The translations under genes and the position numbers were made by a program. The notes below the pieces were generated by a model. The model was given only the letters and a program-made list of their open reading frames with translations. It did no database searches and was not told where the DNA came from. A stretch of DNA of 64,000 nt. Origin: a virus. The stretch is taken from the IMG/VR virus record IMGVR_UViG_3300042462_000689; one strand, 5' to 3'. Positions 1 to 64,000 of this stretch are shown here, piece after piece (the first letter of the stretch is position 1; every line of letters begins with the position of its first letter).

Positions 1-5
1 CACCA

Positions 6-254
6 GTGGGTAAGGCGGAAATCCAAGAAATCGACGGACGGCGGTTCTTGGTGGCGGAGTTGCCCGCCGAAACGGCAACCTGCGATGATCACATCGCAGA
101 GCTCGTCGCCGGCCGCCCGGTCGTAGTGCCCTTTAGCAAAAGAGGGCACATGATCGGGAGGTTGAAGGCCCAGGGGGTCTTTACCACCTCAAAGCAGGTG
201 GTCGCGGGGCAGTGGATCGCATTCTTCCCGTGTGCGCCGCGGGAGTGGAAGTAG
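6..254 (+). CDS. hypothetical protein (5' end possibly outside window)
   Basis: 82-aa ORF ending just before a terminator-like hairpin; frame is open to the window edge. Confidence 0.55.
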   Translation: MGKAEIQEIDGRRFLVAELPAETATCDDHIAELVAGRPVVVPFSKRGHMIGRLKAQGVFTTSKQVVAGQWIAFFPCAPREWK

Positions 255-263
255 CGGTCCGTC

Positions 264-311
264 AGCGGGAATTGTCCGGGGGTAATTCCCCGGCGGTTCC
301 CGCTTTCTTTT
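264..311 (+). terminator. intrinsic terminator-like hairpin
   Basis: AGCGGGAA(264-271)/TTCCCGCT(297-304) outer stem, CCGGGG/CCCCGG inner stem, followed by TTCTTTT. Confidence 0.65.
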
Positions 312-409
312 AGGTGTGGCATCCCTGTCAGACCGCGGACCTGCGCCCCTTTTTTTTTCGCTGGTAGTTCCCACGCCCCAAGATTCACATTTGGCTTTGC
401 AGCATTACG

Positions 410-847
410 ATGTCATGCTTGGTGCAATTCGACATGCTCACACTCGCCCGCCAAGCCCTCGTAGATTTCACCGCCGACGACGCCTCCGCGTCCCAGCATT
501 CCTGGCCCTTGAAGGTGGACGTGACACAGGACATCGGCGGTACCTTGTCGCCCAAGGTGTTCGTGTTCCATGCGCTGTTGCGGGATGCTGCATCAGCCGG
601 GGATCGCTTCGAGGCAATTGCTTCCATCCACCAAATGGCTGATTTGCCCGAGGACGCCCCTTCCTACACGCCCGGCAATGACTACGCCATTCCGTTCTAC
701 CGGCTCAGCTCGCTGACGTTCCATTGCACCTCCCCGACCGAGGCCGATGATCTGTGGGCGATCATCCAGGCAGACGTGACTGATTTGATCGAGGCGCACA
801 ATTCCCTGCTGTCCCTGCAGACCACCGAAACCATTTCCATCCCGTGA
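410..847 (+). CDS. hypothetical protein
   Basis: 145-aa ORF with protein-like composition; GTGA overlap with next gene. Confidence 0.7.
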   Translation: MSCLVQFDMLTLARQALVDFTADDASASQHSWPLKVDVTQDIGGTLSPKVFVFHALLRDAASAGDRFEAIASIHQMADLPEDAPSYTPGNDYAIPFYRLSSLTFHCTSPTEADDLWAIIQADVTDLIEAHNSLLSLQTTETISIP

Positions 848-1233
848 GCACCCCATTCGTATTTGCAATCCCCGGCATGATGCCGCCTGCCACGCCCCAC
901 AAGGATGCCCAGCTTCCTGTATTACGGGATGGATCGGCACGCATGTCCCTGGGAATATCCGCGGGCGAGAATCTACGCCCGGCGATCATTGACGTGTTCG
1001 ATGCCAAGGGGGTGCATCTCTATTGCGACAATACCGGCACGCATACGCTAGAGGTCACACAACCCGGAGGCCTCGCCGAGTACATCCAGCAATTCCCCGC
1101 CGGCACATTCCCACCGACGCCATGCAAGGTGTTCGTCACTTTGAAATCAGGAGATCAGATTGAAATGGTGGCAGGGCCGACGGATGTGGAGCGGGCGGCA
1201 TTTATTTGGCCTTGGGTGCCGCCGGAGAGCTAG
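844..1233 (+). CDS. hypothetical protein
   Basis: 129-aa ORF coupled to previous gene; converges on the minus-strand gene. Confidence 0.65.
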   Translation: MSTPFVFAIPGMMPPATPHKDAQLPVLRDGSARMSLGISAGENLRPAIIDVFDAKGVHLYCDNTGTHTLEVTQPGGLAEYIQQFPAGTFPPTPCKVFVTLKSGDQIEMVAGPTDVERAAFIWPWVPPES

Positions 1234-3707
1234 CTCATCTCCACAATCTTCGGCAGCCCCTCGTAGTTCATCGGCGGTGTCTTGCCTCCGTAGAAATTCT
1301 CCAGCAGCCCAATCATGCTGTGCACGTCCGCCGTGCAAATGCCGTTCTCAATGGAGGCGCTGCGGCATTCACGCGTCATCTCCAGCAGCAGGTCCTGCAG
1401 GTCCACGTCCTTGATGGTGCCCAGCCGGATGGAGATGGTCTGGTTGGTGATGTGTTGCGTGAAGAATTCGGTGCCTCGGGCAAAGGGGATCTGATTGAGC
1501 AGGCGCTCAACGGTCTGATGCAGCGGCTGGGACATGGGCCATTCGAGGCCGGTGGCATTGCGTATGATGGAGGCCCCCTCCCGCGCCAGTGCCGCCGAAT
1601 TGCTCACGCTGCTGAATACCTTCAGGGCCGACCCCTGCGTGCCCATAATCCATTGCACACATTGCTGCATAATCCGCGGCACCATGAGCATCACCCGGCT
1701 CATCGTCGCATCGTCCACCGCACAATGCACCGCCTGCCCGTAATCGCTCAAGGACACAAGTGCCTGTTTTGATTTCTCCATCTGCCCCTGTGAGGCGCCG
1801 GTGACGAGCATGGGGAATCCTCGGCAGCCTTTGATCTCCACGCTGGATCCTTCCCGCGAGGAGAACGAGTATGGCTCCAATTGCCCAAGCGCCCGGAACA
1901 AATTGCGCATGATGTAATTGCCCTCCGGGGTGTAGATCAGACAGACCGGTTTCGTGGGGAAATCGGCGTAGCCACGTCCGACCATGCCAACGAGCTGGCT
2001 GATCAAATCTGCCACTGCCACGGGCACATCGGTCGTATTCTCGCCAGGCACCGGGGTCAGGGTGAGATCGTAAATTTTCCAGAAATCGCAAAGTGGATTG
2101 CCGTAGCGGATGTCCGGATTCCATTCCTTCGCCGTGACCTTGCCCCATGGCGTCATGAAGGCTTTGCGGCGCTCCGTCCAGCCCACGCCATCCAACCCCT
2201 CCACGCGCGGCAGGTTCTCGCTGATGGATCGGAAATAGACCAGAAGCTCCCTTGCATAATTGCGCTCGCGAATTGTTGGAAGTTTTCCGGCGGGATTATC
2301 TTCCGGCTTCGCCAGCTCCGACACACGCGCCGCATCTTCCAAAGTACTGAGTGCCTGCAATTGCTGACTGGTGAGCGAAAACGGATATTCCTTCCCCTGA
2401 AACTGCAGGACGCCCATGTGACAGGTCGCCTTGGAATCCACGAACACCACGTTGTTGCGCAATTCGAGGGTGAAATTCGTGAGGTCCACTTTCGAGCCAT
2501 CATCCCGGATGACATGATAGCCGTGGGCGGTGCGGTAATAGGAAAGGCTGCCGTCCTGGTGGATGAGCCGGGTCTGCCGGATACGCTCGACGGTGGCGGC
2601 CCAGTCCAGCTTCCCGTCCTGCTGCAGCTCGGAGATTAGCGCGGTGTAATGCCGGTCGCTGTATCTCAGGGCGCTGATGAGTAGCCCCACGCCCGCGTCC
2701 ACCCCCTTTCGCGCATGTGCTGCCTCCGCCACATGACGCACCACAAAATCATCCCAGGTTTCTAATTGATCATCCTCCGCCCGCTTCACGCTCACCCTCC
2801 CATTGATGGCCAACTCCGCCACTCCCGAGAGCCCGGCCGCGGATTCCTTTCGTAGATGAAAAGTCACTTCCTGCGGCTCCCACAACTTCTCCGAGCATTT
2901 GGGGCGGTAATGCACGCAGACCGCGAACCGGTCCCGAAAGGCCACGGCATTGACCGAATTGGCAGCCAGCGCCATGGAGTCGCTGGTGTGCAATTCGATG
3001 CGCTGACAATGCGGGTGAATGTCCAGCAGGCCGGTGTAGGCGAAGCGGCACTCATTGAGCCAGTTGACGATTACATCCTCGGGCCGTCCTGAAGGGTAGG
3101 CCATCCACCCCGTAATCACCGCCGGCGAGGAGTACAGCGGAATCACCACCGCGGCCTGGGAATTGGAAATGGGAAGCGGGGAGAGGGTGGCGTCCGGGTA
3201 GGCCGTGGTCGCCTTTTTGACGAACTCCTTGTAGCGCGCCCCGCTCAGCACCAGACACGAAGCGGACTGCGCTGCGATTTGGATGCCAGCGGTGCGCAGC
3301 CAGCCTGCCGTCTGCACCTCTGCAATCATCATCGAATTGCCCGACATCTCGGAGGCTTCCAGCAGGAATTGAATCAGGGCCCGGCGGTCCTCCAATTGGT
3401 GGGCAATCTGGCTGATGTCCGGATCGGGGTCGTGGGCGAAGCGGGAAGGGTAGGCCGTGAGGACGCTTTTGACGGCGGTTTTGTATCCGCCATCCAGCAG
3501 GGCCATGAAGTCCATCGCCGTGCCTACACGGAACTTGCAGCGCTTGTGTTCGCAAATGGCGTAGGTGGAAAAGGCATGCAGGGCGCCTCCACAGGACGGG
3601 CATTTGAGCAGCAGGCTGCGCGTGCCGCTCGTGACTTCCCCTTTGTGGAAATCATGAAGCACTTCGAGCATCGTAATTGATCGTTCGAGAAACTCAGGTG
3701 AGAGCAT
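1230..3707 (-). CDS. large Zn-ribbon protein, putative primase/helicase-like DNA-binding protein
   Basis: Long ORF (ATG at 3707; TTG at 3746 is the alternative start); N-terminal CPSCGG...CEHKRC zinc ribbon resembling primase Zn fingers; no clear catalytic motifs, so function is tentative. Confidence 0.6.
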   Translation of the reverse strand: MLSPEFLERSITMLEVLHDFHKGEVTSGTRSLLLKCPSCGGALHAFSTYAICEHKRCKFRVGTAMDFMALLDGGYKTAVKSVLTAYPSRFAHDPDPDISQIAHQLEDRRALIQFLLEASEMSGNSMMIAEVQTAGWLRTAGIQIAAQSASCLVLSGARYKEFVKKATTAYPDATLSPLPISNSQAAVVIPLYSSPAVITGWMAYPSGRPEDVIVNWLNECRFAYTGLLDIHPHCQRIELHTSDSMALAANSVNAVAFRDRFAVCVHYRPKCSEKLWEPQEVTFHLRKESAAGLSGVAELAINGRVSVKRAEDDQLETWDDFVVRHVAEAAHARKGVDAGVGLLISALRYSDRHYTALISELQQDGKLDWAATVERIRQTRLIHQDGSLSYYRTAHGYHVIRDDGSKVDLTNFTLELRNNVVFVDSKATCHMGVLQFQGKEYPFSLTSQQLQALSTLEDAARVSELAKPEDNPAGKLPTIRERNYARELLVYFRSISENLPRVEGLDGVGWTERRKAFMTPWGKVTAKEWNPDIRYGNPLCDFWKIYDLTLTPVPGENTTDVPVAVADLISQLVGMVGRGYADFPTKPVCLIYTPEGNYIMRNLFRALGQLEPYSFSSREGSSVEIKGCRGFPMLVTGASQGQMEKSKQALVSLSDYGQAVHCAVDDATMSRVMLMVPRIMQQCVQWIMGTQGSALKVFSSVSNSAALAREGASIIRNATGLEWPMSQPLHQTVERLLNQIPFARGTEFFTQHITNQTISIRLGTIKDVDLQDLLLEMTRECRSASIENGICTADVHSMIGLLENFYGGKTPPMNYEGLPKIVEMS

Positions 3708-3753
3708 GTTCGATGTCAGCCTACGCCTCAAATTGCTTACGGGCAATCCCCAT

Positions 3754-3781
3754 GAAATACGGGGCGTTTGCGCGCCATATA
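3754..3781 (+). promoter_or_regulatory. GAAATA-N16-CATATA putative phage promoter, copy 1
   Basis: Same bipartite motif and spacing at 4196 and 51810; lies in a divergent intergenic region. Confidence 0.55.
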
Positions 3782-3835
3782 CAAATGACGAAAGCGACTC
3801 TCGCTTTCACACCAAACTCAACCAAAACAACTCAA

Positions 3836-4087
3836 ATGAAAAAATTACTGATTATAATCCTGCTCGCGGTCGCGTTTCTGATTTGCCGCACCGGCCTCCC
3901 CACGGAGGTGACGTTCGAAAACCTCGCCATCCGCAAAGGCGCCGGTGTGGTGGACCAGGCAGCCGCACGGCTGCTGCTGGTGGTCATCAAACCCACCATC
4001 AAAGACTACGTGGTCTTCAAGACCGCGGAGTGGAAGAGCCTGACATTGGTCTGCTTGCCATTCGGCAAGTGGGGCACGTTGGAGTAA
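3836..4087 (+). CDS. small signal-peptide/membrane protein
   Basis: MKKLLIIILLAVAFLIC hydrophobic N-terminus; A/C-rich leader before ATG. Confidence 0.7.
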   Translation: MKKLLIIILLAVAFLICRTGLPTEVTFENLAIRKGAGVVDQAAARLLLVVIKPTIKDYVVFKTAEWKSLTLVCLPFGKWGTLE

Positions 4088-4096
4088 AATTCTCGC

Positions 4097-4136
4097 GCGG
4101 GGGCGTTATCCCCCGCAGGGGCAGGTGCCCCTTTTT
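4097..4136 (+). terminator. tandem hairpins plus T-tract
   Basis: GCGGGGG/CCCCCGC then AGGGGC/GCCCCT followed by TTTT. Confidence 0.6.
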
Positions 4137-4195
4137 CGCTGGCAGTTTTATCCCAGGTCATGCGTAACCCAGGATACCGCACACCTGGGATACGC

Positions 4196-4223
4196 GAAAT
4201 AAGGACACGCAGCGCGTCATATA
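4196..4223 (+). promoter_or_regulatory. GAAATA-N16-CATATA putative phage promoter, copy 2
   Basis: cGAAATAaggacacgcagcgcgtCATATAgaa, downstream of a terminator. Confidence 0.5.
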
Positions 4224-4605
4224 GAAATGCAGAAGGTGATTCATATCCCCGACATCTTCCGAGTTTCCTGAAGCTCCTGGTTTAGCGATGAACCCACATG
4301 AACGGACGCGTCTCATGTGCTGTAATATTTCGCGCAGGGGTTTCAGAAAGTTCGGAAACTTTCGACCTTCCGCAGTGCGCGCCTGTGGTCTAGCAGGACG
4401 TATCGGTGCTCTGCCTCGCCCGCTCCTTCAAGGCGGGTAGGTGATTCTCCGGATCTCAGTTGTCTATTATTCGACACAAGGAGAGATTCCCGAGCAGGCG
4501 CGCATTGCGGCCCTTTTCAAATAAACAAAGCCACCAATGAGGTGTGCTTTTGTTTTCGGTATCAGATCTGGAACAGCAGTCAATTAAACCCAACAACCAA
4601 CCCAA

Positions 4606-6600
4606 ATGAAAACTCAAGAACTCAAACCCATCACAGGAACCGTCAGCAAGAAATTTATCGAGAAGGTCGATCGGTATTTCAACCACAGCAAGGAGACCAT
4701 CATCGTCGAACTCATCCAGAATGCCCGACGTGCCGGAGCCACGGAGATGCGCTGGACCATCGAGCCCGCCGGCCCTGAGCAATGCAGCATCACCGTCACC
4801 GACGACGGCTGCGGCGTCGAAGATCCGGCAGTGCTGCTCACACTCGGCGAATCAGGTTGGGATGCAGGCATTCAGACGGACGAGGATCCCGCCGGTGCCG
4901 GTTTCTTTTCGCTCTGTGGTCTGAGCGGGGCCGTGCATGTCTCCAGTCACAACTGGCGTATGACGCTCGACAAGGCCATCTTCACGCACGGGAAGGAGAC
5001 GCTCCCCTGCGCCACCAAGTCGCCCATCAAAGGCATGCGGCTGGAATTCATCACGAATGCGGAGAAGTCGGAATACTACGCGCACCATACCGCGGTAACT
5101 CGATGGATGGACGCTGTGGAGAAATGCTCCAAATACTGCGGGCTGAAAGTCAGCATCAACGATAAGCGCGTAAAGCAGGAGGATTTCCTGGCGGACGCAG
5201 AAGCGGTGGTGGAATGGAACGGTATCCGTATTGGGATTCACAATCGCCAGAAGCTGAGCGGCTATTCACTGGACCATGACGCGAACACCGCAAACTTCCA
5301 TGGCTGCGTGCTCGCCACACCCAAAATGCCCGAAGTCGGGGATTTCGGGAATGACGGCAAAAGCAAATATGCCGCAATCTTGGACATCCGGAACACCCAG
5401 CACATCAAGCTGGTCCTGCCGGCGCGCAACGGGATCTTACAGGATGCCAATTGGGAATTGCTCAAGACGCACATCGAGCGCCTGCTGGTCGAGCACGGAC
5501 TGAAGCGGCACGAAGGGAAACACCGGATGCCGTTTACGACGTATCAGCGCTTCAAGGCCATCGGCGTCGAATTGCCCGAGGCAGTGTCGTATTTGAAAGC
5601 AGTCTGCATCAAATGCCGTGACCATTATTCGGAACTGCAATACCCGGAGTTCGACAACGACATGGATCGTCGCGTGGATGTAAGGCATGGCCATCCGGTG
5701 CTGGTTCCCAATCTGGACGACAACGGGCTGAATCTGACGATGGCAATTGCCTTTGCGTGTAATTCGGTTTCTGTCACACCCGAGATTAAAGCTGAAGGTG
5801 GTTTCGATGTGGACGGTGCATTTGAACTACCCAAATTGGATGATTGCCTGAATATGCAATTCGTCCGCGCCAACGGCAATTTCAGCGGGTATTCCTGGTA
5901 TGACCGCCTGCCGTTCATCGAGGAGGACTCCGTGAAGTTCACGGTGAAGCAGGGCAAGCATGGAGTGTACACGAGCGAAGGCCAAAGCGACGCCCTGCAT
6001 ATGCCGCAGGGCCCGGATGAGCTGGCCTCGGAGATCCTGGTGGATTTCATCATCGAAAAGCCGGTGAGGGACAAGGGGATGGGCGAGAAGCGAGCACACA
6101 TCAATCTGCAACTGGAGACAGTGGCGTATTTCCGCACCGCCGACTGCTCGCATGTGGAGGACGGAAGCTGGGCATTTGCAAAGGCGTTACTCCCGGCGGA
6201 TAGCGGAGCCGAGGCGAACAATGCGCAGACCAAGGAGCGGGACATCCGCAGCCAGGCGGAGAACTGGATGTTGATTGCCTTCTGCGATCCACCGGATGAT
6301 TCGGATCATGAGGACAGCACCGCTGATGCGCAAAGCACCTGGACCTGCCGGAAAATGAAACAGGTGCTGCTGTCCCCGGAGAAGGCGTTTCAGGAGGCCA
6401 TTGAGGGTCAAGTTCGATCGCTGCTCAGCTCGGATGAATTCAATAAGGCCCGTCGCAAATCTGGAATCATCGGGTTGACTGTGGACTTCGAATATGGCGA
6501 TCAGCGTCCGGTCGGAGAGAAGCATTACAAATACTCAGAGAACAAGATGACGATTACGTTTCACAAGAAGGAAGCAACAACCATCAAAGGTAAATGCTGA
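4606..6600 (+). CDS. GHKL (HATPase_c) ATPase-domain protein
   Basis: ELIQNARRAGA (N box), DDGCG (G1), GESGWD, AGAGFFSL (G2) Bergerat-fold motifs; long unknown C-terminus. Confidence 0.8.
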   Translation: MKTQELKPITGTVSKKFIEKVDRYFNHSKETIIVELIQNARRAGATEMRWTIEPAGPEQCSITVTDDGCGVEDPAVLLTLGESGWDAGIQTDEDPAGAGFFSLCGLSGAVHVSSHNWRMTLDKAIFTHGKETLPCATKSPIKGMRLEFITNAEKSEYYAHHTAVTRWMDAVEKCSKYCGLKVSINDKRVKQEDFLADAEAVVEWNGIRIGIHNRQKLSGYSLDHDANTANFHGCVLATPKMPEVGDFGNDGKSKYAAILDIRNTQHIKLVLPARNGILQDANWELLKTHIERLLVEHGLKRHEGKHRMPFTTYQRFKAIGVELPEAVSYLKAVCIKCRDHYSELQYPEFDNDMDRRVDVRHGHPVLVPNLDDNGLNLTMAIAFACNSVSVTPEIKAEGGFDVDGAFELPKLDDCLNMQFVRANGNFSGYSWYDRLPFIEEDSVKFTVKQGKHGVYTSEGQSDALHMPQGPDELASEILVDFIIEKPVRDKGMGEKRAHINLQLETVAYFRTADCSHVEDGSWAFAKALLPADSGAEANNAQTKERDIRSQAENWMLIAFCDPPDDSDHEDSTADAQSTWTCRKMKQVLLSPEKAFQEAIEGQVRSLLSSDEFNKARRKSGIIGLTVDFEYGDQRPVGEKHYKYSENKMTITFHKKEATTIKGKC

Positions 6601-7013
6601 TCAAATGTGTCTGCTGTGGAAGCACCGCGCACGAGCACGCAGGCTGCATTGTGGCAGAGCGGGATGCATTGAAGTCCGCATTAGGGAAACTGCGCGAAGC
6701 GATGGAGCGCATCATCTGCGCCAATGGAGACTACTACACCGAAGCGCCCGAATGCGAACACGCCGTGGCTGAATTGCAGGACGCGATCCGGGCAGCGGCA
6801 AATATCATGCATCCTGCGATTCTTGACTTCGGCGTAATTGAAACAGGAGACCCACATCCCTCCCTGACGCATTTCCCGAACAAGGATCTTCGGGAAATCA
6901 TCACCGCGGCATCGCTGAAGGATTTGGAATTGCCGAAAGACGAGGCGTTCATTTCCATCATCGAGAAGCCCGCAGGCGATTCCGCAATTGCGAAACCAGA
7001 ACCCACAGGGTAA
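6594..7013 (+). CDS. hypothetical protein
   Basis: 139-aa ORF overlapping previous stop; N-terminal CxxC...HxHxxC. Confidence 0.65.
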   Translation: MLIKCVCCGSTAHEHAGCIVAERDALKSALGKLREAMERIICANGDYYTEAPECEHAVAELQDAIRAAANIMHPAILDFGVIETGDPHPSLTHFPNKDLREIITAASLKDLELPKDEAFISIIEKPAGDSAIAKPEPTG

Positions 7014-7022
7014 TCTCCCCAC

Positions 7023-8105
7023 ATGCTGCGCGACATCATCTCAGACAAAAACCCATCTTTCCTCACGGTCATCGAACTCCCCGACTGGGTGAAACAGGCC
7101 GAGGTCATCTCCGACGACGAGGTGAAAAACCTGCACGCCTCCGCCTTTGCGGACCCGGTGCATCGGAAGCATCCCATGCATTCCAAGGTGGCGGCCTACA
7201 TGAGCGCCGTATATTTGGGAGCGCAGGGCGTGCCGGACACGGCCCCCGAGCTGCAGGCCGTCAAATCCGCCTCCGCAGTGTTTGGCATTGGTCATGAGGT
7301 CGCCGATATCCTCAGCAACCTGCGCGCGCAGGTCAAATCGGCCGCCGCCCCTGAATCGCTCCCGCGCTTTGCGCTGACGGTTAAGGTGGCGGCGGAAGAC
7401 AGCGAACCGACGGGCTTCTACCCGCTGACGTCCGCCGTGCAGATTCAGGACTCCGCGGTCCAATTGGTGAAGGACTTCAATTCCGGCACCGGTGAGCTGC
7501 CTGTGGATTGGTTCAAATCGGCCAGCGAGACCATCATGCGGGTCGCCCCGAGCTTCGGGCTGGCTGCCGATGAATTGCCCGCGGACGTGCGGGAAATGGC
7601 GGAACCTCGGGTGTTCGATCGCGACAAGGCGCTGGACCTCGTCGGGCATCGGAAGTTCGCCGGCGTCAGCGATGAATTGCTGGAGGTCTATCGGGACACG
7701 GTCAAATCCGCCGGTGCCGAAGGCGGCATCACAGTGGAGGAGGCCGTCTCGCTCATTGAAACCCTGGATCGCGCATCGGGAATCAAATACAGCACGGTGT
7801 TCGTGAATCCGTGGCGCATCTTCCACAGCGGCCCTTCGGTGGAAGCATTGAAGAAGGTGGCGTCGCAGTCGGTGTTCCTGGATCAGGTCATGATCCCAGC
7901 GATTCATTTCAGCACGCTCAATGAGGCGTCCGTGCGCTCGGCGCTGGGCAAGGAAACGGCGGACACGGTGATGCAGGCTGTGAAGCTGGCTTCTACCAAT
8001 CCCGGCGAGGCATCGGCGCTGCTGGCGCTGCTGCCAGCGGAGGTGCAGCGCGAGGTGCTTGTCGTGACACATACGACCCTGCGCGGCCTGTCCTCAGCGG
8101 CGTAA
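7023..8105 (+). CDS. putative virion protein rich in K-x-A motifs
   Basis: 360-aa ORF; 10 of 18 lysines are followed by x-Ala; virion role is inferred. Confidence 0.7.
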   Translation: MLRDIISDKNPSFLTVIELPDWVKQAEVISDDEVKNLHASAFADPVHRKHPMHSKVAAYMSAVYLGAQGVPDTAPELQAVKSASAVFGIGHEVADILSNLRAQVKSAAAPESLPRFALTVKVAAEDSEPTGFYPLTSAVQIQDSAVQLVKDFNSGTGELPVDWFKSASETIMRVAPSFGLAADELPADVREMAEPRVFDRDKALDLVGHRKFAGVSDELLEVYRDTVKSAGAEGGITVEEAVSLIETLDRASGIKYSTVFVNPWRIFHSGPSVEALKKVASQSVFLDQVMIPAIHFSTLNEASVRSALGKETADTVMQAVKLASTNPGEASALLALLPAEVQREVLVVTHTTLRGLSSAA

Positions 8106-8110
8106 CGCAC

Positions 8111-8665
8111 ATGGCGAAGCTCGACAGCAAAACTGTCAAAGAGGCATTCGATCACGACGACACGCCGGCGATCGTGCTTTTCGCAATCGTCTGCAAGGCG
8201 TATCCCTGGATCCTGCCCACGGGGGACAACCCGGATCATGAGCCCGTAGATGCCATCACCATTTGGACATCCCTGCGGCATCAATTCGGAATTGTGACGT
8301 CGGTGGAGGCCGAGAACAAAATCATGGCGATGCTGACGGCAGTGGAGACGGACCTATACTACGAAAATCCGGAGATGTTCAAATCCATCACCGGGGCCAT
8401 TTGCCACGGGGATGTGGACGATGCCATCAACGGGAGTCTGTCGGATATCTCCGGCGCGGAGGCGTCCATTGCAATGCATGAGATTGATTTGGTGCGCGGC
8501 GAGGAGCATCCGGAATATGCGCCAGCGGTGCAGGAGATCATCAATCGCGAATTGAAGGAGGAGGCGAATGATGATGAGGATGGTGCGGATTTGCAGGAGG
8601 TGCTGCAGCGGCACGACAGTGAAATCAAGGACTGGCTCAAGCGATTGGGTCTTTCCGCAACCTGA
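8111..8665 (+). CDS. hypothetical acidic protein
   Basis: 184-aa ORF 5 nt after previous gene. Confidence 0.75.
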   Translation: MAKLDSKTVKEAFDHDDTPAIVLFAIVCKAYPWILPTGDNPDHEPVDAITIWTSLRHQFGIVTSVEAENKIMAMLTAVETDLYYENPEMFKSITGAICHGDVDDAINGSLSDISGAEASIAMHEIDLVRGEEHPEYAPAVQEIINRELKEEANDDEDGADLQEVLQRHDSEIKDWLKRLGLSAT

Positions 8666-8676
8666 AGATAAATAAA

Positions 8677-8853
8677 ATGAGTAAAGAAGACGCGGTACTT
8701 ATATTGCGCGCACTGAATGATGGGGATCTGTTTTACGCCCTGCGGGATATCATGCAAGGGCGTCGGGTAGAATACGCGGAGGCTGGTGATGAATACGGAC
8801 ACGCGACACGGGAAGCCAAACTCGCAGTGATTCGGCACATCCTGGGCGAGTGA
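8677..8853 (+). CDS. small hypothetical protein (58 aa, MSKEDAVL...)
   Basis: Translated by hand; fills the gap, A-rich leader, GTGA overlap with next ORF. Confidence 0.6.
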   Translation: MSKEDAVLILRALNDGDLFYALRDIMQGRRVEYAEAGDEYGHATREAKLAVIRHILGE

Positions 8854-9038
8854 GCAAAAAGAGTGAGCCCACGATGAGCATGGGCACATGGATGGCAACT
8901 GAGGGAGGACGCAAGTGTCCGCTGTGCGGACGCTATGCCAAAGCGCGTGAACTTGGCTGGCTCGGATTCAACACACCGACACTGTGCCTCGATATGTATG
9001 GTCACCTGCCTGGAAAGGGCTGCAACCGCAGAAAGTGA
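8850..9038 (+). CDS. small Cys-rich hypothetical protein
   Basis: 62 aa with CPLC and additional Cys/His. Confidence 0.5.
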   Translation: MSKKSEPTMSMGTWMATEGGRKCPLCGRYAKARELGWLGFNTPTLCLDMYGHLPGKGCNRRK

Positions 9039-9055
9039 AAAACCAAACAAACCAA

Positions 9056-9256
9056 ATGAGTAAACAAAAGACCGGATCCCATCGCACCGCCCACAAGCGG
9101 AAGGATGGCATCCTTGAAATCGCAGGACTGGTCTCGCAGAAGGACCACCACACGATGAAGCGGATGGAGAAGAAACTTGAGGGACTAACCGTAAGGGAAT
9201 TCGCCGAGCAGACTTCGCAGCCTGGTATTCCTGGGTGGATTGAGAGGACTGCGTGA
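9056..9256 (+). CDS. small hypothetical protein
   Basis: ATG after ACCAAACAAACCAA leader; 66 aa. Confidence 0.6.
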   Translation: MSKQKTGSHRTAHKRKDGILEIAGLVSQKDHHTMKRMEKKLEGLTVREFAEQTSQPGIPGWIERTA

Positions 9257-9531
9257 GCATCTTCCGCCCGCATCGACAGCCGGCGCAATTGCTTTATGAT
9301 GTATTCGAGGCAGAGGCAAAGCACCGCAAAGACAAGACGGTAGAAGATTGGATCTTGGACGAGCGGGAGGTCGTCTGGCGCGCAGCCCGAGACTGGGCGC
9401 AGCAAAATGGGAAGCCAGTCCCCACGATGGAAATGGTGAAGAAGGCAGAGAGATACGCATGCGGGCACACGGACTACGGAGCCAAATGGGCGTATGCGCT
9501 GGTGGAGGAAATGCAGAAGCAGGAATTATAA
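9253..9531 (+). CDS. hypothetical protein
   Basis: 92-aa ORF, GTGA overlap. Confidence 0.65.
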   Translation: MSIFRPHRQPAQLLYDVFEAEAKHRKDKTVEDWILDEREVVWRAARDWAQQNGKPVPTMEMVKKAERYACGHTDYGAKWAYALVEEMQKQEL

Positions 9532-9535
9532 GCAA

Positions 9536-9772
9536 ATGACTGACGAAGAAAATCAAAAGCTAGTCCTGAATTTACGCCATGCTGTGGTATGCATGCGCCG
9601 TAATGCGGCGGAACTGAAAAGCGGAGAGGGATACTCATTCCCGCAATTGCAACCGCAGAGAGATGCGTCTGCTGGGACACTGGAGTTTTGGGCTGGAGAG
9701 CTGGAACGCATGATCCCTACAACTCAGCCCGAGATCACCCGCGACCCTCCCCCAAATGCCCCGGTCGAGTGA
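9536..9772 (+). CDS. hypothetical protein
   Basis: 78-aa ORF; 3' end overlaps terminase 3' end on the opposite strand. Confidence 0.55.
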   Translation: MTDEENQKLVLNLRHAVVCMRRNAAELKSGEGYSFPQLQPQRDASAGTLEFWAGELERMIPTTQPEITRDPPPNAPVE

Positions 9773-11643
9773 ACGCCCGTCTTGAAATTGCGCTGCATCT
9801 CCAATTGCAACCCGCGGTCGAGCAGCAGAGGCTCGCCCATAATCAGCCGCCCCAACACGATGGCGAAATTCAGGGCATGGAGGGTGTCGTCGGGCTTTGA
9901 GCCGGAGCGGATGTAGCGGAAGGACTGCTGGCCGGCGGAGAGGTCACCAGGGGCGCGGTACATGTTCAGCAGATCGGAGAGGCAGGGCTTGGCCTCCTCC
10001 CATCGGTAGCAGCTCAGGCGCGAAGCATTGCGGATGACATCAAACAGGAACGTGATGCTCTCATTGCGGTTGATGCTGTAGTGGTTCGTCATCGAGGTGC
10101 TGGCGGGCCGCGCGACCATCGGGGAGCCGGGAGGAAGGGCGTAGCCCAGTGCGTAATGGCTGGATGCCAGCACGCCCTCCTCCTTGCGGAGCAGCAGATT
10201 GTAGGTGGCGCCGGCCGAGAAATCCGAGGCGATGAAACTGCCATGCCCGCGCTTGTGGGCCTGGGCGATTTTATGGAGGATGACGTCGTAGGCCATGCCT
10301 GCGTATTTAGACATGCTGATGATTTCCATCTTGTTGTAGGCCGTCAGCCCGAGCATGACGTGCACGGTGTAGGACTGCTTGGTCTTGTCCGCGGGATTCC
10401 AGTCGCTACCGCCCCAGTCAATTCCTGAAACCACATGGCGGTATCCTCCCTGCTGTGCACGGGCCAGCCTGCGCTCCGAGGTTTCCTCGGGATTGCAGAT
10501 GTCCTCCAAATCTTTCTCTGAGATTTCCCGCAGGCCGTCCTCGCTGGGGATGCCCATTACTTCCTGCATCCATTTCTTTACCTGCCCCATCTGGGTGTAG
10601 TCCTTCAGAGACTGGAACAGCGGGATCCACTGGATGGGATCGACTACGAACTCGGAAATCAGAATCTGCGGTATGTGGTAGGATTTGAATCCGGCCTCTG
10701 CGCGACCGGGATGCGCATGCACATACTCACCATCCTCCATGTTGAGTATCTTGCCTGTGTGCGGACAGGTGGGGCCTTCCACCTGGATGATGGGTAAGAT
10801 TTCTTCCGGGTCGCCGCAGTTGACCCAGTGCTTCCCGTCCGGACAGCGGACGTGCCATGTGCCCATGCTGCCCTGCTGAAACTTCGTTTCGAGCGCGGAA
10901 TCGAGCGTGAGTGAGGTGCCTGCAAACGTCTTGCACTTCAATGATTTCGATCTCAGCACCTGCTCGACTTCAGGCAGCAAATTCACATCGAACCCCTGAA
11001 ATTCGTCAAAAAGCAAATCAGATCCGGTCTTTCCGCGCGCATCTGAGGCGGTAGTAGCCACGCGCACCAACTCGATGAGTGACTGGTTCGGATACTCTTT
11101 CAGGTTCAGATTAGACCGATACCCCTTGGGCGTAGAATGGTATCGAAAGCAGCGCTCCATCTCGCGCAGCTTGGTCGCGTACGTGCGCATGTGCTGGGTG
11201 TGAGGTGCCACGTAGATGGATCGAAATCCTGGAAGCAAATGGGTCAGCACCAGCTGTCGTGCACTGAATGTGGTCGACTTGGAAACCTGCCGGCTTGCTC
11301 GAATCGTGGTCTCTCCACCGGAGTTGATCTCCGTCATTACGAACGCAAATGGTCGATTCAGAAGGGACAGCGGCCTGCGCAGAGGAGCGGCGGGAGTCCC
11401 CAACTCCACGGCATCTGGATCTTCAGGCAAAGACTCAATCGCCTCCGGAAAGAAATAAGGCAGGATCGGCCCGCAGTTGTAGTCGCATTTGCGGAAGATG
11501 TCCTGGATGATGCGGGCGGCCTCCGGGCTGTAGGGAGCCCCATCGCCAAGCTGCGCCTCCAATTGGATCATCTCCTGACTGAGACGATCCAATTCATTGA
11601 CGAACTTCGCATTCGTCAGTAATTCATGGTACAAGTCGAACAT
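9724..11643 (-). CDS. terL: terminase large subunit
   Basis: RASRQVSKST Walker A variant, LLFDEFQ Walker B, SGIDWG nuclease motif, C-terminal DDTLHA; GAGGTG SD-like sequence 6 nt before ATG 11643. Confidence 0.85.
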   Translation of the reverse strand: MFDLYHELLTNAKFVNELDRLSQEMIQLEAQLGDGAPYSPEAARIIQDIFRKCDYNCGPILPYFFPEAIESLPEDPDAVELGTPAAPLRRPLSLLNRPFAFVMTEINSGGETTIRASRQVSKSTTFSARQLVLTHLLPGFRSIYVAPHTQHMRTYATKLREMERCFRYHSTPKGYRSNLNLKEYPNQSLIELVRVATTASDARGKTGSDLLFDEFQGFDVNLLPEVEQVLRSKSLKCKTFAGTSLTLDSALETKFQQGSMGTWHVRCPDGKHWVNCGDPEEILPIIQVEGPTCPHTGKILNMEDGEYVHAHPGRAEAGFKSYHIPQILISEFVVDPIQWIPLFQSLKDYTQMGQVKKWMQEVMGIPSEDGLREISEKDLEDICNPEETSERRLARAQQGGYRHVVSGIDWGGSDWNPADKTKQSYTVHVMLGLTAYNKMEIISMSKYAGMAYDVILHKIAQAHKRGHGSFIASDFSAGATYNLLLRKEEGVLASSHYALGYALPPGSPMVARPASTSMTNHYSINRNESITFLFDVIRNASRLSCYRWEEAKPCLSDLLNMYRAPGDLSAGQQSFRYIRSGSKPDDTLHALNFAIVLGRLIMGEPLLLDRGLQLEMQRNFKTGVHSTGAFGGGSRVISG

Positions 11644-11747
11644 GCCATCCACCTCACCGCAATCACTCCGCAAAGTCAAACCCGGCCAATTCCCGGCCGT
11701 CCGCTTCGGAACCGTCCCAACACTCAAACCAAAAACAATTGAACCAA

Positions 11748-12242
11748 ATGCCATCATCGAATCCGGCGACCACATCGCCGAGCCCGTCCCCGCAAGACCC
11801 GAAGGAAGCGCAGCCCAGCGGCGCGCCGACCGCTACAACTAATTGGGATTACCTCTGGAAGACGCCGGGGCCTCGAAAGCCCCGCCCCAAGGAAATCGCC
11901 AAACGCTACCCACGCCTGATGGCTGCCATCGGCGCTGCCATGAAGCGCTACGCGGAGGATCCTGCCACGCCGCCGGTCAGTTCCATTATCCTGGAGCCTG
12001 ACGACCTGCATCTGGATTTCCGCATCAGCCTGCGCACCGCAGACGGCACCACCAAGACCATCAAAGGCGACACCATCCTGCCGGACATCTTCGCCGTCAT
12101 GCAAATGCCGGGGGCCGTCAATAATTTCGAGGTCATCCTGCATCAGCTCGCCGTGAACCCGACACAGACGCGGTTCCAGTCGCTGCTGCAGGCCCGCGTG
12201 CAAGTCGAACAAACTCCGAATGACAGAATTCTGGGCTCTTGA
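11748..12242 (+). CDS. hypothetical protein divergent from terL
   Basis: 164-aa ORF with A/C-rich leader; Pro-rich N-terminus. Confidence 0.7.
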   Translation: MPSSNPATTSPSPSPQDPKEAQPSGAPTATTNWDYLWKTPGPRKPRPKEIAKRYPRLMAAIGAAMKRYAEDPATPPVSSIILEPDDLHLDFRISLRTADGTTKTIKGDTILPDIFAVMQMPGAVNNFEVILHQLAVNPTQTRFQSLLQARVQVEQTPNDRILGS

Positions 12243-12429
12243 AGAAAGGGCAGCCCGGCTGCTTCAATTGGAAGAGATCGCCGAGGGATTGCGGAATCTG
12301 GATTGGTGTATCGGATACGAATTAACCGAAGCGCAGCATGTCGAATTGGACGATCTGCGCACAAAAGCCTTTGAACTAATGAATAAAACAAATGAGTGCA
12401 GCACCAACAACAGAATCCCACGCCACTGA
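12220..12429 (+). CDS. small hypothetical protein
   Basis: 69-aa helical acidic ORF overlapping both neighbours. Confidence 0.55.
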   Translation: MTEFWALEERAARLLQLEEIAEGLRNLDWCIGYELTEAQHVELDDLRTKAFELMNKTNECSTNNRIPRH

Positions 12430-13192
12430 ATGCCATCGGCAGATCGCCGCCAATTACCCCCAAAAACCAGAGCACGAGTTCTTCATCCTCTCCGACGGCA
12501 GCGGCTACATTGACGGCTTCGCCGGTGCGGCCGTCATAGTCTACAGCCCTCAGCATTGCTTCTGCGATCTGAGCACCATTGCATGGTCCGGCGGGGACAC
12601 GGAGAGAGCAGAGTTTGAAGGGCTGCTGGCAGGTCTGCAGGGTATCATGAATCGTTGCAAATGGGACAATGGCGATGATTTCCAGATGCTGCGGATGAAG
12701 CGTCCGCTGGTGCATTGGTTGACGGACAGAGAATCGCTGGCCCTGGCCGTCGCCAGGAAGCCCGACGGCTCCACTTTCTACCGCCGCAAATCCACCCCTG
12801 ACCTATGGGCCCGGTTCGAGTGGTATGAGGCGATGTTCCGCATCACGCCGCATTACGAGTCCCGCAATGCCACGCCGGTGTTCCGCCTTATTGATCGGAT
12901 GGCCTCGGACATGCGCGAGATGATGCAGCGGTATGCCGCAGCCTGGCCGCAGGATTTGAAATGGATGAGCGGCTACGAGAAAATATGGAAGGCGCCGGAA
13001 TTGTTCGAGACGCACGTGGATGCCATGATCACCGCGCTCACGCCGATAGATCATATTGATGCCGAGAGGGAATCTCAGATGCTGGCGATCCTGGGCGCGG
13101 ATGTGTATCCAATCGTCTTGCAGACCGCCCGGAACGAAATTGCAAATGCGCCAATTGAGCGCCAGCACAAAACAAACAAACCATTGTTATGA
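12392..13192 (+). CDS. rnhA: RNase H (HI-like) family protein
   Basis: ILSDGSG, TERAEFEGLL and WLTDRES carry the D/E/D catalytic pattern. Confidence 0.75.
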   Translation: MSAAPTTESHATECHRQIAANYPQKPEHEFFILSDGSGYIDGFAGAAVIVYSPQHCFCDLSTIAWSGGDTERAEFEGLLAGLQGIMNRCKWDNGDDFQMLRMKRPLVHWLTDRESLALAVARKPDGSTFYRRKSTPDLWARFEWYEAMFRITPHYESRNATPVFRLIDRMASDMREMMQRYAAAWPQDLKWMSGYEKIWKAPELFETHVDAMITALTPIDHIDAERESQMLAILGADVYPIVLQTARNEIANAPIERQHKTNKPLL

Positions 13193-13851
13193 TCGCTACT
13201 GAAGTCCCTGATGATTTACCAGAAGACCAACCACACCATCCTGACAATCCCCCGGAGCTGGTGGAGAAGCTAGTAACCGAGAACATACGCCTGGTTTCCC
13301 ACATGCTGAAAGAATGGGGGGCGTTGCGTGGAGATTCGGAATATGACGATTTGTTCTCCGCGGGTATGCTTGGATTGTTCCACGTTAGCCGGCGGTTTGA
13401 TGTCAGCCGTGGATTCAAATTCAGCGCTATGGCCTGCCTAGCTATTCGCCGTGAGATGTGTAAAGTCTATACGGCCCGTCGGCGGCAAAAGCGCGGAGGC
13501 GGAAGACCCGACCTTTGCTTGCACACGTCCAATTCGGAACACGGAGGAATACCCCTGGAGGATCAATTGATCGACGAGCAGAATGTGGATGGGTTGCAGG
13601 CGTTGCTCAAAACAGATGACGTAGCGACTGTAATGAATTGTGTAATGAAACTCACGGAGTCGCAGCAAAAGTTCCTCGCGTTGCGATTCGGGATGGACGG
13701 AAAAGATCCACACACGTTGGTCGCGATCGGAATGCTATACGGAGTAACGGGCGCACGAGCCGGGCAACTGGAAAGCAAACTCTTAACGCGGTTGGCTTTC
13801 TTTATGAGGCAGGCGCAAAAAATTGACGAGACGGCGGAATGCCCATCCTGA
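13189..13851 (+). CDS. sigma-70 family RNA polymerase sigma factor
   Basis: Region 2 (ENIRLV...DDLFSAGMLGL...FDVSRGFKFS) and region 4 HTH (LALRFG...TLVAIG...VTGARAGQLE). Confidence 0.9.
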   Translation: MIATEVPDDLPEDQPHHPDNPPELVEKLVTENIRLVSHMLKEWGALRGDSEYDDLFSAGMLGLFHVSRRFDVSRGFKFSAMACLAIRREMCKVYTARRRQKRGGGRPDLCLHTSNSEHGGIPLEDQLIDEQNVDGLQALLKTDDVATVMNCVMKLTESQQKFLALRFGMDGKDPHTLVAIGMLYGVTGARAGQLESKLLTRLAFFMRQAQKIDETAECPS

Positions 13852-13861
13852 ATGAAACCAA

Positions 13862-14098
13862 ATGAGTAAATCCTATTACCTCGACTACTATCGGGAACTC
13901 TGCCCGAGCGAAGAGGGTTGGGTAATTGGGCAACTGGCCGAGGAGCGCATCGCTGCGGATAAGAAAGAAAAGGAGTTGTGTGCCTTGCTGATGCGAATCC
14001 GCGAAGACTACAACCATCCGTGGCCAAATGAGAATTCCGGCACACATAACCATCGCACGACAACCTTCAACGAAATCACGGCTGTCCTCGCAAAATAA
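13862..14098 (+). CDS. hypothetical protein
   Basis: 78-aa ORF, AAACCAAATG start context. Confidence 0.6.
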   Translation: MSKSYYLDYYRELCPSEEGWVIGQLAEERIAADKKEKELCALLMRIREDYNHPWPNENSGTHNHRTTTFNEITAVLAK

Positions 14099-14111
14099 AC
14101 ACCAAATCAAA

Positions 14112-15296
14112 ATGAGTAACAATACACAAATGCTGCCTGTCATGGCAGTCATGGGGGACACCCACCTCAGGTCGAGCCAATACGGACGCACTTACCGAGG
14201 CGAAGACTTCTTCAACGCCGTCATTTCAGCAATTGATGTGGCTTACGAAGCCGGCGTCAAAACCATTATCAACACCGGAGATCTGCATGACGTCAGCACC
14301 CCGGCATCGGCAGTCATCAACCAGCTCGTGCGGATCTGTCAGCACCTGAACAAAAAGCACATGACCATGTGGGTGATTCCTGGCAACCACGATCATTGCG
14401 AGCCAAGCTGGCTGTCCGTGCTTCAGCAGACGGCCGGGATGTTTGAGGGCGAACTGCCCATGCGGGCGCTGGTGGATACGTCCATAGCGATCGACAAAGC
14501 CGGACTGCATCGTCCAATTACCATCCATGGCATTTCCTGCCTCGCAGGCGACGCCATGCGGGAATTCCTGGCAGATCCCAAAGGCCCCAAAGCCGATTTC
14601 CTCGCATGGCACGGGATGGTGAAGGAATTCGCGGATTTCCCCAATGCGGACACCGTCTCCATTGCGGACTTTGAGGCCTGCCCGCGCTACCAGTCCATCC
14701 TGCTCGGGGACGTGCATGTGACGGACTACCGACGCTTCGGGCAACATGGCATCATCGGCTATCCCGGCTCCACGGAGCTGTGCAGCGCCACGGAGGCGAT
14801 GCAGAAATACATCGGTCTCGTTTACGTCAGTCCGGATTGCAGCCATCATGAAGTGCAGACGCTACCCATCATGACACGGAAGGTGCTGACGCTGCGTGCG
14901 GACACGGAGGAGATCTTCCAGAAGATGCTGGTCGAGCAGGTCATCCCGACCAAGGCGGAGAAGCCCATGATCTTCTTCAAATACAATCCAAACATCCTGG
15001 ACTGCATGCCGCGTCTATTTGCGGCAGCCAATCCGGATTCGATCGTACGCGGCACGGCGATTGCATTTGATGTGTCGCGTCCAAATGTTGAAACCGGGGA
15101 GAACGAAGAAGCCCCGCAGGCCTATACCCAGGAGCAGACCCGCGCAAATCTGGAGGGACTGCTCACGCAATTCGTCCCTCCAAACTTCAAAGACCTGCAC
15201 ACGCTGGCAATGAAGCTCATGGACCCGGAGGCGAAGGCCACATCACTGCTGACGGACTACGTCGGCGCAAAACTCAGCAAATCGAACGCACAATGA
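14112..15296 (+). CDS. sbcD: SbcD/Mre11-like metallophosphoesterase nuclease
   Basis: GDTH, TGDLHD, PGNHD, AWH, GDVH and YPGS motifs. Confidence 0.88.
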   Translation: MSNNTQMLPVMAVMGDTHLRSSQYGRTYRGEDFFNAVISAIDVAYEAGVKTIINTGDLHDVSTPASAVINQLVRICQHLNKKHMTMWVIPGNHDHCEPSWLSVLQQTAGMFEGELPMRALVDTSIAIDKAGLHRPITIHGISCLAGDAMREFLADPKGPKADFLAWHGMVKEFADFPNADTVSIADFEACPRYQSILLGDVHVTDYRRFGQHGIIGYPGSTELCSATEAMQKYIGLVYVSPDCSHHEVQTLPIMTRKVLTLRADTEEIFQKMLVEQVIPTKAEKPMIFFKYNPNILDCMPRLFAAANPDSIVRGTAIAFDVSRPNVETGENEEAPQAYTQEQTRANLEGLLTQFVPPNFKDLHTLAMKLMDPEAKATSLLTDYVGAKLSKSNAQ

Positions 15297-15796
15297 AACC
15301 TACTAAAGAAATCACCACCGGCGAGAAGATCATCGACTCGCGCGACGTCATTGCGCGAATTGATGAATTGCGCGGGGAACTGGATGCGCTGGTTTCCAGT
15401 GTGACTTCGGTGGCAAACTCCGAGGATAGGGAAGCCGCACGGGAGCCGCTCGCCGACTGGTTGGGTATCGCAGTAGACGAGCTACCAGAGGACATTGACG
15501 CCTTTGCGCCAAAGCTGTACGGTGCTTACTACAAAAGCGATGAAGCGCATGAGCTGGCCGCCTTGGAAGCCCTGCAAAGCCAGTGCAATTATGGAGACTG
15601 GCGACACGGAGAGTCGCTCATCCGCGACGACTACTTCGAGGAATACGCCGAAGAGCTGGCCTCGGACATCGGAGCAATTGACCGAAATGCCAACTGGCCG
15701 ATGAACCACATCGACTGGAAGGCGGCAGCAGCGGAACTGACCCAGGACTACACCCTCGTCTCCTTTGACGGGACGGATTACTGGATTCGGGCGTAA
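15293..15796 (+). CDS. acidic protein, possible ArdA-like antirestriction protein
   Basis: Acidic; C-terminal YFEEYAEELASD...HIDWKAAAAELTQDY recalls the ArdA C-terminal domain. Confidence 0.5.
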   Translation: MKPTKEITTGEKIIDSRDVIARIDELRGELDALVSSVTSVANSEDREAAREPLADWLGIAVDELPEDIDAFAPKLYGAYYKSDEAHELAALEALQSQCNYGDWRHGESLIRDDYFEEYAEELASDIGAIDRNANWPMNHIDWKAAAAELTQDYTLVSFDGTDYWIRA

Positions 15797-15809
15797 CCCA
15801 ACACACCAA

Positions 15810-16307
15810 ATGACTGACAAAAAAGACAAACAAGCACGACTCCGCGACCGCATCGCTACCTGCGTAGTGGAATCTCAGGATGGAAGACCAGATCGCGCAA
15901 TTCAACAGGCGACCGACCACGGACGTTTAGACTGGGCAATTGAAGGACTCAATTCGATCCTTGGGGGCATAATCCTGGACATCCTAGAAACGGACGACGC
16001 GCAAAAAGCCATTGATGATTTGACCTATTGCTCCCAACAGCTGGCCCGTGCGGCGCATGCGATCAACAAGGAGTTCCTCGCAAATCCACCAGAGGAGGAA
16101 GAGGACGCACGCAAATACAATGTCTTCCATCGGACCTGGTGGATTGAAAATCCAAGCTGGCCGAATGGCAGGGAGCCCGGCGCAGGAAAGAAGCATTACC
16201 TCGCCGAGGATGTGAGCTACGCAATTGCGCGAGCGATGTGCAAGGAATGGAACGACGAACACGATCCCGGTCCGCTGAGCGATAAGGCGGAATTCGAGGA
16301 AGCCTAA
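15810..16307 (+). CDS. hypothetical protein
   Basis: 165-aa ORF after ACACCAA leader. Confidence 0.7.
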   Translation: MTDKKDKQARLRDRIATCVVESQDGRPDRAIQQATDHGRLDWAIEGLNSILGGIILDILETDDAQKAIDDLTYCSQQLARAAHAINKEFLANPPEEEEDARKYNVFHRTWWIENPSWPNGREPGAGKKHYLAEDVSYAIARAMCKEWNDEHDPGPLSDKAEFEEA

Positions 16308-16319
16308 AATCAAAAACAA

Positions 16320-17021
16320 ATGAGTGAGAAAAAAGACGAGCGAGCGAAAGACCAGGCAAAGGCCCAATTGGCCAGCATCCGCGAAATGGTCGCGGCGCTG
16401 GACCGCGAGACGGCGGCAAAGGCCTACGTCAAAGGACTGACCAAAGCCCAAATCATTGACCTAATCAAAGATGAGGAGGGAATGGGCTGCAATAACGATC
16501 GCGATGAGGATGATCTGCGCGAGGAGCTGACGGATAAAATCACCGACAAGACCATTGAACCGGCTGATTTCGAGTTCGATGAGGAGGAGGAGGCCCGAGA
16601 GACGGCGGCAAAGGCCTACGTCAAAGGACTGAACAAAACCCAAATCATTGACTTAATCAAAGATGAGGATGATCTGCGCGAGGAGTTGACGGATAAAATC
16701 ATCGACGAGACCATTGAACCGGCTGATTTCGAGTTCGATGAGGAGGAGGCCCGAGAGCGAATTCAGGAAGACCCGCTGTCCGTGCAAATGCGATCCGGGT
16801 GGTGCTACAGCAAGGAGGACATGGAGCCTGAGGAATACACGATCCTACTTTGCACGGGTGGGCCTGCCTGTCGGATCATCGGGAATTTGGATCGTGGGGA
16901 GCCTTGCTCTGCACGCCTGGAATATCAGGATTGGTTCACTCGCTGGGAACCTTATTGCATGGATCAGGAAGAAGAGAACGACGTCATCAAATATGCCCGG
17001 CAATTCTGGTTCGGAGAATGA
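16320..17021 (+). CDS. acidic hypothetical protein with internal duplication
   Basis: 233 aa, contains two copies of a ~55-64-aa unit. Confidence 0.75.
   Translation: MSEKKDERAKDQAKAQLASIREMVAALDRETAAKAYVKGLTKAQIIDLIKDEEGMGCNNDRDEDDLREELTDKITDKTIEPADFEFDEEEEARETAAKAYVKGLNKTQIIDLIKDEDDLREELTDKIIDETIEPADFEFDEEEARERIQEDPLSVQMRSGWCYSKEDMEPEEYTILLCTGGPACRIIGNLDRGEPCSARLEYQDWFTRWEPYCMDQEEENDVIKYARQFWFGE
16407..16757 (+). repeat. in-frame tandem duplication
   Basis: Copy 1 ~16407-16598 and copy 2 ~16599-16757 are near-identical; copy 2 lacks about 33 nt. Confidence 0.9.
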
Positions 17022-17031
17022 CCTACACCCA

Positions 17032-17322
17032 ATGACCACGAAACAATTCATCAAGAAATTCCCAGACTCGGAGATCAACGCGAACTGCCTGCAGGACATG
17101 GCATGCCCGCAGTGTGGCGCCCGTGGAGGATTCAATATCCAATTTACCGGCACATGCACTGTTTACGATGACTGCACTGAGGAAGCCGGAGATCATGAAT
17201 GGGACAACGACTCGGACTGCATCTGCAATAGCTGCGACCGGGCCTCCTCCGTCAAATACTTCATCATTGAAGGACTGGATGATGCCCTGCGAGAACGCCA
17301 GAAAACTGAAATACCAGAATGA
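17032..17322 (+). CDS. Zn-finger hypothetical protein
   Basis: CPQC...CNSC motif, 96 aa. Confidence 0.7.
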   Translation: MTTKQFIKKFPDSEINANCLQDMACPQCGARGGFNIQFTGTCTVYDDCTEEAGDHEWDNDSDCICNSCDRASSVKYFIIEGLDDALRERQKTEIPE

Positions 17323-18455
17323 CCACCCCAGAACACCCCAGCCTCACCCGTGCCCGTGAGCTAGCACATGATTCAGGCTCAACCGCAGAGACGGCAAAAG
17401 GAATATGCCGCTGGTTGTCCTCCCGTTACGGCACCAGGTATCAGCGATGGCTGGAACGCCTACCCAAACAGACCACGAAACAATACCTGAAGGCCGAGCG
17501 TGAACGCACAACAGATCCGGAAGCCAAGCGTGCAAGACATGATGTGAAATTCAGGAAAAAATACCTGCTACAATTGCGCCGCCGGGAACTGAAAGCCAAG
17601 CGCAGCACAGCCCATACACTCAGAGGCGTGACCGCATGGATGGACTCCTTCAATGCCCGGAAATCGGAGATGCGGGAGATTGCACGGCTGCGCGCCATCA
17701 TCAAAAGGCATGGCGTCGCCATCCCGCAATTGATCGCAGAGGCCCCCGGCACCCTAGTCATTGGATTCGATGCGGACTTCGCCCGAAAGCGCGGAGTGCC
17801 GAACATCTGCATGGTTGGTAAAGAGGCCACGCTGACTGCCACGAAGAAATCCTCCTACGGAATTCATTGCGAAGCCACACCAAGCACCTGTGATCATCGT
17901 GGGCGCTGGAGTGGATATGAAAGAGCAACACACAGCAACTACGTCCGCTCCTTCGGCATCATCGATCGGAAAAATCCAAGGCTGCTCCATTACGCATTCC
18001 ACACCACGGAACTGCATTTGGAATTGCCGGAAGGATACCAATGGCAGGAGGACAGCCTCGGGCTGAAGGCAGTCTGCGGTCCGGATGACTTCCATGTGAC
18101 GGCTCCGATTTTATTGGGAGCAAATGCCGTCGGCGACATCGTAAGGCACCTGCAGGACAATGCCAATCGGCGCAACCTGATGAAAGCGCAGATGGCTGCG
18201 GAGAAGGCGCACGTGGAAGGCGTCTGGGTCTGCCTCGCGGATGCTTTGCGTGCGGGCAATTGCAAAGCCGGCTGCCTGGCCTTCGCGGAGCGGCATCATA
18301 TCAGCGCCTCAAGGCACTACCCGGCGCCGGTGCTGCTAGACATGGCAAATGGTGAAGCAGGGCGGGTGAGGCTGGCAATTACTGCGGCTTCCATCCGACA
18401 CAGAAAAGAAATGGAGCAGGGATTCGCCCTACTCGAAGAACATATCACAAATTGA
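17319..18455 (+). CDS. hypothetical protein
   Basis: 378-aa ORF, ATGA overlap. Confidence 0.75.
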   Translation: MTTPEHPSLTRARELAHDSGSTAETAKGICRWLSSRYGTRYQRWLERLPKQTTKQYLKAERERTTDPEAKRARHDVKFRKKYLLQLRRRELKAKRSTAHTLRGVTAWMDSFNARKSEMREIARLRAIIKRHGVAIPQLIAEAPGTLVIGFDADFARKRGVPNICMVGKEATLTATKKSSYGIHCEATPSTCDHRGRWSGYERATHSNYVRSFGIIDRKNPRLLHYAFHTTELHLELPEGYQWQEDSLGLKAVCGPDDFHVTAPILLGANAVGDIVRHLQDNANRRNLMKAQMAAEKAHVEGVWVCLADALRAGNCKAGCLAFAERHHISASRHYPAPVLLDMANGEAGRVRLAITAASIRHRKEMEQGFALLEEHITN

Positions 18456-27608: not shown

Positions 27609-29071
27609 GCAACAAGCTGATTAAAAATTCCGTCCACAGCTTCCTGCGGGCCAATCGGGAGCTGTTCGAAATGCATGTGCTGGCGTCCGTCTGGTGGGAC
27701 CAGAAGTTCTTCATGCGCGTGATGCCGATGCTCTGCCGAGGACCCGATGAGAAGACACCCTGGACGGATGATTTCTCCGATCCAAAGCGCTCGGCCGTCT
27801 ATCGCGCCATGTACGACTACAACATGGCCTGGATGAGCACCAACCGCGATCCGAAGGCCAGGCTGCAGCCCATCGACATCGGCACGCTGCAAGGCTACCT
27901 GGTGTCGTATGCGCAGGCGGGACACACGCTGACCGAGGACGAGGTGATGCCGGCGGTGCAGATTTGGGTACAGGCCTGCACCATGGCCCAGGCTGTGAAC
28001 ATGCAGTTCATGAATCTGGCGGTGGGAGCTTGGATGGAAAGCCAACGGACTGAGGGAATGCTGAAGCGTCGGCTGAGCACGCGGAACTTTGAGGGCATGG
28101 TGGATCAGCTGGCAAAGATGAAGGCAGCCATGCAGCCCAAGGGGGAGCGGAATCAAATCTTTGGATTCGGACATGGCATCGACAACGAGCAGCTGGAGGT
28201 CATGCGTACGCCCACGCATTTCAAACCATTGGACCGGGCGCTGGGCGGGGGATTCGGGCAGGGGGAAGGGTCGCTCATCATCGCGGCCACCGGCGGGGGC
28301 AAGACGGTGTTTGCCACCCAAATGGCGGCGCTGATGTCCATGAATGGGGCCCGCGGCGTGTTCATTTCCACGGAGCAGCCGTTCCAGGAGTTGGAACCCC
28401 GCATCGTGTCGGCAATATGCCATGTGCCGTTCGACACGATCAAGGACCGGGTGGTTACGACAAAATTCGAGAGAGACCAATTGATGGAATATGCAAAACT
28501 GCGCGAGAGGCTGACCGCCAAAACCTTCTCCTTTGTGAACTGGGATGCCGATTCGGAAACGGATGTGATGGCGGAAGTGGACTCGATCGTCGAACGCGCC
28601 GGCTCCACCATGGGCGGCGTGGATTACCTGATCTTTGACTGGTTGGGGAAGGCCCTTGGGAAAAATGTGATGCATGATCCCGCGCGGTATCGGCTGGCCC
28701 TGCTCTCAGGTGCCACTGCAATCGTGGAGATGGCGAAGAAATACAAGCTGAGCGCCATTGCCATGGCCCAGGGGCATCCGGGACGTTGCAAAAACAATCC
28801 TCGGGTGGATTCCACCTGCCTGACGGAATGTCTCACGCTTGGCAATGACATGACCACCATCGTCGGAATCACCACGATGCTGAAGCCGGAGACAGAAAAG
28901 AAAACATGGGAGGCAAAGGATGAACCCACCTTTGAGGAAAAGCAGTCCTTCTACATGGGGAAGGCGCGCAAATCGCAGGCCTGCAAAGTGCCCGTGGTGC
29001 GGGACTTCGGATATCAAAGGTTCCGCCAATTTACCGCGGCGGACTTCAACAAATACAAACAAGAGAAATGA
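27605..29071 (+). CDS. dnaB: DnaB-like replicative helicase
   Basis: LDRALGGG, AATGGGKT Walker A, FISTEQ, YLIFDW, AMAQ, TTIVGI. Confidence 0.85.
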   Translation: MSNKLIKNSVHSFLRANRELFEMHVLASVWWDQKFFMRVMPMLCRGPDEKTPWTDDFSDPKRSAVYRAMYDYNMAWMSTNRDPKARLQPIDIGTLQGYLVSYAQAGHTLTEDEVMPAVQIWVQACTMAQAVNMQFMNLAVGAWMESQRTEGMLKRRLSTRNFEGMVDQLAKMKAAMQPKGERNQIFGFGHGIDNEQLEVMRTPTHFKPLDRALGGGFGQGEGSLIIAATGGGKTVFATQMAALMSMNGARGVFISTEQPFQELEPRIVSAICHVPFDTIKDRVVTTKFERDQLMEYAKLRERLTAKTFSFVNWDADSETDVMAEVDSIVERAGSTMGGVDYLIFDWLGKALGKNVMHDPARYRLALLSGATAIVEMAKKYKLSAIAMAQGHPGRCKNNPRVDSTCLTECLTLGNDMTTIVGITTMLKPETEKKTWEAKDEPTFEEKQSFYMGKARKSQACKVPVVRDFGYQRFRQFTAADFNKYKQEK

Positions 29072-29295
29072 GTAAAACGATCGACCAAATTGCAAGTGAT
29101 TGCGATCTACACGGAGCGGACATTGAAACGCTGAGGGACATCCTCGAAGACAAGACGGCGGTGATGCAGGAGCAATCCCCGACGAAAGACGGATTCTGTG
29201 ACATCATCGAGGCGCTCTACCGGCGCATTGAAAAGCTGGAGGAGGAGAGGGCAACGCTGGAGCGCAATTTCGCGCAGGCAGGTGGTCTGTGCTGA
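29068..29295 (+). CDS. small hypothetical protein, paralog of next gene
   Basis: MSKT..QIA.DC.L and ALYRRI shared with 29308..29700. Confidence 0.7.
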   Translation: MSKTIDQIASDCDLHGADIETLRDILEDKTAVMQEQSPTKDGFCDIIEALYRRIEKLEEERATLERNFAQAGGLC

Positions 29296-29307
29296 ACCCC
29301 CGACCAA

Positions 29308-29700
29308 ATGAGTAAAACAACCAAACAGATAGCGGAAGACTGCGGACTCGACGATCCACTCGGGAAGATTCTCGATGGAATCCTGACGGAGCGATACAAA
29401 GCGCTCGATCAGGGCGAGGAGTATCTGCAAGAAATCGTCGGCGCGCTCTACCGGCGCATTGTGGTGCTGGAGGAATTGGTCGATGAACTGTGGGTATCTG
29501 AATGCGAGGACATCTTCCTCGTCAGTCAGACCTGCAACGGTGGCGAATGGAACAAGCTCGTCAAAAGCCAGGAGCGGTGGTGGTATTCGGAGCAAGAAGC
29601 GCAGCGCTGGCTGGATACGCAGGAGGACTGGTTCAAGGAAAGCAACAAGGTGTTCAAATGCAGGATCAACCTGACGGACATCCAGAGGACACAACAATGA
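29308..29700 (+). CDS. hypothetical protein, paralog of previous gene
   Basis: Shared N-terminal ~60 aa plus C-terminal extension. Confidence 0.7.
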   Translation: MSKTTKQIAEDCGLDDPLGKILDGILTERYKALDQGEEYLQEIVGALYRRIVVLEELVDELWVSECEDIFLVSQTCNGGEWNKLVKSQERWWYSEQEAQRWLDTQEDWFKESNKVFKCRINLTDIQRTQQ

Positions 29701-29951
29701 GCAAATCAAAGACCAGGAAGAAAACGGTTTCCGAGCTGTACAACGAATACAGCTTCCATATCGGCGGCATGCGCCGCAGCGAATTGGAGGATGAGTTTTT
29801 CGAGATGTGCGATGAAGTGGAGGTGCAGGGACTGCAGGCGGTCTACCCGCACATGGATGGGTTTACAGGGAACAGCAGTGACGAAGTCCGCAGCATGCTG
29901 CTGGATTACTTCGAGGGGAAACAGGAAGGCCGAACCAAATTCAAAGAATGA
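29697..29951 (+). CDS. hypothetical protein
   Basis: 84 aa, ATGA overlaps at both ends. Confidence 0.65.
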   Translation: MSKSKTRKKTVSELYNEYSFHIGGMRRSELEDEFFEMCDEVEVQGLQAVYPHMDGFTGNSSDEVRSMLLDYFEGKQEGRTKFKE

Positions 29952-30130
29952 AATCAAAACCCAAAAAGACTGAAGAACCAAAAGAGACCGGATGGACCTA
30001 TTCCGCATACCGGGCGACGCTGAAAAAGGACGGCAAATTCTTTGCGTTTGTGACGCCGGACGGCAGGGATTGCCTGGGTCCGGTGCAGATAAAGGAATTA
30101 CTGAATGCCCTGAATGCCGGGAGGGGGTAA
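29948..30130 (+). CDS. small hypothetical protein
   Basis: 60 aa, ATGA overlap. Confidence 0.6.
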
Positions 30131-30131
30131 A

Positions 30132-30671
30132 ATGAACACCGTAATTCAACTCGTCAGCGGTCACTACTTCAATTTCCTCAATCCCGAGGAATCGGTATTT
30201 GGAATTGAGGATGTGGCACATGCGTTGTCGCACATCTGCCGGTTTACCGGGCATGTGCGGGAGTTTATGAGCGTGGCTCAGCATTCCGTAATGGTCAGTC
30301 GTATCGTCCCGCCGGAGCATGCGCTGGCTGGTCTCCTGCACGATGCCTCGGAGGCCGTGATGGGGGACGTGTCGAGCCCACTGAAGGCCCTACTGCCGGA
30401 TTACAAGGCGATTGAGAAAAGAGTGCATGCCGCCATCATGGCGCGCTTTGGACTGCCGTCGGAATTACCAGACTGCGTAAAGGCGGCGGATTTGGTGATG
30501 CTGGCAACGGAGCGCCGGGATTTGATGCCAGCCGAGGACAACGACACTGAATGGTCTGTGCTGCATGGGGTGGTGCCGCTGATGGTGCGCCTTGAACCCA
30601 TGCATCCGGTAATCGCCAGGGCTTTGTTCTTGCGGCGGTATGCGGAGATTACAGGTGGGAAAATTAACTGA
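30132..30671 (+). CDS. HD-domain phosphohydrolase (YfbR-like 5'-deoxynucleotidase)
   Basis: [33 protein letters not shown]. Confidence 0.88.
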
Positions 30672-30692
30672 GAACACCAACCACATCAATAA

Positions 30693-30998
30693 ATGCGCAA
30701 ATACGAAGAAAAAGTCACACTCGTCAAAAAACGAGTGAAGGTGGTCATTGAATGCGACCTGTGTCGTGCAAATCGGAATCATTGGGCACAGAACCCATGG
30801 GAGATCGGACAGACCGAGGTCAGCATGCGCATTGGGGAGCTGGATCCCGGCGGGGACTTCGGGGAGGACACCACGGTGGATCTGTGCCCGAAATGCTTCA
30901 CCGAGAAGCTGCTGCCATGGCTGAAGACGCAGGGCGTCAAACCCCGCACCGAGAAGTGGGAAGAGCCGAACACACCCAGCCTGGAAGATCGCGATTGA
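30693..30998 (+). CDS. Zn-finger hypothetical protein
   Basis: CDLC...DLCPKC. Confidence 0.7.
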   Translation: MRKYEEKVTLVKKRVKVVIECDLCRANRNHWAQNPWEIGQTEVSMRIGELDPGGDFGEDTTVDLCPKCFTEKLLPWLKTQGVKPRTEKWEEPNTPSLEDRD

Positions 30999-31105
30999 CG
31001 GGTTCTCGTGATGTGTGCGAAGGTGTTGTCGTCCGCAAGGACTAGGGGTACCAATCCTCCGATTGTCGAAGCATCACACTAGACATAAACGCAGAAAATC
31101 TTAAT

Positions 31106-31206
31106 GCCCGCTTGTGGTGGGCCGTATCCTCGTTGGTCCGCCGTGTGATGCCGGCGTAAACCTTTTTGTTGGTCTTGGATACTCCACCACTCGCGGGCGC
31201 CTTTTT
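31106..31206 (+). promoter_or_regulatory. long imperfect inverted repeat plus T-tract upstream of replication-initiator-like gene
   Basis: GCCCGC/GCGGGC, GTGGTGG/CCACCAC and GTATCC/GGATAC nested stems, then CTTTTT. Confidence 0.6.
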
Positions 31207-31216
31207 ATCTACGTCT

Positions 31217-32674
31217 ATGCAAAACTCAGATCCGCACCCAAATCCCCCCAAGCGCAGGACAGCGCGACTCGTAAGATCCGTGGCCCCATGGGAGATCGAC
31301 ATTCTTTGTCAGGAGGTGGAGCAGGCCACCATGCTCCACTACTTCCAATGGACCACGCAGAAGCACATCGAATGGAAGACGCCGCTGGCCATGCGGTTCA
31401 CTGAGGCGGACATCCGTCGGCAGGTATTCGCGGGACGAGGCGACCCCAAGACCGTTCGAAAATGGCTCCGGGCCATGGTGGACGAGAACCTCATCACAAT
31501 CACCAAAGATCCATCCAAGTTCGTGAACGGGTATCCCGACCGAGCGAACTGGATCACTGTCAATATGGAGGAGGTCAATCGGCGGAAAAAGCTGTGGGAA
31601 AACAGGCAGTGGGATGCATGGAATCCAGAGAAAAACAGGCTGCGTCCATCCGGGAATTTTCCCGGATCGTTAGCAGGGGGGATCGTCGGGACAGAACGAC
31701 ACACCCAACAGGTTCAAAACTCCCAAATGGAGGGGGATTGTCCATCCGGGAAATTTCCCGCACTAACAGGATCATCAGAAACAGGAACAAAAAGATCCCT
31801 TCCTTACCTTCCCCCAAGTCCGCAACCGGAGACCATCCGGGATTCCCTCCCGGCGGAGCCGGGTCCCTCCCTTGAAAGAGAAGAATCTTTTTTGGGCAGA
31901 CCCGAAAGCAAAAGGAAAACCGGCAGCGTTAAGAATCTGGTCTGGAGGATCCACCTCGATCCGGTGCCGCAGGACAGCGACGCCCTTGTGACATTCTCCA
32001 GGGACCGCTGGGGTATGCGCCTCGCGCACCTGCTGAACATCCAGACCATCGGCCACCAGGAAGCTCGGAGCTTCAATACCCGGATCACCAACGGCACCCT
32101 TGGAACATTGGAGTTTCTCTGGCTGGTGCTGGTTTGGCACCCCCGGAATACCGGGACTTACGTCGGGGGGATCATGTCGCTGCTCAAACACCTTCCCGGT
32201 CAAATGGAGTCAGCCACATCCCCGGCCCGGAAGGAATTGGATAAAGCGATGCAGGATTACCTGATCACCTCAGACAACCCGAGAGAGATTTCCGACATGA
32301 AAAAGCAGATTGTCTTTCTGTGCGATGTGACGAAGTCCTTGCCAATGACGGATGCCCAAATCCCGGATATGGAGGCCTGGGCCAGCCTCTGGCGGTGCTA
32401 CGTCACCCTGCGCAAGACGGATGTCGCAGAGGCCGACAAGATGAAGGCCCGGTATTTTACCCACCTGCTGGTTCAGGAGGGATACCCGGCGATGGAGGAG
32501 GAAGCCGGGCAGGAAGACCAGCCCGAAGACCCTGAGGAGCCCGCCAGCGAGCTAGACTGCGCTCCGCGCCCCGAGACCGCGGAATGGGCGTACCGGGGCC
32601 ACGGCGCCCTGTTTACGCCACCGCCGCACCCCTGCCCGGAAAGGATGATACTCAACCCCGATTCACATGATTAA
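31217..32674 (+). CDS. putative winged-helix replication initiator-like protein
   Basis: N-terminal HTH-like KTVRKWLRAMVDENLITI...NWITVN, disordered middle, helical C-terminus; architecture typical of phage replisome organisers (inference). Confidence 0.5.
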   Translation: MQNSDPHPNPPKRRTARLVRSVAPWEIDILCQEVEQATMLHYFQWTTQKHIEWKTPLAMRFTEADIRRQVFAGRGDPKTVRKWLRAMVDENLITITKDPSKFVNGYPDRANWITVNMEEVNRRKKLWENRQWDAWNPEKNRLRPSGNFPGSLAGGIVGTERHTQQVQNSQMEGDCPSGKFPALTGSSETGTKRSLPYLPPSPQPETIRDSLPAEPGPSLEREESFLGRPESKRKTGSVKNLVWRIHLDPVPQDSDALVTFSRDRWGMRLAHLLNIQTIGHQEARSFNTRITNGTLGTLEFLWLVLVWHPRNTGTYVGGIMSLLKHLPGQMESATSPARKELDKAMQDYLITSDNPREISDMKKQIVFLCDVTKSLPMTDAQIPDMEAWASLWRCYVTLRKTDVAEADKMKARYFTHLLVQEGYPAMEEEAGQEDQPEDPEEPASELDCAPRPETAEWAYRGHGALFTPPPHPCPERMILNPDSHD

Positions 32675-32694
32675 ACCAAAACACACAAAACAAT

Positions 32695-32970
32695 ATGAAT
32701 GACCTGCGTCCTATTTACGATGAAATGTTGGAACACACCAGTGACAAAGTCACCGCCGCGCTTCTGACCTTGGCTGATGTCATCCAGAACAAACACATGA
32801 TCGATGTGGCGTCCGGGGAAAACTTCGGGCACGAACTGGCTTTGGCTTTGAAGAATGTCTTTAAGAATAGCTCCATTTCGACAACCGCAAGCGTATCCAT
32901 GGAAGGTCCGATTGAAGTATCGGTGAACGTGGACGAAATGCCCGTGGTGACCGTTGAAAACGCAGAGTGA
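32695..32970 (+). CDS. hypothetical protein
   Basis: 91 aa, A/C-rich leader. Confidence 0.7.
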   Translation: MNDLRPIYDEMLEHTSDKVTAALLTLADVIQNKHMIDVASGENFGHELALALKNVFKNSSISTTASVSMEGPIEVSVNVDEMPVVTVENAE

Positions 32971-33413
32971 TGGCAACAGAAGAACACACCCTGCGCCCGG
33001 ACTTCCACCTGGTGGTCGAGCCGCACAATCTGGAATACTGGAACATCCCCGAATACCGGGACAAGATCGCCTCCATCGAAACCGTCTGGCTTTTCGACCG
33101 CAACGTCCACGTCCACTGCGCCGAGCTGACGCCCAGCTACGAGATGTGGCCCGTCGAAACCCGCGTAAATCTAAAGGTGGCCTTTGCCGATGAGGAGGAA
33201 TTGCGTAATGACATTGAGGACATCGTGCACTCCAACTCGGATTACGACATCGGCTATCAGCATGTCCATGATGTGGAGGCGTGGCTGAAGAACCCACAAA
33301 TGAGACACAAGAGACTGGGAGACATAGGAGACGGGGTCTCTTACGAAGAGGAAAGCTACGAAGAGCAACGGGATGCCGCTATCGAGCGTTGCCGGTGCAA
33401 TACCCAAATCTGA
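32970..33413 (+). CDS. hypothetical protein
   Basis: 147 aa, acidic. Confidence 0.7.
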   Translation: MATEEHTLRPDFHLVVEPHNLEYWNIPEYRDKIASIETVWLFDRNVHVHCAELTPSYEMWPVETRVNLKVAFADEEELRNDIEDIVHSNSDYDIGYQHVHDVEAWLKNPQMRHKRLGDIGDGVSYEEESYEEQRDAAIERCRCNTQI

Positions 33414-33416
33414 ACA

Positions 33417-33803
33417 ATGAAAAAACAAGACTTCATCCAGGAATTCATGGAACGGCAGCGAAACCTCACACCCGACGAATGCGCCGATCTGTCGGCGTTT
33501 GTGGCGCAGGAGCTGTTCGGGCATTCGGGGCCCAACCCCATCAGCGACCAAATGCAGGAACTGGAAGAGATGCGCGCCGCCTACGCCGCAATTCGGGAGG
33601 CCTTGCAGGCCTCGCAAATGTTCAAGGACGCGGACATTGACTGGGACACATTCCCAACGAAGACGCTGTGCATGGCGCATGTGGAGATCCTGAAGCTGAG
33701 CAAGAGCCTGAATACTTGCCGGAAGGCATTGGCGCCATTTACGGCAGTCTTCAACCAGCAGCATGTCGCCGACGCCAAAAAAGCGATGGAGGAAACCAAA
33801 TGA
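33417..33803 (+). CDS. hypothetical protein
   Basis: 128 aa, helical. Confidence 0.7.
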   Translation: MKKQDFIQEFMERQRNLTPDECADLSAFVAQELFGHSGPNPISDQMQELEEMRAAYAAIREALQASQMFKDADIDWDTFPTKTLCMAHVEILKLSKSLNTCRKALAPFTAVFNQQHVADAKKAMEETK

Positions 33804-33863
33804 ACATCACCGCCGAGTCCAGGTTTCCTGGGTGTCGGATCAATTGCGTGACGTACTGCTGAC

Positions 33864-35141
33864 ATGCTGACCCCATTCCCCATCCAAACTCCCACCGGCA
33901 TCACCGCCGCCCCCAATGTGGTGCTGCCGCGGGAAGTGGAAATGCTGGCCGGCGCCCTGGCGCGCATTCACGGGCATGTGAACATCCGCAGGGAAAAGGG
34001 CGGCCTGCAAATTATGATGGCTTGCCCGGAATGCCTGCAAAGGGACGGCAAGAAGGAATTGAGTTCCCGGCATCTGGCCGTGAATGCGGAGCGGAATCTG
34101 GGCCTCGGCAAATACGCGATGCAGGTCGGACAGTACAATGCGGACTACTCGGGGTTCTGCATGAAGCACTCGTCCTCAACCGGCAAAGGCATGTTGGTCT
34201 CCGATCTGCTGGTCATGGTTCCTCTGAAAGAGCGCGGATATCCCGATGCTCCGCTGGGAGGCATCACACGCCCCGCCCCCGGCAAATGTCTCATCCCTGA
34301 CGGCAAGGGCAACATGATCCCCGATCATCCCGGTGAGGTGATTTCCTTGCTGGATTTGCCCTCAAATCATCCGGCTGTAGAATATCTGGTCAACCGCGGC
34401 TTCGACATCAAATCGCTGACGGTGCAGTTCCGGGTGGCGTATTGCGTGCAGGAGGCGCCCAAGAACGAGGAAATGGGCCGCTATTATCGCGCACTGCCGT
34501 GCGGGTTCAAGGATACGCCGCAGAACCGGATCATCTTCTACGCGGACATGCAGGGCGTGCAGCGCAACTGGCAGGCCCGCATCATTGAGAAGGTAGTCGG
34601 GGACATCAAATACTTCCTGCACCCATATCAGAATGACTGGATGCCCATCCAGCGCAAGAATCCGTCGACGGGCGAGTGGGAGGTGATGGACCATGTGAAA
34701 AAGGATTCATCGCTAGCGTGGAAACCGCAGAAATACAAATCGGCCTTCAGCTCAGAGCGCAACAACACAATCATGGGGCTGGATGCGGCGATTCGTTGGA
34801 ACAGGCTAATGCGGTTGCCAAAGACATTGGCCATCATCACAGAGGGACCTGGTGACGCTGGTAGATTCGGACCACCAGGAGTTTGCGTGATGGGCCGCTT
34901 CCTGGCAGATGCACAGGCGCGCATACTCCTCGATAACTTCCAGTGCGTGCTTTACGCAGGGCAGAACGCAGTTGAGTCCCGGCAATTGGGAAACCAGATC
35001 GAAATCGCCATGGTAGGCAGGGCGGAATACGCAGCGATCTATCCGCCCGAGGGAACCAAGGACGTGGGCGACATGACAACAGAGGCGGCGTGGGCAATTG
35101 CTCGCGCGGCAATTAAACAACACTTCAAAATTACATTATGA
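33864..35141 (+). CDS. dnaG: DnaG-like primase
   Basis: N-terminal CPEC...FCMKH Zn finger, AVEYLVNRG, TOPRIM IITEGPGDA and KDVGDM. Confidence 0.8.
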   Translation: MLTPFPIQTPTGITAAPNVVLPREVEMLAGALARIHGHVNIRREKGGLQIMMACPECLQRDGKKELSSRHLAVNAERNLGLGKYAMQVGQYNADYSGFCMKHSSSTGKGMLVSDLLVMVPLKERGYPDAPLGGITRPAPGKCLIPDGKGNMIPDHPGEVISLLDLPSNHPAVEYLVNRGFDIKSLTVQFRVAYCVQEAPKNEEMGRYYRALPCGFKDTPQNRIIFYADMQGVQRNWQARIIEKVVGDIKYFLHPYQNDWMPIQRKNPSTGEWEVMDHVKKDSSLAWKPQKYKSAFSSERNNTIMGLDAAIRWNRLMRLPKTLAIITEGPGDAGRFGPPGVCVMGRFLADAQARILLDNFQCVLYAGQNAVESRQLGNQIEIAMVGRAEYAAIYPPEGTKDVGDMTTEAAWAIARAAIKQHFKITL

Positions 35142-35338
35142 GCGCAGAGAAAAAAGAGATCTACATCGCGTCTCGGGCGGTCGGAAAATCAACGGTAAAG
35201 ATGTGCATGCAGCGGCTCAGGGGGGCTAAAGCGACACCTGGGTTGTTGGTGAACTGTCGCAAATGCGACAAATTCACAACGGGGGTATCGGTATCATCTA
35301 CGCGCATCATTTGCGCGCAATGCGGGGAGCCCATTTGA
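35138..35338 (+). CDS. small Zn-finger protein
   Basis: CRKC...CAQC. Confidence 0.6.
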   Translation: MSAEKKEIYIASRAVGKSTVKMCMQRLRGAKATPGLLVNCRKCDKFTTGVSVSSTRIICAQCGEPI

Positions 35339-35339
35339 A

Positions 35340-35915
35340 ATGACCGCCTCTGAACTCTTCCACGCGGACGGCAAACCCACCGGCGTCTTCTACTGCGGGA
35401 AATGCCGCATCGTCCACCGGGACCGCATCATGGCGGACAATTGCTGCGTACCCTATCGTTGCAAGTACTGCGACGTGGAGGTCGACAAATACCGGCTGGT
35501 CTGTGCTGCTTGCTGTAGAAAGCAGGATATTGCCAAAGAGGCTGCCCGATTCGAGAAGGCCGAGAAGCTGACTGCGTGGGATGGTCCCGTGGTGATGCCG
35601 GATAGCGATCGGTATTTCTCAGATGTCGGCGACTACCTCGACCAGATGGAATGGGACGAGGAGCAGACAGAGTGTGAATACCTCTGGACGTGCCACGCGA
35701 AGCCCGTCTGCCATTTGGATTACGACACAATCATCGAGAACGCCACGCAGGAGCCCTACGAGGATTTCGATCCGGAGAGCCTGCGCGGACGCAAGGATCT
35801 GGAGGTGGCACTGGCTGTTTTCAATGAGCTGAACAAAGGAAATGTCTGCTGGACGCCCGACTACAAGGTGGCGCTGCTGCTGCCTAAAACGAAGATAGAG
35901 GAACCAAATGGCTAA
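35340..35915 (+). CDS. Cys-rich hypothetical protein
   Basis: 191 aa, multiple CxxC. Confidence 0.75.
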   Translation: MTASELFHADGKPTGVFYCGKCRIVHRDRIMADNCCVPYRCKYCDVEVDKYRLVCAACCRKQDIAKEAARFEKAEKLTAWDGPVVMPDSDRYFSDVGDYLDQMEWDEEQTECEYLWTCHAKPVCHLDYDTIIENATQEPYEDFDPESLRGRKDLEVALAVFNELNKGNVCWTPDYKVALLLPKTKIEEPNG

Positions 35916-36180
35916 TTACACCGAAGAAGAACTGAAACATTGGTGGGTGGCCAAATGCCCCGAATGCGGGTGGGAAGGGCTGAGCCGGGACGCCGAGGGC
36001 GGACGCGCCATTGCGGACACGGGCGACTACGACGACGTCATCTGTCCCGTCTGCATTCACAATGAGGATGGCAAATGGCGAGGGGACTTCGTCGTCGTGG
36101 AGGAGGTCACCAACTACCATGGAGAAGAACACACCGGAGACGTGCCTTTACGGCGACCTGATTGCGTATCCGAAGAATAA
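35908..36180 (+). CDS. Zn-finger hypothetical protein
   Basis: CPECGW...CPVC. Confidence 0.7.
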   Translation: MANYTEEELKHWWVAKCPECGWEGLSRDAEGGRAIADTGDYDDVICPVCIHNEDGKWRGDFVVVEEVTNYHGEEHTGDVPLRRPDCVSEE

Positions 36181-36186
36181 AACCAA

Positions 36187-39100
36187 ATGAGTGAAAAACT
36201 ACAAAGCCCCACGCCCGCCCCTGGCGAAATTGAAATCGGCATGCCGACCAGCCTTGTCGCCCGCAATAAAAAGGTGGGGGATCGGCTGCTGGTCGCCGGC
36301 GAGGGCAAAATCCCGGCCGAGATCATGTTCGTGGCTACGGCGGTGGATGAGGACGAGGCCGTGGACCATATCAAGGGCTCCTACGGGCGCACCATCCCTC
36401 AGCGCGCCCGGTATCTGAAGGGAGCCGCCGGATGCATCCTCTCGGACATCCTGGCCTCCATCGGCATTGACATCTACGACCACTACTACACGGCGGTCAT
36501 CAAATGGCTGCTGCCTCGACAGGATCGCAATCGCCCCAAGCAGACGCTCGTCGCGCAATCCATGCCCATCCTGCTGGACGAGATCAAACGGGTGCAGCCG
36601 AAGATCATAGTCACGTTCGGCAAGGTGGCATTCGATGCCGTGTTTCCGAACCGGATGAAATTCGACTCGGTGAGGGCGGGCTGGTTCTACTCCGAGCAGC
36701 ACGAGGCCAAAATCTTTGTGATGCAGGATGTCAGGAAGCCGGTTTATGAGCCGGCGCAAATCGAGGCGTTCCGCATGGAGCTGCTGGAATTGCGCAAGAT
36801 GCTGGATGAGACCAGGGGAATTGAAGTGGTCAAATCGCCGGAGGATTACCAAATCATCTCCACACCAGACCAATTGGTTGAGTTCACCAAAATGCTCGCC
36901 GGGGAGAAACAGCATCTCCTATCGGTGGACTGCGAGTTCGGCGGCAGGAATCACGTCGATGGGAGGCTGCGCTCGCTGCAAATGGAATGGACGCCAGGAC
37001 GGGCACGCTATATCCGGCTGATGGATGACAAGCTGAACATTGCCTTCCCAGGGGGATACGAGGCTGCCGGTCAAATCCTCCAACCGCATTGCAATGACCC
37101 CAAGACCAAATACATCGGCTACCATATCTCCGCGGATTTGCCGTGGATGCATACGTGGTTGGGCTTGGACTGGTATCAAAAGGCAATGATCGATGTGGAA
37201 GGTGCGCAGCAGGTGCTCGATGAGAATGCCGAATTGGGATTGGAGAGGCTGGCGTTGCAATACACAGCACTGGGACGCTACGACATCCCATTGGAGCTTT
37301 GGAAGTTGGATAATCGGGAGAAGGTCTCGGACGACCTGGGCTACCTGCTGATCCCGGACGAGATCCTCGTGCCCTACGCATTAAAGGATGTGTCTGCGCC
37401 GATGATCGCCGCCCCACAGATCATCAAGCGCCTGATGTCCGACAAGACCTGGGAGTATTACCGGGACTACCGGCATCACCTCGTCACAGACATCTTCACG
37501 CAATTTGCTTTGCTGGGACTGCCAATTAATAAAGCTAAAATAGATATCCTCCGCGACCTCTACAGCTACGCGCGTGAGCTGCTGGAGAAGAAATTCATCC
37601 ACGAGTTGCGGATTGAGTCCGGGCAATTGCTGCTGAAGGCGATGCTCTCCGCATCCAAGGACCCGAAATGCTTTGGCGTGTATCAGGAGATCCTGACCAT
37701 GGCGGCTGAGGGCCATCACGTGGAGGCGGAGGCGCGGTTGAAGGAGTTCGTGATGCCTGATCTTGATCTGATCAAGCATACGACATCCAAACAGGATTTT
37801 GAGATGGCAAAGGCCATGGCCGCGGAGACGGAGAAGAAAGTACTGCCGGCGCTGCATCATTTCCTGGAAGCCCCCAATTTCAATGTGCGGTCGGCGGACT
37901 GCAAGAAGCGGTGGCTGTTCGACGTCAAAGGCATGACGCCCGTAAAGACCACCAATCGCAAGGAGGCGGGGCTGCCATCAATTCCATGGAGCCGCGTGCA
38001 GAATCTGCCGCCCCACATCGCGGCGCAATACGCCCCGGCCTGCGACAAGCAGACGCTCAAGATGCTGGCGGATGACACGCAGGATGCATTGCTGCGGCGG
38101 ATGCTGGACATGCTCGCCGTGGGCAATATTGCGAAGTCATGCTTCAAGCAGCCGCAGGTGGATGAGTTTACGGGGGAGATCGTGAAGGAGAATGGGTTGC
38201 ACACCTGGATTGCGGGCGATGGGTACATCCATCCAAATAATTCTGTGACTGAAACGGGGCGTCCTCGGGGTTGGAAGCCAAACTACTTAAACTGGGCCAA
38301 ATATATTCATAAAGGCGTGGCTCGGGGGATTGCTGAGGTATTGAAGGAGCAGCATGATATCGGCGAATTGCCCGAGAAATTTCAAGTGTTCCTGGATCCA
38401 GATGCGATCCCAAGCGTGCGTAGTATTGTAGATGTTACGGAACTGCCTCCGCTCGAAGGGTCCGTTGGCTGGTGCTTTAGTGACAGCGATTTCGCTACGG
38501 CAGAAATTAGATCTATGGCGTTTTTGAGCGGGGATGAGAACCTGATCCGCTTGATGACGGAACCGGACGATCAGTTTGGGTTGGCAAAAGTGAAGGATAA
38601 AAAGCATTCGATTCGTTTGCGTTATGCTTCCGACTGCGGCATTGATGAAAAGAACTGGAGATCTGAATTCATTCTGACTTCAGCGACCAATGGAAAAATA
38701 GAGGCGCGTGTCTCGTGGGCTGAATTGCTGCGCAAAGATGGAAAGCTAATTCATCCGCCACATGATTTGCACTGGTCACTGGTGGAGTGGGTGCAAAACA
38801 ATCCACGCGAACTGTTCGACGCCGAGATCGATCGCGGCGGCACGGGCAAGCCAGGGAATTTCTGCATCGCCGAAGATGAACTCGTGCTGACCGGTCGCGG
38901 GTGGATAGCAATTCAGAATGTTCTTGGTTGCGATGTCCTATGGGACGGCGTAGCGTGGGTCCATCATGAAGGACTCAAATACAACGGAATTGCTGAAGTG
39001 CGAAACTACCAGGGATTGCGCGCGACCGACGGACACGAAGTTTGGGATCGAGACGGAAGAAAAATCTACTTCGGGCAGGCGCGCACACAACAAATTGAAC

Positions 39101-40446
39101 TTGCCTCAATTGGTGGAGCGGGCCAAAAAATTGAATGTGCCTGGCCTGATAGTTTTCCCCGAAACGATTCACAGAACGGGGTCGGGATACTTTCACCTGA
39201 TGACGCAATGCACTTTGTGCGGAAAACAACTGGAGAAAGAGATCCGGAATTTGGAGCAGGGTTTTTCCAGCAAGTGCCATTGTCAGAGGCTGGGGGCGCG
39301 TGCGGCGTACGGCGTAGCGCGACCGTTGACGAAGACGCTCGGCACTCGATACAATGCGATGATGCAGCGCTGCTACAAAGACACGCACGTGTCGTCGTAC
39401 AATTACAAGATGCGCGGCATTCAAGTGTTGTTCAAATCTCGCCGGGATTTTGTGACGTGGGCGTTGGAGAAATGGCCGGAGGAGACATTCAAGAAAAAGG
39501 ACTTCGACAGGATCGACAACGACGGACATTACTCGAAAGAGAATCTTCGGTTGGTGGATCGTCGGACGAATTTGTTGAATCGGAGAAGACCCAAAGATGT
39601 GGACATTCAGACCGCACGGGACTTCATGGCACGGCATCCCGAGGTGAATTACACGGCGACCACGTGCTACGGGTTATTCCGGCTGGGCATGAGCGAGTAT
39701 CAAATACTGGAACGCCACAGGAACAGCAGCAAGGCAGGGTGGAGAAAGTCAGGGTCTACGACATCATAAACGCGGGGCCGCGAAATAGGTTTGTGTGCTC
39801 CGGGATACTTGTGTCGAATTCCACCTCGTACGGAGCTACAGCGAGCACGCTGGATCGTCAAATCAAAGCCATCATTGGCAAGTCACCACCAGAAGGCACA
39901 GGGCAAGGTATTTTGGATGCCCTTCGACGCAGACAGCCCGTGGCGGTGGAATGGCTGGAGGCGCTTGCGGAAATACCAGGATCACAATATCCGGAATACC
40001 AATTGGAGTCGGGGCAGAAGCGAAGGTTCCATGCCCACCGTTCATTTGTTCGAGGGATGGATGAAAGGACCAAGAACAGCATCCTCTCCGGATTGAGCAG
40101 ACAGGCGCGAAATTTTCCGAACCAAGCCATCGTGGCCGATACATCGACGAAAGCGGTGAAGAATCTGATGGCGTATTACCGGCAGTATGGATTTCGGTCC
40201 TACCCGCTGGTGATTTTATACGACTCCGTGGTGAGCTGTGGTCCCGTGGAAGAGCGGTTCCATGTGGCAGCGGCGCATCAGCGATTCATGACGACGGAAA
40301 ACTGCTGGCATAACCACGGTAGGACTTGGAATTTTCCGATCGACACCGGCTTCACATTGGCGTGGGGATCGAAGCCCTCAGATGATATGAAAAAGAAACT
40401 CAACGACAAGACTTGGCACAGCGAGGCCCCATGGCTCAAGCTCTGA
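36187..40446 (+). CDS. polA: family A DNA polymerase with N-terminal UDG-like domain, 3'-5' exonuclease and an intein
   Basis: UDG family 4-like N-terminus; SVDCE/YHISAD/YALKD exonuclease motifs; TETGR; SDFATAEIR motif A; K..NF|STSYG motif B; RNFPNQ; ILYDS motif C. Confidence 0.92.
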   Translation: MSEKLQSPTPAPGEIEIGMPTSLVARNKKVGDRLLVAGEGKIPAEIMFVATAVDEDEAVDHIKGSYGRTIPQRARYLKGAAGCILSDILASIGIDIYDHYYTAVIKWLLPRQDRNRPKQTLVAQSMPILLDEIKRVQPKIIVTFGKVAFDAVFPNRMKFDSVRAGWFYSEQHEAKIFVMQDVRKPVYEPAQIEAFRMELLELRKMLDETRGIEVVKSPEDYQIISTPDQLVEFTKMLAGEKQHLLSVDCEFGGRNHVDGRLRSLQMEWTPGRARYIRLMDDKLNIAFPGGYEAAGQILQPHCNDPKTKYIGYHISADLPWMHTWLGLDWYQKAMIDVEGAQQVLDENAELGLERLALQYTALGRYDIPLELWKLDNREKVSDDLGYLLIPDEILVPYALKDVSAPMIAAPQIIKRLMSDKTWEYYRDYRHHLVTDIFTQFALLGLPINKAKIDILRDLYSYARELLEKKFIHELRIESGQLLLKAMLSASKDPKCFGVYQEILTMAAEGHHVEAEARLKEFVMPDLDLIKHTTSKQDFEMAKAMAAETEKKVLPALHHFLEAPNFNVRSADCKKRWLFDVKGMTPVKTTNRKEAGLPSIPWSRVQNLPPHIAAQYAPACDKQTLKMLADDTQDALLRRMLDMLAVGNIAKSCFKQPQVDEFTGEIVKENGLHTWIAGDGYIHPNNSVTETGRPRGWKPNYLNWAKYIHKGVARGIAEVLKEQHDIGELPEKFQVFLDPDAIPSVRSIVDVTELPPLEGSVGWCFSDSDFATAEIRSMAFLSGDENLIRLMTEPDDQFGLAKVKDKKHSIRLRYASDCGIDEKNWRSEFILTSATNGKIEARVSWAELLRKDGKLIHPPHDLHWSLVEWVQNNPRELFDAEIDRGGTGKPGNFCIAEDELVLTGRGWIAIQNVLGCDVLWDGVAWVHHEGLKYNGIAEVRNYQGLRATDGHEVWDRDGRKIYFGQARTQQIELASIGGAGQKIECAWPDSFPRNDSQNGVGILSPDDAMHFVRKTTGERDPEFGAGFFQQVPLSEAGGACGVRRSATVDEDARHSIQCDDAALLQRHARVVVQLQDARHSSVVQISPGFCDVGVGEMAGGDIQEKGLRQDRQRRTLLERESSVGGSSDEFVESEKTQRCGHSDRTGLHGTASRGELHGDHVLRVIPAGHERVSNTGTPQEQQQGRVEKVRVYDIINAGPRNRFVCSGILVSNSTSYGATASTLDRQIKAIIGKSPPEGTGQGILDALRRRQPVAVEWLEALAEIPGSQYPEYQLESGQKRRFHAHRSFVRGMDERTKNSILSGLSRQARNFPNQAIVADTSTKAVKNLMAYYRQYGFRSYPLVILYDSVVSCGPVEERFHVAAAHQRFMTTENCWHNHGRTWNFPIDTGFTLAWGSKPSDDMKKKLNDKTWHSEAPWLKL
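38863..39819 (+). mobile_element. intein (319 aa) in PolA motif B
   Basis: Starts CIAEDELVLT, block B ATDGHEVW, block F VYDI, ends ILVSN followed by Ser; removal restores KPGNFSTSYG. Confidence 0.92.
38966..39769 (+). CDS. HNH homing endonuclease nested in the intein in the +1 frame
   Basis: CTLC...CHC, RYNAMMQRCY...YNYKMRGIQV...FDRIDNDGHYSKENLR...NLLNRR; true start codon uncertain. Confidence 0.85.
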   Translation: MKDSNTTELLKCETTRDCARPTDTKFGIETEEKSTSGRRAHNKLNLPQLVERAKKLNVPGLIVFPETIHRTGSGYFHLMTQCTLCGKQLEKEIRNLEQGFSSKCHCQRLGARAAYGVARPLTKTLGTRYNAMMQRCYKDTHVSSYNYKMRGIQVLFKSRRDFVTWALEKWPEETFKKKDFDRIDNDGHYSKENLRLVDRRTNLLNRRRPKDVDIQTARDFMARHPEVNYTATTCYGLFRLGMSEYQILERHRNSSKAGWRKSGSTTS

Positions 40447-40517
40447 ACCCCCGGAATCACAGGTAGGAAAAATCAGTAAATCAGTCAGTAAACCAAACAA
40501 CAAAAACAAAAAAACAG

Positions 40518-42368
40518 ATGAGTAACCAAGCACCAACAGCACCACACGCCCCCGGATCAGCACCCACAGCACCCGGCGGCCCTGAAAAGAAAAAGTTCAA
40601 GAAGACAGGCAACGAGTTCGTCGACGGCCTGAACGACTTCGACTTCGAGTTAGGAACGCGGTTCTTCCAGGATCACGTCCTCGGCGCCACCCCCAGCGGC
40701 AAGTTCGCCGTGGATGGTCGCATCCTGCCAGCGCGGAATCCTGCGCTGATCGGAAAGCCCGAATACGCGACGTCCTACATTCCGTATCGCCACTGCAATA
40801 CGGCGAACCTCGTGGACCAATCGCTGCTCGACGCGGATCGCAATGTACCCAAGACGACAAATTTCTTCGTCGGGATGCTGGCCGTCCGCAGGTACGGCAG
40901 CAATGCGCCCCGGCATGACATCGTCTCTCCACGCACGCGAAAGGTGTATCCGGGATTCAAGGCCGGTCCGGATGATCTGGCCTGTCCGTTCATTGACATT
41001 CGCGCTTACGCCAAGAAACTGGCGGAGGATGACGAGTCGCTGGAGCATCTCTTGGAGGGTGATTTCGCCAATAAGATCGATCCCATCATTCCCAAGGTGA
41101 AGACGTTCTTGCTTTGCAATATGTGGGGCCTGGTCGGCACGGATGCCCATCGCAACAATGCCTCGGAGAACTTCCTGGGCTACCTCACGGACTACGGGTT
41201 CAAGAACATGCTCGACCGGCTGACGTTCCCGCCGCAATACGGCACCACATCCCGCGATCCCAATTTCCCTGAGTTCATGCTCGGGGACATCACGGATCCG
41301 AAGACCGGCCTTTGGGCCTGGGGGCAGCAGGTGCAGGAAGGCGTGACGACCCCGTGGTCGTGGACGTTCTCCAAGAGCCCCAACACGCTGGATGGTAGCT
41401 CGGTCGTCGCGATGACGGACGAAATCTTGGCGAAGCGGTATGCACTGGATCACACGCTGTTCAACATCCTGTCGTATCAGGAGATCGTGGACATCATCTG
41501 CGAGGACAAATCCATCCCGCACCGGTTCGTGGAGACGGCGTGCGCGCACAGGGCAAAGGTCACGGCGTACAAGGAGAACACCACATACTCGTTCGGCAAT
41601 CCGGCGGCAAATGGCCCGAGTGCCGCGCCCGCAGGAAAGCTCTACTACGTGTTCAACGCAGGAGTGACGGATCCGACGCCGGTGACGCTCGCGCAGATCG
41701 TGGTGGTACTGCAGACCAAGCCGCAGGCGATGTTCTGTGAGAAGGGCAAGCAGGAATGGCAGACGGCGCAGCAGGTGCTGGCGTCCATGGTTCCCGCTGG
41801 TCCGGTCAATCAAGGCCCTCCGACCCCTCCGGCGGCCCCGCAATTGCCGACTCCGCCGCAGGCTCCCTCGGCGCCCACGCCTCCGGTTCAGCCGACAGCG
41901 CCCACGCCACCGCCGCAACCAGCAGCCCCCGCCCCGCAACGGCCGGCCCCGCCGACGCCGCCAGCAGAGCCGACACCAGCCCCAGTCACACCCGCGGATA
42001 CGCGGATGTTCTGGGTGTCGCAGGCCGGGAAGATGAGCGATGGATGTGTGAATGTCGCCGCCGCAAAGGATGTGGCGGCCAATGCACCGAAGGCTCTGTT
42101 CTGCGAGGATGGAACGGAGAAGTGGCAGACGGCCGCGCAGCTCGGATGGGCAGCAGCCCCCGCCGCAGCGCCCCAGCCGCCCACAGGTCCCACAGCCCCG
42201 CAGGCACCGGCGGCAGCCCCCGCAGAGGCAGCCCCCAACGGCATGACTCCTGAGGAGGCCGCGGAATACGATCAGCTCACCGCGGCGCTCGCCGTGCCGG
42301 GCGTGGTGCCTCAGATGGACCAGGTGACGCGCCTGATGGCGCTGGAGCAGAAGAAGTCCGGGAAGTAG
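40518..42368 (+). CDS. 616-aa protein with two GYF_2-like domains and Pro/Ala linkers; possible ssDNA-binding/recombination protein
   Basis: Directly follows polA; two repeats of the (Y/F)(Y/W)V...A(M/L)FCE.G...WQTA.Q type; SSB role inferred from position only. Confidence 0.6.
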   Translation: MSNQAPTAPHAPGSAPTAPGGPEKKKFKKTGNEFVDGLNDFDFELGTRFFQDHVLGATPSGKFAVDGRILPARNPALIGKPEYATSYIPYRHCNTANLVDQSLLDADRNVPKTTNFFVGMLAVRRYGSNAPRHDIVSPRTRKVYPGFKAGPDDLACPFIDIRAYAKKLAEDDESLEHLLEGDFANKIDPIIPKVKTFLLCNMWGLVGTDAHRNNASENFLGYLTDYGFKNMLDRLTFPPQYGTTSRDPNFPEFMLGDITDPKTGLWAWGQQVQEGVTTPWSWTFSKSPNTLDGSSVVAMTDEILAKRYALDHTLFNILSYQEIVDIICEDKSIPHRFVETACAHRAKVTAYKENTTYSFGNPAANGPSAAPAGKLYYVFNAGVTDPTPVTLAQIVVVLQTKPQAMFCEKGKQEWQTAQQVLASMVPAGPVNQGPPTPPAAPQLPTPPQAPSAPTPPVQPTAPTPPPQPAAPAPQRPAPPTPPAEPTPAPVTPADTRMFWVSQAGKMSDGCVNVAAAKDVAANAPKALFCEDGTEKWQTAAQLGWAAAPAAAPQPPTGPTAPQAPAAAPAEAAPNGMTPEEAAEYDQLTAALAVPGVVPQMDQVTRLMALEQKKSGK

Positions 42369-42383
42369 GCAGTTGAATCAAAC

Positions 42384-42423
42384 AAGCAGGCCGGGTCCGA
42401 ACCCCGCGCCTGCTTTTCTTTTT
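42384..42423 (+). terminator. intrinsic terminator
   Basis: AAGCAGG/CCTGCTT stem followed by TTCTTTTT. Confidence 0.75.
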
Positions 42424-42431
42424 GCAGATAA

Positions 42432-42803
42432 ATGACATTCAAAGAATTACAAGCGAAAGCCACCCCAGGAGAATGGTATCTCGGGGTGGGCACGCAATAT
42501 TGCTTTCATTCCGGAAACCGGGTGGCAATGTGCGTGGGATTTGAGGAGGGAGGAGAGCAAAGCGAATGCACACTCGCGGAGTTTTGGCCGGCGGATCACG
42601 ACAAGGATATCATCGACGCGCAATTGATGCTGCACTGCCGGAAGCATTTCGCCAAGGCCCTGCAGGCGCTGGAGGACATGACAGGAGCCATGCAGGTCAT
42701 GTGGGAGGCCCTGCCGGATGATGCGACCGAGGAGCAGGAGGAGGACTTCACTGGATTGAACGAGGCGCAGCAAATTCTCAAAGAAGCAAAGGAGATCAAA
42801 TGA
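42432..42803 (+). CDS. MTFxEL paralog family protein 1
   Basis: MTFKEL...HC..HF...ALED...EAKEIK. Confidence 0.75.
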   Translation: MTFKELQAKATPGEWYLGVGTQYCFHSGNRVAMCVGFEEGGEQSECTLAEFWPADHDKDIIDAQLMLHCRKHFAKALQALEDMTGAMQVMWEALPDDATEEQEEDFTGLNEAQQILKEAKEIK

Positions 42804-43126
42804 CATTCAATGAATTGATGAAGAATGCGGTGATTCTGCCGCTAACCGTGGAGATGGAAAAGGGTATCGGAAATATGTGGGAGCCGACCATCTACCAGAG
42901 GAATGCTCACCCAGACAGGCAGTGGGTGGCCGATCTGCCGAAATGGCCGAGCGAAACTCCGCCGCCGCTGGCTGACCTCATCGTCCATTGCGTGAACAAC
43001 TTCACGTCTTTGATGGAGGCTCTGACGGACTGCGCTGCCGCACTCCAGCCGAGTCGAAACCAAGAGGAGCGAGAAGCTCTGGCGAAAGCGTGCGTCGCGC
43101 TGGCGATGGCAAAGGAGGTCAAATGA
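42800..43126 (+). CDS. MTFxEL paralog family protein 2
   Basis: MTFNEL...HCVNNF...ALTD...AKEVK. Confidence 0.75.
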   Translation: MTFNELMKNAVILPLTVEMEKGIGNMWEPTIYQRNAHPDRQWVADLPKWPSETPPPLADLIVHCVNNFTSLMEALTDCAAALQPSRNQEEREALAKACVALAMAKEVK

Positions 43127-43359
43127 CGAACAACACACTGGAGATTGGCGACTGCAACGAGCATGACGCCTTCATTGAAAACGACGCCGGGTGGGATGTG
43201 GCTATTTTGAGCCGCTACACCAAGCTGTCCAAGGGGGTCGGATGCGACGAGCATGTCCCGCAGCTCCTCACTGATGAGCAGTGGCAGGCTCTCGTGGATT
43301 GCGTGGATGCATGCCTGAAACAATACAAAGCTCCCACAGAGGAGAAGGAGACCAAATGA
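43123..43359 (+). CDS. hypothetical protein
   Basis: 78 aa, AAGGAGGT SD, ATGA overlap. Confidence 0.7.
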   Translation: MTNNTLEIGDCNEHDAFIENDAGWDVAILSRYTKLSKGVGCDEHVPQLLTDEQWQALVDCVDACLKQYKAPTEEKETK

Positions 43360-43712
43360 CATTCAATGAATTGAGCGCGCGGGCGACGCCGCGACCCTAT
43401 CACACAGACGGCGACGGGCAGATTTATGGACTCAATCCAGAGTTCGACCCGACCGACCTGCAGACGCACGATGAAATACTCATTGCGGATGTGGCGCCGG
43501 AGAACGTGGCGCTTACGGAATATGATGCGGATAACGCGGCCTTCCTTGTGCATTGCGCGAACCATTTTGAAACGCTGGTGGTAGCGCTGCAGGCATGCCG
43601 TAAAGCGCTGGAGGACCACGTCCAATACGAGGACGACGAAGAGGGCAGTGCAGAGGGTGACGCCTTCAGGTTGACGGAGAAGGCCCTCAAAGAAGCACAG
43701 GAGGTCAAATGA
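43356..43712 (+). CDS. MTFxEL paralog family protein 3
   Basis: MTFNEL...HCANHF...ALQA...EAQEVK. Confidence 0.75.
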   Translation: MTFNELSARATPRPYHTDGDGQIYGLNPEFDPTDLQTHDEILIADVAPENVALTEYDADNAAFLVHCANHFETLVVALQACRKALEDHVQYEDDEEGSAEGDAFRLTEKALKEAQEVK

Positions 43713-43879
43713 GCTACACGCTGACAATGACAAGCGATGAGTTTGGTTCAGAGGACTTCGGTCCCTACGCCAATATGAAGGATGCGCTGGCAGCACAGGC
43801 GCGCATCTTGAAAAAAGCGGAGAAATTGAAGGACGGGATCGTCAGGTCATTTACCATCCAACCAGAGGACTCCCAATGA
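43709..43879 (+). CDS. small hypothetical protein (56 aa, MSYTLTMT...)
   Basis: Translated by hand; GGAGGT SD and ATGA overlaps. Confidence 0.65.
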   Translation: MSYTLTMTSDEFGSEDFGPYANMKDALAAQARILKKAEKLKDGIVRSFTIQPEDSQ

Positions 43880-44064
43880 CCCATCCGGAAGCAATGGACC
43901 TAGCGGTGCGCTGCAGGTTGTCCGGGAGCGATGCCGACGCCGTCTATATGGCAACAAACACACCCGATGGTGAATTAACGCGGTCAGGTATCATCATAAA
44001 GCGGATGGCTATCACGCTTGGCGAACTGACCAAGAAAACGACCACCGAGGAGCAAATCAAATGA
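43876..44064 (+). CDS. small hypothetical protein
   Basis: 62 aa, ATGA overlaps. Confidence 0.6.
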
Positions 44065-44390
44065 CCATGCCTAAATCCAAAATCAAGGCACGCCTCGAAT
44101 ACCTACGGGGAGAGTTGCGCGCGGAACGAATCAGCTATGGCGAAATCGCGGAGCTTGCAGACCTGGCGGAGCACATCGCCCCCGGAGACGTGGAATTGCT
44201 GGAGGCGGCAGGAATCCCGGAATTTTCGAAGAAGCGGGATTACAAAAGGCAATACATGGGAGTGACCATTGACCGGGCTGGACGAAACAGCAGCGGCATC
44301 CGATGGACGGCGCTGGGAACTGACGGCTATCTTCGGGCTGACACGCTGGCAGGCATCAAACAACTGATCAAAAAGAATAAAACCAAATGA
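44061..44390 (+). CDS. hypothetical protein
   Basis: 109 aa, ATGA overlaps. Confidence 0.7.
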
Positions 44391-44740
44391 GTGATTCAAA
44401 CCAGGGACATGTAGTCCCCAAACACTACGACAAGAAAGTGCAGCCGTGGGATCTGCAGAAATGCATGGAGAGTTCGGGCAATGCCTTCGTGGATTCCCGC
44501 AGGACGGACGCCATTGAATATTGTTTCCGCAACAAGGGAGACATGCTGGGCGATTTGCGAAAGGCCCGGCATTGCATTGATGCGGCGATCGAGGTGCTGG
44601 AGCTGCCGCCGCCGCTGACGAAAGCCGAGGAAGAGGAGAAAGCCAGGATTACGGCAGCCCTGTCAGTGCCTGGCTGCGTGCCGGTAATGGCGGATGTCAG
44701 TCGCCTCATGGATCTGATATTCAAGCAGCATGGAAAGTAA
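44387..44740 (+). CDS. DUF3310-like protein
   Basis: HVVPKHY...QPWD...DAIEYCFR.K...DLRKARHCI pattern. Confidence 0.65.
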
Positions 44741-44775
44741 TTCGAATCCACCCCCACGTACAACCCAAAAACCAA

Positions 44776-46182
44776 ATGCCCGCAAAAAATAAAAGAACCC
44801 CGCGCAAGTCCTCCGTAACGCAGGCGCGCGAAGAACTGGAACAGGCCGCCGAGAAGGCCGCCAAAAAGAAACTCAGGGACGAGGCTCCACCCGTGGACAT
44901 CTTCGACCCCAAGGATCGCACGCAGGAGATCGTGCAGAAGACACTGAACACGATCCTCTCGGCCCGAAACAACCGGCCCACCGGCTTCGCCACGCTGTCG
45001 GAAATCCAACGGTCGATGATTCCGCTGCCGCATTTCTACTGGCGGTATCTGCTGGCATCCTACGGGATTCCCAAGCAATGCATCATCAGCCTCATCGGCG
45101 CGGAGCACATCGGCAAGACGACCCTGGGCCTCACGCTCGCGGCCGCCAATATCGCCGACCATGGCTTCTCGCTTTGGATTGAGACGGAGAACAAGCCCTT
45201 CCTGCCGCAGCATGTCTGGCGGTTGATGGACCCAAATGTGGAGCGGTCGATCATCATGGAGCGCAAGGGCCTCACCTACAAGCCGGCCCGGACGCTGGAT
45301 GAAATGGTGGAAGTGATGACCGAGTGGGTGCAGGTGATGCGTGGCGTGAAGAGCCGCGGCAAGGAGACGGTCTGCGTGCCGATGTCCCAGACGCTGCTGG
45401 TATTCGTGGACACGCTCAGCAAGCTGATGACCCCGCAGGAGGCCGTAGGCAATTACGACTACGCCAAATACATGTCCGTCGGCGAGGGCAAGAAAGCCGC
45501 CAAAATGAAAAATATCGGCGAGGGCTCAAATCTGAAATTCGCCACGTTCGTGCATGAATTCATGCGCAAGCTGCCCGCCTTCACGCAGCAGTACAATGTG
45601 GTGATCATCTTCGCCGAGCACCAAAATGACGAGGTGGACATGTCCGGCCTCAGCTCCTTCATGCCCGAGACGTGGACGGCCATGTTCAACAAGAAGAAGA
45701 TCGGCGGCAGGGCCACGAACCAGAGTTCGGCGATCCAGCTCATCATGGCGAAGCAAGGAGATCTTCAAAATGAGGACAAAAAGATCATCGGAAAGCGCGT
45801 GCGGGTGCGGTGCGACAAGAATACGTTTGGGGTGAACTCACGCATCATGTCCTACGAACTGCACATGGATTACAAGGACCGCCTGGGCGAGAACGGGCTG
45901 ATCGAGCACTGGGATCGCGTGCTGCGGATGGACGAGCCCATGCTGCGGTGGATGCTGGATGAAAAGCTGCTGGATCTGTCGGTGACGGATACGGGCCTTT
46001 GGTCCTGCCCCTCGCTCGGCGTCCTCGGTAAGCCGGCGGTGTCGGTGGTGAATGCATTTCATGCCAATTTGGAATTGCAGAAAAAGCTCGGCAAGCAATT
46101 GATGATTGAAGGCTACCACGACACCGTGGAGGAGATTCAGCAGGCCATTGCGGATTACCGGGCAGAACCTAAGAGCAAATGA
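44776..46182 (+). CDS. recA: RecA-like recombinase
   Basis: IGAEHIGKTT Walker A, WIETE, VFVDTLS Walker B, IGGRA...SSAIQL, VRCDKN. Confidence 0.85.
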   Translation: MPAKNKRTPRKSSVTQAREELEQAAEKAAKKKLRDEAPPVDIFDPKDRTQEIVQKTLNTILSARNNRPTGFATLSEIQRSMIPLPHFYWRYLLASYGIPKQCIISLIGAEHIGKTTLGLTLAAANIADHGFSLWIETENKPFLPQHVWRLMDPNVERSIIMERKGLTYKPARTLDEMVEVMTEWVQVMRGVKSRGKETVCVPMSQTLLVFVDTLSKLMTPQEAVGNYDYAKYMSVGEGKKAAKMKNIGEGSNLKFATFVHEFMRKLPAFTQQYNVVIIFAEHQNDEVDMSGLSSFMPETWTAMFNKKKIGGRATNQSSAIQLIMAKQGDLQNEDKKIIGKRVRVRCDKNTFGVNSRIMSYELHMDYKDRLGENGLIEHWDRVLRMDEPMLRWMLDEKLLDLSVTDTGLWSCPSLGVLGKPAVSVVNAFHANLELQKKLGKQLMIEGYHDTVEEIQQAIADYRAEPKSK

Positions 46183-46397
46183 GTGATTCAAAATTCAAAT
46201 CAATTGAGACGGCCCCGAAGGATGGGACGCGTATCCTTGCCTTTATGCTTGGTTCATGGAGGGTTGCCTCTTGGGAATTGCAGACATATCACAAGAAGCC
46301 TAATCCATTTTGGCAAGCGGAGGGGCCATGGGGCACGGGTCATAATAGGCGCAATCAGCCGCAATGGTGGACGTCACTGCCGGAGGATCCAGAATAA
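46179..46397 (+). CDS. small hypothetical protein (DUF551-like)
   Basis: IETAPKDGTRILA...WWTSLPEDP phage accessory motif. Confidence 0.65.
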   Translation: MSDSKFKSIETAPKDGTRILAFMLGSWRVASWELQTYHKKPNPFWQAEGPWGTGHNRRNQPQWWTSLPEDPE

Positions 46398-46639
46398 TGA
46401 AAATTCGAATCCCAATGGTGGTCAGTGAGAACGGAAATATCAGCTCGTCTTTTTTCCGGGCGAGCGACGGAGGCGAGCATCAGGATGTGGGTCTGCTGTG
46501 GGAGGATGTTCCGCCGCACCTGCAGGCACGGCTGCTGCATGTCGTCGTCGAGGTGGACATCGAGGCGTTGTTCAAGGATGCGACCATCGAGGGCAGTGTA
46601 GATCTGCAGGTATCCAGGGAGATTCCAAATGGCGCATAG
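46397..46639 (+). CDS. small hypothetical protein
   Basis: 80 aa, TAATG overlap. Confidence 0.6.
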   Translation: MKIRIPMVVSENGNISSSFFRASDGGEHQDVGLLWEDVPPHLQARLLHVVVEVDIEALFKDATIEGSVDLQVSREIPNGA

Positions 46640-47075
46640 CCCCCTAAAATTCACGCAATCAGTGTCGGCGTTGTTCCGGGTGCCGGCGCAGAATGGCGAG
46701 CGCATCGAGGCCTACCTCTACCGCCTGAGCGGCATCCTGTCCTCGGCATCCTCCTTCCCGTTTGATTTGGAGCATCTGCGGGTGGATTTCACGGACCTGC
46801 CGGTGGTGGGGGATTTCGCATTTGCGAGACATGCCAGCGCAGCATTGGACAAGGTATTCGACAATTACGACGACGACCGGTATGTGCTGATGGCGGACTC
46901 GCATCGCGGGATGCCCGATGGTTTCATGCTCATCATGCGGACGGAATTGGAGAGGCTCTCGCAGCATGTGGCCTCGGCCCTGCGTTTCTTGAAGACGCCC
47001 AGGATTATGGTGACGGGATCGCGCAGACAGCAGACGGGATTCATCGGGATTCCGCTCACGGCATTTGTAAAATGA
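46629..47075 (+). CDS. hypothetical protein
   Basis: 148 aa. Confidence 0.7.
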   Translation: MAHSPLKFTQSVSALFRVPAQNGERIEAYLYRLSGILSSASSFPFDLEHLRVDFTDLPVVGDFAFARHASAALDKVFDNYDDDRYVLMADSHRGMPDGFMLIMRTELERLSQHVASALRFLKTPRIMVTGSRRQQTGFIGIPLTAFVK

Positions 47076-47341
47076 ACACAGAAACAACTAAAACAATGAA
47101 AACGAAAATCGGCACTTCCGCCGAATATCCAGACCCAAAGCCGGAGCCAGGATGGTCCGTATGGATCGAGAACGGGGTGTGGTTTACCGCACCGACAGTG
47201 GACCCGGAGAAATTTGGAGAGCACGCCTACTGGAAGCAGGCCTGGGTCGGCAATTGCAAATGTGGGTGTGAAATGCATAGCTCATCGAGCAGCGGTTCCG
47301 TAGACCCATTTGGGGCGTGCCCGGAAAATCCAAAACAATAA
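47072..47341 (+). CDS. hypothetical protein
   Basis: 89 aa, Cys cluster. Confidence 0.65.
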   Translation: MNTETTKTMKTKIGTSAEYPDPKPEPGWSVWIENGVWFTAPTVDPEKFGEHAYWKQAWVGNCKCGCEMHSSSSSGSVDPFGACPENPKQ

Positions 47342-47343
47342 CC

Positions 47344-47757
47344 ATGGAGAAAGACCAAATTGTTCTTCAGGGATGGATCGAGGTGCTTCACCGGACATCC
47401 AAATCAATTCCTCGGTGTTGTCGGGATTTGAGGCGCGAGGATTACGCCCCGGCCGCACCAACCCCACTGCCCTTAAATGAGTACGATCTGATGACGCAAA
47501 TTCTGGCGCAGTTTCTCAGCCCGCAAATGGTGCCGGCGGAGGGGATGGAATTGCGGGGGCTTCGTGAGTATGACGTCATCGCCAACTACATCACAACTCC
47601 GCCACTCAGAAGCTCGACGCTCATCCTGGTCTCGCCGAAGAATGCAGGGAAGTTCTACACAGCAGGGATGGATGTGTACGGGTCTTCGCACACAGAATTG
47701 AAAATGATTCCATTGCCGGCGGCGCTTAGATTTGCCCCATTCTTTCGAAACCAATAA
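47344..47757 (+). CDS. hypothetical protein
   Basis: 137 aa, tightly packed. Confidence 0.65.
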   Translation: MEKDQIVLQGWIEVLHRTSKSIPRCCRDLRREDYAPAAPTPLPLNEYDLMTQILAQFLSPQMVPAEGMELRGLREYDVIANYITTPPLRSSTLILVSPKNAGKFYTAGMDVYGSSHTELKMIPLPAALRFAPFFRNQ

Positions 47758-47759
47758 CC

Positions 47760-48278
47760 ATGAACGTATTGATAAACTTCACCTGCATCGGCGATACGGA
47801 ATTTCCTAGCGATCCCTGGCAAATGACACCCAAGGATACGCCGGAGACTGCGTGGATAGTAGAGGTGGCATCGCTGGGCGCGTCAGTGTTTAAGGAGGAG
47901 CGGATGGTGTTTGAGAACGGGCTGGAGGATGCACTGATGAAGACACCAGCCTTTCTGGACTCGTGGCGATCCAGGGCGGCAGGCACACTGGAAGCATGTC
48001 CTGTGGACGTCATCTACGGCATCCACATCAAATCCGTCCTGCTGCGCCTGCTGGGCCGCTGGGCTGTGCTACGTGGAGCCCCCAATTGCAATCTCATCAA
48101 TCCCCCTGTTGGCACTCCGGTGTTCCAGGATTTGTGCGAGCTGTTCAATTATCCGGCGGGTCTCACCAAGGAGGAGCGGTATTCGTTCTCCCCGGCACGC
48201 ATTGACCGCGTGTTGAACATCAAATCAGGTTCCTCGACGGAGGCGGCCTGGAATCTGGCGAGGCGGTTCATCAGCTAG
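47760..48278 (+). CDS. hypothetical protein
   Basis: 172 aa. Confidence 0.7.
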   Translation: MNVLINFTCIGDTEFPSDPWQMTPKDTPETAWIVEVASLGASVFKEERMVFENGLEDALMKTPAFLDSWRSRAAGTLEACPVDVIYGIHIKSVLLRLLGRWAVLRGAPNCNLINPPVGTPVFQDLCELFNYPAGLTKEERYSFSPARIDRVLNIKSGSSTEAAWNLARRFIS

Positions 48279-48283
48279 CTCAC

Positions 48284-48643
48284 ATGTACACAGAAAAAGT
48301 AAATCGAGTCATCAGGGAGAGAATGCCCGCGGGATTTATTGAAGGAATCCGTTGGAAGTTTCTCGGGCAATGGATTGTGTTCAACCCCGCCGAGGATTTG
48401 AACGCATGTGCCGCGTTTGAGCAGACATTGGATCCCGTCAAGAACCTGCTCAATGCGGAAGACGGAGAAGAAACACAATGGGGCAACTACGTGTGGAATC
48501 TGGAGCATACGGGCGAGCCAACATGCGCCGAGGAGGATATCTACAACCGCACAATCAGTGCAACGCCGATGCAGAGATGCAAGGCATACATCAAGACCGT
48601 ATGCCCGGAAGAATGGGAGGAGACTCCCCACAAAAACAAATGA
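48284..48643 (+). CDS. hypothetical protein
   Basis: 119 aa, ATGA overlap with recQ. Confidence 0.7.
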   Translation: MYTEKVNRVIRERMPAGFIEGIRWKFLGQWIVFNPAEDLNACAAFEQTLDPVKNLLNAEDGEETQWGNYVWNLEHTGEPTCAEEDIYNRTISATPMQRCKAYIKTVCPEEWEETPHKNK

Positions 48644-50361
48644 GTGAAACAACAACAGCCTTCTCGGCCGTAAGATTCCCCGACCGGAACAATATCAACA
48701 ACATGGCGCAGTGCGCCCGCGGGTTTCAAAACCTGAATGCGGTGCTCAAGCGGATGGGGTTCGACAAATTGCGCAAGGGGCAGGACGGGGTGATCACGAG
48801 CATCATGTGCAATCGGGATACGCTTTGCGTGCTTCCCACGGCGACTGGGAAATCGGCCTGTTTTACAATCCCCACGCTCGCGCTGGATTGGAGGACGCTG
48901 ATCTTCGTGCCGCTGGTGGCGCTGATGCGTGACCAGGTGCAGAGTCTGTGGAGAAAAGGCATCTCGGAGGCCGGCTGTCTTTCCAGCCTGCAATCCGAGG
49001 GTGAGAACGTACAGGTGGCGCGGGATTGGATGTCCGGCAAATTACGGTTCCTGTTCGTCGCACCGGAGCGATTGAGGAATCCATGGTTCCAGCAGGCAAT
49101 GAAGGCGGTTGCGCCTGATTTGATCGCGGTGGACGAAGCTCACTGCTTGTCCGAGCACGGGGACGATTTCCGTCCGGACTATTGCAAGATCGGCGACTAC
49201 CTTCGCGAGAACCCCCCGAAGGTGGTGGCGGCATTCAGTGCGACGGTGGACGAGGAGGCGGAACTGGATATCCGCCGCGTACTCTGCATGAACAACGCCG
49301 TGAAGGTGACGCACATGCCGCGACGCAAGAATCTGATTCTGAGCAGCAGCGATTTGACCCACGACAATGACGTCGTGGATTTCCTGGAGGAGAAGATCAA
49401 GGAAAAGGAAAGCTTCGTGGTCTATTGCTCGACTGTGAAGCATGTCGAGGAATTCACGATCTTCCTGCAGGCCAACCTGAAAGGGGAGGTCGGGATGTAT
49501 CATGGAAAGCTGACACCGGCGCAGAAGCGATCCATGCAAGATGAGTTCATGAAGGACCGGGTGCCGGGGGTGGTGGCCACGAATGCATTCGGTATGGGTG
49601 TGGATAAACCGAGCATTCGGGCCGTCGTTTACCGAGACATGCCCGGTAATCTGGGTGAGCTTAGCCAGGGGCAAGGCCGTGCCGGTCGCGATGGGAACAT
49701 CTCCCACTGTCACACCTTCTTCGACGACAACGGTCTGCGCACCCAGAACTGGTTCCTGATGACCAAGTATCCCAGCGAGTCGGCGGTGCGGTCGGTGTTC
49801 CTGGCGTTGAAGAAACTACAAAAGCCAAATGGCATGGTGCAGGCCAGCTACGACGACATCGCCAAGGTGGCGCAGGGACATGCCGCGCAAATCGGCGCCG
49901 CCCTGCAAAACCTCAAAGCGGCCGCGGTCATCGAGAGCACCAGGCCCGAGACCAAGAATCACAAAATCAAATTCCTGGATGAAGTGCCGAAGGCGCAGGA
50001 TTTGCGCTTTGAGGAGTACAAGCACGTGATCAATCAAATCGGCGTGGAGGACAACAACACCGGCCTGTTGATGGTGGATGCGGATACGCTGGCGGAGCGG
50101 CTGGATGTGGGAGACCAGACCATTCGCAACAACCTGCGCAAATACCAGTCGGCGGGTTTTCTGTATTTCGAGCCGCCCTACAATGGCTCGGACATCAAAA
50201 TCATCGGAGGAATTGAACGCATGGAGTTTGGGCGGCTCAAGGACAAGCAGGCGGCGGCGGAGAAAAAATTGAAAATGGTTTTGGATTACAACCATGTGCC
50301 GGATGATCAAAAGCATTCTTTCCTGGAGAAATACTTCGGCATCACCGAGCCTTCCGAATAA
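48640..50361 (+). CDS. recQ: RecQ-family DNA helicase
   Basis: LPTATGKS, AVDEAHCLSEHGDDFRPDY, ATNAFGMGVDK, QGRAGRDG. Confidence 0.92.
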   Translation: MSETTTAFSAVRFPDRNNINNMAQCARGFQNLNAVLKRMGFDKLRKGQDGVITSIMCNRDTLCVLPTATGKSACFTIPTLALDWRTLIFVPLVALMRDQVQSLWRKGISEAGCLSSLQSEGENVQVARDWMSGKLRFLFVAPERLRNPWFQQAMKAVAPDLIAVDEAHCLSEHGDDFRPDYCKIGDYLRENPPKVVAAFSATVDEEAELDIRRVLCMNNAVKVTHMPRRKNLILSSSDLTHDNDVVDFLEEKIKEKESFVVYCSTVKHVEEFTIFLQANLKGEVGMYHGKLTPAQKRSMQDEFMKDRVPGVVATNAFGMGVDKPSIRAVVYRDMPGNLGELSQGQGRAGRDGNISHCHTFFDDNGLRTQNWFLMTKYPSESAVRSVFLALKKLQKPNGMVQASYDDIAKVAQGHAAQIGAALQNLKAAAVIESTRPETKNHKIKFLDEVPKAQDLRFEEYKHVINQIGVEDNNTGLLMVDADTLAERLDVGDQTIRNNLRKYQSAGFLYFEPPYNGSDIKIIGGIERMEFGRLKDKQAAAEKKLKMVLDYNHVPDDQKHSFLEKYFGITEPSE

Positions 50362-50370
50362 ATAAAGCAA

Positions 50371-50615
50371 ATGAGTTTGAATCTTGAAAGTGTTCCGTGG
50401 ATTGCGGGAATTGGCGTAATTGCGGCGTGTTGGCGATCGTGTCTGTCTTTTTTAAGCAGGGTGCGATCGTTCTTTGTGGTGAAGACGGTGCTGCGCGGGG
50501 ATGTGAGCACCATGCCAATTTCGACATCATCGAGGCGCGGAACAAGGCGGAAGCCGTGAAAATCGCACGGAAGCGATTTGAAGACGTGATGGACGTGGTG
50601 GAAGTTTCCACGTAA
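50371..50615 (+). pseudogene. possible out-of-frame chimera of two gene fragments
   Basis: Membrane-anchor-like start in one frame (50371..50559); protein-like tail IIEARNKAEAVKIARKRF in another frame ending 50615. Confidence 0.3.
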
Positions 50616-50624
50616 GAAGTCCGG

Positions 50625-51113
50625 ATGCCCGACGAACCTCGCCTACACATCCCGCCGGAAATCATTCCGGTAATTCAAAATGCATCGGCGAGGTACGCGG
50701 CGAGCATCAGCAATGATGCCCCGAGGCTGTCCACGGAGGAACCACACCTCATCTCGGACATGGCCTGCGCCTGTAAGAAGTTCAAACCGGCCGTGGATTT
50801 CCCGCTGTATGACACCGGACAGATGCAGGCATTCAACACGGTGTGCCGGGGATGTGAGAAGCAATGGGCCCCATTTGCGCGGATCATTTGCAAGAACTGT
50901 CGGATACCGGCCATGTTCGTTTCGCCGCACAAGGACGACAAGGGGTTCGAGTTCGTAAAGGGGCGATCGTATCACGTCACCGTGTGTCCGAATTGCGACC
51001 CGACGGCGAAGGCGGCAATTCCGGTGGAGAAAATAGTATTTGATTATCGGAGGTCGGGGAGTCAGCTTCCAATGAAGGAATTCGCCAGACTCGTCATGGG
51101 TCGCGGGTTCTGA
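50625..51113 (+). CDS. Zn-finger hypothetical protein
   Basis: CAC, CRGC, CKNC and CPNC motifs. Confidence 0.75.
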   Translation: MPDEPRLHIPPEIIPVIQNASARYAASISNDAPRLSTEEPHLISDMACACKKFKPAVDFPLYDTGQMQAFNTVCRGCEKQWAPFARIICKNCRIPAMFVSPHKDDKGFEFVKGRSYHVTVCPNCDPTAKAAIPVEKIVFDYRRSGSQLPMKEFARLVMGRGF

Positions 51114-51136
51114 AACCAAATCACCTCTGTATTCCA

Positions 51137-51769
51137 ATGAACCAAGAACTCAAGAAACCCACCCTCTCCGACGCCACCCGCACCCCCATCGCCGCATTCA
51201 AGCCGGCGTATTTGGATCAGCGGGGCGGTGACGACAAGCTGATGCTCGTGGCAGTCACACCCACCGGCCAGCAGCGGAGCGTGCAATGCACCCCGCAGGT
51301 ATTTGCCGCGGCCTACGGGCAGCCCCTGCCGGACAACAAGCATTCCGCACTGGACCGCCTCACCGAGCACGACTTCGTGATGCTCACCAAAAATATCAAA
51401 GGCACGGATATGTGCGTCGGCGTGCATGTCTTCCCGCGCAATGATTTCCTCGGCACTTCGATTCCGATCAAGGCAGCAGAGGTGGATGTCGTGGAAGTGG
51501 TCATCAACCCGGCCAGCGGGGAGCTGAATGTCCGCAAGGCCCCGATCTCCGTGAAGGCGCCTTCGATGCATCGCATCCTCGCCGCGATCGACAAGCGCGA
51601 CACGCTCAAGGTGGGTGAAGTCATTGATTCGGGGCTCGGACTCCGAGTGAAGAACATCATCGGCAACGAGGTGCAATTTACGGTCAACATCTCCACGGCG
51701 CGGCAGGAGCGCACCACGCTCGGTAATGTGATGGCGGCGGCCAATGCGCCGGCGGCGGTGCCTGCGTAG
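51137..51769 (+). CDS. hypothetical protein
   Basis: 210 aa, strong codon bias like the core genes. Confidence 0.8.
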   Translation: MNQELKKPTLSDATRTPIAAFKPAYLDQRGGDDKLMLVAVTPTGQQRSVQCTPQVFAAAYGQPLPDNKHSALDRLTEHDFVMLTKNIKGTDMCVGVHVFPRNDFLGTSIPIKAAEVDVVEVVINPASGELNVRKAPISVKAPSMHRILAAIDKRDTLKVGEVIDSGLGLRVKNIIGNEVQFTVNISTARQERTTLGNVMAAANAPAAVPA

Positions 51770-51809
51770 TCTGCAATTCAAATTCTGAAGGCCAACGGGC
51801 GCTCCTTGT

Positions 51810-51837
51810 GAAATACGGGGAGCGCCCGAGTCATATA
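51810..51837 (+). promoter_or_regulatory. GAAATA-N16-CATATA putative phage promoter, copy 3
   Basis: tGAAATAcggggagcgcccgagtCATATAcaa; the first 12 nt and last 9 nt are identical to copy 1. Confidence 0.55.
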
Positions 51838-51880
51838 CAAGTGTAGCGCCACTGGTTTCTTTTATGGCGAATGGAGCGGT

Positions 51881-51908
51881 TTCAAAATTCAAAATTCAAA
51901 ATTCAAAG
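51881..51908 (+). repeat. TTCAAA(A/G) heptamer x4
   Basis: TTCAAAA TTCAAAA TTCAAAA TTCAAAG, intergenic. Confidence 0.85.
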
Positions 51909-51925
51909 TGAACGAAAATACAAAA

Positions 51926-52087
51926 ATGCCGCCCGAACCCCCCTCACCGAAACCCACATCCGAATTCACCATATGGCATGGGATGTGGATCGTGATCGGG
52001 GTCATTGCCGTAGTGCACTTCATCCCACCGGTCCTGATCTGTTTGGGTGGGGGAATTGCGCTGGCGGCGGCGGGAGACAAGATCTGA
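51926..52087 (+). CDS. small membrane protein (53 aa)
   Basis: Translated by hand: MPPEPP...WIVIGVIAVVHFIPPVLICLGGGIALAAAG. Confidence 0.55.
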   Translation: MPPEPPSPKPTSEFTIWHGMWIVIGVIAVVHFIPPVLICLGGGIALAAAGDKI

Positions 52088-52088
52088 A

Positions 52089-52265
52089 ATGAAACTGACA
52101 CTGACGATTCGTGAGCTGTCGAATTACAACTGGGACAAGGTGTGTGCCGTGACAGGGTTGAATCCCTGGTGCATGGCCGAGGGCCTCGCCTCCGGCGACG
52201 AGGCAGTCGAGCTGACGGAAGAGCAGGCGCGGGAGATTGGCGTGATGTCGAAGCGGGAGGAGTGA
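52089..52265 (+). CDS. small hypothetical protein
   Basis: 58 aa, 1 nt after previous stop. Confidence 0.65.
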   Translation: MKLTLTIRELSNYNWDKVCAVTGLNPWCMAEGLASGDEAVELTEEQAREIGVMSKREE

Positions 52266-52295
52266 GCTTTGAAGTAAATACAAACCAGAAATCAA

Positions 52296-52511
52296 ATGAC
52301 CAATGCGCAAGGAATGATAATGCGGCGGGTGATCGCGGAGGGCGGCTCCTCACAAATCCGGCGCGGGTTCAAGACAATGATCGAATGGGAGCAAGGCAGG
52401 AAGCTCTGTGATGAAGGGCTGTTGTCCATTGTCACGCTGGATGCCGCGCCCATGTGGTGGACGATCACGCCGGCGGGACGGAAAGCCTGCGAGGAATACG
52501 GATTGAGTTGA
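52296..52511 (+). CDS. small hypothetical protein
   Basis: 71 aa, followed by a terminator. Confidence 0.65.
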   Translation: MTNAQGMIMRRVIAEGGSSQIRRGFKTMIEWEQGRKLCDEGLLSIVTLDAAPMWWTITPAGRKACEEYGLS

Positions 52512-52516
52512 GATTT

Positions 52517-52549
52517 GAAGGAGGGGCGAACGGGCGCCCCTCCTTCTTT
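52517..52549 (+). terminator. intrinsic terminator
   Basis: Perfect 12-bp stem GAAGGAGGGGCG/CGCCCCTCCTTC followed by TTT. Confidence 0.7.
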
Positions 52550-52585
52550 ACCTGGCGCATCTTTTGGGTATGCTGGTGGACGCAA

Positions 52586-55500
52586 ATGCCAACGGACAAT
52601 TCACCAATCACCCTGCCCACCGGCGTCGTCCTGCGCGCCCCGGAGGATTTCGACACCCTGCGCACCAGCATTTACGACACCGCGAAGAAGGGCCTGGAAT
52701 CCTCCTTTCCGACGTCCTACAACGGCGTGCGCATGGAATTGAAGGACGTGCATTACGCCGATCCGGATGACTTCCCGCTGGATGTGCAAAAGCAGGCCAT
52801 GCTCACGGACAAATCCCTCGGCCGCCGGCTGCGGGGCTCCGTGCATCTCTACGATGACAATACCGGCGACCTGCTGGACAAGCGGGACATGACGCTGATG
52901 ACGGTGCCGCATATGACTGAGCGGGGCACGTTCGTGAACGCGGGCAGTGACTACGCGCATGTAAATCAGGCCAGGCTCTTGCACGGCGCCTACAGCCGCC
53001 GGATGCAGAATGGCAACCTGAGCACTTCCGTGAACGCCAAGACCGGCACCGGTCCCGCCTTCCAGGTCGAGTTCGAGCCGACGACGGCGCAATACCGGAT
53101 GCACATCCGCGGCAGCAATCTGCATCTCTATTCCCTGCTCCATGACATCGGCATCCCCGATGAGCAATTGGAGAAGACCTGGGGCCCTGAGCTGCTGGAT
53201 CGTAATCGAAAGAAATACGACGCGCGGGTCATTAGCAAAGCCTACGAGCATTTGGTCGCCCCCCGACACAAGCTGCCCGAGCACACACCCGAGGATCGCG
53301 TCAAAGCCATCCATACGGCATTGGACTCCGTGCGGGTGCACCGGGATGCCATCGGCAAAACGCTGCCGGTCCTGCTCGGCGGCAAATCAGCCACGGCATG
53401 GCGGGCGAAGATGAGCGTCCGGCAGGCCGACTTCGAAAAGGAAATCTTCGCCCCTTCAATTCCACCACATGAGGCAATGGGCATGGGATTTGAAATGGCG
53501 CACCCGGAGATCTTTTTTGAGGTCGCCGGGGATTGTGAAGTGCCGGTGTTTGAAAAGCTGGCCAGCGCCAAATCCGAATCCGAAGCCAAAGGCTTTGAAC
53601 CCGACCTGGATGCCGATGGTATGCGCGAGGCCTACAATGCCGTGTATGCCAAGGCAGGCCCGCGGCTGGCAGGCATGAAGCAATGGCCGAAGCACTGGTT
53701 TACGGACGAGGGCGATCCGCTCGGCTGGATTTCGTGGTATTGTCGATACGCCGATGGAGCGCGCGGTCCGGACGACGAGCGTCAAATCAACCGCTGGAAA
53801 TCCTTCAAGGCGCGCAGCGTGCCACGCTTCATCAAGAACCCCACAGCCCGGCAGGCATTTGCGCTGCGGTATTGGGCAATCGACCCGCTGCCGCTGATTA
53901 CGGATGCCGATGCACGGAAGCAATTGAAGGAGGACATGAAGGAGCACCAGGCGGCGGAGATGCGGAAGTTCTCGGAGCGGGCGTGTGATGATTATCCCAA
54001 ATTGGAGCGTGAGAAGGAGGCCAGTGTGTTGGCGGTTGGTGTTGTCCCTCCGCCCAGAGACCTACCCGAATGGCAACTCGGCCTCATCAAATACGCACGG
54101 GCAAATGCGCCCAAGGATCCGGAGAAGCCCAATCCTGAATACAAGGGATGCCTGATGGCCCGACTGCAATTGTCCGACGCGAAGAAGATCATCGAATGGG
54201 CCGAGGAGAACATCCCGGAAGATCAATTGGCGGAGGACGGATTTGAACGCGAAATTCACTGTACAGCCCTATTCGGGATCCATCAAAGCGTCACGAAGGA
54301 GCTGCTCGAATCCGCCGTGAAGGAAATCATGAAGGACGCCGGCGGTTCGCTGATCCTGCAATTGAAGGAGATCCATCGGTTTCCTGCCAGCGAGCATCGC
54401 AACAGCGACGTCATTGTCCTGAAGTGCGAGTCGCCGTGGCTGGAGGAATTGCACTACGGGCTGATCGAGAAGCTGGGGGACAAGGTGCAGGTCACGTATC
54501 CTGATTACACCCCACATGTCACCGTGGCATACGTTAAGCCCGGAGCATTGAAGCATCTCGATGACAGCCAGGTGTTCGATGGGCAATTGCTGCCGCTGAG
54601 TCCTTTGATTTACTCGATTGCGGATCGCACTGCGAAACATGAAATTGAGATGTTCGATTCCAAGATGGAAAAGGACGCAGCGGAAGTTCCAATGTTTGGG
54701 GATCAGCCGGCCCATGAGGTCGTCAGTCCCGGCGGGGCTCGCTCATCTCATCAATTCACGACCAGCAGCGGGTCTCGTTATATCATGGGCGAGGATGGTT
54801 CTTCCCGCAGAATTAAGTCCTTCCATGCCAACACAGGTGGGGCAGATGTAGGCTTGAAACCGTGGCAGGAGAACATCCGATTTGTAGACCCGAAGAATCC
54901 TCATTTTTCTACAGACGTCGGGCGACTTCAAGAGTTGGGGCATCACGTGCATCTGGCCCCAAGTGGCGAACAAATGGGTGTGAATATTTATGACCAGGCC
55001 GCGCAGAAGTGGAGGCCTGCTACTATTGCAGATGCGAGACCGAAGGCTGTCGCGGCCGGAATCCTCAAAGGCGGAGAGGCACCGCTGCGCGCGGGGATAT
55101 CGGCAATCCCACAGCCAGGATCGCACGTGCTGGAGTGGAACAATCATTCCGACGGGCGCCTAAAGAGCGTACACCCCGGCAGCCCGGTTGCACAGACGGA
55201 GTGGGCAAGGCCGCCTGCGGCGACCACAACCCCAGCCACCCCAGCCCCAGCGCCTGCGTCAGCCGCCGCCCCAGCCGCCGCCCCAGCCGCCGCCAATGCC
55301 GTCACGGCCACCAAAGCGGTAGCTCCAATTGCGCCAGCCGCCTCAGCCGCCCCAACCGGCCTCAAACCTCTTGCGGCTCTAAAGGGTACTGCTGGCGCTC
55401 TCGATGGGGGTGCGGTGAGGGCGGCAGGTCGGGCCTTGGGAACTGGTGTAAAGATTGTTGGTGCGGTTGCCAGGCCCTTGTCTGCCATCACCACAGTAAA

Positions 55501-56659
55501 TGACCTTTATCAATCAGCGACGAATCCTAGAGGTGCTGCAAAAGATTTTAATGACAATTGGAATAAGGCAGGCCCGATCGGCCGTACGCTGTCCGTGATC
55601 GGCAGTCCAATTGCAGCGCTGAATGCGCAGGCTGAGAATCACGAGGAGAATCGGGACCGGCTGCAAGACGCCCAACGTAGAAGCTCAATTCTTCCGATTC
55701 ATCCACCGGACCCGGTATTCCCTCGACCTACGCAGCAATCAGATCCAAGAGCATTAACCCCGAGACCCCGCCCAGCACCGACGCCAGCACCGACGCCAGC
55801 ACCGACGCCAGCCGTCCCCCCGGCACCCAAACCCACAACTCCGACCGGTTCTGGTTTTGTAGGGGCGCCACCCATTCCCAAACCTCCAGCGCCAGAACCC
55901 ATCATGGCCGGGGGTCTCAGCAAGACCACCACGCCGTCGATCGGCAAGATCGCCGCTGCCCAGCAAGGCTGGCCTCCAGTCGCTATACAGGAACTTCAGG
56001 CACGCTTCGCCGCTGACCAGAAAGCACGCGCGGGTGTCAATCCAACCACCATGACTGCAGAAGCCGCACAACAGACGGAATCGGGCATGGCGAAAACGGA
56101 TCGCGACAACACGGCATGGCTTCAATCCAACATCGGAAAATACGGCTGGCCCACTGGCGCCCCCGCGAATCAGGCTTGGTTGCTGGCACAGCATGCGGAT
56201 CACGATCCGAAGTTTCAGGCCGTCGTGTTGGAGAAGATGCAGGCTGTGTCGAAGAATCTCCAACATCCGGAGCATCTGTCCAACGTGGCGTATCTGACGG
56301 ACCGAGTGGCCGTGAATAATAAACAACCGCAGCTTTACGGCACGCAACTGAATCATCAGTGGGATCCCGTGAAAAACACATTTTCGAATCCGACACCGCA
56401 CCCAATTAGCGATGCCGCAAACTTGGATGCGCGACGTAAGTCCATGGGGATGGGACCGCACGTCGATTATTTGAAAACGCGTGCACCTGCCGCACCCGCC
56501 CCTACTCCCACGCCACAGCCCGCAGCACCGCCAGCTTCTGCACCGCCGCCGACACCCAGCGGGACAGTACCGAAAGCGCCCACCGCTCCCATGTCGTCAA
56601 TTAAGGGTGTGCCGGGTGCAGTAAAATCCGCAGCCGCAAATGCAGAGGATTCCAAATGA
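52586..56659 (+). CDS. multidomain polyprotein: RNAP beta N-terminal fragment, GWxxWYCRY domain, 2H phosphodiesterase, unknown domain and DUF6624-like domain
   Basis: LRGSV...MTVPHMTERGTFV...VNQ (RpoB region 1); HCT and HVT 2H motifs; YGWP...AWLLAQHAD...AYLTDR...QLYGTQ (DUF6624). Confidence 0.85.
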   Translation: MPTDNSPITLPTGVVLRAPEDFDTLRTSIYDTAKKGLESSFPTSYNGVRMELKDVHYADPDDFPLDVQKQAMLTDKSLGRRLRGSVHLYDDNTGDLLDKRDMTLMTVPHMTERGTFVNAGSDYAHVNQARLLHGAYSRRMQNGNLSTSVNAKTGTGPAFQVEFEPTTAQYRMHIRGSNLHLYSLLHDIGIPDEQLEKTWGPELLDRNRKKYDARVISKAYEHLVAPRHKLPEHTPEDRVKAIHTALDSVRVHRDAIGKTLPVLLGGKSATAWRAKMSVRQADFEKEIFAPSIPPHEAMGMGFEMAHPEIFFEVAGDCEVPVFEKLASAKSESEAKGFEPDLDADGMREAYNAVYAKAGPRLAGMKQWPKHWFTDEGDPLGWISWYCRYADGARGPDDERQINRWKSFKARSVPRFIKNPTARQAFALRYWAIDPLPLITDADARKQLKEDMKEHQAAEMRKFSERACDDYPKLEREKEASVLAVGVVPPPRDLPEWQLGLIKYARANAPKDPEKPNPEYKGCLMARLQLSDAKKIIEWAEENIPEDQLAEDGFEREIHCTALFGIHQSVTKELLESAVKEIMKDAGGSLILQLKEIHRFPASEHRNSDVIVLKCESPWLEELHYGLIEKLGDKVQVTYPDYTPHVTVAYVKPGALKHLDDSQVFDGQLLPLSPLIYSIADRTAKHEIEMFDSKMEKDAAEVPMFGDQPAHEVVSPGGARSSHQFTTSSGSRYIMGEDGSSRRIKSFHANTGGADVGLKPWQENIRFVDPKNPHFSTDVGRLQELGHHVHLAPSGEQMGVNIYDQAAQKWRPATIADARPKAVAAGILKGGEAPLRAGISAIPQPGSHVLEWNNHSDGRLKSVHPGSPVAQTEWARPPAATTTPATPAPAPASAAAPAAAPAAANAVTATKAVAPIAPAASAAPTGLKPLAALKGTAGALDGGAVRAAGRALGTGVKIVGAVARPLSAITTVNDLYQSATNPRGAAKDFNDNWNKAGPIGRTLSVIGSPIAALNAQAENHEENRDRLQDAQRRSSILPIHPPDPVFPRPTQQSDPRALTPRPRPAPTPAPTPAPTPAVPPAPKPTTPTGSGFVGAPPIPKPPAPEPIMAGGLSKTTTPSIGKIAAAQQGWPPVAIQELQARFAADQKARAGVNPTTMTAEAAQQTESGMAKTDRDNTAWLQSNIGKYGWPTGAPANQAWLLAQHADHDPKFQAVVLEKMQAVSKNLQHPEHLSNVAYLTDRVAVNNKQPQLYGTQLNHQWDPVKNTFSNPTPHPISDAANLDARRKSMGMGPHVDYLKTRAPAAPAPTPTPQPAAPPASAPPPTPSGTVPKAPTAPMSSIKGVPGAVKSAAANAEDSK

Positions 56660-57384
56660 TCTCAAAACGCGACCTCAATTCACTTTCCCGCAAGCGCAAC
56701 CAGCCCGTCAAAAGGGCGGCCTCGATAAAGCCGAAGCCCGCCCAGCCGGTCTCCCCGCAGGAACCGGAGGATCCAGACTACGTCCCATTTGGCGTGAAGG
56801 GTGTGCTGGGAGCCACGGAGCGCCTGCTGGCCGTCAGCCGCGGACTCGATGAACCTGACAACCGGGACAGCTACGGCTTCAAACGCATTTGGGGCGTGGA
56901 CAAACATCTCGGCGAACGCATCCGTCTCGATGCCGGCAAAATCCGCCGGCAGCAAATCCGCACGGCTGCCAAATTGCGATCCCTCAAGGGCACCCATCCA
57001 TTTGCTTTCGATACCTACACTCGTGGCCTGATTCTCGGAGATCCCGGCGAGGCCAATCCTCTCAGCTCGCCCCTGGAGGAAATCAATCCATTGCATTTGC
57101 TGGAGCAGGCGCGTCGCATTACGCAAATGGGGCCTGGGGGGATTCAGTCGTCGCAGGCGATAACGGCCGACGGACAGAACGTCTCGGCATCTCAATTCGG
57201 ATTTGTGTCCTCGATCGCTGGACCAGAATCAGAAAAGATCGGCATCGACGCCCGCCTCGCCCATGGAGTTCGAATTGGGTCCGACGGTCAATTGTATCAG
57301 CAGTTCAAAAATTCGCGGACCAAGCAATTGGAGTGGAAGACGCCCGGCGAGATTGAGCATCTTACAGTTCGCATCCCGGACTAA
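56656..57384 (+). CDS. rpoB: RNA polymerase beta subunit, middle (fork-loop) fragment
   Basis: EEINPL...RRITQMGPGGI...VSASQFGFV...PESEKIGI matches RpoB NPL...RR.SALGPGG...H..HYGR.CP.ETPEG..IG. Confidence 0.88.
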   Translation: MISKRDLNSLSRKRNQPVKRAASIKPKPAQPVSPQEPEDPDYVPFGVKGVLGATERLLAVSRGLDEPDNRDSYGFKRIWGVDKHLGERIRLDAGKIRRQQIRTAAKLRSLKGTHPFAFDTYTRGLILGDPGEANPLSSPLEEINPLHLLEQARRITQMGPGGIQSSQAITADGQNVSASQFGFVSSIAGPESEKIGIDARLAHGVRIGSDGQLYQQFKNSRTKQLEWKTPGEIEHLTVRIPD

Positions 57385-57392
57385 ATTGGTAT

Positions 57393-57421
57393 TTGACGAC
57401 GATGTGTGTTTTGCAGATGAT
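57393..57421 (+). promoter_or_regulatory. sigma-70-like promoter candidate
   Basis: TTGACG-N17-GATGAT, 43 nt before the next ATG. Confidence 0.35.
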
Positions 57422-57463
57422 GCTTCCAGCAATCACGCAATTCTCTAAAACACCCATCCACAA

Positions 57464-58573
57464 ATGATCGTCCAAAACATCAGCGGCCGCAAACTCAGCA
57501 TCTCCATCGGGAACGTGTCTGCGGATCTCATCAGCAATCAGACCACGAGCGCAGGCACCTTTCCGGACACGGAGCAGGCCGCGGCGGACGCGGAGAAATA
57601 TCGCAAGCTCGGCTACATCAAGGTGCTGTCCTCGGCCCTCGAAGCCGAAGGCGACCTCGATGTGCCGGCTGGCTACCTCCTTTCGGCGACCGGCCTCCCG
57701 GTGGTTCTGAAGGCGGCCACTGGCACGCTCACCATCACCAGCACGGGTCCGGCGGCAGACGAGACTTTCGCAATTGACGGCACGACTTTCACTTTCAAGG
57801 TGTCTGCCGCCACTGCGACCGAAGTCACTATCAGCACGACCCCAGCAACGCAGGCTGCGAACATTGTTTCCAAGGTGAATGCGCAGATGACCACGGTCAC
57901 TGCAGCCAATGTGCTGGGTGTGGTTACGTTCACGGCGGTGACTCGCGGTACTGCGGGCAATTCGATTGCTCTGGCGGAGTCAGCGGCCAATGTGGCGAAG
58001 TCCGACACTACCCTCACCGGCGGGACTGCCCACGGCGCAGAGAATGTCACGGTCAACGGCGTGGTTTTTGAGGCGTGCGCCCAGGTCGGCGATGTCAGCG
58101 ACAGCAGCTACGTTCCCGTGCTGATCGGCGCGACTGCCAGCTCCTGGCTCACCAATCTGCAGACGGCGGTGAACGCCAACACTACCCTCATCGCTGCGCA
58201 GGTGCAGGCGCAGAGCCTCATCACCATCGTGGCGGCAACTGATGTGCGCCTGACTATTCAGGGCAACGGCAGCACGGCGGCCTCGGTCACAGCGGGCGTC
58301 ACCAACCTCGCCATCGCCTCGGTCGCGGCGGTCAACCGCACAGCGGGCGTTCCTGTGATGGAGGACTTCGCGGTTACGGGCACTACGGCACTCGTGAACA
58401 CTGGCCTTCGCACCATCGACCGTCTCGTCGTGCAGGCCAAGACTTCTGCCAACGCACTCAAGCCGCTGGACGGCACGCTGACAATCGGCGGCGGCCTGTT
58501 CTACATCACCGGCGGTTCCGCTGGCATCCTCGCGAACGGCGACACGCTGACCTACATCGCGGAGGGCGTGTAG
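57464..58573 (+). CDS. Thr/Ala/Val-rich putative structural protein
   Basis: 369 aa, beta-rich low-charge composition typical of decoration/fibre proteins. Confidence 0.7.
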   Translation: MIVQNISGRKLSISIGNVSADLISNQTTSAGTFPDTEQAAADAEKYRKLGYIKVLSSALEAEGDLDVPAGYLLSATGLPVVLKAATGTLTITSTGPAADETFAIDGTTFTFKVSAATATEVTISTTPATQAANIVSKVNAQMTTVTAANVLGVVTFTAVTRGTAGNSIALAESAANVAKSDTTLTGGTAHGAENVTVNGVVFEACAQVGDVSDSSYVPVLIGATASSWLTNLQTAVNANTTLIAAQVQAQSLITIVAATDVRLTIQGNGSTAASVTAGVTNLAIASVAAVNRTAGVPVMEDFAVTGTTALVNTGLRTIDRLVVQAKTSANALKPLDGTLTIGGGLFYITGGSAGILANGDTLTYIAEGV

Positions 58574-58646
58574 TCCATTTGATTTCAACTCCAAACCATA
58601 AAATTAAATGACACACGCTGACCAAGTAAAAGCCCACAACTACGCA

Positions 58647-58778
58647 ATGAACACGCATCTGCTTGCCGCCGGCAAGTCGGAGGCGTTCGTCAAAGCCGCC
58701 CTCGCCAAATTCCCGGAAGTGCAGAAGGCTCGCGTCTCGCGCTCCTCGCACATCGCGAAGACGCTCCTCGGCGCGTAG
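58647..58778 (+). CDS. small protein (43 aa, MNTHLLAAGKSEAFVKAALAKF...)
   Basis: Translated by hand; A/C-rich leader; contains VKAA. Confidence 0.5.
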   Translation: MNTHLLAAGKSEAFVKAALAKFPEVQKARVSRSSHIAKTLLGA

Positions 58779-58831
58779 TTCGTCGAAGATTCCCATTGCC
58801 GAAATCACGCCGCGGTCTTTAGGCTGTCGGC

Positions 58832-59497
58832 GTGATTTTGCGTACTGACGACAGCTCGATTCAACAATTCAAGAATGCCCTGCGCGATGCGCTGAGCAAC
58901 CGGAGGATCCCATTGTACCAGCTTGCCGAGGCAGGGAAGGTGCATCGGAAGACATTTGGTGAATGGCTCAGTAGCAAACGAAAACCGAGACCAAGCTCCA
59001 TGCGTCGTTGCAGCGAAAACCTGCAATTGAACTGGGAGCGCAAATCCAAATCCACCAGCAGACATCCGCCACGCGGACCGCTGGAGGAAGCAATCAAGCG
59101 CAGCCGGGAAAAGCTCGCTACCCGAGGAGCATGTTACGCCGTAGAGGATGTGGGTATCCGGGTGGCCGCCAGGCTGCGCGACGCCGGCATTCCACTGAAG
59201 GTGGAGACGCATTACACGGATGACGCCCCCTGCGTGATCATGGTCATCGACAACTGTGCGTTTATTTCAGGCGCCATGCATTTCAGCGTCCACGCCCATG
59301 CGGGTTCCATCAATTACGAGCTGGGGACTGTGGACTTCGTCACCGCTCAAAGCATCCGTCACCTCTTCGGCGCGCTGAGCGCAAAGGCCGTGGATGCCGC
59401 AATTGATTTTATTTTGAAGGCAGCACGCAAACACAAAGGGGATCGCAATCCCCTGCAAGACCTAGACTCCAAGCTGGAGGAAGCAATTCACAACTGA
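58832..59497 (+). CDS. XRE/Cro-type HTH-domain protein
   Basis: LRDALSNRRIPLYQLAEAGKVHRKTFGEWLSSKRKP. Confidence 0.7.
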   Translation: MILRTDDSSIQQFKNALRDALSNRRIPLYQLAEAGKVHRKTFGEWLSSKRKPRPSSMRRCSENLQLNWERKSKSTSRHPPRGPLEEAIKRSREKLATRGACYAVEDVGIRVAARLRDAGIPLKVETHYTDDAPCVIMVIDNCAFISGAMHFSVHAHAGSINYELGTVDFVTAQSIRHLFGALSAKAVDAAIDFILKAARKHKGDRNPLQDLDSKLEEAIHN

Positions 59498-59501
59498 GCA
59501 T

Positions 59502-59966
59502 ATGACACACCTCGCAAACGAAGACCTGACACCCGACGCGGTAGTCGATCAGCACAACGCAGTCCTGGCAGCCTTGCGTCGGGCCGGGCAGTCCATGGGG
59601 GATGGGCAAGCGACTGATGACTACAATGCATCCGAGCCGTACAGCAACATCAGACTTTTACCCACCGAGCAGCGCAGCATTCCGCGACAGGAAATCCCCA
59701 CAATGAAGATCGCCCTGCAGCACCGGGACTTCACCATGCACCTGCAGGTCATTGACGTGTGCGTGGGGGAGGACCAAATCGGCGTCATCATGCCGGCCAG
59801 CCTCCACGTCGAGACCATCCGCAACAAGGCCAAGTTCGATTTGGTATTTGAGGAGCAGAGCTACCCCATCGCCTACTTCGGCGGTAATTTCACATTCACG
59901 GCAGCCGACCCGGAATTGCGGATGCTGACGTTCATGCGGCTTCCCACACCGACAACCAGTTCCTGA
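59502..59966 (+). CDS. hypothetical protein
   Basis: 154 aa. Confidence 0.7.
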   Translation: MTHLANEDLTPDAVVDQHNAVLAALRRAGQSMGDGQATDDYNASEPYSNIRLLPTEQRSIPRQEIPTMKIALQHRDFTMHLQVIDVCVGEDQIGVIMPASLHVETIRNKAKFDLVFEEQSYPIAYFGGNFTFTAADPELRMLTFMRLPTPTTSS

Positions 59967-60002
59967 TGGCGAAAGCCAATTGAAGCCGCTACACTCGGGG
60001 TC

Positions 60003-60185
60003 ATGATGACGAAATCTGCTGTCGTAACCAAGGACACTCCCTCCGTCGTGTCCGCCCGCCGCGGCACCGAGGTGCGTGACGGCGAGGCCGTACGCCGCGG
60101 GGAGCAATTGCCCGAGGTATATGCCCGCCCGCTGGAGAAAAATGCGGCGGTGCGCGTGAAGCCAATTCATTCCGAAGACCAGTAG
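60003..60185 (+). CDS. small hypothetical protein
   Basis: 60 aa, ends 3 nt before the portal ATG; TKSA motif. Confidence 0.55.
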   Translation: MMTKSAVVTKDTPSVVSARRGTEVRDGEAVRRGEQLPEVYARPLEKNAAVRVKPIHSEDQ

Positions 60186-60188
60186 CAC

Positions 60189-62042
60189 ATGCATTGTCCT
60201 GACATCGGCACGGAATTGGGATCGAAATTTGGGATGACCTTCAAGGGAGGGAAGGCCCAATTCGAGGATCCGTACATGATGGATGCGGCGCAGTATATGC
60301 CGCGCACGCTGGAGTCCGCTTTTGATTTCTGCGCGTTCCTTTACCATCTCAATCCCGCCTACAAACAGGCCAAGCATCGAATTGCCAGCTACTTCCTGGC
60401 GCCTGGCATTGAGTTCATCGGCGACAAGCACGGTGACAAAAAAGAGCAGGAGATGCTCACGGACATCCTGATCGATCAGGTGAACATCAAAGGGGAGTGC
60501 ACCATTGGTGGGATGGAATCGGCCGCCTACGGCAATACATTCTTCACACACTACAAACCATTTGACCGGATGCTCTATTTCCCGAAGGAGATGGAGAATC
60601 GAATTCCCGGCGAATGGCACGTCTCCATGTTCGAGGGCCTCGGTCCCGTCAAATATCTCTATAAGGAGATGATGTACGAGGTGATCGACCCGCGGGATGC
60701 AGGCAAGGCCATTGGCAAACGTCGCAAGGTCAGACTGGATTTCTACGACCGCGCCAGCAAGGACGTCAGCCGGTTCAAGCTCATCCGGGTTCCGGTGCAC
60801 GAGATGCATCTGGTCATCACCCCGATGCTGAACAACACGCGCTACGTGCGCAGGTTCTCGGAGCAAATCCGCCAGCAGATCACACAGGGCGACCCGTTCT
60901 ATTGCAACGACATGCCGATTGAGTTCCTGGAGGCGCTCTCGAAGAACGAGGATTTCCTGTACCACCCGGACCATATCTTCCACATGAAGTCTCCGACGAT
61001 CAATTGCCTGCGCAACTCGGCGTGGGGAATTCCGGAGACGCTGATCAATTACCGACAGCTGCATCATCTGCAGGTCATGCGTCGGATTGACGAGGCTGTG
61101 GCCCGCGACCGCGTGCTGCCATTGCGCATCATGGTTCCGAATCTTGCCGGGGCGGGAGACGTCATGCTGCAGGACATGCTCGGTTCCAATGTGCGCGGCG
61201 AGATCCGGGAGCTGATCGCCAATCATCGCCGCGACCCCTATGCGATTCATTCTTTGCCGTATCCGGTCTCCATGGTGCAGGCTGGCGGCGATGCCCAGGC
61301 GTTGGTGCAGAGTGCCAACATCGAGTATCACACCAACGCGCTGATGGATGCCATCGGCACCCCGGTGGAGCTGTATAAAGGCACCGTGGAGATTCAGAAC
61401 ATGCCATCGGCCTTCCGGTTGTTCGAGAGCCAGCATCAGTTCTATTATTATTCCTTCAACAAGGTGATTCGCTGGACGGCAGACGCCATTCAGGATGTGC
61501 GCGGTGCGGCGAGAATGCAGACCCGTCTCAGTCGTTCGCAAATGGCGGATCAATTGGAGGATCGCGGCATTTACATGCAGCTCATGGCTGGCGGTCAGAT
61601 TAGTTACGAGCGAGGGCTTGGGTCTGTGAATATCGAGGACCCTGTCGCAGAGAAAAAGAAGCGCGTGATGGAGGACATGGAAATCATGAAGATCACGGGA
61701 GATGCCCAGCGGGAATTTGAACTCCAGCAACAACAAGGCACTCTCCAAGACGCACCCCAGCAACCCGGAGCAACCCCCACAGCGGGATACGGCAATGCGC
61801 CTGGCGCTGGGGGCGCAGGCCCACAATCCACACCCATTGATGTCCAGAACAAAGCTCAGGAAATTGTGGAGCGTTGGAGAACGGCCCCTGACCAGGCGAC
61901 TAGGACGAAGGATATGGCTTCTGTGCGCGCCACGGATCCGGTGCTTGAGGGCTACTGCCAGCGGCTTTTCAAACAAGTCAAAGAACAAGGAGCATCGCAA
62001 GGGCGTGCCTCTGTGACACAGCCTCAGCAGCCCCAGCAGTAA
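60189..62042 (+). CDS. probable portal protein
   Basis: 617 aa; AAYGNTF, HMK...WGIP...EAVARDRVLP pattern and Gln/Pro-rich tail resembling large-phage portals. Confidence 0.65.
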   Translation: MHCPDIGTELGSKFGMTFKGGKAQFEDPYMMDAAQYMPRTLESAFDFCAFLYHLNPAYKQAKHRIASYFLAPGIEFIGDKHGDKKEQEMLTDILIDQVNIKGECTIGGMESAAYGNTFFTHYKPFDRMLYFPKEMENRIPGEWHVSMFEGLGPVKYLYKEMMYEVIDPRDAGKAIGKRRKVRLDFYDRASKDVSRFKLIRVPVHEMHLVITPMLNNTRYVRRFSEQIRQQITQGDPFYCNDMPIEFLEALSKNEDFLYHPDHIFHMKSPTINCLRNSAWGIPETLINYRQLHHLQVMRRIDEAVARDRVLPLRIMVPNLAGAGDVMLQDMLGSNVRGEIRELIANHRRDPYAIHSLPYPVSMVQAGGDAQALVQSANIEYHTNALMDAIGTPVELYKGTVEIQNMPSAFRLFESQHQFYYYSFNKVIRWTADAIQDVRGAARMQTRLSRSQMADQLEDRGIYMQLMAGGQISYERGLGSVNIEDPVAEKKKRVMEDMEIMKITGDAQREFELQQQQGTLQDAPQQPGATPTAGYGNAPGAGGAGPQSTPIDVQNKAQEIVERWRTAPDQATRTKDMASVRATDPVLEGYCQRLFKQVKEQGASQGRASVTQPQQPQQ

Positions 62043-62047
62043 ATCAA

Positions 62048-62923
62048 ATGCGTGAAGTCAATTTGCAGTTCCTGAATAATTTGGATAATCCGAAAAAGGA
62101 GAGCCCCTCTGAAATGCGCATGCCCATTTTTCGAATGCACGGTTTGACTGGAGTGTATTGCGCAATTCATCGCGAAACCGGAATGTGTTATGTGGGGAGT
62201 GCTTCAGTCAGCATTCAACGGCGGTACACGGCGCACCTGAGGCAAGCTAGGTGTGGGAGTAAAACTGCGTTTCACTCGGCAATTAGAAAATACGGAGCGT
62301 CTGCGTGCGATTTCGAGGTGCTGCGTGAGTGTAAGCCCGCTGAGGTTTTGAAGTGGGAGACTTTTTATATCAAATTTCTGAATTCGGCTTCCGTGGAAGG
62401 CTTTAATACCGTGACCGAACCAGGAACCACCTTGCTCGGGTTCAAGAAAACGGAGGTCATGCGTTCACGTATCTCGCAGGCAAACAAAGGAAATGTTTTC
62501 TCGGCGGAGAGTCGCGAGAACATGTCCAAGGCTAAAAAAGGAAGGCCTATTGCGCCAGAGGTAATGGTGCAAAGGTTAGAGTACTACAAGACACATCCGA
62601 CATCCACAGAGACCAGAGCAAAGATATCCAAAGCAGTGAAAGGAAGGAAGGCTTCTCCAGAAACCATTGTTAAGATAGCGGCTGCAGCACGAGGGAGGAC
62701 GTGGTCAGAAGCGGCAAGAAAGCAGATGTCCGCTACACGAACGGGTAGAAAGGCGTCCGACGAGACCCGTAATAAAATGTCCCAATCGAAAAAAGGAAAA
62801 CCCAAGTCTGAGGAGACCAAACGGCGCATGGTCTTGGCGTGGCAAATACGCAAACAGAAGAAAGCCGAAATGAAGGCAGCGCAGGAATTGGCAAACGCCC
62901 CGGAAACGAGCTATACTTCCTGA
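62048..62923 (+). CDS. GIY-YIG homing endonuclease with NUMOD3-like repeats
   Basis: GVYCAI...CYVGS, R...H, WETFYI, GFN; repeated S.E(T/S)R.K(M/I)S.(A/S).KG. Confidence 0.85.
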   Translation: MREVNLQFLNNLDNPKKESPSEMRMPIFRMHGLTGVYCAIHRETGMCYVGSASVSIQRRYTAHLRQARCGSKTAFHSAIRKYGASACDFEVLRECKPAEVLKWETFYIKFLNSASVEGFNTVTEPGTTLLGFKKTEVMRSRISQANKGNVFSAESRENMSKAKKGRPIAPEVMVQRLEYYKTHPTSTETRAKISKAVKGRKASPETIVKIAAAARGRTWSEAARKQMSATRTGRKASDETRNKMSQSKKGKPKSEETKRRMVLAWQIRKQKKAEMKAAQELANAPETSYTS

Positions 62924-62924
62924 C

Positions 62925-63146
62925 ATGCCCCATCACCGCACCGCCGATGAAATGCTGAAGTCCCTGCAGGAAAGCGGCCTCTTCACGCACCAGCGTTCCA
63001 AATCAAAGGACTTCAAAAAGCCGGAGGACGCGACACCCGTGAACACAGACAAGACCGATCCGCTGCTGCCAGTGGAATCCATGATGCCCGAAACCATTCT
63101 ACCGAAGACGATGGCCGCGCAGGGATTGATCCTCAGGCAGCCGTAG
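62925..63146 (+). CDS. small hypothetical protein
   Basis: 73 aa, 1 nt after previous stop. Confidence 0.55.
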   Translation: MPHHRTADEMLKSLQESGLFTHQRSKSKDFKKPEDATPVNTDKTDPLLPVESMMPETILPKTMAAQGLILRQP

Positions 63147-63161
63147 GATACCATCTTCCAA

Positions 63162-64000
63162 ATGTCGACGCCCGCCATCCCAACGCCACCAGTCGCCCCG
63201 CCAGCGACGTCTGATCCTCTAAATCCAGGACAGCCGCTGAAGCTGACTGCGAATGAGACAGCGGCCGTGGACCCAAAATTTCAAAGACAGCATCCTGCGC
63301 TGGCGGCCATGTGGCGGCACAAGCCCTACGACACGATGACGCGCTCCCTGCCCTACCAGGCGGGCAATTGGCTCACATCCAATTTCCAAGGCATGGCCAA
63401 GCACATCGCTCCGCTGTTTCAACAGGGTGCGGGTCGCGGGGCGTTGGCCGGCGGCGGCATGGGCTTGCTGGCTGGTTTCCTTGGCGACAAAGCCATGCAG
63501 TATTTCACCGGCAAAGATCCCGGCATGACCTGGAAGCTCGGGCTTCTCGGTGCCGGACTCGGCGGATATGCCGGGTACCAGAAGAAAGCAACTCACATGC
63601 AAAACAAATCACTCACCAAAGTGGCCGCCGCCATGGTCGCCGCACTCAATCACACGGACGCACAGCAGACCCGTATTGCGCTGCATACGGATGCCTCGCT
63701 CCATCAGAGCGCCGAGGCCGCGCAGGGGGTAATGGAGAAGGTGGCATTTCAAATCGCGGCCGATGCCTACGCCCACGCCGCGAAGATGGACACGCCAGAA
63801 TTTCATCTATTCACCAAGTTTGCGGAGATGCGCCGCTGGTCGAACGATTTGCAGCCCTATTCGGACTGCGTGCTGTCCGCCCTCGGGCGCAATGCACGGT
63901 ATCGTAGGGACCTGGAAGCGGAGGAGCGGGCCTATATCACGAAAGCGGCCGGTGTCGCCGAGGTCATGGCGACTCTCGCGAAAGTCCTGCCTGGCGCGAC
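63162..64000 (+). CDS. K-x-A-rich putative virion protein with glycine-zipper-like segment (partial, runs off window)
   Basis: Translated by hand, open for 279 codons (MSTPAIPTPP...); GAGRGALAGGGMGLLAG; KKA, KVA, KVA, KFA and KAA motifs. Confidence 0.75.
   Translation, partial: MSTPAIPTPPVAPPATSDPLNPGQPLKLTANETAAVDPKFQRQHPALAAMWRHKPYDTMTRSLPYQAGNWLTSNFQGMAKHIAPLFQQGAGRGALAGGGMGLLAGFLGDKAMQYFTGKDPGMTWKLGLLGAGLGGYAGYQKKATHMQNKSLTKVAAAMVAALNHTDAQQTRIALHTDASLHQSAEAAQGVMEKVAFQIAADAYAHAAKMDTPEFHLFTKFAEMRRWSNDLQPYSDCVLSALGRNARYRRDLEAEERAYITKAAGVAEVMATLAKVLPGA

Follow-up and report, generated by a model that had tools for sequence, protein, structure and literature searches.

The family A DNA polymerase gene of this uncultured 186-kb phage is interrupted in polymerase motif B by what is probably a composite selfish element: a mini-intein carried in the polymerase frame and, inside it, a separately translated HNH-type homing gene carried in the +1 frame. 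Both ORFs, 36187..40446 (+) and 38966..39769 (+) of the window (the whole stretch of 64,000 nucleotides that was analysed), were confirmed, so that two frames do stay open within an essential gene, as initially noticed. The core of the original prediction, namely that an out-of-frame HNH gene, translated on its own, fills the endonuclease slot of a mini-intein, is supported by the conservation of this layout among relatives.

The polymerase gene and its mini-intein

The polymerase is encoded by a single uninterrupted ORF of 1419 aa with a UDG-exonuclease-PolA organisation. Its N-extein (36187..38862, +) comprises a family-4 UDG-like domain, a 3'-5' exonuclease and the polymerase up to motif B, where it ends in GKPGNF. 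It matched the Pfam models UDG, DNA_pol_A_exo1 and DNA_pol_A, as well as PHROG 17, and is 89% identical to the closest polymerase relative, P0023, which has no intein. The nearest polA relatives in general are intein-less and about 1100 aa long. The C-extein (39820..40446, +) begins with STSYG, completes motif B, and is 64% identical to P0023. Between the two lies the intein, read in the polymerase frame (38863..39819, +; 319 aa), with Cys1, a terminal Asn and a penultimate Ser. When the junctions (GKPGNF followed by C, and N followed by STSYG) were compared to the uninterrupted GKGGNF-SSAYG of P0023/L026, whose motif-B allele lies at 8641-8720 of L026, closure was exact. The cluster of intein-bearing polymerase proteins was found on 6 contigs. 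A nucleotide search gave no GenBank phage match for the region, and neither a second HNH gene nor a second intein copy was found in the whole 185,656-bp genome.

Splicing blocks had been noticed at both intein ends, and blocks B, F and G were indeed found. In order, the polymerase frame contains Cys1 (codon 38863-38865), block B T55-x-x-H58, block F VYDIINAGPRNRF and block G ILVSN, followed by Ser as the +1 residue. The N-terminal splicing region (38863..39114, +; intein residues 1-84, blocks A and B) and the C-terminal one (39733..39819, +; residues 291-319, blocks F and G) together model as a mini-intein with the HINT fold, at pLDDT 86-95 and 86-90, respectively. Among 31 PDB chains matching this model at Z of at least 8, every listed one is an intein or another HINT domain, the best being the Mtu RecA intein (2imz, Z 16.6), with gp41-1 (Z 16.2) and NpuDnaB (Z 15.8) also among them. 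As for sequence profiles, no Pfam or NCBIfam intein model matched the intein frame at E up to 1, and its sole profile match, PHROG 26005, has no annotated function.

Residues expected to matter for splicing are well kept. Cys1 is present in 10 of 11 aligned relatives (Ala in L013), T55 and H58 are invariant in the intein alignment A2, and the C-terminal splicing region has Y299, D300, A304-R307, R309, F310, V317 and N319 as invariant positions. N319 is followed by the extein Ser, and by Ser or Cys in the relatives. The penultimate residue is Ser, as had been pointed out, and this absence of the usual His is shared by 9 of the 10 relatives of the +1 type; His is found in L018, Ent1 and EBPR. 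Inteins devoid of a penultimate His are reportedly able to splice.

The middle of the intein frame (39115..39732, +; residues 85-290, 206 aa) is of another nature. It is stop-free, unconserved, rich in G, R, Q and S, and predicted to be disordered (pLDDT <50), and residues 85-290 contain no LAGLIDADG motif; a featureless, Arg/Gly/Ser-rich middle had indeed been described at first. Taken together, these features point to a class-1 mini-intein. Given that the host gene is essential and that the splicing regions are under purifying selection (see below), it would be translated within PolA and then excise itself, thereby restoring the essential polymerase.

An HNH-like protein encoded in the +1 frame

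The ORF occupying the endonuclease slot (38966..39769, +) encodes 267 aa and ends with a TAA. This stop had been placed just before block F; it sits in fact inside it (39767-39769), within the codons for D-I-I-N. In the central region, GC content by codon position matches the coding pattern of the genome in the +1 frame only. Nineteen homologues were found for the +1 protein, at 46-62% identity except for the self-match P0004, which is near-identical. In the AF2 model the first 38 residues, also variable in the alignment, are disordered, and the folded part spans residues 45-256 (39098-39733), with pLDDT of 72-92 over most of it. It contains a Cys4 cluster (C82, C85, C104 and C106, at about 39209-39283) and a beta-beta-alpha core (residues 178-205, at about 39497-39580), in which the model has two strands (178-182 and 194-198) and then a short helical turn. 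The +1 product is a candidate zinc-cluster and His-Me-finger (HNH-type) protein.

The initial assignment as a clear HNH nuclease holds in part. Three PHROG families annotated as HNH matched the ORF, namely 374 (3.6e-21), 3377 (3e-19) and 2081 (1.9e-12), with in addition a weak match to PHROG 1035, endonuclease VII (E 1.1e-3). The word clear was too strong, as neither Pfam nor NCBIfam gave any match, Endonuclease_7 included, and as an invariant Arg (D181-R182; alignment A1) stands where the canonical catalytic His would be expected. The absence of Pfam and NCBIfam matches extends to six HNH relatives. Searching PDB sequences with the HNH profile returned nothing at E up to 10, and Foldseek found no significant PDB match for the model. 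The top structural match was PacI (PDB 3m7k), over residues 112-207 (Z 6.1, rmsd 2.7, 82 residues aligned), a modest match with which an unrelated chain ties.

PacI-type His-Me finger enzymes (group 20) have no catalytic His and use a Tyr instead (PMC5714182). PacI and the +1 protein have in common zinc-cluster motifs around a His-less beta-beta-alpha core, and an invariant Tyr in the loop between the two strands (Y189 here, along with the invariant N193), the likeness of the Tyr being one of loop position. PacI itself serves in restriction rather than homing, and there is no match between the two at the sequence level. The +1 protein, which lacks the canonical catalytic His, may be PacI-like.

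Alternatively, the +1 protein could be real and under selection without being a nuclease, for instance a DNA-binding or regulatory protein using the intein as a safe landing site. The invariant Arg at the catalytic position would agree with this, as would the missing Pfam HNH match, a structural match to an HNH enzyme of just Z 6.1, and the report that certain His-less groups of His-Me fingers are thought to be inactive (PMC5714182). We nevertheless find it unlikely, since HNH PHROG profiles match at 1e-19 to 1e-21, since N193, N202 and N205 are invariant together with Y189, placed where PacI has its His-replacing Tyr, and since a sporadic distribution and mosaic flanks (see below) indicate an active mobility function.

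Two frames under selection, and the likely start of the inner gene

The same layout, N-intein in frame f, HNH in f+1 and C-intein in f again, with the host frame open, was observed in 12 fetched metagenomic loci, 11 of them distinct (L004, L008, L009, L010, L012-L015, L018, L019, L021 and L022). An f+2 version occurs in L001 and L002 (Salmonella Jerseyvirus Ent1 and EBPR siphovirus 2). Frame 0 was stop-free in 13 of 13 related inteins, and the third frame contained 5 to 52 stops. Other relatives (L005-L007, L011, L016 and P0132) look fractured.

A sequencing or assembly artefact, with an ordinary in-frame endonuclease domain flanked by two indel errors, has nothing in its favour except its a priori possibility. 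It is refuted by the recurrence of the frame relationship in 14 independently assembled loci, isolate phage genomes among them, by a frame 0 that is open throughout, and by the presence of the protein cluster on 6 contigs; we regard it as hardly conceivable.

Selection was read from position-specific substitution counts, formal dN/dS being unreliable with overlapping frames and with saturation at 50-60% identity. Over the linker, amino-acid identity was 0.15-0.48 in frame 0 and 0.28-0.72 when the +1 frame was read. For L023/L024, a close pair, differences in the centre were 62 synonymous and 33 nonsynonymous when read in the +1 frame, versus 18 and 77 in frame 0, and fell as 23, 15 and 57 on +1 codon positions 1, 2 and 3 (binomial p 9e-8). 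In the N-terminal overlap of the same pair, 4 differences out of 4 were synonymous in frame 0. In the middle, according to these counts, the HNH frame is the one under purifying selection; at the ends it is the intein frame. This is the opposite of a selection acting on the intein-frame linker instead, which had been put forward as the observation that would contradict the prediction.

These data also bear on whether the +1 frame is a relic, left by an ancestral in-frame HNH intein after two compensating frameshifts, with only the mini-intein still functional. In-frame HNH inteins do exist, according to work cited in a preprint (bioRxiv 10.1101/2025.01.02.630785), and in a genome as GC-rich as this one a second open frame is no great rarity: in its own genes, the -1 frame is open over 206 codons in 1.1% of windows. 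However, the +1 ORF is full-length and all its invariant residues are kept even though the family has diverged to 42-61% identity (alignment A1), substitutions are strongly biased to +1-frame synonymous sites, and the two-frame layout recurs in the 12 fetched relatives, one of which is at 44% GC with 30 stops in the third frame. Frame-resolved conservation, substitution bias and stop counts thus largely refute a relic, which we consider highly improbable.

Regarding the start of the HNH-like gene, ATG 38966 is the likely one. This ATG arises from the His-Glu codons CAT-GAA of the intein frame, is found in every one of the 9 long-subfamily loci fetched, and no other start codon is common to all close relatives; in one of them (L008) there is no other start within the first 60 codons. 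The TTG near 39104, proposed at first, is disfavoured, and a lack of conservation in relatives led us to discard the TTG and GTG starts of 39095-39131. The automated gene call in this genome (P0004, 189 aa) begins at ATG 39200, a start that was rejected as well, since it would delete a conserved, confidently folded helix and sheet (residues 46-78). The Shine-Dalgarno sequence before ATG 38966 is weak (-3.3 kcal/mol); of the six relatives scored, four are at -5.8 to -6.4 and two at -2.4 and -3.0. Scans for promoters and terminators gave nothing above chance, and no promoter-like site 5' of the ATG.

A frameshift had been envisaged as another mode of expression, and we found no support for it. 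If ribosomes were programmed to shift from the polymerase frame into the +1 frame, the product would be a fusion of N-extein, N-intein and HNH instead of a free protein. The weak Shine-Dalgarno and the lack of an internal promoter would suit such a scheme, and P0132 is a natural protein in which these three parts are joined in one frame. Against it stand the conservation of the ATG and that of a +1-frame TAG (38951..38953, +) lying five codons 5' of it, which derives from a conserved GTA-G of the intein frame and is present in 9 of 11 aligned relatives. In addition, the variable and disordered start of the +1 protein does not favour a fusion, inspection by eye revealed no slippery site, and each event would cost one polymerase molecule. 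We hold frameshifting for very unlikely; the inner gene would rather be translated by internal initiation at the conserved ATG.

Flanking sequences, possible homing and related systems

Compared to the otherwise near-identical intein-less relative, a diverged mosaic tract of about 2.3 kb surrounds the intein (38137..40446, +). Nucleotide identity drops at extein residue 651, from 0.85-0.97 to 0.53-0.73, and stays low until the end of the gene; the gene that follows polA is again 84% identical. Such a tract around the insertion fits with homing; it could also come from recombination unrelated to homing.

If the inner gene does promote homing, the HNH-type protein would most likely cut intein-less polA alleles near motif-B DNA during co-infection, and the cut genome would then acquire, through repair, a copy of the intein together with the nuclease gene and adjoining extein DNA. 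With its target site interrupted by the intein, the donor's own genome would be protected. This self-protection resembles collaborative homing, in which a free-standing endonuclease is associated with an endonuclease-less intron. Free-standing HNH relatives exist, for example directly 3' of polA in Salmonella phage SAP012, which fits with an origin of the element by invasion of a mini-intein by a free-standing HNH gene.

More tentatively, a single His-less, possibly PacI-like (Tyr-dependent) HNH lineage might have colonised family A polymerase genes at their motif-B DNA, adopting four layouts or more: overprinted in the +1 frame of an intein, in the +2 frame of a homologous intein, joined in frame to an N-intein, and as a separate gene following a polymerase gene that is truncated at that very site. 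The inteins would also occupy several insertion points a few codons apart. We rate this as possible but doubtful. If true, it would provide a natural series of association and dissociation between inteins and homing endonucleases, and the first homing endonuclease with PacI-type chemistry.

The element is an addition to the out-of-frame intein endonucleases known from preprints of 2025-2026, so that its description as unusual rather than unprecedented was justified. Gosselin, Arsenault & Gogarten (bioRxiv 10.1101/2025.01.02.630785) described non-canonical inteins of actinobacteriophages, the homing endonuclease of which is encoded in a different frame or antisense. There also, splicing domain and extein share one frame, a complete endonuclease ORF lies in another one within the slot, and translating the slot in frame gives a sequence with no structure; the authors proposed that a free-standing endonuclease gene had invaded an intein, and gave evidence of continued transfer. 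Their same-strand case, in actinophage genes, uses "frame 3" for a gene resembling endonuclease VII, and the polymerase listed is Pol III alpha; here, in contrast, frame 2 (+1) is used, by a different HNH family, in motif B of a family A polymerase. A cyanobacterial dnaX intein (bioRxiv 10.64898/2026.09.14.751524), as presented in the title and first part of the abstract, likewise combines a replication gene, an out-of-frame homing endonuclease and a sporadic distribution, but differs by its cellular host, its gene and its endonuclease. In phage methylase genes, the "hidden" out-of-frame ShiLan HNH insertion (Arsenault et al. 2025, PMC11855218) is also overprinted on an insertion kept open in the host frame; it has no splicing domains, whereas a complete HINT domain flanks the nuclease gene here. 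Fractured genes (Dassa et al. 2009, PMC2677866) have a free-standing-type endonuclease gene between the halves of a split intein, a situation similar to ours except that the present host gene is unbroken, its intein being stop-free.

These observations are in favour of inteins acquiring their endonucleases through the capture of free-standing homing endonuclease genes, and show that an overprinted gene can persist for long inside an essential polymerase gene. The intein-bearing and intein-less genomes, at 85-97% nucleotide identity over the first 650 polA codons, form a clean natural pair for studying the target site and the co-conversion tract, and some members of the family reside in Salmonella phages that can be cultured (Jerseyvirus). 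The 189-aa call made here is an example of how automated annotation overlooks such genes or shortens them.

The interrupted polymerase and its splicing domain

The window is part of a single contig of 185,656 bp (57% GC), in which the intein is surrounded by a replication module of phage type, encoding an SbcC-like protein, helicases, a DnaB-like helicase, a primase and a UvsX-like recombinase. The polymerase ORF (36187..40446, 1419 aa) combines a family-4 UDG-like domain, a 3'-5' exonuclease and a family A polymerase. Motif B of family A polymerases follows the pattern K-x-x-N-F-G-x-x-Y-G; the extein flanks GKPGNF and STSYG join into this motif, which is uninterrupted (GKGGNF-SSAYG) in the nearest relative, the 1101-aa polymerase P0023. 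DNA of the intein-less allele lies at 8641-8720 of L026. The original prediction of a PolA intein containing a nuclease ORF in another frame was borne out, both ORFs being present: the intein, a 319-aa insert in the polymerase frame (38863-39819), and a nested ORF in the +1 frame (38966..39769).

The intein starts with Cys, carries T55-x-x-H58, and terminates with VYDIINAGPRNRF followed by ILVSN, the next residue being Ser. It matched no curated sequence model. An AlphaFold model based on 11 related intein-frame sequences reached pLDDT values of 86-95 at residues 1-84 and 291-319, and stayed below 50 at residues 85-290. The confident parts match mini-intein structures (Mtu RecA intein, Z 16.6; gp41-1, Z 16.2; NpuDnaB, Z 15.8); 31 chains had a Z of at least 8, and all those listed are inteins or other HINT-domain proteins. 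The penultimate Ser is a trait of the intein family and not a lesion in the window copy: a V-S-N end is found in 9 of the 10 +1-type relatives. In one related intein (L013, 3673-4455), the first residue is Ala rather than Cys (NFGF|AIDGEAMVLT...) and the other splicing blocks are kept, which makes it an Ala1-type intein or else a copy that is inactive.

The nested gene, its predicted product and its probable start

The +1-frame protein matches two PHROGs annotated as HNH endonucleases (374 at 3.6e-21 and 3377 at 3e-19). Database searches gave 19 homologues, most of them complete or almost complete; P0004 is a near-identical self-match, and the other 18 share 46-62% identity with the protein. 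A profile built from 14 of the homologous sequences retrieved 49,219 cluster representatives at E ≤1e-3, and 75 at 1e-30. Searches of Pfam, PDB sequences and Foldseek returned nothing. In the structural model, residues 1-38 are disordered and most of residues 45-256 are confident, with blocks at pLDDT 72-92. Invariant residues in the family include Cys 82, 85, 104 and 106, H141, D181, R182, Y189, N193, N202 and N205, with R182 sitting where the canonical catalytic His would be. In structure, the protein comes closest to PacI, an HNH restriction enzyme (Z 6.1, rmsd 2.7, 82 residues), which likewise lacks this His and uses a Tyr in an inter-strand loop instead (PMC5714182). Given this match and the missing His, "HNH-type, possibly PacI-like" is a reasonable, if provisional, reading of the protein.

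Initiation of the nuclease at a TTG near 39104, as proposed earlier, had to be abandoned, this codon not being conserved among relatives. The likely start is ATG 38966, which arises from the intein codons CAT-GAA (His-Glu). Each of the nine long-subfamily loci that were fetched keeps CAT-G, two of these loci (L024 and L025) carrying the same gene. Over the first 45 codons, ATG 38966 is the sole start codon that these loci share, and in L008 it is the only one within 60 codons. The automated gene call P0004 (39200-39769) begins at ATG 39200, giving 189 aa; such a start would remove the greater part of the beta-sheet preceding the Cys4 cluster, along with a helix that is conserved.

Five codons before the nuclease ATG lies a +1-frame TAG, present in 9 of 11 relatives and derived from a conserved GTA-G. 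This GTA, a rare Val codon, with the following G, occurs at 38950-38953 and at the homologous positions of these 9 relatives among L004-L019 (counting TTA-G in L008), across genomes of 44-61% GC, which looks like nucleotide-level constraint. Possibly the TAG clears +1-frame ribosomes, or belongs to the initiation region. The Shine-Dalgarno match at ATG 38966 is weak (-3.3 kcal/mol), and stronger in four of six scored relatives (-5.8 to -6.4). No promoter-like site was found upstream of this ATG.

Frame-specific selection and recurrence

GC content by codon position is 0.58/0.37/0.71 in the polymerase exteins. In the intein centre, an extein-like pattern is found in the +1 frame only (0.48/0.41/0.69, versus 0.69/0.48/0.41 in the intein frame). 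When seven members were aligned by codon, amino-acid identity across 39098-39736 was 0.28-0.72 in the +1 frame versus 0.15-0.48 in the intein frame; 5' of ~39050 the intein frame is as conserved or more, and block F is conserved in both. Between the close pair L023 and L024, the 95 central differences fall 23/15/57 across +1 codon positions (binomial p 9e-8), and correspond to 62 synonymous and 33 nonsynonymous changes in the +1 frame; read in the intein frame, the counts are 18 and 77, respectively. In the N-terminal overlap, all four differences are synonymous in the intein frame. Selection on the intein-frame linker had been named beforehand as evidence against the original prediction; the opposite was observed, the central substitutions being mostly synonymous in the +1 frame.

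Mapping by separate tblastn searches for the exteins, the intein ends and the HNH revealed the order N-intein (frame f), HNH (f+1), C-intein (f) at 12 loci from metagenomes or viruses, two of which (L021 and L022) hold the same element. Salmonella phage vB_SenS-Ent1 and EBPR siphovirus 2 have an f+2 layout, and their GenBank annotation consists of "splicing domains" only, or is absent. In vB_SenS-Ent1 (L001), the nuclease ORF lies at 2474-3217. Two open frames in a single copy are weak evidence, since the -1 frame is open across 206 codons in 1.1% of within-gene windows of this genome; a series of relatives is not. Among 13 inteins, including that of L004 (44% GC), the intein frame contains no stop, versus 5-52 per intein in the third frame. 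The host gene is always a family A polymerase interrupted within motif B, at varying points (NF|S, NFS|S, NFGL|CYG, GKA|C, SELA|C).

Out-of-frame endonucleases have been described in actinophage inteins, either as an endonuclease VII-like gene in "frame 3" or as an antisense endonuclease, with invasion of inteins by free-standing endonuclease genes as the proposed origin (Gosselin, Arsenault and Gogarten, bioRxiv 10.1101/2025.01.02.630785). A methylase insertion has an out-of-frame HNH without splicing domains (Arsenault et al., PMC11855218), and a 2026 preprint reports an endonuclease out of frame in the cyanobacterial dnaX intein. The PolA element therefore joins an already known kind. Its nuclease gene lies in another frame than in the published same-strand case of Gosselin et al., and the endonuclease family, the host gene and the phage group are different as well. 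The earlier interpretation is largely right, once the start codon is corrected and a caveat (R182 for His) is attached to the nuclease chemistry. We infer that the PolA element undergoes splicing, translation, cleavage and homing.

Probable mobility and related arrangements

The closest polymerases are ~1100 aa long and therefore without intein (identities of 75, 72, 63, 61, 61, 59 and 56% across residues 560-892); many more distant ones have about 1370-1440 aa. The extein shares 88-100% identity with P0023 over residues 1-650 (nucleotides 0.85-0.97). From residue 651 (nt 38137) up to the gene end, identity is reduced to 46-84% (nucleotides 0.53-0.73, third positions 0.28-0.60), the next gene being back at 84%. 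Divergence that is centred on the insertion in this way fits the trace expected from homing co-conversion, though unrelated recombination may also account for it.

Phage SAP012 has a free-standing HNH of the same family immediately 3' of polA. In five other loci (L005, 3800-5188, and likewise L006 and L007; L011, 900-1925; L016, 3400-4019), the UDG-exo-PolA ORF stops a few codons past the motif-B Lys or Gly-Asn, without intein blocks, and a free-standing HNH of this family comes directly next. No polymerase C-terminal part was found downstream of these HNH genes up to the contig ends, and in L011 the following gene resembles a restriction or helicase-type protein. These polymerases could be fractured or truncated genes, on contigs that end early. 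In P0132 (1177 aa), the polymerase N-extein and N-intein are in frame with the last two-thirds of the HNH protein, followed by a stop; it could derive from the same element by deletion, or represent its split-intein form. Finally, a LAGLIDADG_2 domain (PF03161) is present in P0058, P0073, P0093, P0099 and P0108, UDG-exo-PolA members of 1467-2006 aa, so that this polymerase family hosts further intervening elements with canonical endonucleases.

Follow-up and report, generated by a model that had tools for sequence, protein, structure and literature searches.

In a 64,000-nucleotide stretch of viral DNA (IMG/VR record IMGVR_UViG_3300042462_000689; hereafter the window), a single gene joins a fragment of an RNA polymerase (RNAP) beta subunit to a series of unrelated domains, with a short K-x-A motif recurring at their edges. 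The question is what kind of protein this gene, P0002, encodes, and whether the motif marks where it is cut. Our favoured answer, to which we give a probability of roughly 0.58, is that P0002 is a polyvalent protein headed by an RNAP beta fragment, packaged into the virion and cut by the capsid maturation protease.

The gene and its place in a split polymerase

The P0002 reading frame is open over 52454-56659, and its real start is the ATG at 52586. This codon lies 40 nt past the end of a hairpin and U-run (Table 1) that is probably the terminator of the upstream unit, which places the start of P0002 here; the hairpin is missing from the output of the consensus scan. The same start was also picked by independent gene callers on at least 15 contigs. 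The genome carrying P0002 is complete, terminally repeated and 186 kb long.

The original prediction, made from the DNA letters alone, had placed an RpoB region-1-like domain at the N-terminus, and this domain is real. Its profile matches bacterial RpoB N-termini (about beta residues 30-260, E 2e-10), and tblastn shows it to be collinear with gp206, the full-length beta subunit of the distant, cultured phage Arash. This piece, beta-N, is also 37% identical to the beta-beta' protein P0005 (E 3e-40). The next gene, beta-mid, starts with a 41-residue leader that is absent from Arash beta and then resumes gp206 five codons past the end of beta-N; residues 267-1357 of P0002 together with this leader are therefore an insertion into beta. 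Profile alignment puts the insertion point at about E. coli beta 230, in a region that can accommodate insertions and splits in bacterial beta subunits.

The remaining beta parts are encoded elsewhere in the genome, so that the whole enzyme can form: Rpb2_6 lies at genome positions 131503-133407, and the beta' pieces carry Rpb1_1, Rpb1_2 and Rpb1_5. The genome has a single RNAP set, plus a sigma-like gene. The extra sequence in the beta' genes consists of inteins and thus cargo is carried by beta-N only.

Behind beta-N, residues 270-323 (X1) do not make up a domain and are instead a poorly ordered spacer. On the other hand, the "GWISWYCRY" domain and the "unknown domain" of the original prediction (X2 and X3) are real and belong to widespread families for which there is no Pfam model; the conserved motifs of X2 include GW..WY..Y..GRR..DD.RQI.RW and ALRNWAIDP. 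The DUF6624-like domain was likewise borne out, with 46.4 bits against a gathering cut-off of 27. The assignment of a 2H phosphodiesterase is upheld by matches to Pfam Acb1 (27.3 against a cut-off of 27) and 2_5_RNA_ligase2 and by both catalytic motifs, H558-C-T and H644-V-T, which are intact and invariant in the alignment. Its predicted fold resembles the viral cGAMP phosphodiesterases/Acb1 (Foldseek TM 0.73 to 7t26; for 7t27, VIA Z 13.2 with an rmsd of 2.9 across 136 residues); the fit to generic 2',3'-cyclic phosphodiesterases is just as good (drCPDase, Z 15.0). The domain is intact and Acb1-like, and hydrolysis of cyclic oligonucleotide immune signals is its putative activity.

Table 1 Features of P0002 and its surroundings in the window (positions count from the first letter of the window; residues are those of P0002 unless stated).
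Feature	Position	Strand	Remarks
12-bp GC-rich hairpin, then UUCUUU	52517..52546	+	-26 kcal/mol, z -3.5
P0002 CDS, beta-N-headed candidate polyvalent protein, 1357 aa	52586..56659	+	stop overlaps start of next gene (ATGA)
beta-N, N-terminal piece of phage multisubunit RNAP beta, residues 1-266	52586..53383	+	corresponds to about E. coli beta 54-229
Site 1, K267-S-A then T	53384..53392	+	directly past end of beta homology
X1, poorly ordered helical spacer between two sites, residues 270-323	53393..53554	+	block pLDDT 43-70; conserved in P0010
Site 2, K324-L-A then S	53555..53563	+	just ahead of X2 core
X2, helical domain, residues 327-476	53564..54013	+	pLDDT 80-98; large phage family
Site 3, K477-E-A then S	54014..54022	+	start of linker with pLDDT under 50
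Linker and Acb1-like 2H phosphodiesterase (predicted), residues 480-695	54023..54670	+	core residues 521-690 (54146-54655)
Site 4, K696-D-A then A	54671..54679	+	C-terminus of P0010; P0003-phage homology breaks at 54683
X3, beta-rich domain, residues 699-875	54680..55210	+	pLDDT 70-90
Pro/Ala-rich region, about 245 residues (876-1120)	55211..55945	+	predicted disordered, two low-confidence helices
Site 5, K1121-I-A then A-A	55946..55954	+	P0003-phage homology back at 55951
DUF6624 domain (PF20329), residues 1124-1300	55955..56485	+	Pfam match residues 1134-1297
Pro/Ala-rich disordered tail, residues 1301-1346	56486..56623	+	
Site 6, K1347-S-A then A-A	56624..56632	+	P0003-phage homology back at 56623; 8 residues from C-terminus
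Last eight residues, AANAEDSK, after site 6	56633..56656	+	
beta-mid, next gene, 242 aa, Rpb2 domain 3	56656..57384	+	continues Arash beta five codons past beta-N end
V-K19-R-A-A-S in beta-mid leader	56710-56718	+	

The motif in P0002, its relatives and the head module

All six K-x-A-[A/S/T] sites of P0002 lie at module edges, and all six fall where folded cores begin or end, in 10-residue blocks whose pLDDT averages below 70, so the proposed check of predicted structure against motif positions came out in favour of the boundaries. The coordinates first assigned (K267 at 53384, E-K-L-A at 53552, E-K-E-A at 54011, E-K-D-A at 54668, G-K-I-A at 55943 and V-K-S-A at 56621) were all correct. The boundary position of K-x-A thus stands, while its form is better given as K-x-A-[A/S], with Thr once; the three K-x-A followed by another residue are at 69 in beta-N, at 502 in a modelled helix and at 583 in the 2H core. 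The unsplit beta of Arash has no site at the junction and reads K-S-F. Counted in P0002 alone, five K-x-A-[AS] compare with 1.9 expected, and 20 of 500 shuffles reach five (p about 0.04). This enrichment is modest, and the case is made by position and by comparative data.

The beta-N-headed orthologues form 33 clusters of 438-1540 aa, in which a constant RpoB N-terminus is combined with variable cargo, as had been predicted. Per 1000 residues, these orthologues have 0.84 motifs within conserved domains and 8.98 outside them (Fisher p 3.6e-24). Outside domains we count 120 motifs, where shuffling within segments gives 16.8±4.0 (z 26), while control motifs in the same test stay at z ≤4.4. A site lies within -6 to +30 of the end of beta-N in 28 of the 33. 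P0010 has the site between X2 and 2H shifted within the linker, and its C-terminus coincides with the E-K-D-A of P0002; a beta-mid orthologue of 49% identity carries G-K-T-A-A-V within its leader.

Of the 33 orthologues, 31 have X2 alongside beta-N, which gives it the look of a fixed polymerase partner more than of free cargo. The pyrophosphatase-type module InPase (PF18823) is present in P0012, P0013, P0014, P0019 and P0021. As a counter-point to reading the modules as free, the InPase and 2H domains could work in cis on the transcribing polymerase.

Close relatives reveal how the modules may be exchanged. In the phage encoding P0003, DNA of about 92% identity runs up to 54683, resumes at 55951 and, after a further break, resumes at 56623. 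Each of these three junctions falls on a K-x-A codon triplet; overall, the motif sits on three of the four cassette junctions with this 92%-identical relative. At the counterpart of site 5, P0003 and P0004 read E-K-Y-A-A-A. Both of these close variants contain HExxH modules, and for P0003 no Pfam metallopeptidase family is listed at E ≤0.001.

Across the genome the motif occurs far more often than by chance: 99 copies of K-x-A-[AS] compare with 48.8±6.4 in within-protein shuffles, and none of 500 shuffles reaches 99, with eight related control motifs all at z ≤2.5. The copies are concentrated in g011, g018, g019, g055, g123 and g131 (0/500 shuffles for each). Homologues of the Arash virion proteins gp218, gp222 and gp221 include three of these six, g011, g018 and g123, together with g015. 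Short N-terminal leaders ending in the motif are found in g014, g015, g017, g018, g204 and beta-mid, and a MNPRLFGAYLST[IV]K[SY]A leader is common to three unrelated proteins. Structural proteins of the Arash head module carry clusters as well (seven sites in gp220, six in gp223, five in gp225), and gp222 has the motif at K30. Its presence in head-module proteins and N-terminal leaders, both here and in Arash, is the pattern expected of a capsid maturation protease.

Proposed processing and its alternatives

In the model that we propose, the precursor would be made beside the beta-mid gene, probably with translational coupling through the overlapping ATGA that we observe. It would enter the procapsid together with the RNAP, as Arash virion proteomics leads us to infer, and the capsid maturation protease would cut it at K-x-A-[A/S], most likely after Ala. 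Cutting would free a mature beta-N, which could assemble with the other beta and beta' pieces, and also release X2, the Acb1-like 2H phosphodiesterase, X3 and DUF6624. The freed modules may then leave the capsid with the DNA, so that the polymerase could transcribe early genes and the phosphodiesterase could break down cyclic-nucleotide alarm signals ahead of all phage gene expression. Because a cut site would delimit each module, whole modules could recombine without harm to the essential beta-N; exactly such module exchange can be read from the sequence mosaic that close relatives form. For P0002 itself, cleavage, packaging and ejection of the modules into the host are, like the protease, inferred.

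Processing could also take place in the cytoplasm, where a phage or host protease would cut K-x-A-[A/S] and the modules would act late in or throughout infection, with neither packaging nor injection. This would fit a single RNAP set that must serve late transcription too, and the lack of a recognisable capsid-targeting leader in P0002. Nor did the searches find a prohead protease gene: Pfam S77, S78, S49, ClpP and S21 recognise no maturation protease, and PHROGs, Pfam and NCBIfam scans of the head-module ORFs yielded none. Most structural genes of this phage match nothing, so that a divergent protease may have escaped recognition. We nevertheless consider cytoplasmic processing unlikely, since the motif is concentrated in head-module homologues of Arash virion proteins and in short N-terminal leaders, a pattern that in T4 and SPN3US marks capsid maturation (PMC10052503). 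Moreover, RNAP beta is abundant in purified Arash virions, with the most spectra of all (3516; the major capsid protein has 1333), in a list that also includes metabolic enzymes and may therefore be contaminated (PMC10585845).

Alternatively, residues 267-1357 might stay uncut on the split beta like a lineage-specific insertion that tethers the 2H domain or, in relatives, a pyrophosphatase, with K-x-A-[A/S] as a docking or structural motif. The tolerant insertion point and the near-constant company of X2 agree with such an appendage. Its supporters could also cite the AR9-like phages, in which beta-C is fused to an HD phosphohydrolase (PMC7824862), and the suggestion of Iyer et al. that InPase clears pyrophosphate for early transcription (PMC5512222). 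However, a docking motif would not be expected eight residues from a C-terminus or in five to seven copies per small head-module protein, and K-x-A-[A/S] is ten-fold commoner between domains than within them, drifts along linkers, closes the short leaders on head proteins unrelated to each other and lies at cassette junctions, which makes an uncut appendage distinctly improbable. A fusion created by faulty assembly or annotation, together with a motif pattern due to compositional chance, is effectively refuted already. The source record is metagenome-derived, yet at least 15 contigs, from JGI and SRA samples independent of one another, encode this very 1357-aa protein, ruling out the misassembly against which the original prediction had warned; dozens of clusters that share less than 50% identity have the order beta-N-X2-2H as well, and the motif enrichment far exceeds that of the control motifs in composition-preserving shuffles.

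Relation to known systems and significance

The arrangement had been thought undescribed, and this holds in part. Polyvalent proteins have been known since 2017 as multidomain proteins of phages and conjugative elements, with 2H, InPase and N4-type virion RNAP modules, that are packaged, injected and processed into units; packaging, co-injection with DNA and unit processing are predictions of Iyer, Burroughs, Anand, de Souza and Aravind (PMC5512222). P0002 belongs with them as one long phage polypeptide that combines unrelated activities, with beta-N, X2, 2H, X3 and DUF6624 in one ORF of a complete phage genome. The repertoire is also shared: 2H in P0002, InPase in its orthologues, and X3, which occurs beside ART-PolyVal and MuF_C in giant proteins such as P0045. 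P0002 differs in being headed by part of a multisubunit (beta/beta') RNAP and not by the single-subunit N4 enzyme, MuF or portal. It also lacks HE..H, that is, the embedded zincin-like metallopeptidase that is frequent, though not universal, among polyvalent proteins. That head-module proteins share its K-x-A-[A/S] separators points to a trans-acting protease. In the literature we found no description of a multisubunit-RNAP fragment as a polyvalent head module, nor of a K-x-A-[A/S] separator common to head proteins.

In T4, internal proteins and Alt bear a capsid-targeting sequence cut by gp21, and the head and ejection proteins of phiKZ and SPN3US are cut by gp175 and gp245. These systems resemble ours in a three-residue motif (P3-x-P1) recurring in head proteins, in N-terminal propeptides of about 12-30 residues, in several motif copies within small internal proteins, and in a virion RNAP inside the head, here a putative one. 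A preference for Val at P4 and Ser at P1' is a further feature that SPN3US has in common with the present motif (PMC10052503). In contrast, their motifs end in Glu ([L/I]-x-E, [A/S/G]-x-E), where ours would end in Ala with Lys at P3, and their cargo is encoded by separate genes and not strung behind an RNAP piece. No gp21 homologue was detected in this genome.

The 2H domain has the fold and both HxT motifs of Acb1 and the viral 2H cGAMP phosphodiesterases; the known ones are small stand-alone early proteins, whereas here it is one module of a 1357-aa precursor, with a putative substrate. Jumbo-phage RNAPs likewise have beta and beta' in pieces, one of them fused to an unrelated hydrolase (PMC7824862, PMC7598289). 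The present phage differs in its 186-kb genome, its single RNAP set with a sigma-like gene and its relation to Arash and not to phiKZ/AR9, and it carries as its appendage a chain of several, variable modules. The case also shows that the beta subunit of a multisubunit RNAP can be split here and have about 1100 foreign residues attached.

A wider reading, for which we would offer somewhat less than even odds, is that a large phage clade with its own multisubunit RNAP uses K-x-A-[A/S], cut after the Ala by the capsid protease, as a "cut here" grammar. The polymerase would take into the capsid whatever module lies between two such sites behind the essential beta-N, and the module would be released and co-ejected. 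The split RNAP would then be a plug-in slot, X2 would be a new, widespread class of ejected protein, and Acb1-like phosphodiesterases, pyrophosphatases and metallopeptidases would be candidate pre-packaged counter-defence enzymes.

Both here and in Arash, the motif already singles out proteins of the head module. If the proposed processing is true, a new protease specificity would be legible in sequence, making packaged and ejected proteins predictable in a poorly annotated clade, and the swappable modules, including the unnamed large families X2 and X3, would form a catalogue of counter-defence candidates. The phage would deliver an anti-CBASS-type enzyme before expressing its own genes, riding on a protein that it must package.

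The fused gene and the split beta subunit

The phage genome is complete and terminally repeated (185,656 bp, the window being its bases 50521-114520). Within the long frame 52454-56659, a GC hairpin (12 bp) and its U-run occupy 52517-52546, and the gene start was therefore placed at ATG 52586. JGI and SRA samples yielded at least 15 independent contigs that encode an identical 1357-aa protein, P0002, and on these gene callers picked this same start. The fusion is thus genuine and not a misassembly, a risk that the original prediction had itself raised. No related DNA was found by megablast in the phage collection, and a single beta-N relative was found in IMG/VR.

By homology, residues 1-266 of P0002 (beta-N) form the N-terminal portion of a phage RNA polymerase beta subunit, with 37% identity to a beta-beta' protein (E 3e-40) and 27% to gp206, the beta of the distant Salmonella phage Arash. 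A profile of six beta-N sequences matches bacterial RpoB N-termini (E 2e-10) and E. coli beta 54-229 (E 0.025). Mapping the genome's proteins onto Arash reveals that beta is split in this phage, with two more pieces encoded elsewhere in the genome, which holds only one RNA polymerase set. Since the neighbouring piece, beta-mid, resumes gp206 five codons on, residues 267-1357 together with the 41-residue leader of beta-mid constitute an insertion into beta.

The extra length of the other RNA polymerase genes was considered as cargo and rejected; that of beta' consists of inteins. Arash gp206 (1525 aa), annotated as beta, also spans the beta' N-terminal region. In the sole IMG/VR relative, the interruption of beta-N starts intein-like (C-F-H-H-K-V-K-V-L...). 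In a close relative (L017), a 1.1-kb insertion at window ~57209-57229 lengthens beta-mid to 605 aa; in another relative (L018), beta-mid has 242 aa.

Coordinates of polymerase genes, motif-bearing genes and neighbouring features
Feature	Coordinates	Locus	Description
beta-mid	window 56656-57384		Rpb2 domain 3; next after beta-N; 242 aa
beta-mid of close relative	14862-16679	L017
beta-N gene of sole IMG/VR relative	10001-12124	L016	broken at ~residue 145
beta' pieces	genome 162107-165493; genome 1698-4754	L014; L007	both with inteins containing LAGLIDADG endonucleases
GIY-YIG/NUMOD3 homing endonuclease	window 62048-62923		directly behind 617-aa ORF 60189-62042
Similar homing endonuclease	genome 4751-5905		behind beta' C-terminal gene
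X2 domain of P0002	window 53564-54013		helical, ~110 residues; also in proteins P0018-P0148
g011, g015, g018, g019	genome block 10-22 kb		motif-rich
g055	window 7023-8105		360 aa; seven K-x-A-[AS] sites; no family match
Neighbour of g055	4606-6600		weak GHKL/MutL-type ATPase matches; unlike a portal
Proteins starting MNPRLFGAYLST[IV]K[SY]A	genome 8374-10104; 14910-15422; 172907-173647	L007, L015	outside window
Arash gp220, gp223, gp225	OQ632216.1, 145213-150170		small structural proteins just upstream of major capsid gene

Cargo modules and their exchange among relatives

Pfam assigns residues 530-650 of P0002 to the Acb1/2H phosphoesterases and residues 1134-1297 to DUF6624. In a full HMMER scan, residues 270-1120 drew 1994 matches, with 364 proteins at E<=1e-10, the best 150 mostly matching X2. 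X2 (~327-476) and X3 (~699-875) are thereby identified as large families of phage domains lacking a Pfam model. Short homologues were also sought for residues 699-1357, but Pro/Ala words swamped this search and one fragment was returned. Structure prediction gives pLDDT values of 80-98 for X2, above 90 for the 2H core (521-690) and 70-90 for a beta-rich X3; residues 270-323 are weakly ordered, and values fall below 50 at 471-490, 701-720, 876-1125 and 1295-1357.

Both HxT motifs are retained in the 2H alignment, and the 2H model superposes on Acb1 (7t27) with Z 13.2 and rmsd 2.9 over 136 residues. It superposes on viral cGAMP phosphodiesterases too, but generic 2',3'-cyclic phosphodiesterases fit equally well; its substrate may be a cyclic-nucleotide alarm signal.

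An X2 profile found no match in the PDB, and Foldseek with VIA, run on two models exceeding 400 residues each, gave no informative structural match for X2 or X3: one model returned the 2H domain only and the other generic helical rows, and at this model length a known fold may have been missed. An ESM Atlas lead to DUF6321 (score 0.77) was rejected for X2, this family being absent from Pfam scans of P0002 and of nine stand-alone X2 proteins. X2 has near-invariant motifs (W, Y, G-R-R, D-D, Q-I-x-R-W and W-A-I-D-P) and stands alone, at either end or internally in proteins of up to 2011 aa; several stand-alone copies carry a leader ending in K-x-A-[AS].

A constant RpoB N-terminus with variable cargo had been anticipated, and sequence comparison bears this out: beta-N heads 33 clusters of orthologues with mutual identity below 50%, lengths of 438-1540 aa and differing cargo. 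X2 is nearly always present; which of 2H, InPase and other modules follow, and in what order, differs between clusters. The related P0010 (51% identity) ends exactly at the E-K-D-A position of P0002, and its X2/2H site is shifted elsewhere in the same linker. P0003, from a phage with about 92% DNA identity to this one, is 96% identical to P0002 over residues 1-699 and unrelated beyond, where it carries two HExxH modules. DNA homology between the two phages is lost at window positions 54683 and 56168 and regained at 55951 and 56623, respectively; of these four junctions, three coincide with K-x-A codons. These comparisons show variation module by module, with cassette junctions on the motif.

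DNA matching the last P0002 codons is found between genes, in the spacer that follows P0003. The HExxH motifs (AHEVNHAAG, HEAGHAVH) occur at ~1112-1125 and ~1455-1465 of P0003 and at ~135-148 of the related P0004, with none in P0002; these modules may be zincin-like peptidases of the polyvalent-protein type.

The K-x-A-[AS] motif in P0002, the genome and phage Arash

The six K-x-A sites claimed for P0002 (K267-S-A, K324-L-A, K477-E-A, K696-D-A, K1121-I-A and K1347-S-A) were all found exactly in place, each with A, S or T as the next residue, and all six lie in low-confidence blocks at the edges of folded cores, in agreement with the proposed domain boundaries. Three other K-x-A sites with a different next residue lie within beta-N, within a modelled helix and within the 2H core. 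The excess within P0002 by itself is modest (about p 0.04).

Among the 33 orthologues, motif density is 0.84 per 1000 residues within conserved domains versus 8.98 outside (p 3.6e-24), with a site just past beta-N in 28 of 33 and just ahead of X2 in 26 of 31. No such site occurs in two full-length beta proteins, and the unsplit Arash beta reads K-S-F where P0002 has K-S-A. A chance product of linker composition is ruled out by shuffling within the non-domain segments, which yields 16.8±4.0 motifs against 120 observed (z 26); control motifs there stay at a z of roughly 2 or below, apart from KA.[AS] at 4.4.

Genome-wide, K-x-A-[AS] occurs 99 times versus 48.8±6.4 in shuffles, none of 500 reaching the observed count; counts are flat for the reversed motif and for seven related controls. 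The excess is concentrated in a few proteins (g011, g015, g018, g019, g055, g123 and g131), and the consensus has Val preceding Lys and A or S following Ala. By tblastn or phmmer, g011 corresponds to Arash gp218, g015 and g123 to gp221, and g018 to gp222, all three detected in Arash virions. In Arash itself, gp220 has seven sites, gp223 six, gp225 five and gp222 one (K30), and the motif-rich genes encode head-module structural proteins adjoining the major capsid gene. The [EV]-K-x-A-[AS] copies of gp220, gp223 and gp225 (5-7 each) are often ELEKAAAV or ELVKEAS repeats.

Leaders of 12-32 residues ending in the motif form the N-termini of beta-mid and several motif-rich proteins. One leader, MNPRLFGAYLST[IV]K[SY]A, is common to three otherwise unrelated proteins and looks like a T4-type capsid-targeting leader; two of the three end in INPRIFGA[LM][IL]AQL, right after a K-rich motif. 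For g055, the probable role is that of a scaffold-like or internal head protein, cut into pieces.

No prohead protease was found across the whole genome by Pfam S77, S78, ClpP or S49; an S21 search, whose control also matched nowhere, carries no weight. PHROGs, Pfam and NCBIfam matched almost nothing among about 25 ORFs of the head module and its neighbourhood, and phmmer found no counterparts of the Arash major capsid and portal proteins.

Proposed processing and packaging of P0002

The T4 gp21 and SPN3US gp245 systems likewise combine a three-residue motif in head proteins with short N-terminal propeptides, and for gp245 the likeness includes a preference for Val at P4 with Ser at P1' (PMC10052503). 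Many motif copies in small internal proteins are a further likeness to both. Herpesvirus assemblins share their fold with phage prohead proteases and cleave at (V/L)-x-A|S, which by analogy suggests cleavage after Ala here.

Together with the finding that beta is the top protein by spectra in Arash virions (PMC10585845), the motif and propeptide parallels favour P0002 as a precursor that enters the capsid along with the polymerase, where the maturation protease would cut it into beta-N and free effectors; to this reading we give a probability of about 0.58. Processing in the cytoplasm is unlikely, and an appendage that stays uncut and works on the polymerase in cis is somewhat less likely still. 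An artefact is very improbable given the recurrence of the identical protein on independent contigs.

Polyvalent proteins were predicted to be packaged, injected with DNA and processed into units, with the N4 virion RNA polymerase included among them (Iyer et al. 2017, PMC5512222); the general class and logic of packaged, protease-processed cargo are already known. In the literature searched, we found no multisubunit-polymerase beta fragment heading such a protein, no K-x-A-[A/S] separator common to cargo and head proteins, and no pre-packaged Acb1-like module. The cargo belongs to the polyvalent repertoire, as seen in the 2H domain of P0002, InPase in its orthologues, and X3, found also beside ART-PolyVal and MuF_C in another protein. 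If the precursor reading holds, beta-N and the freed effectors would be ejected from the virion.
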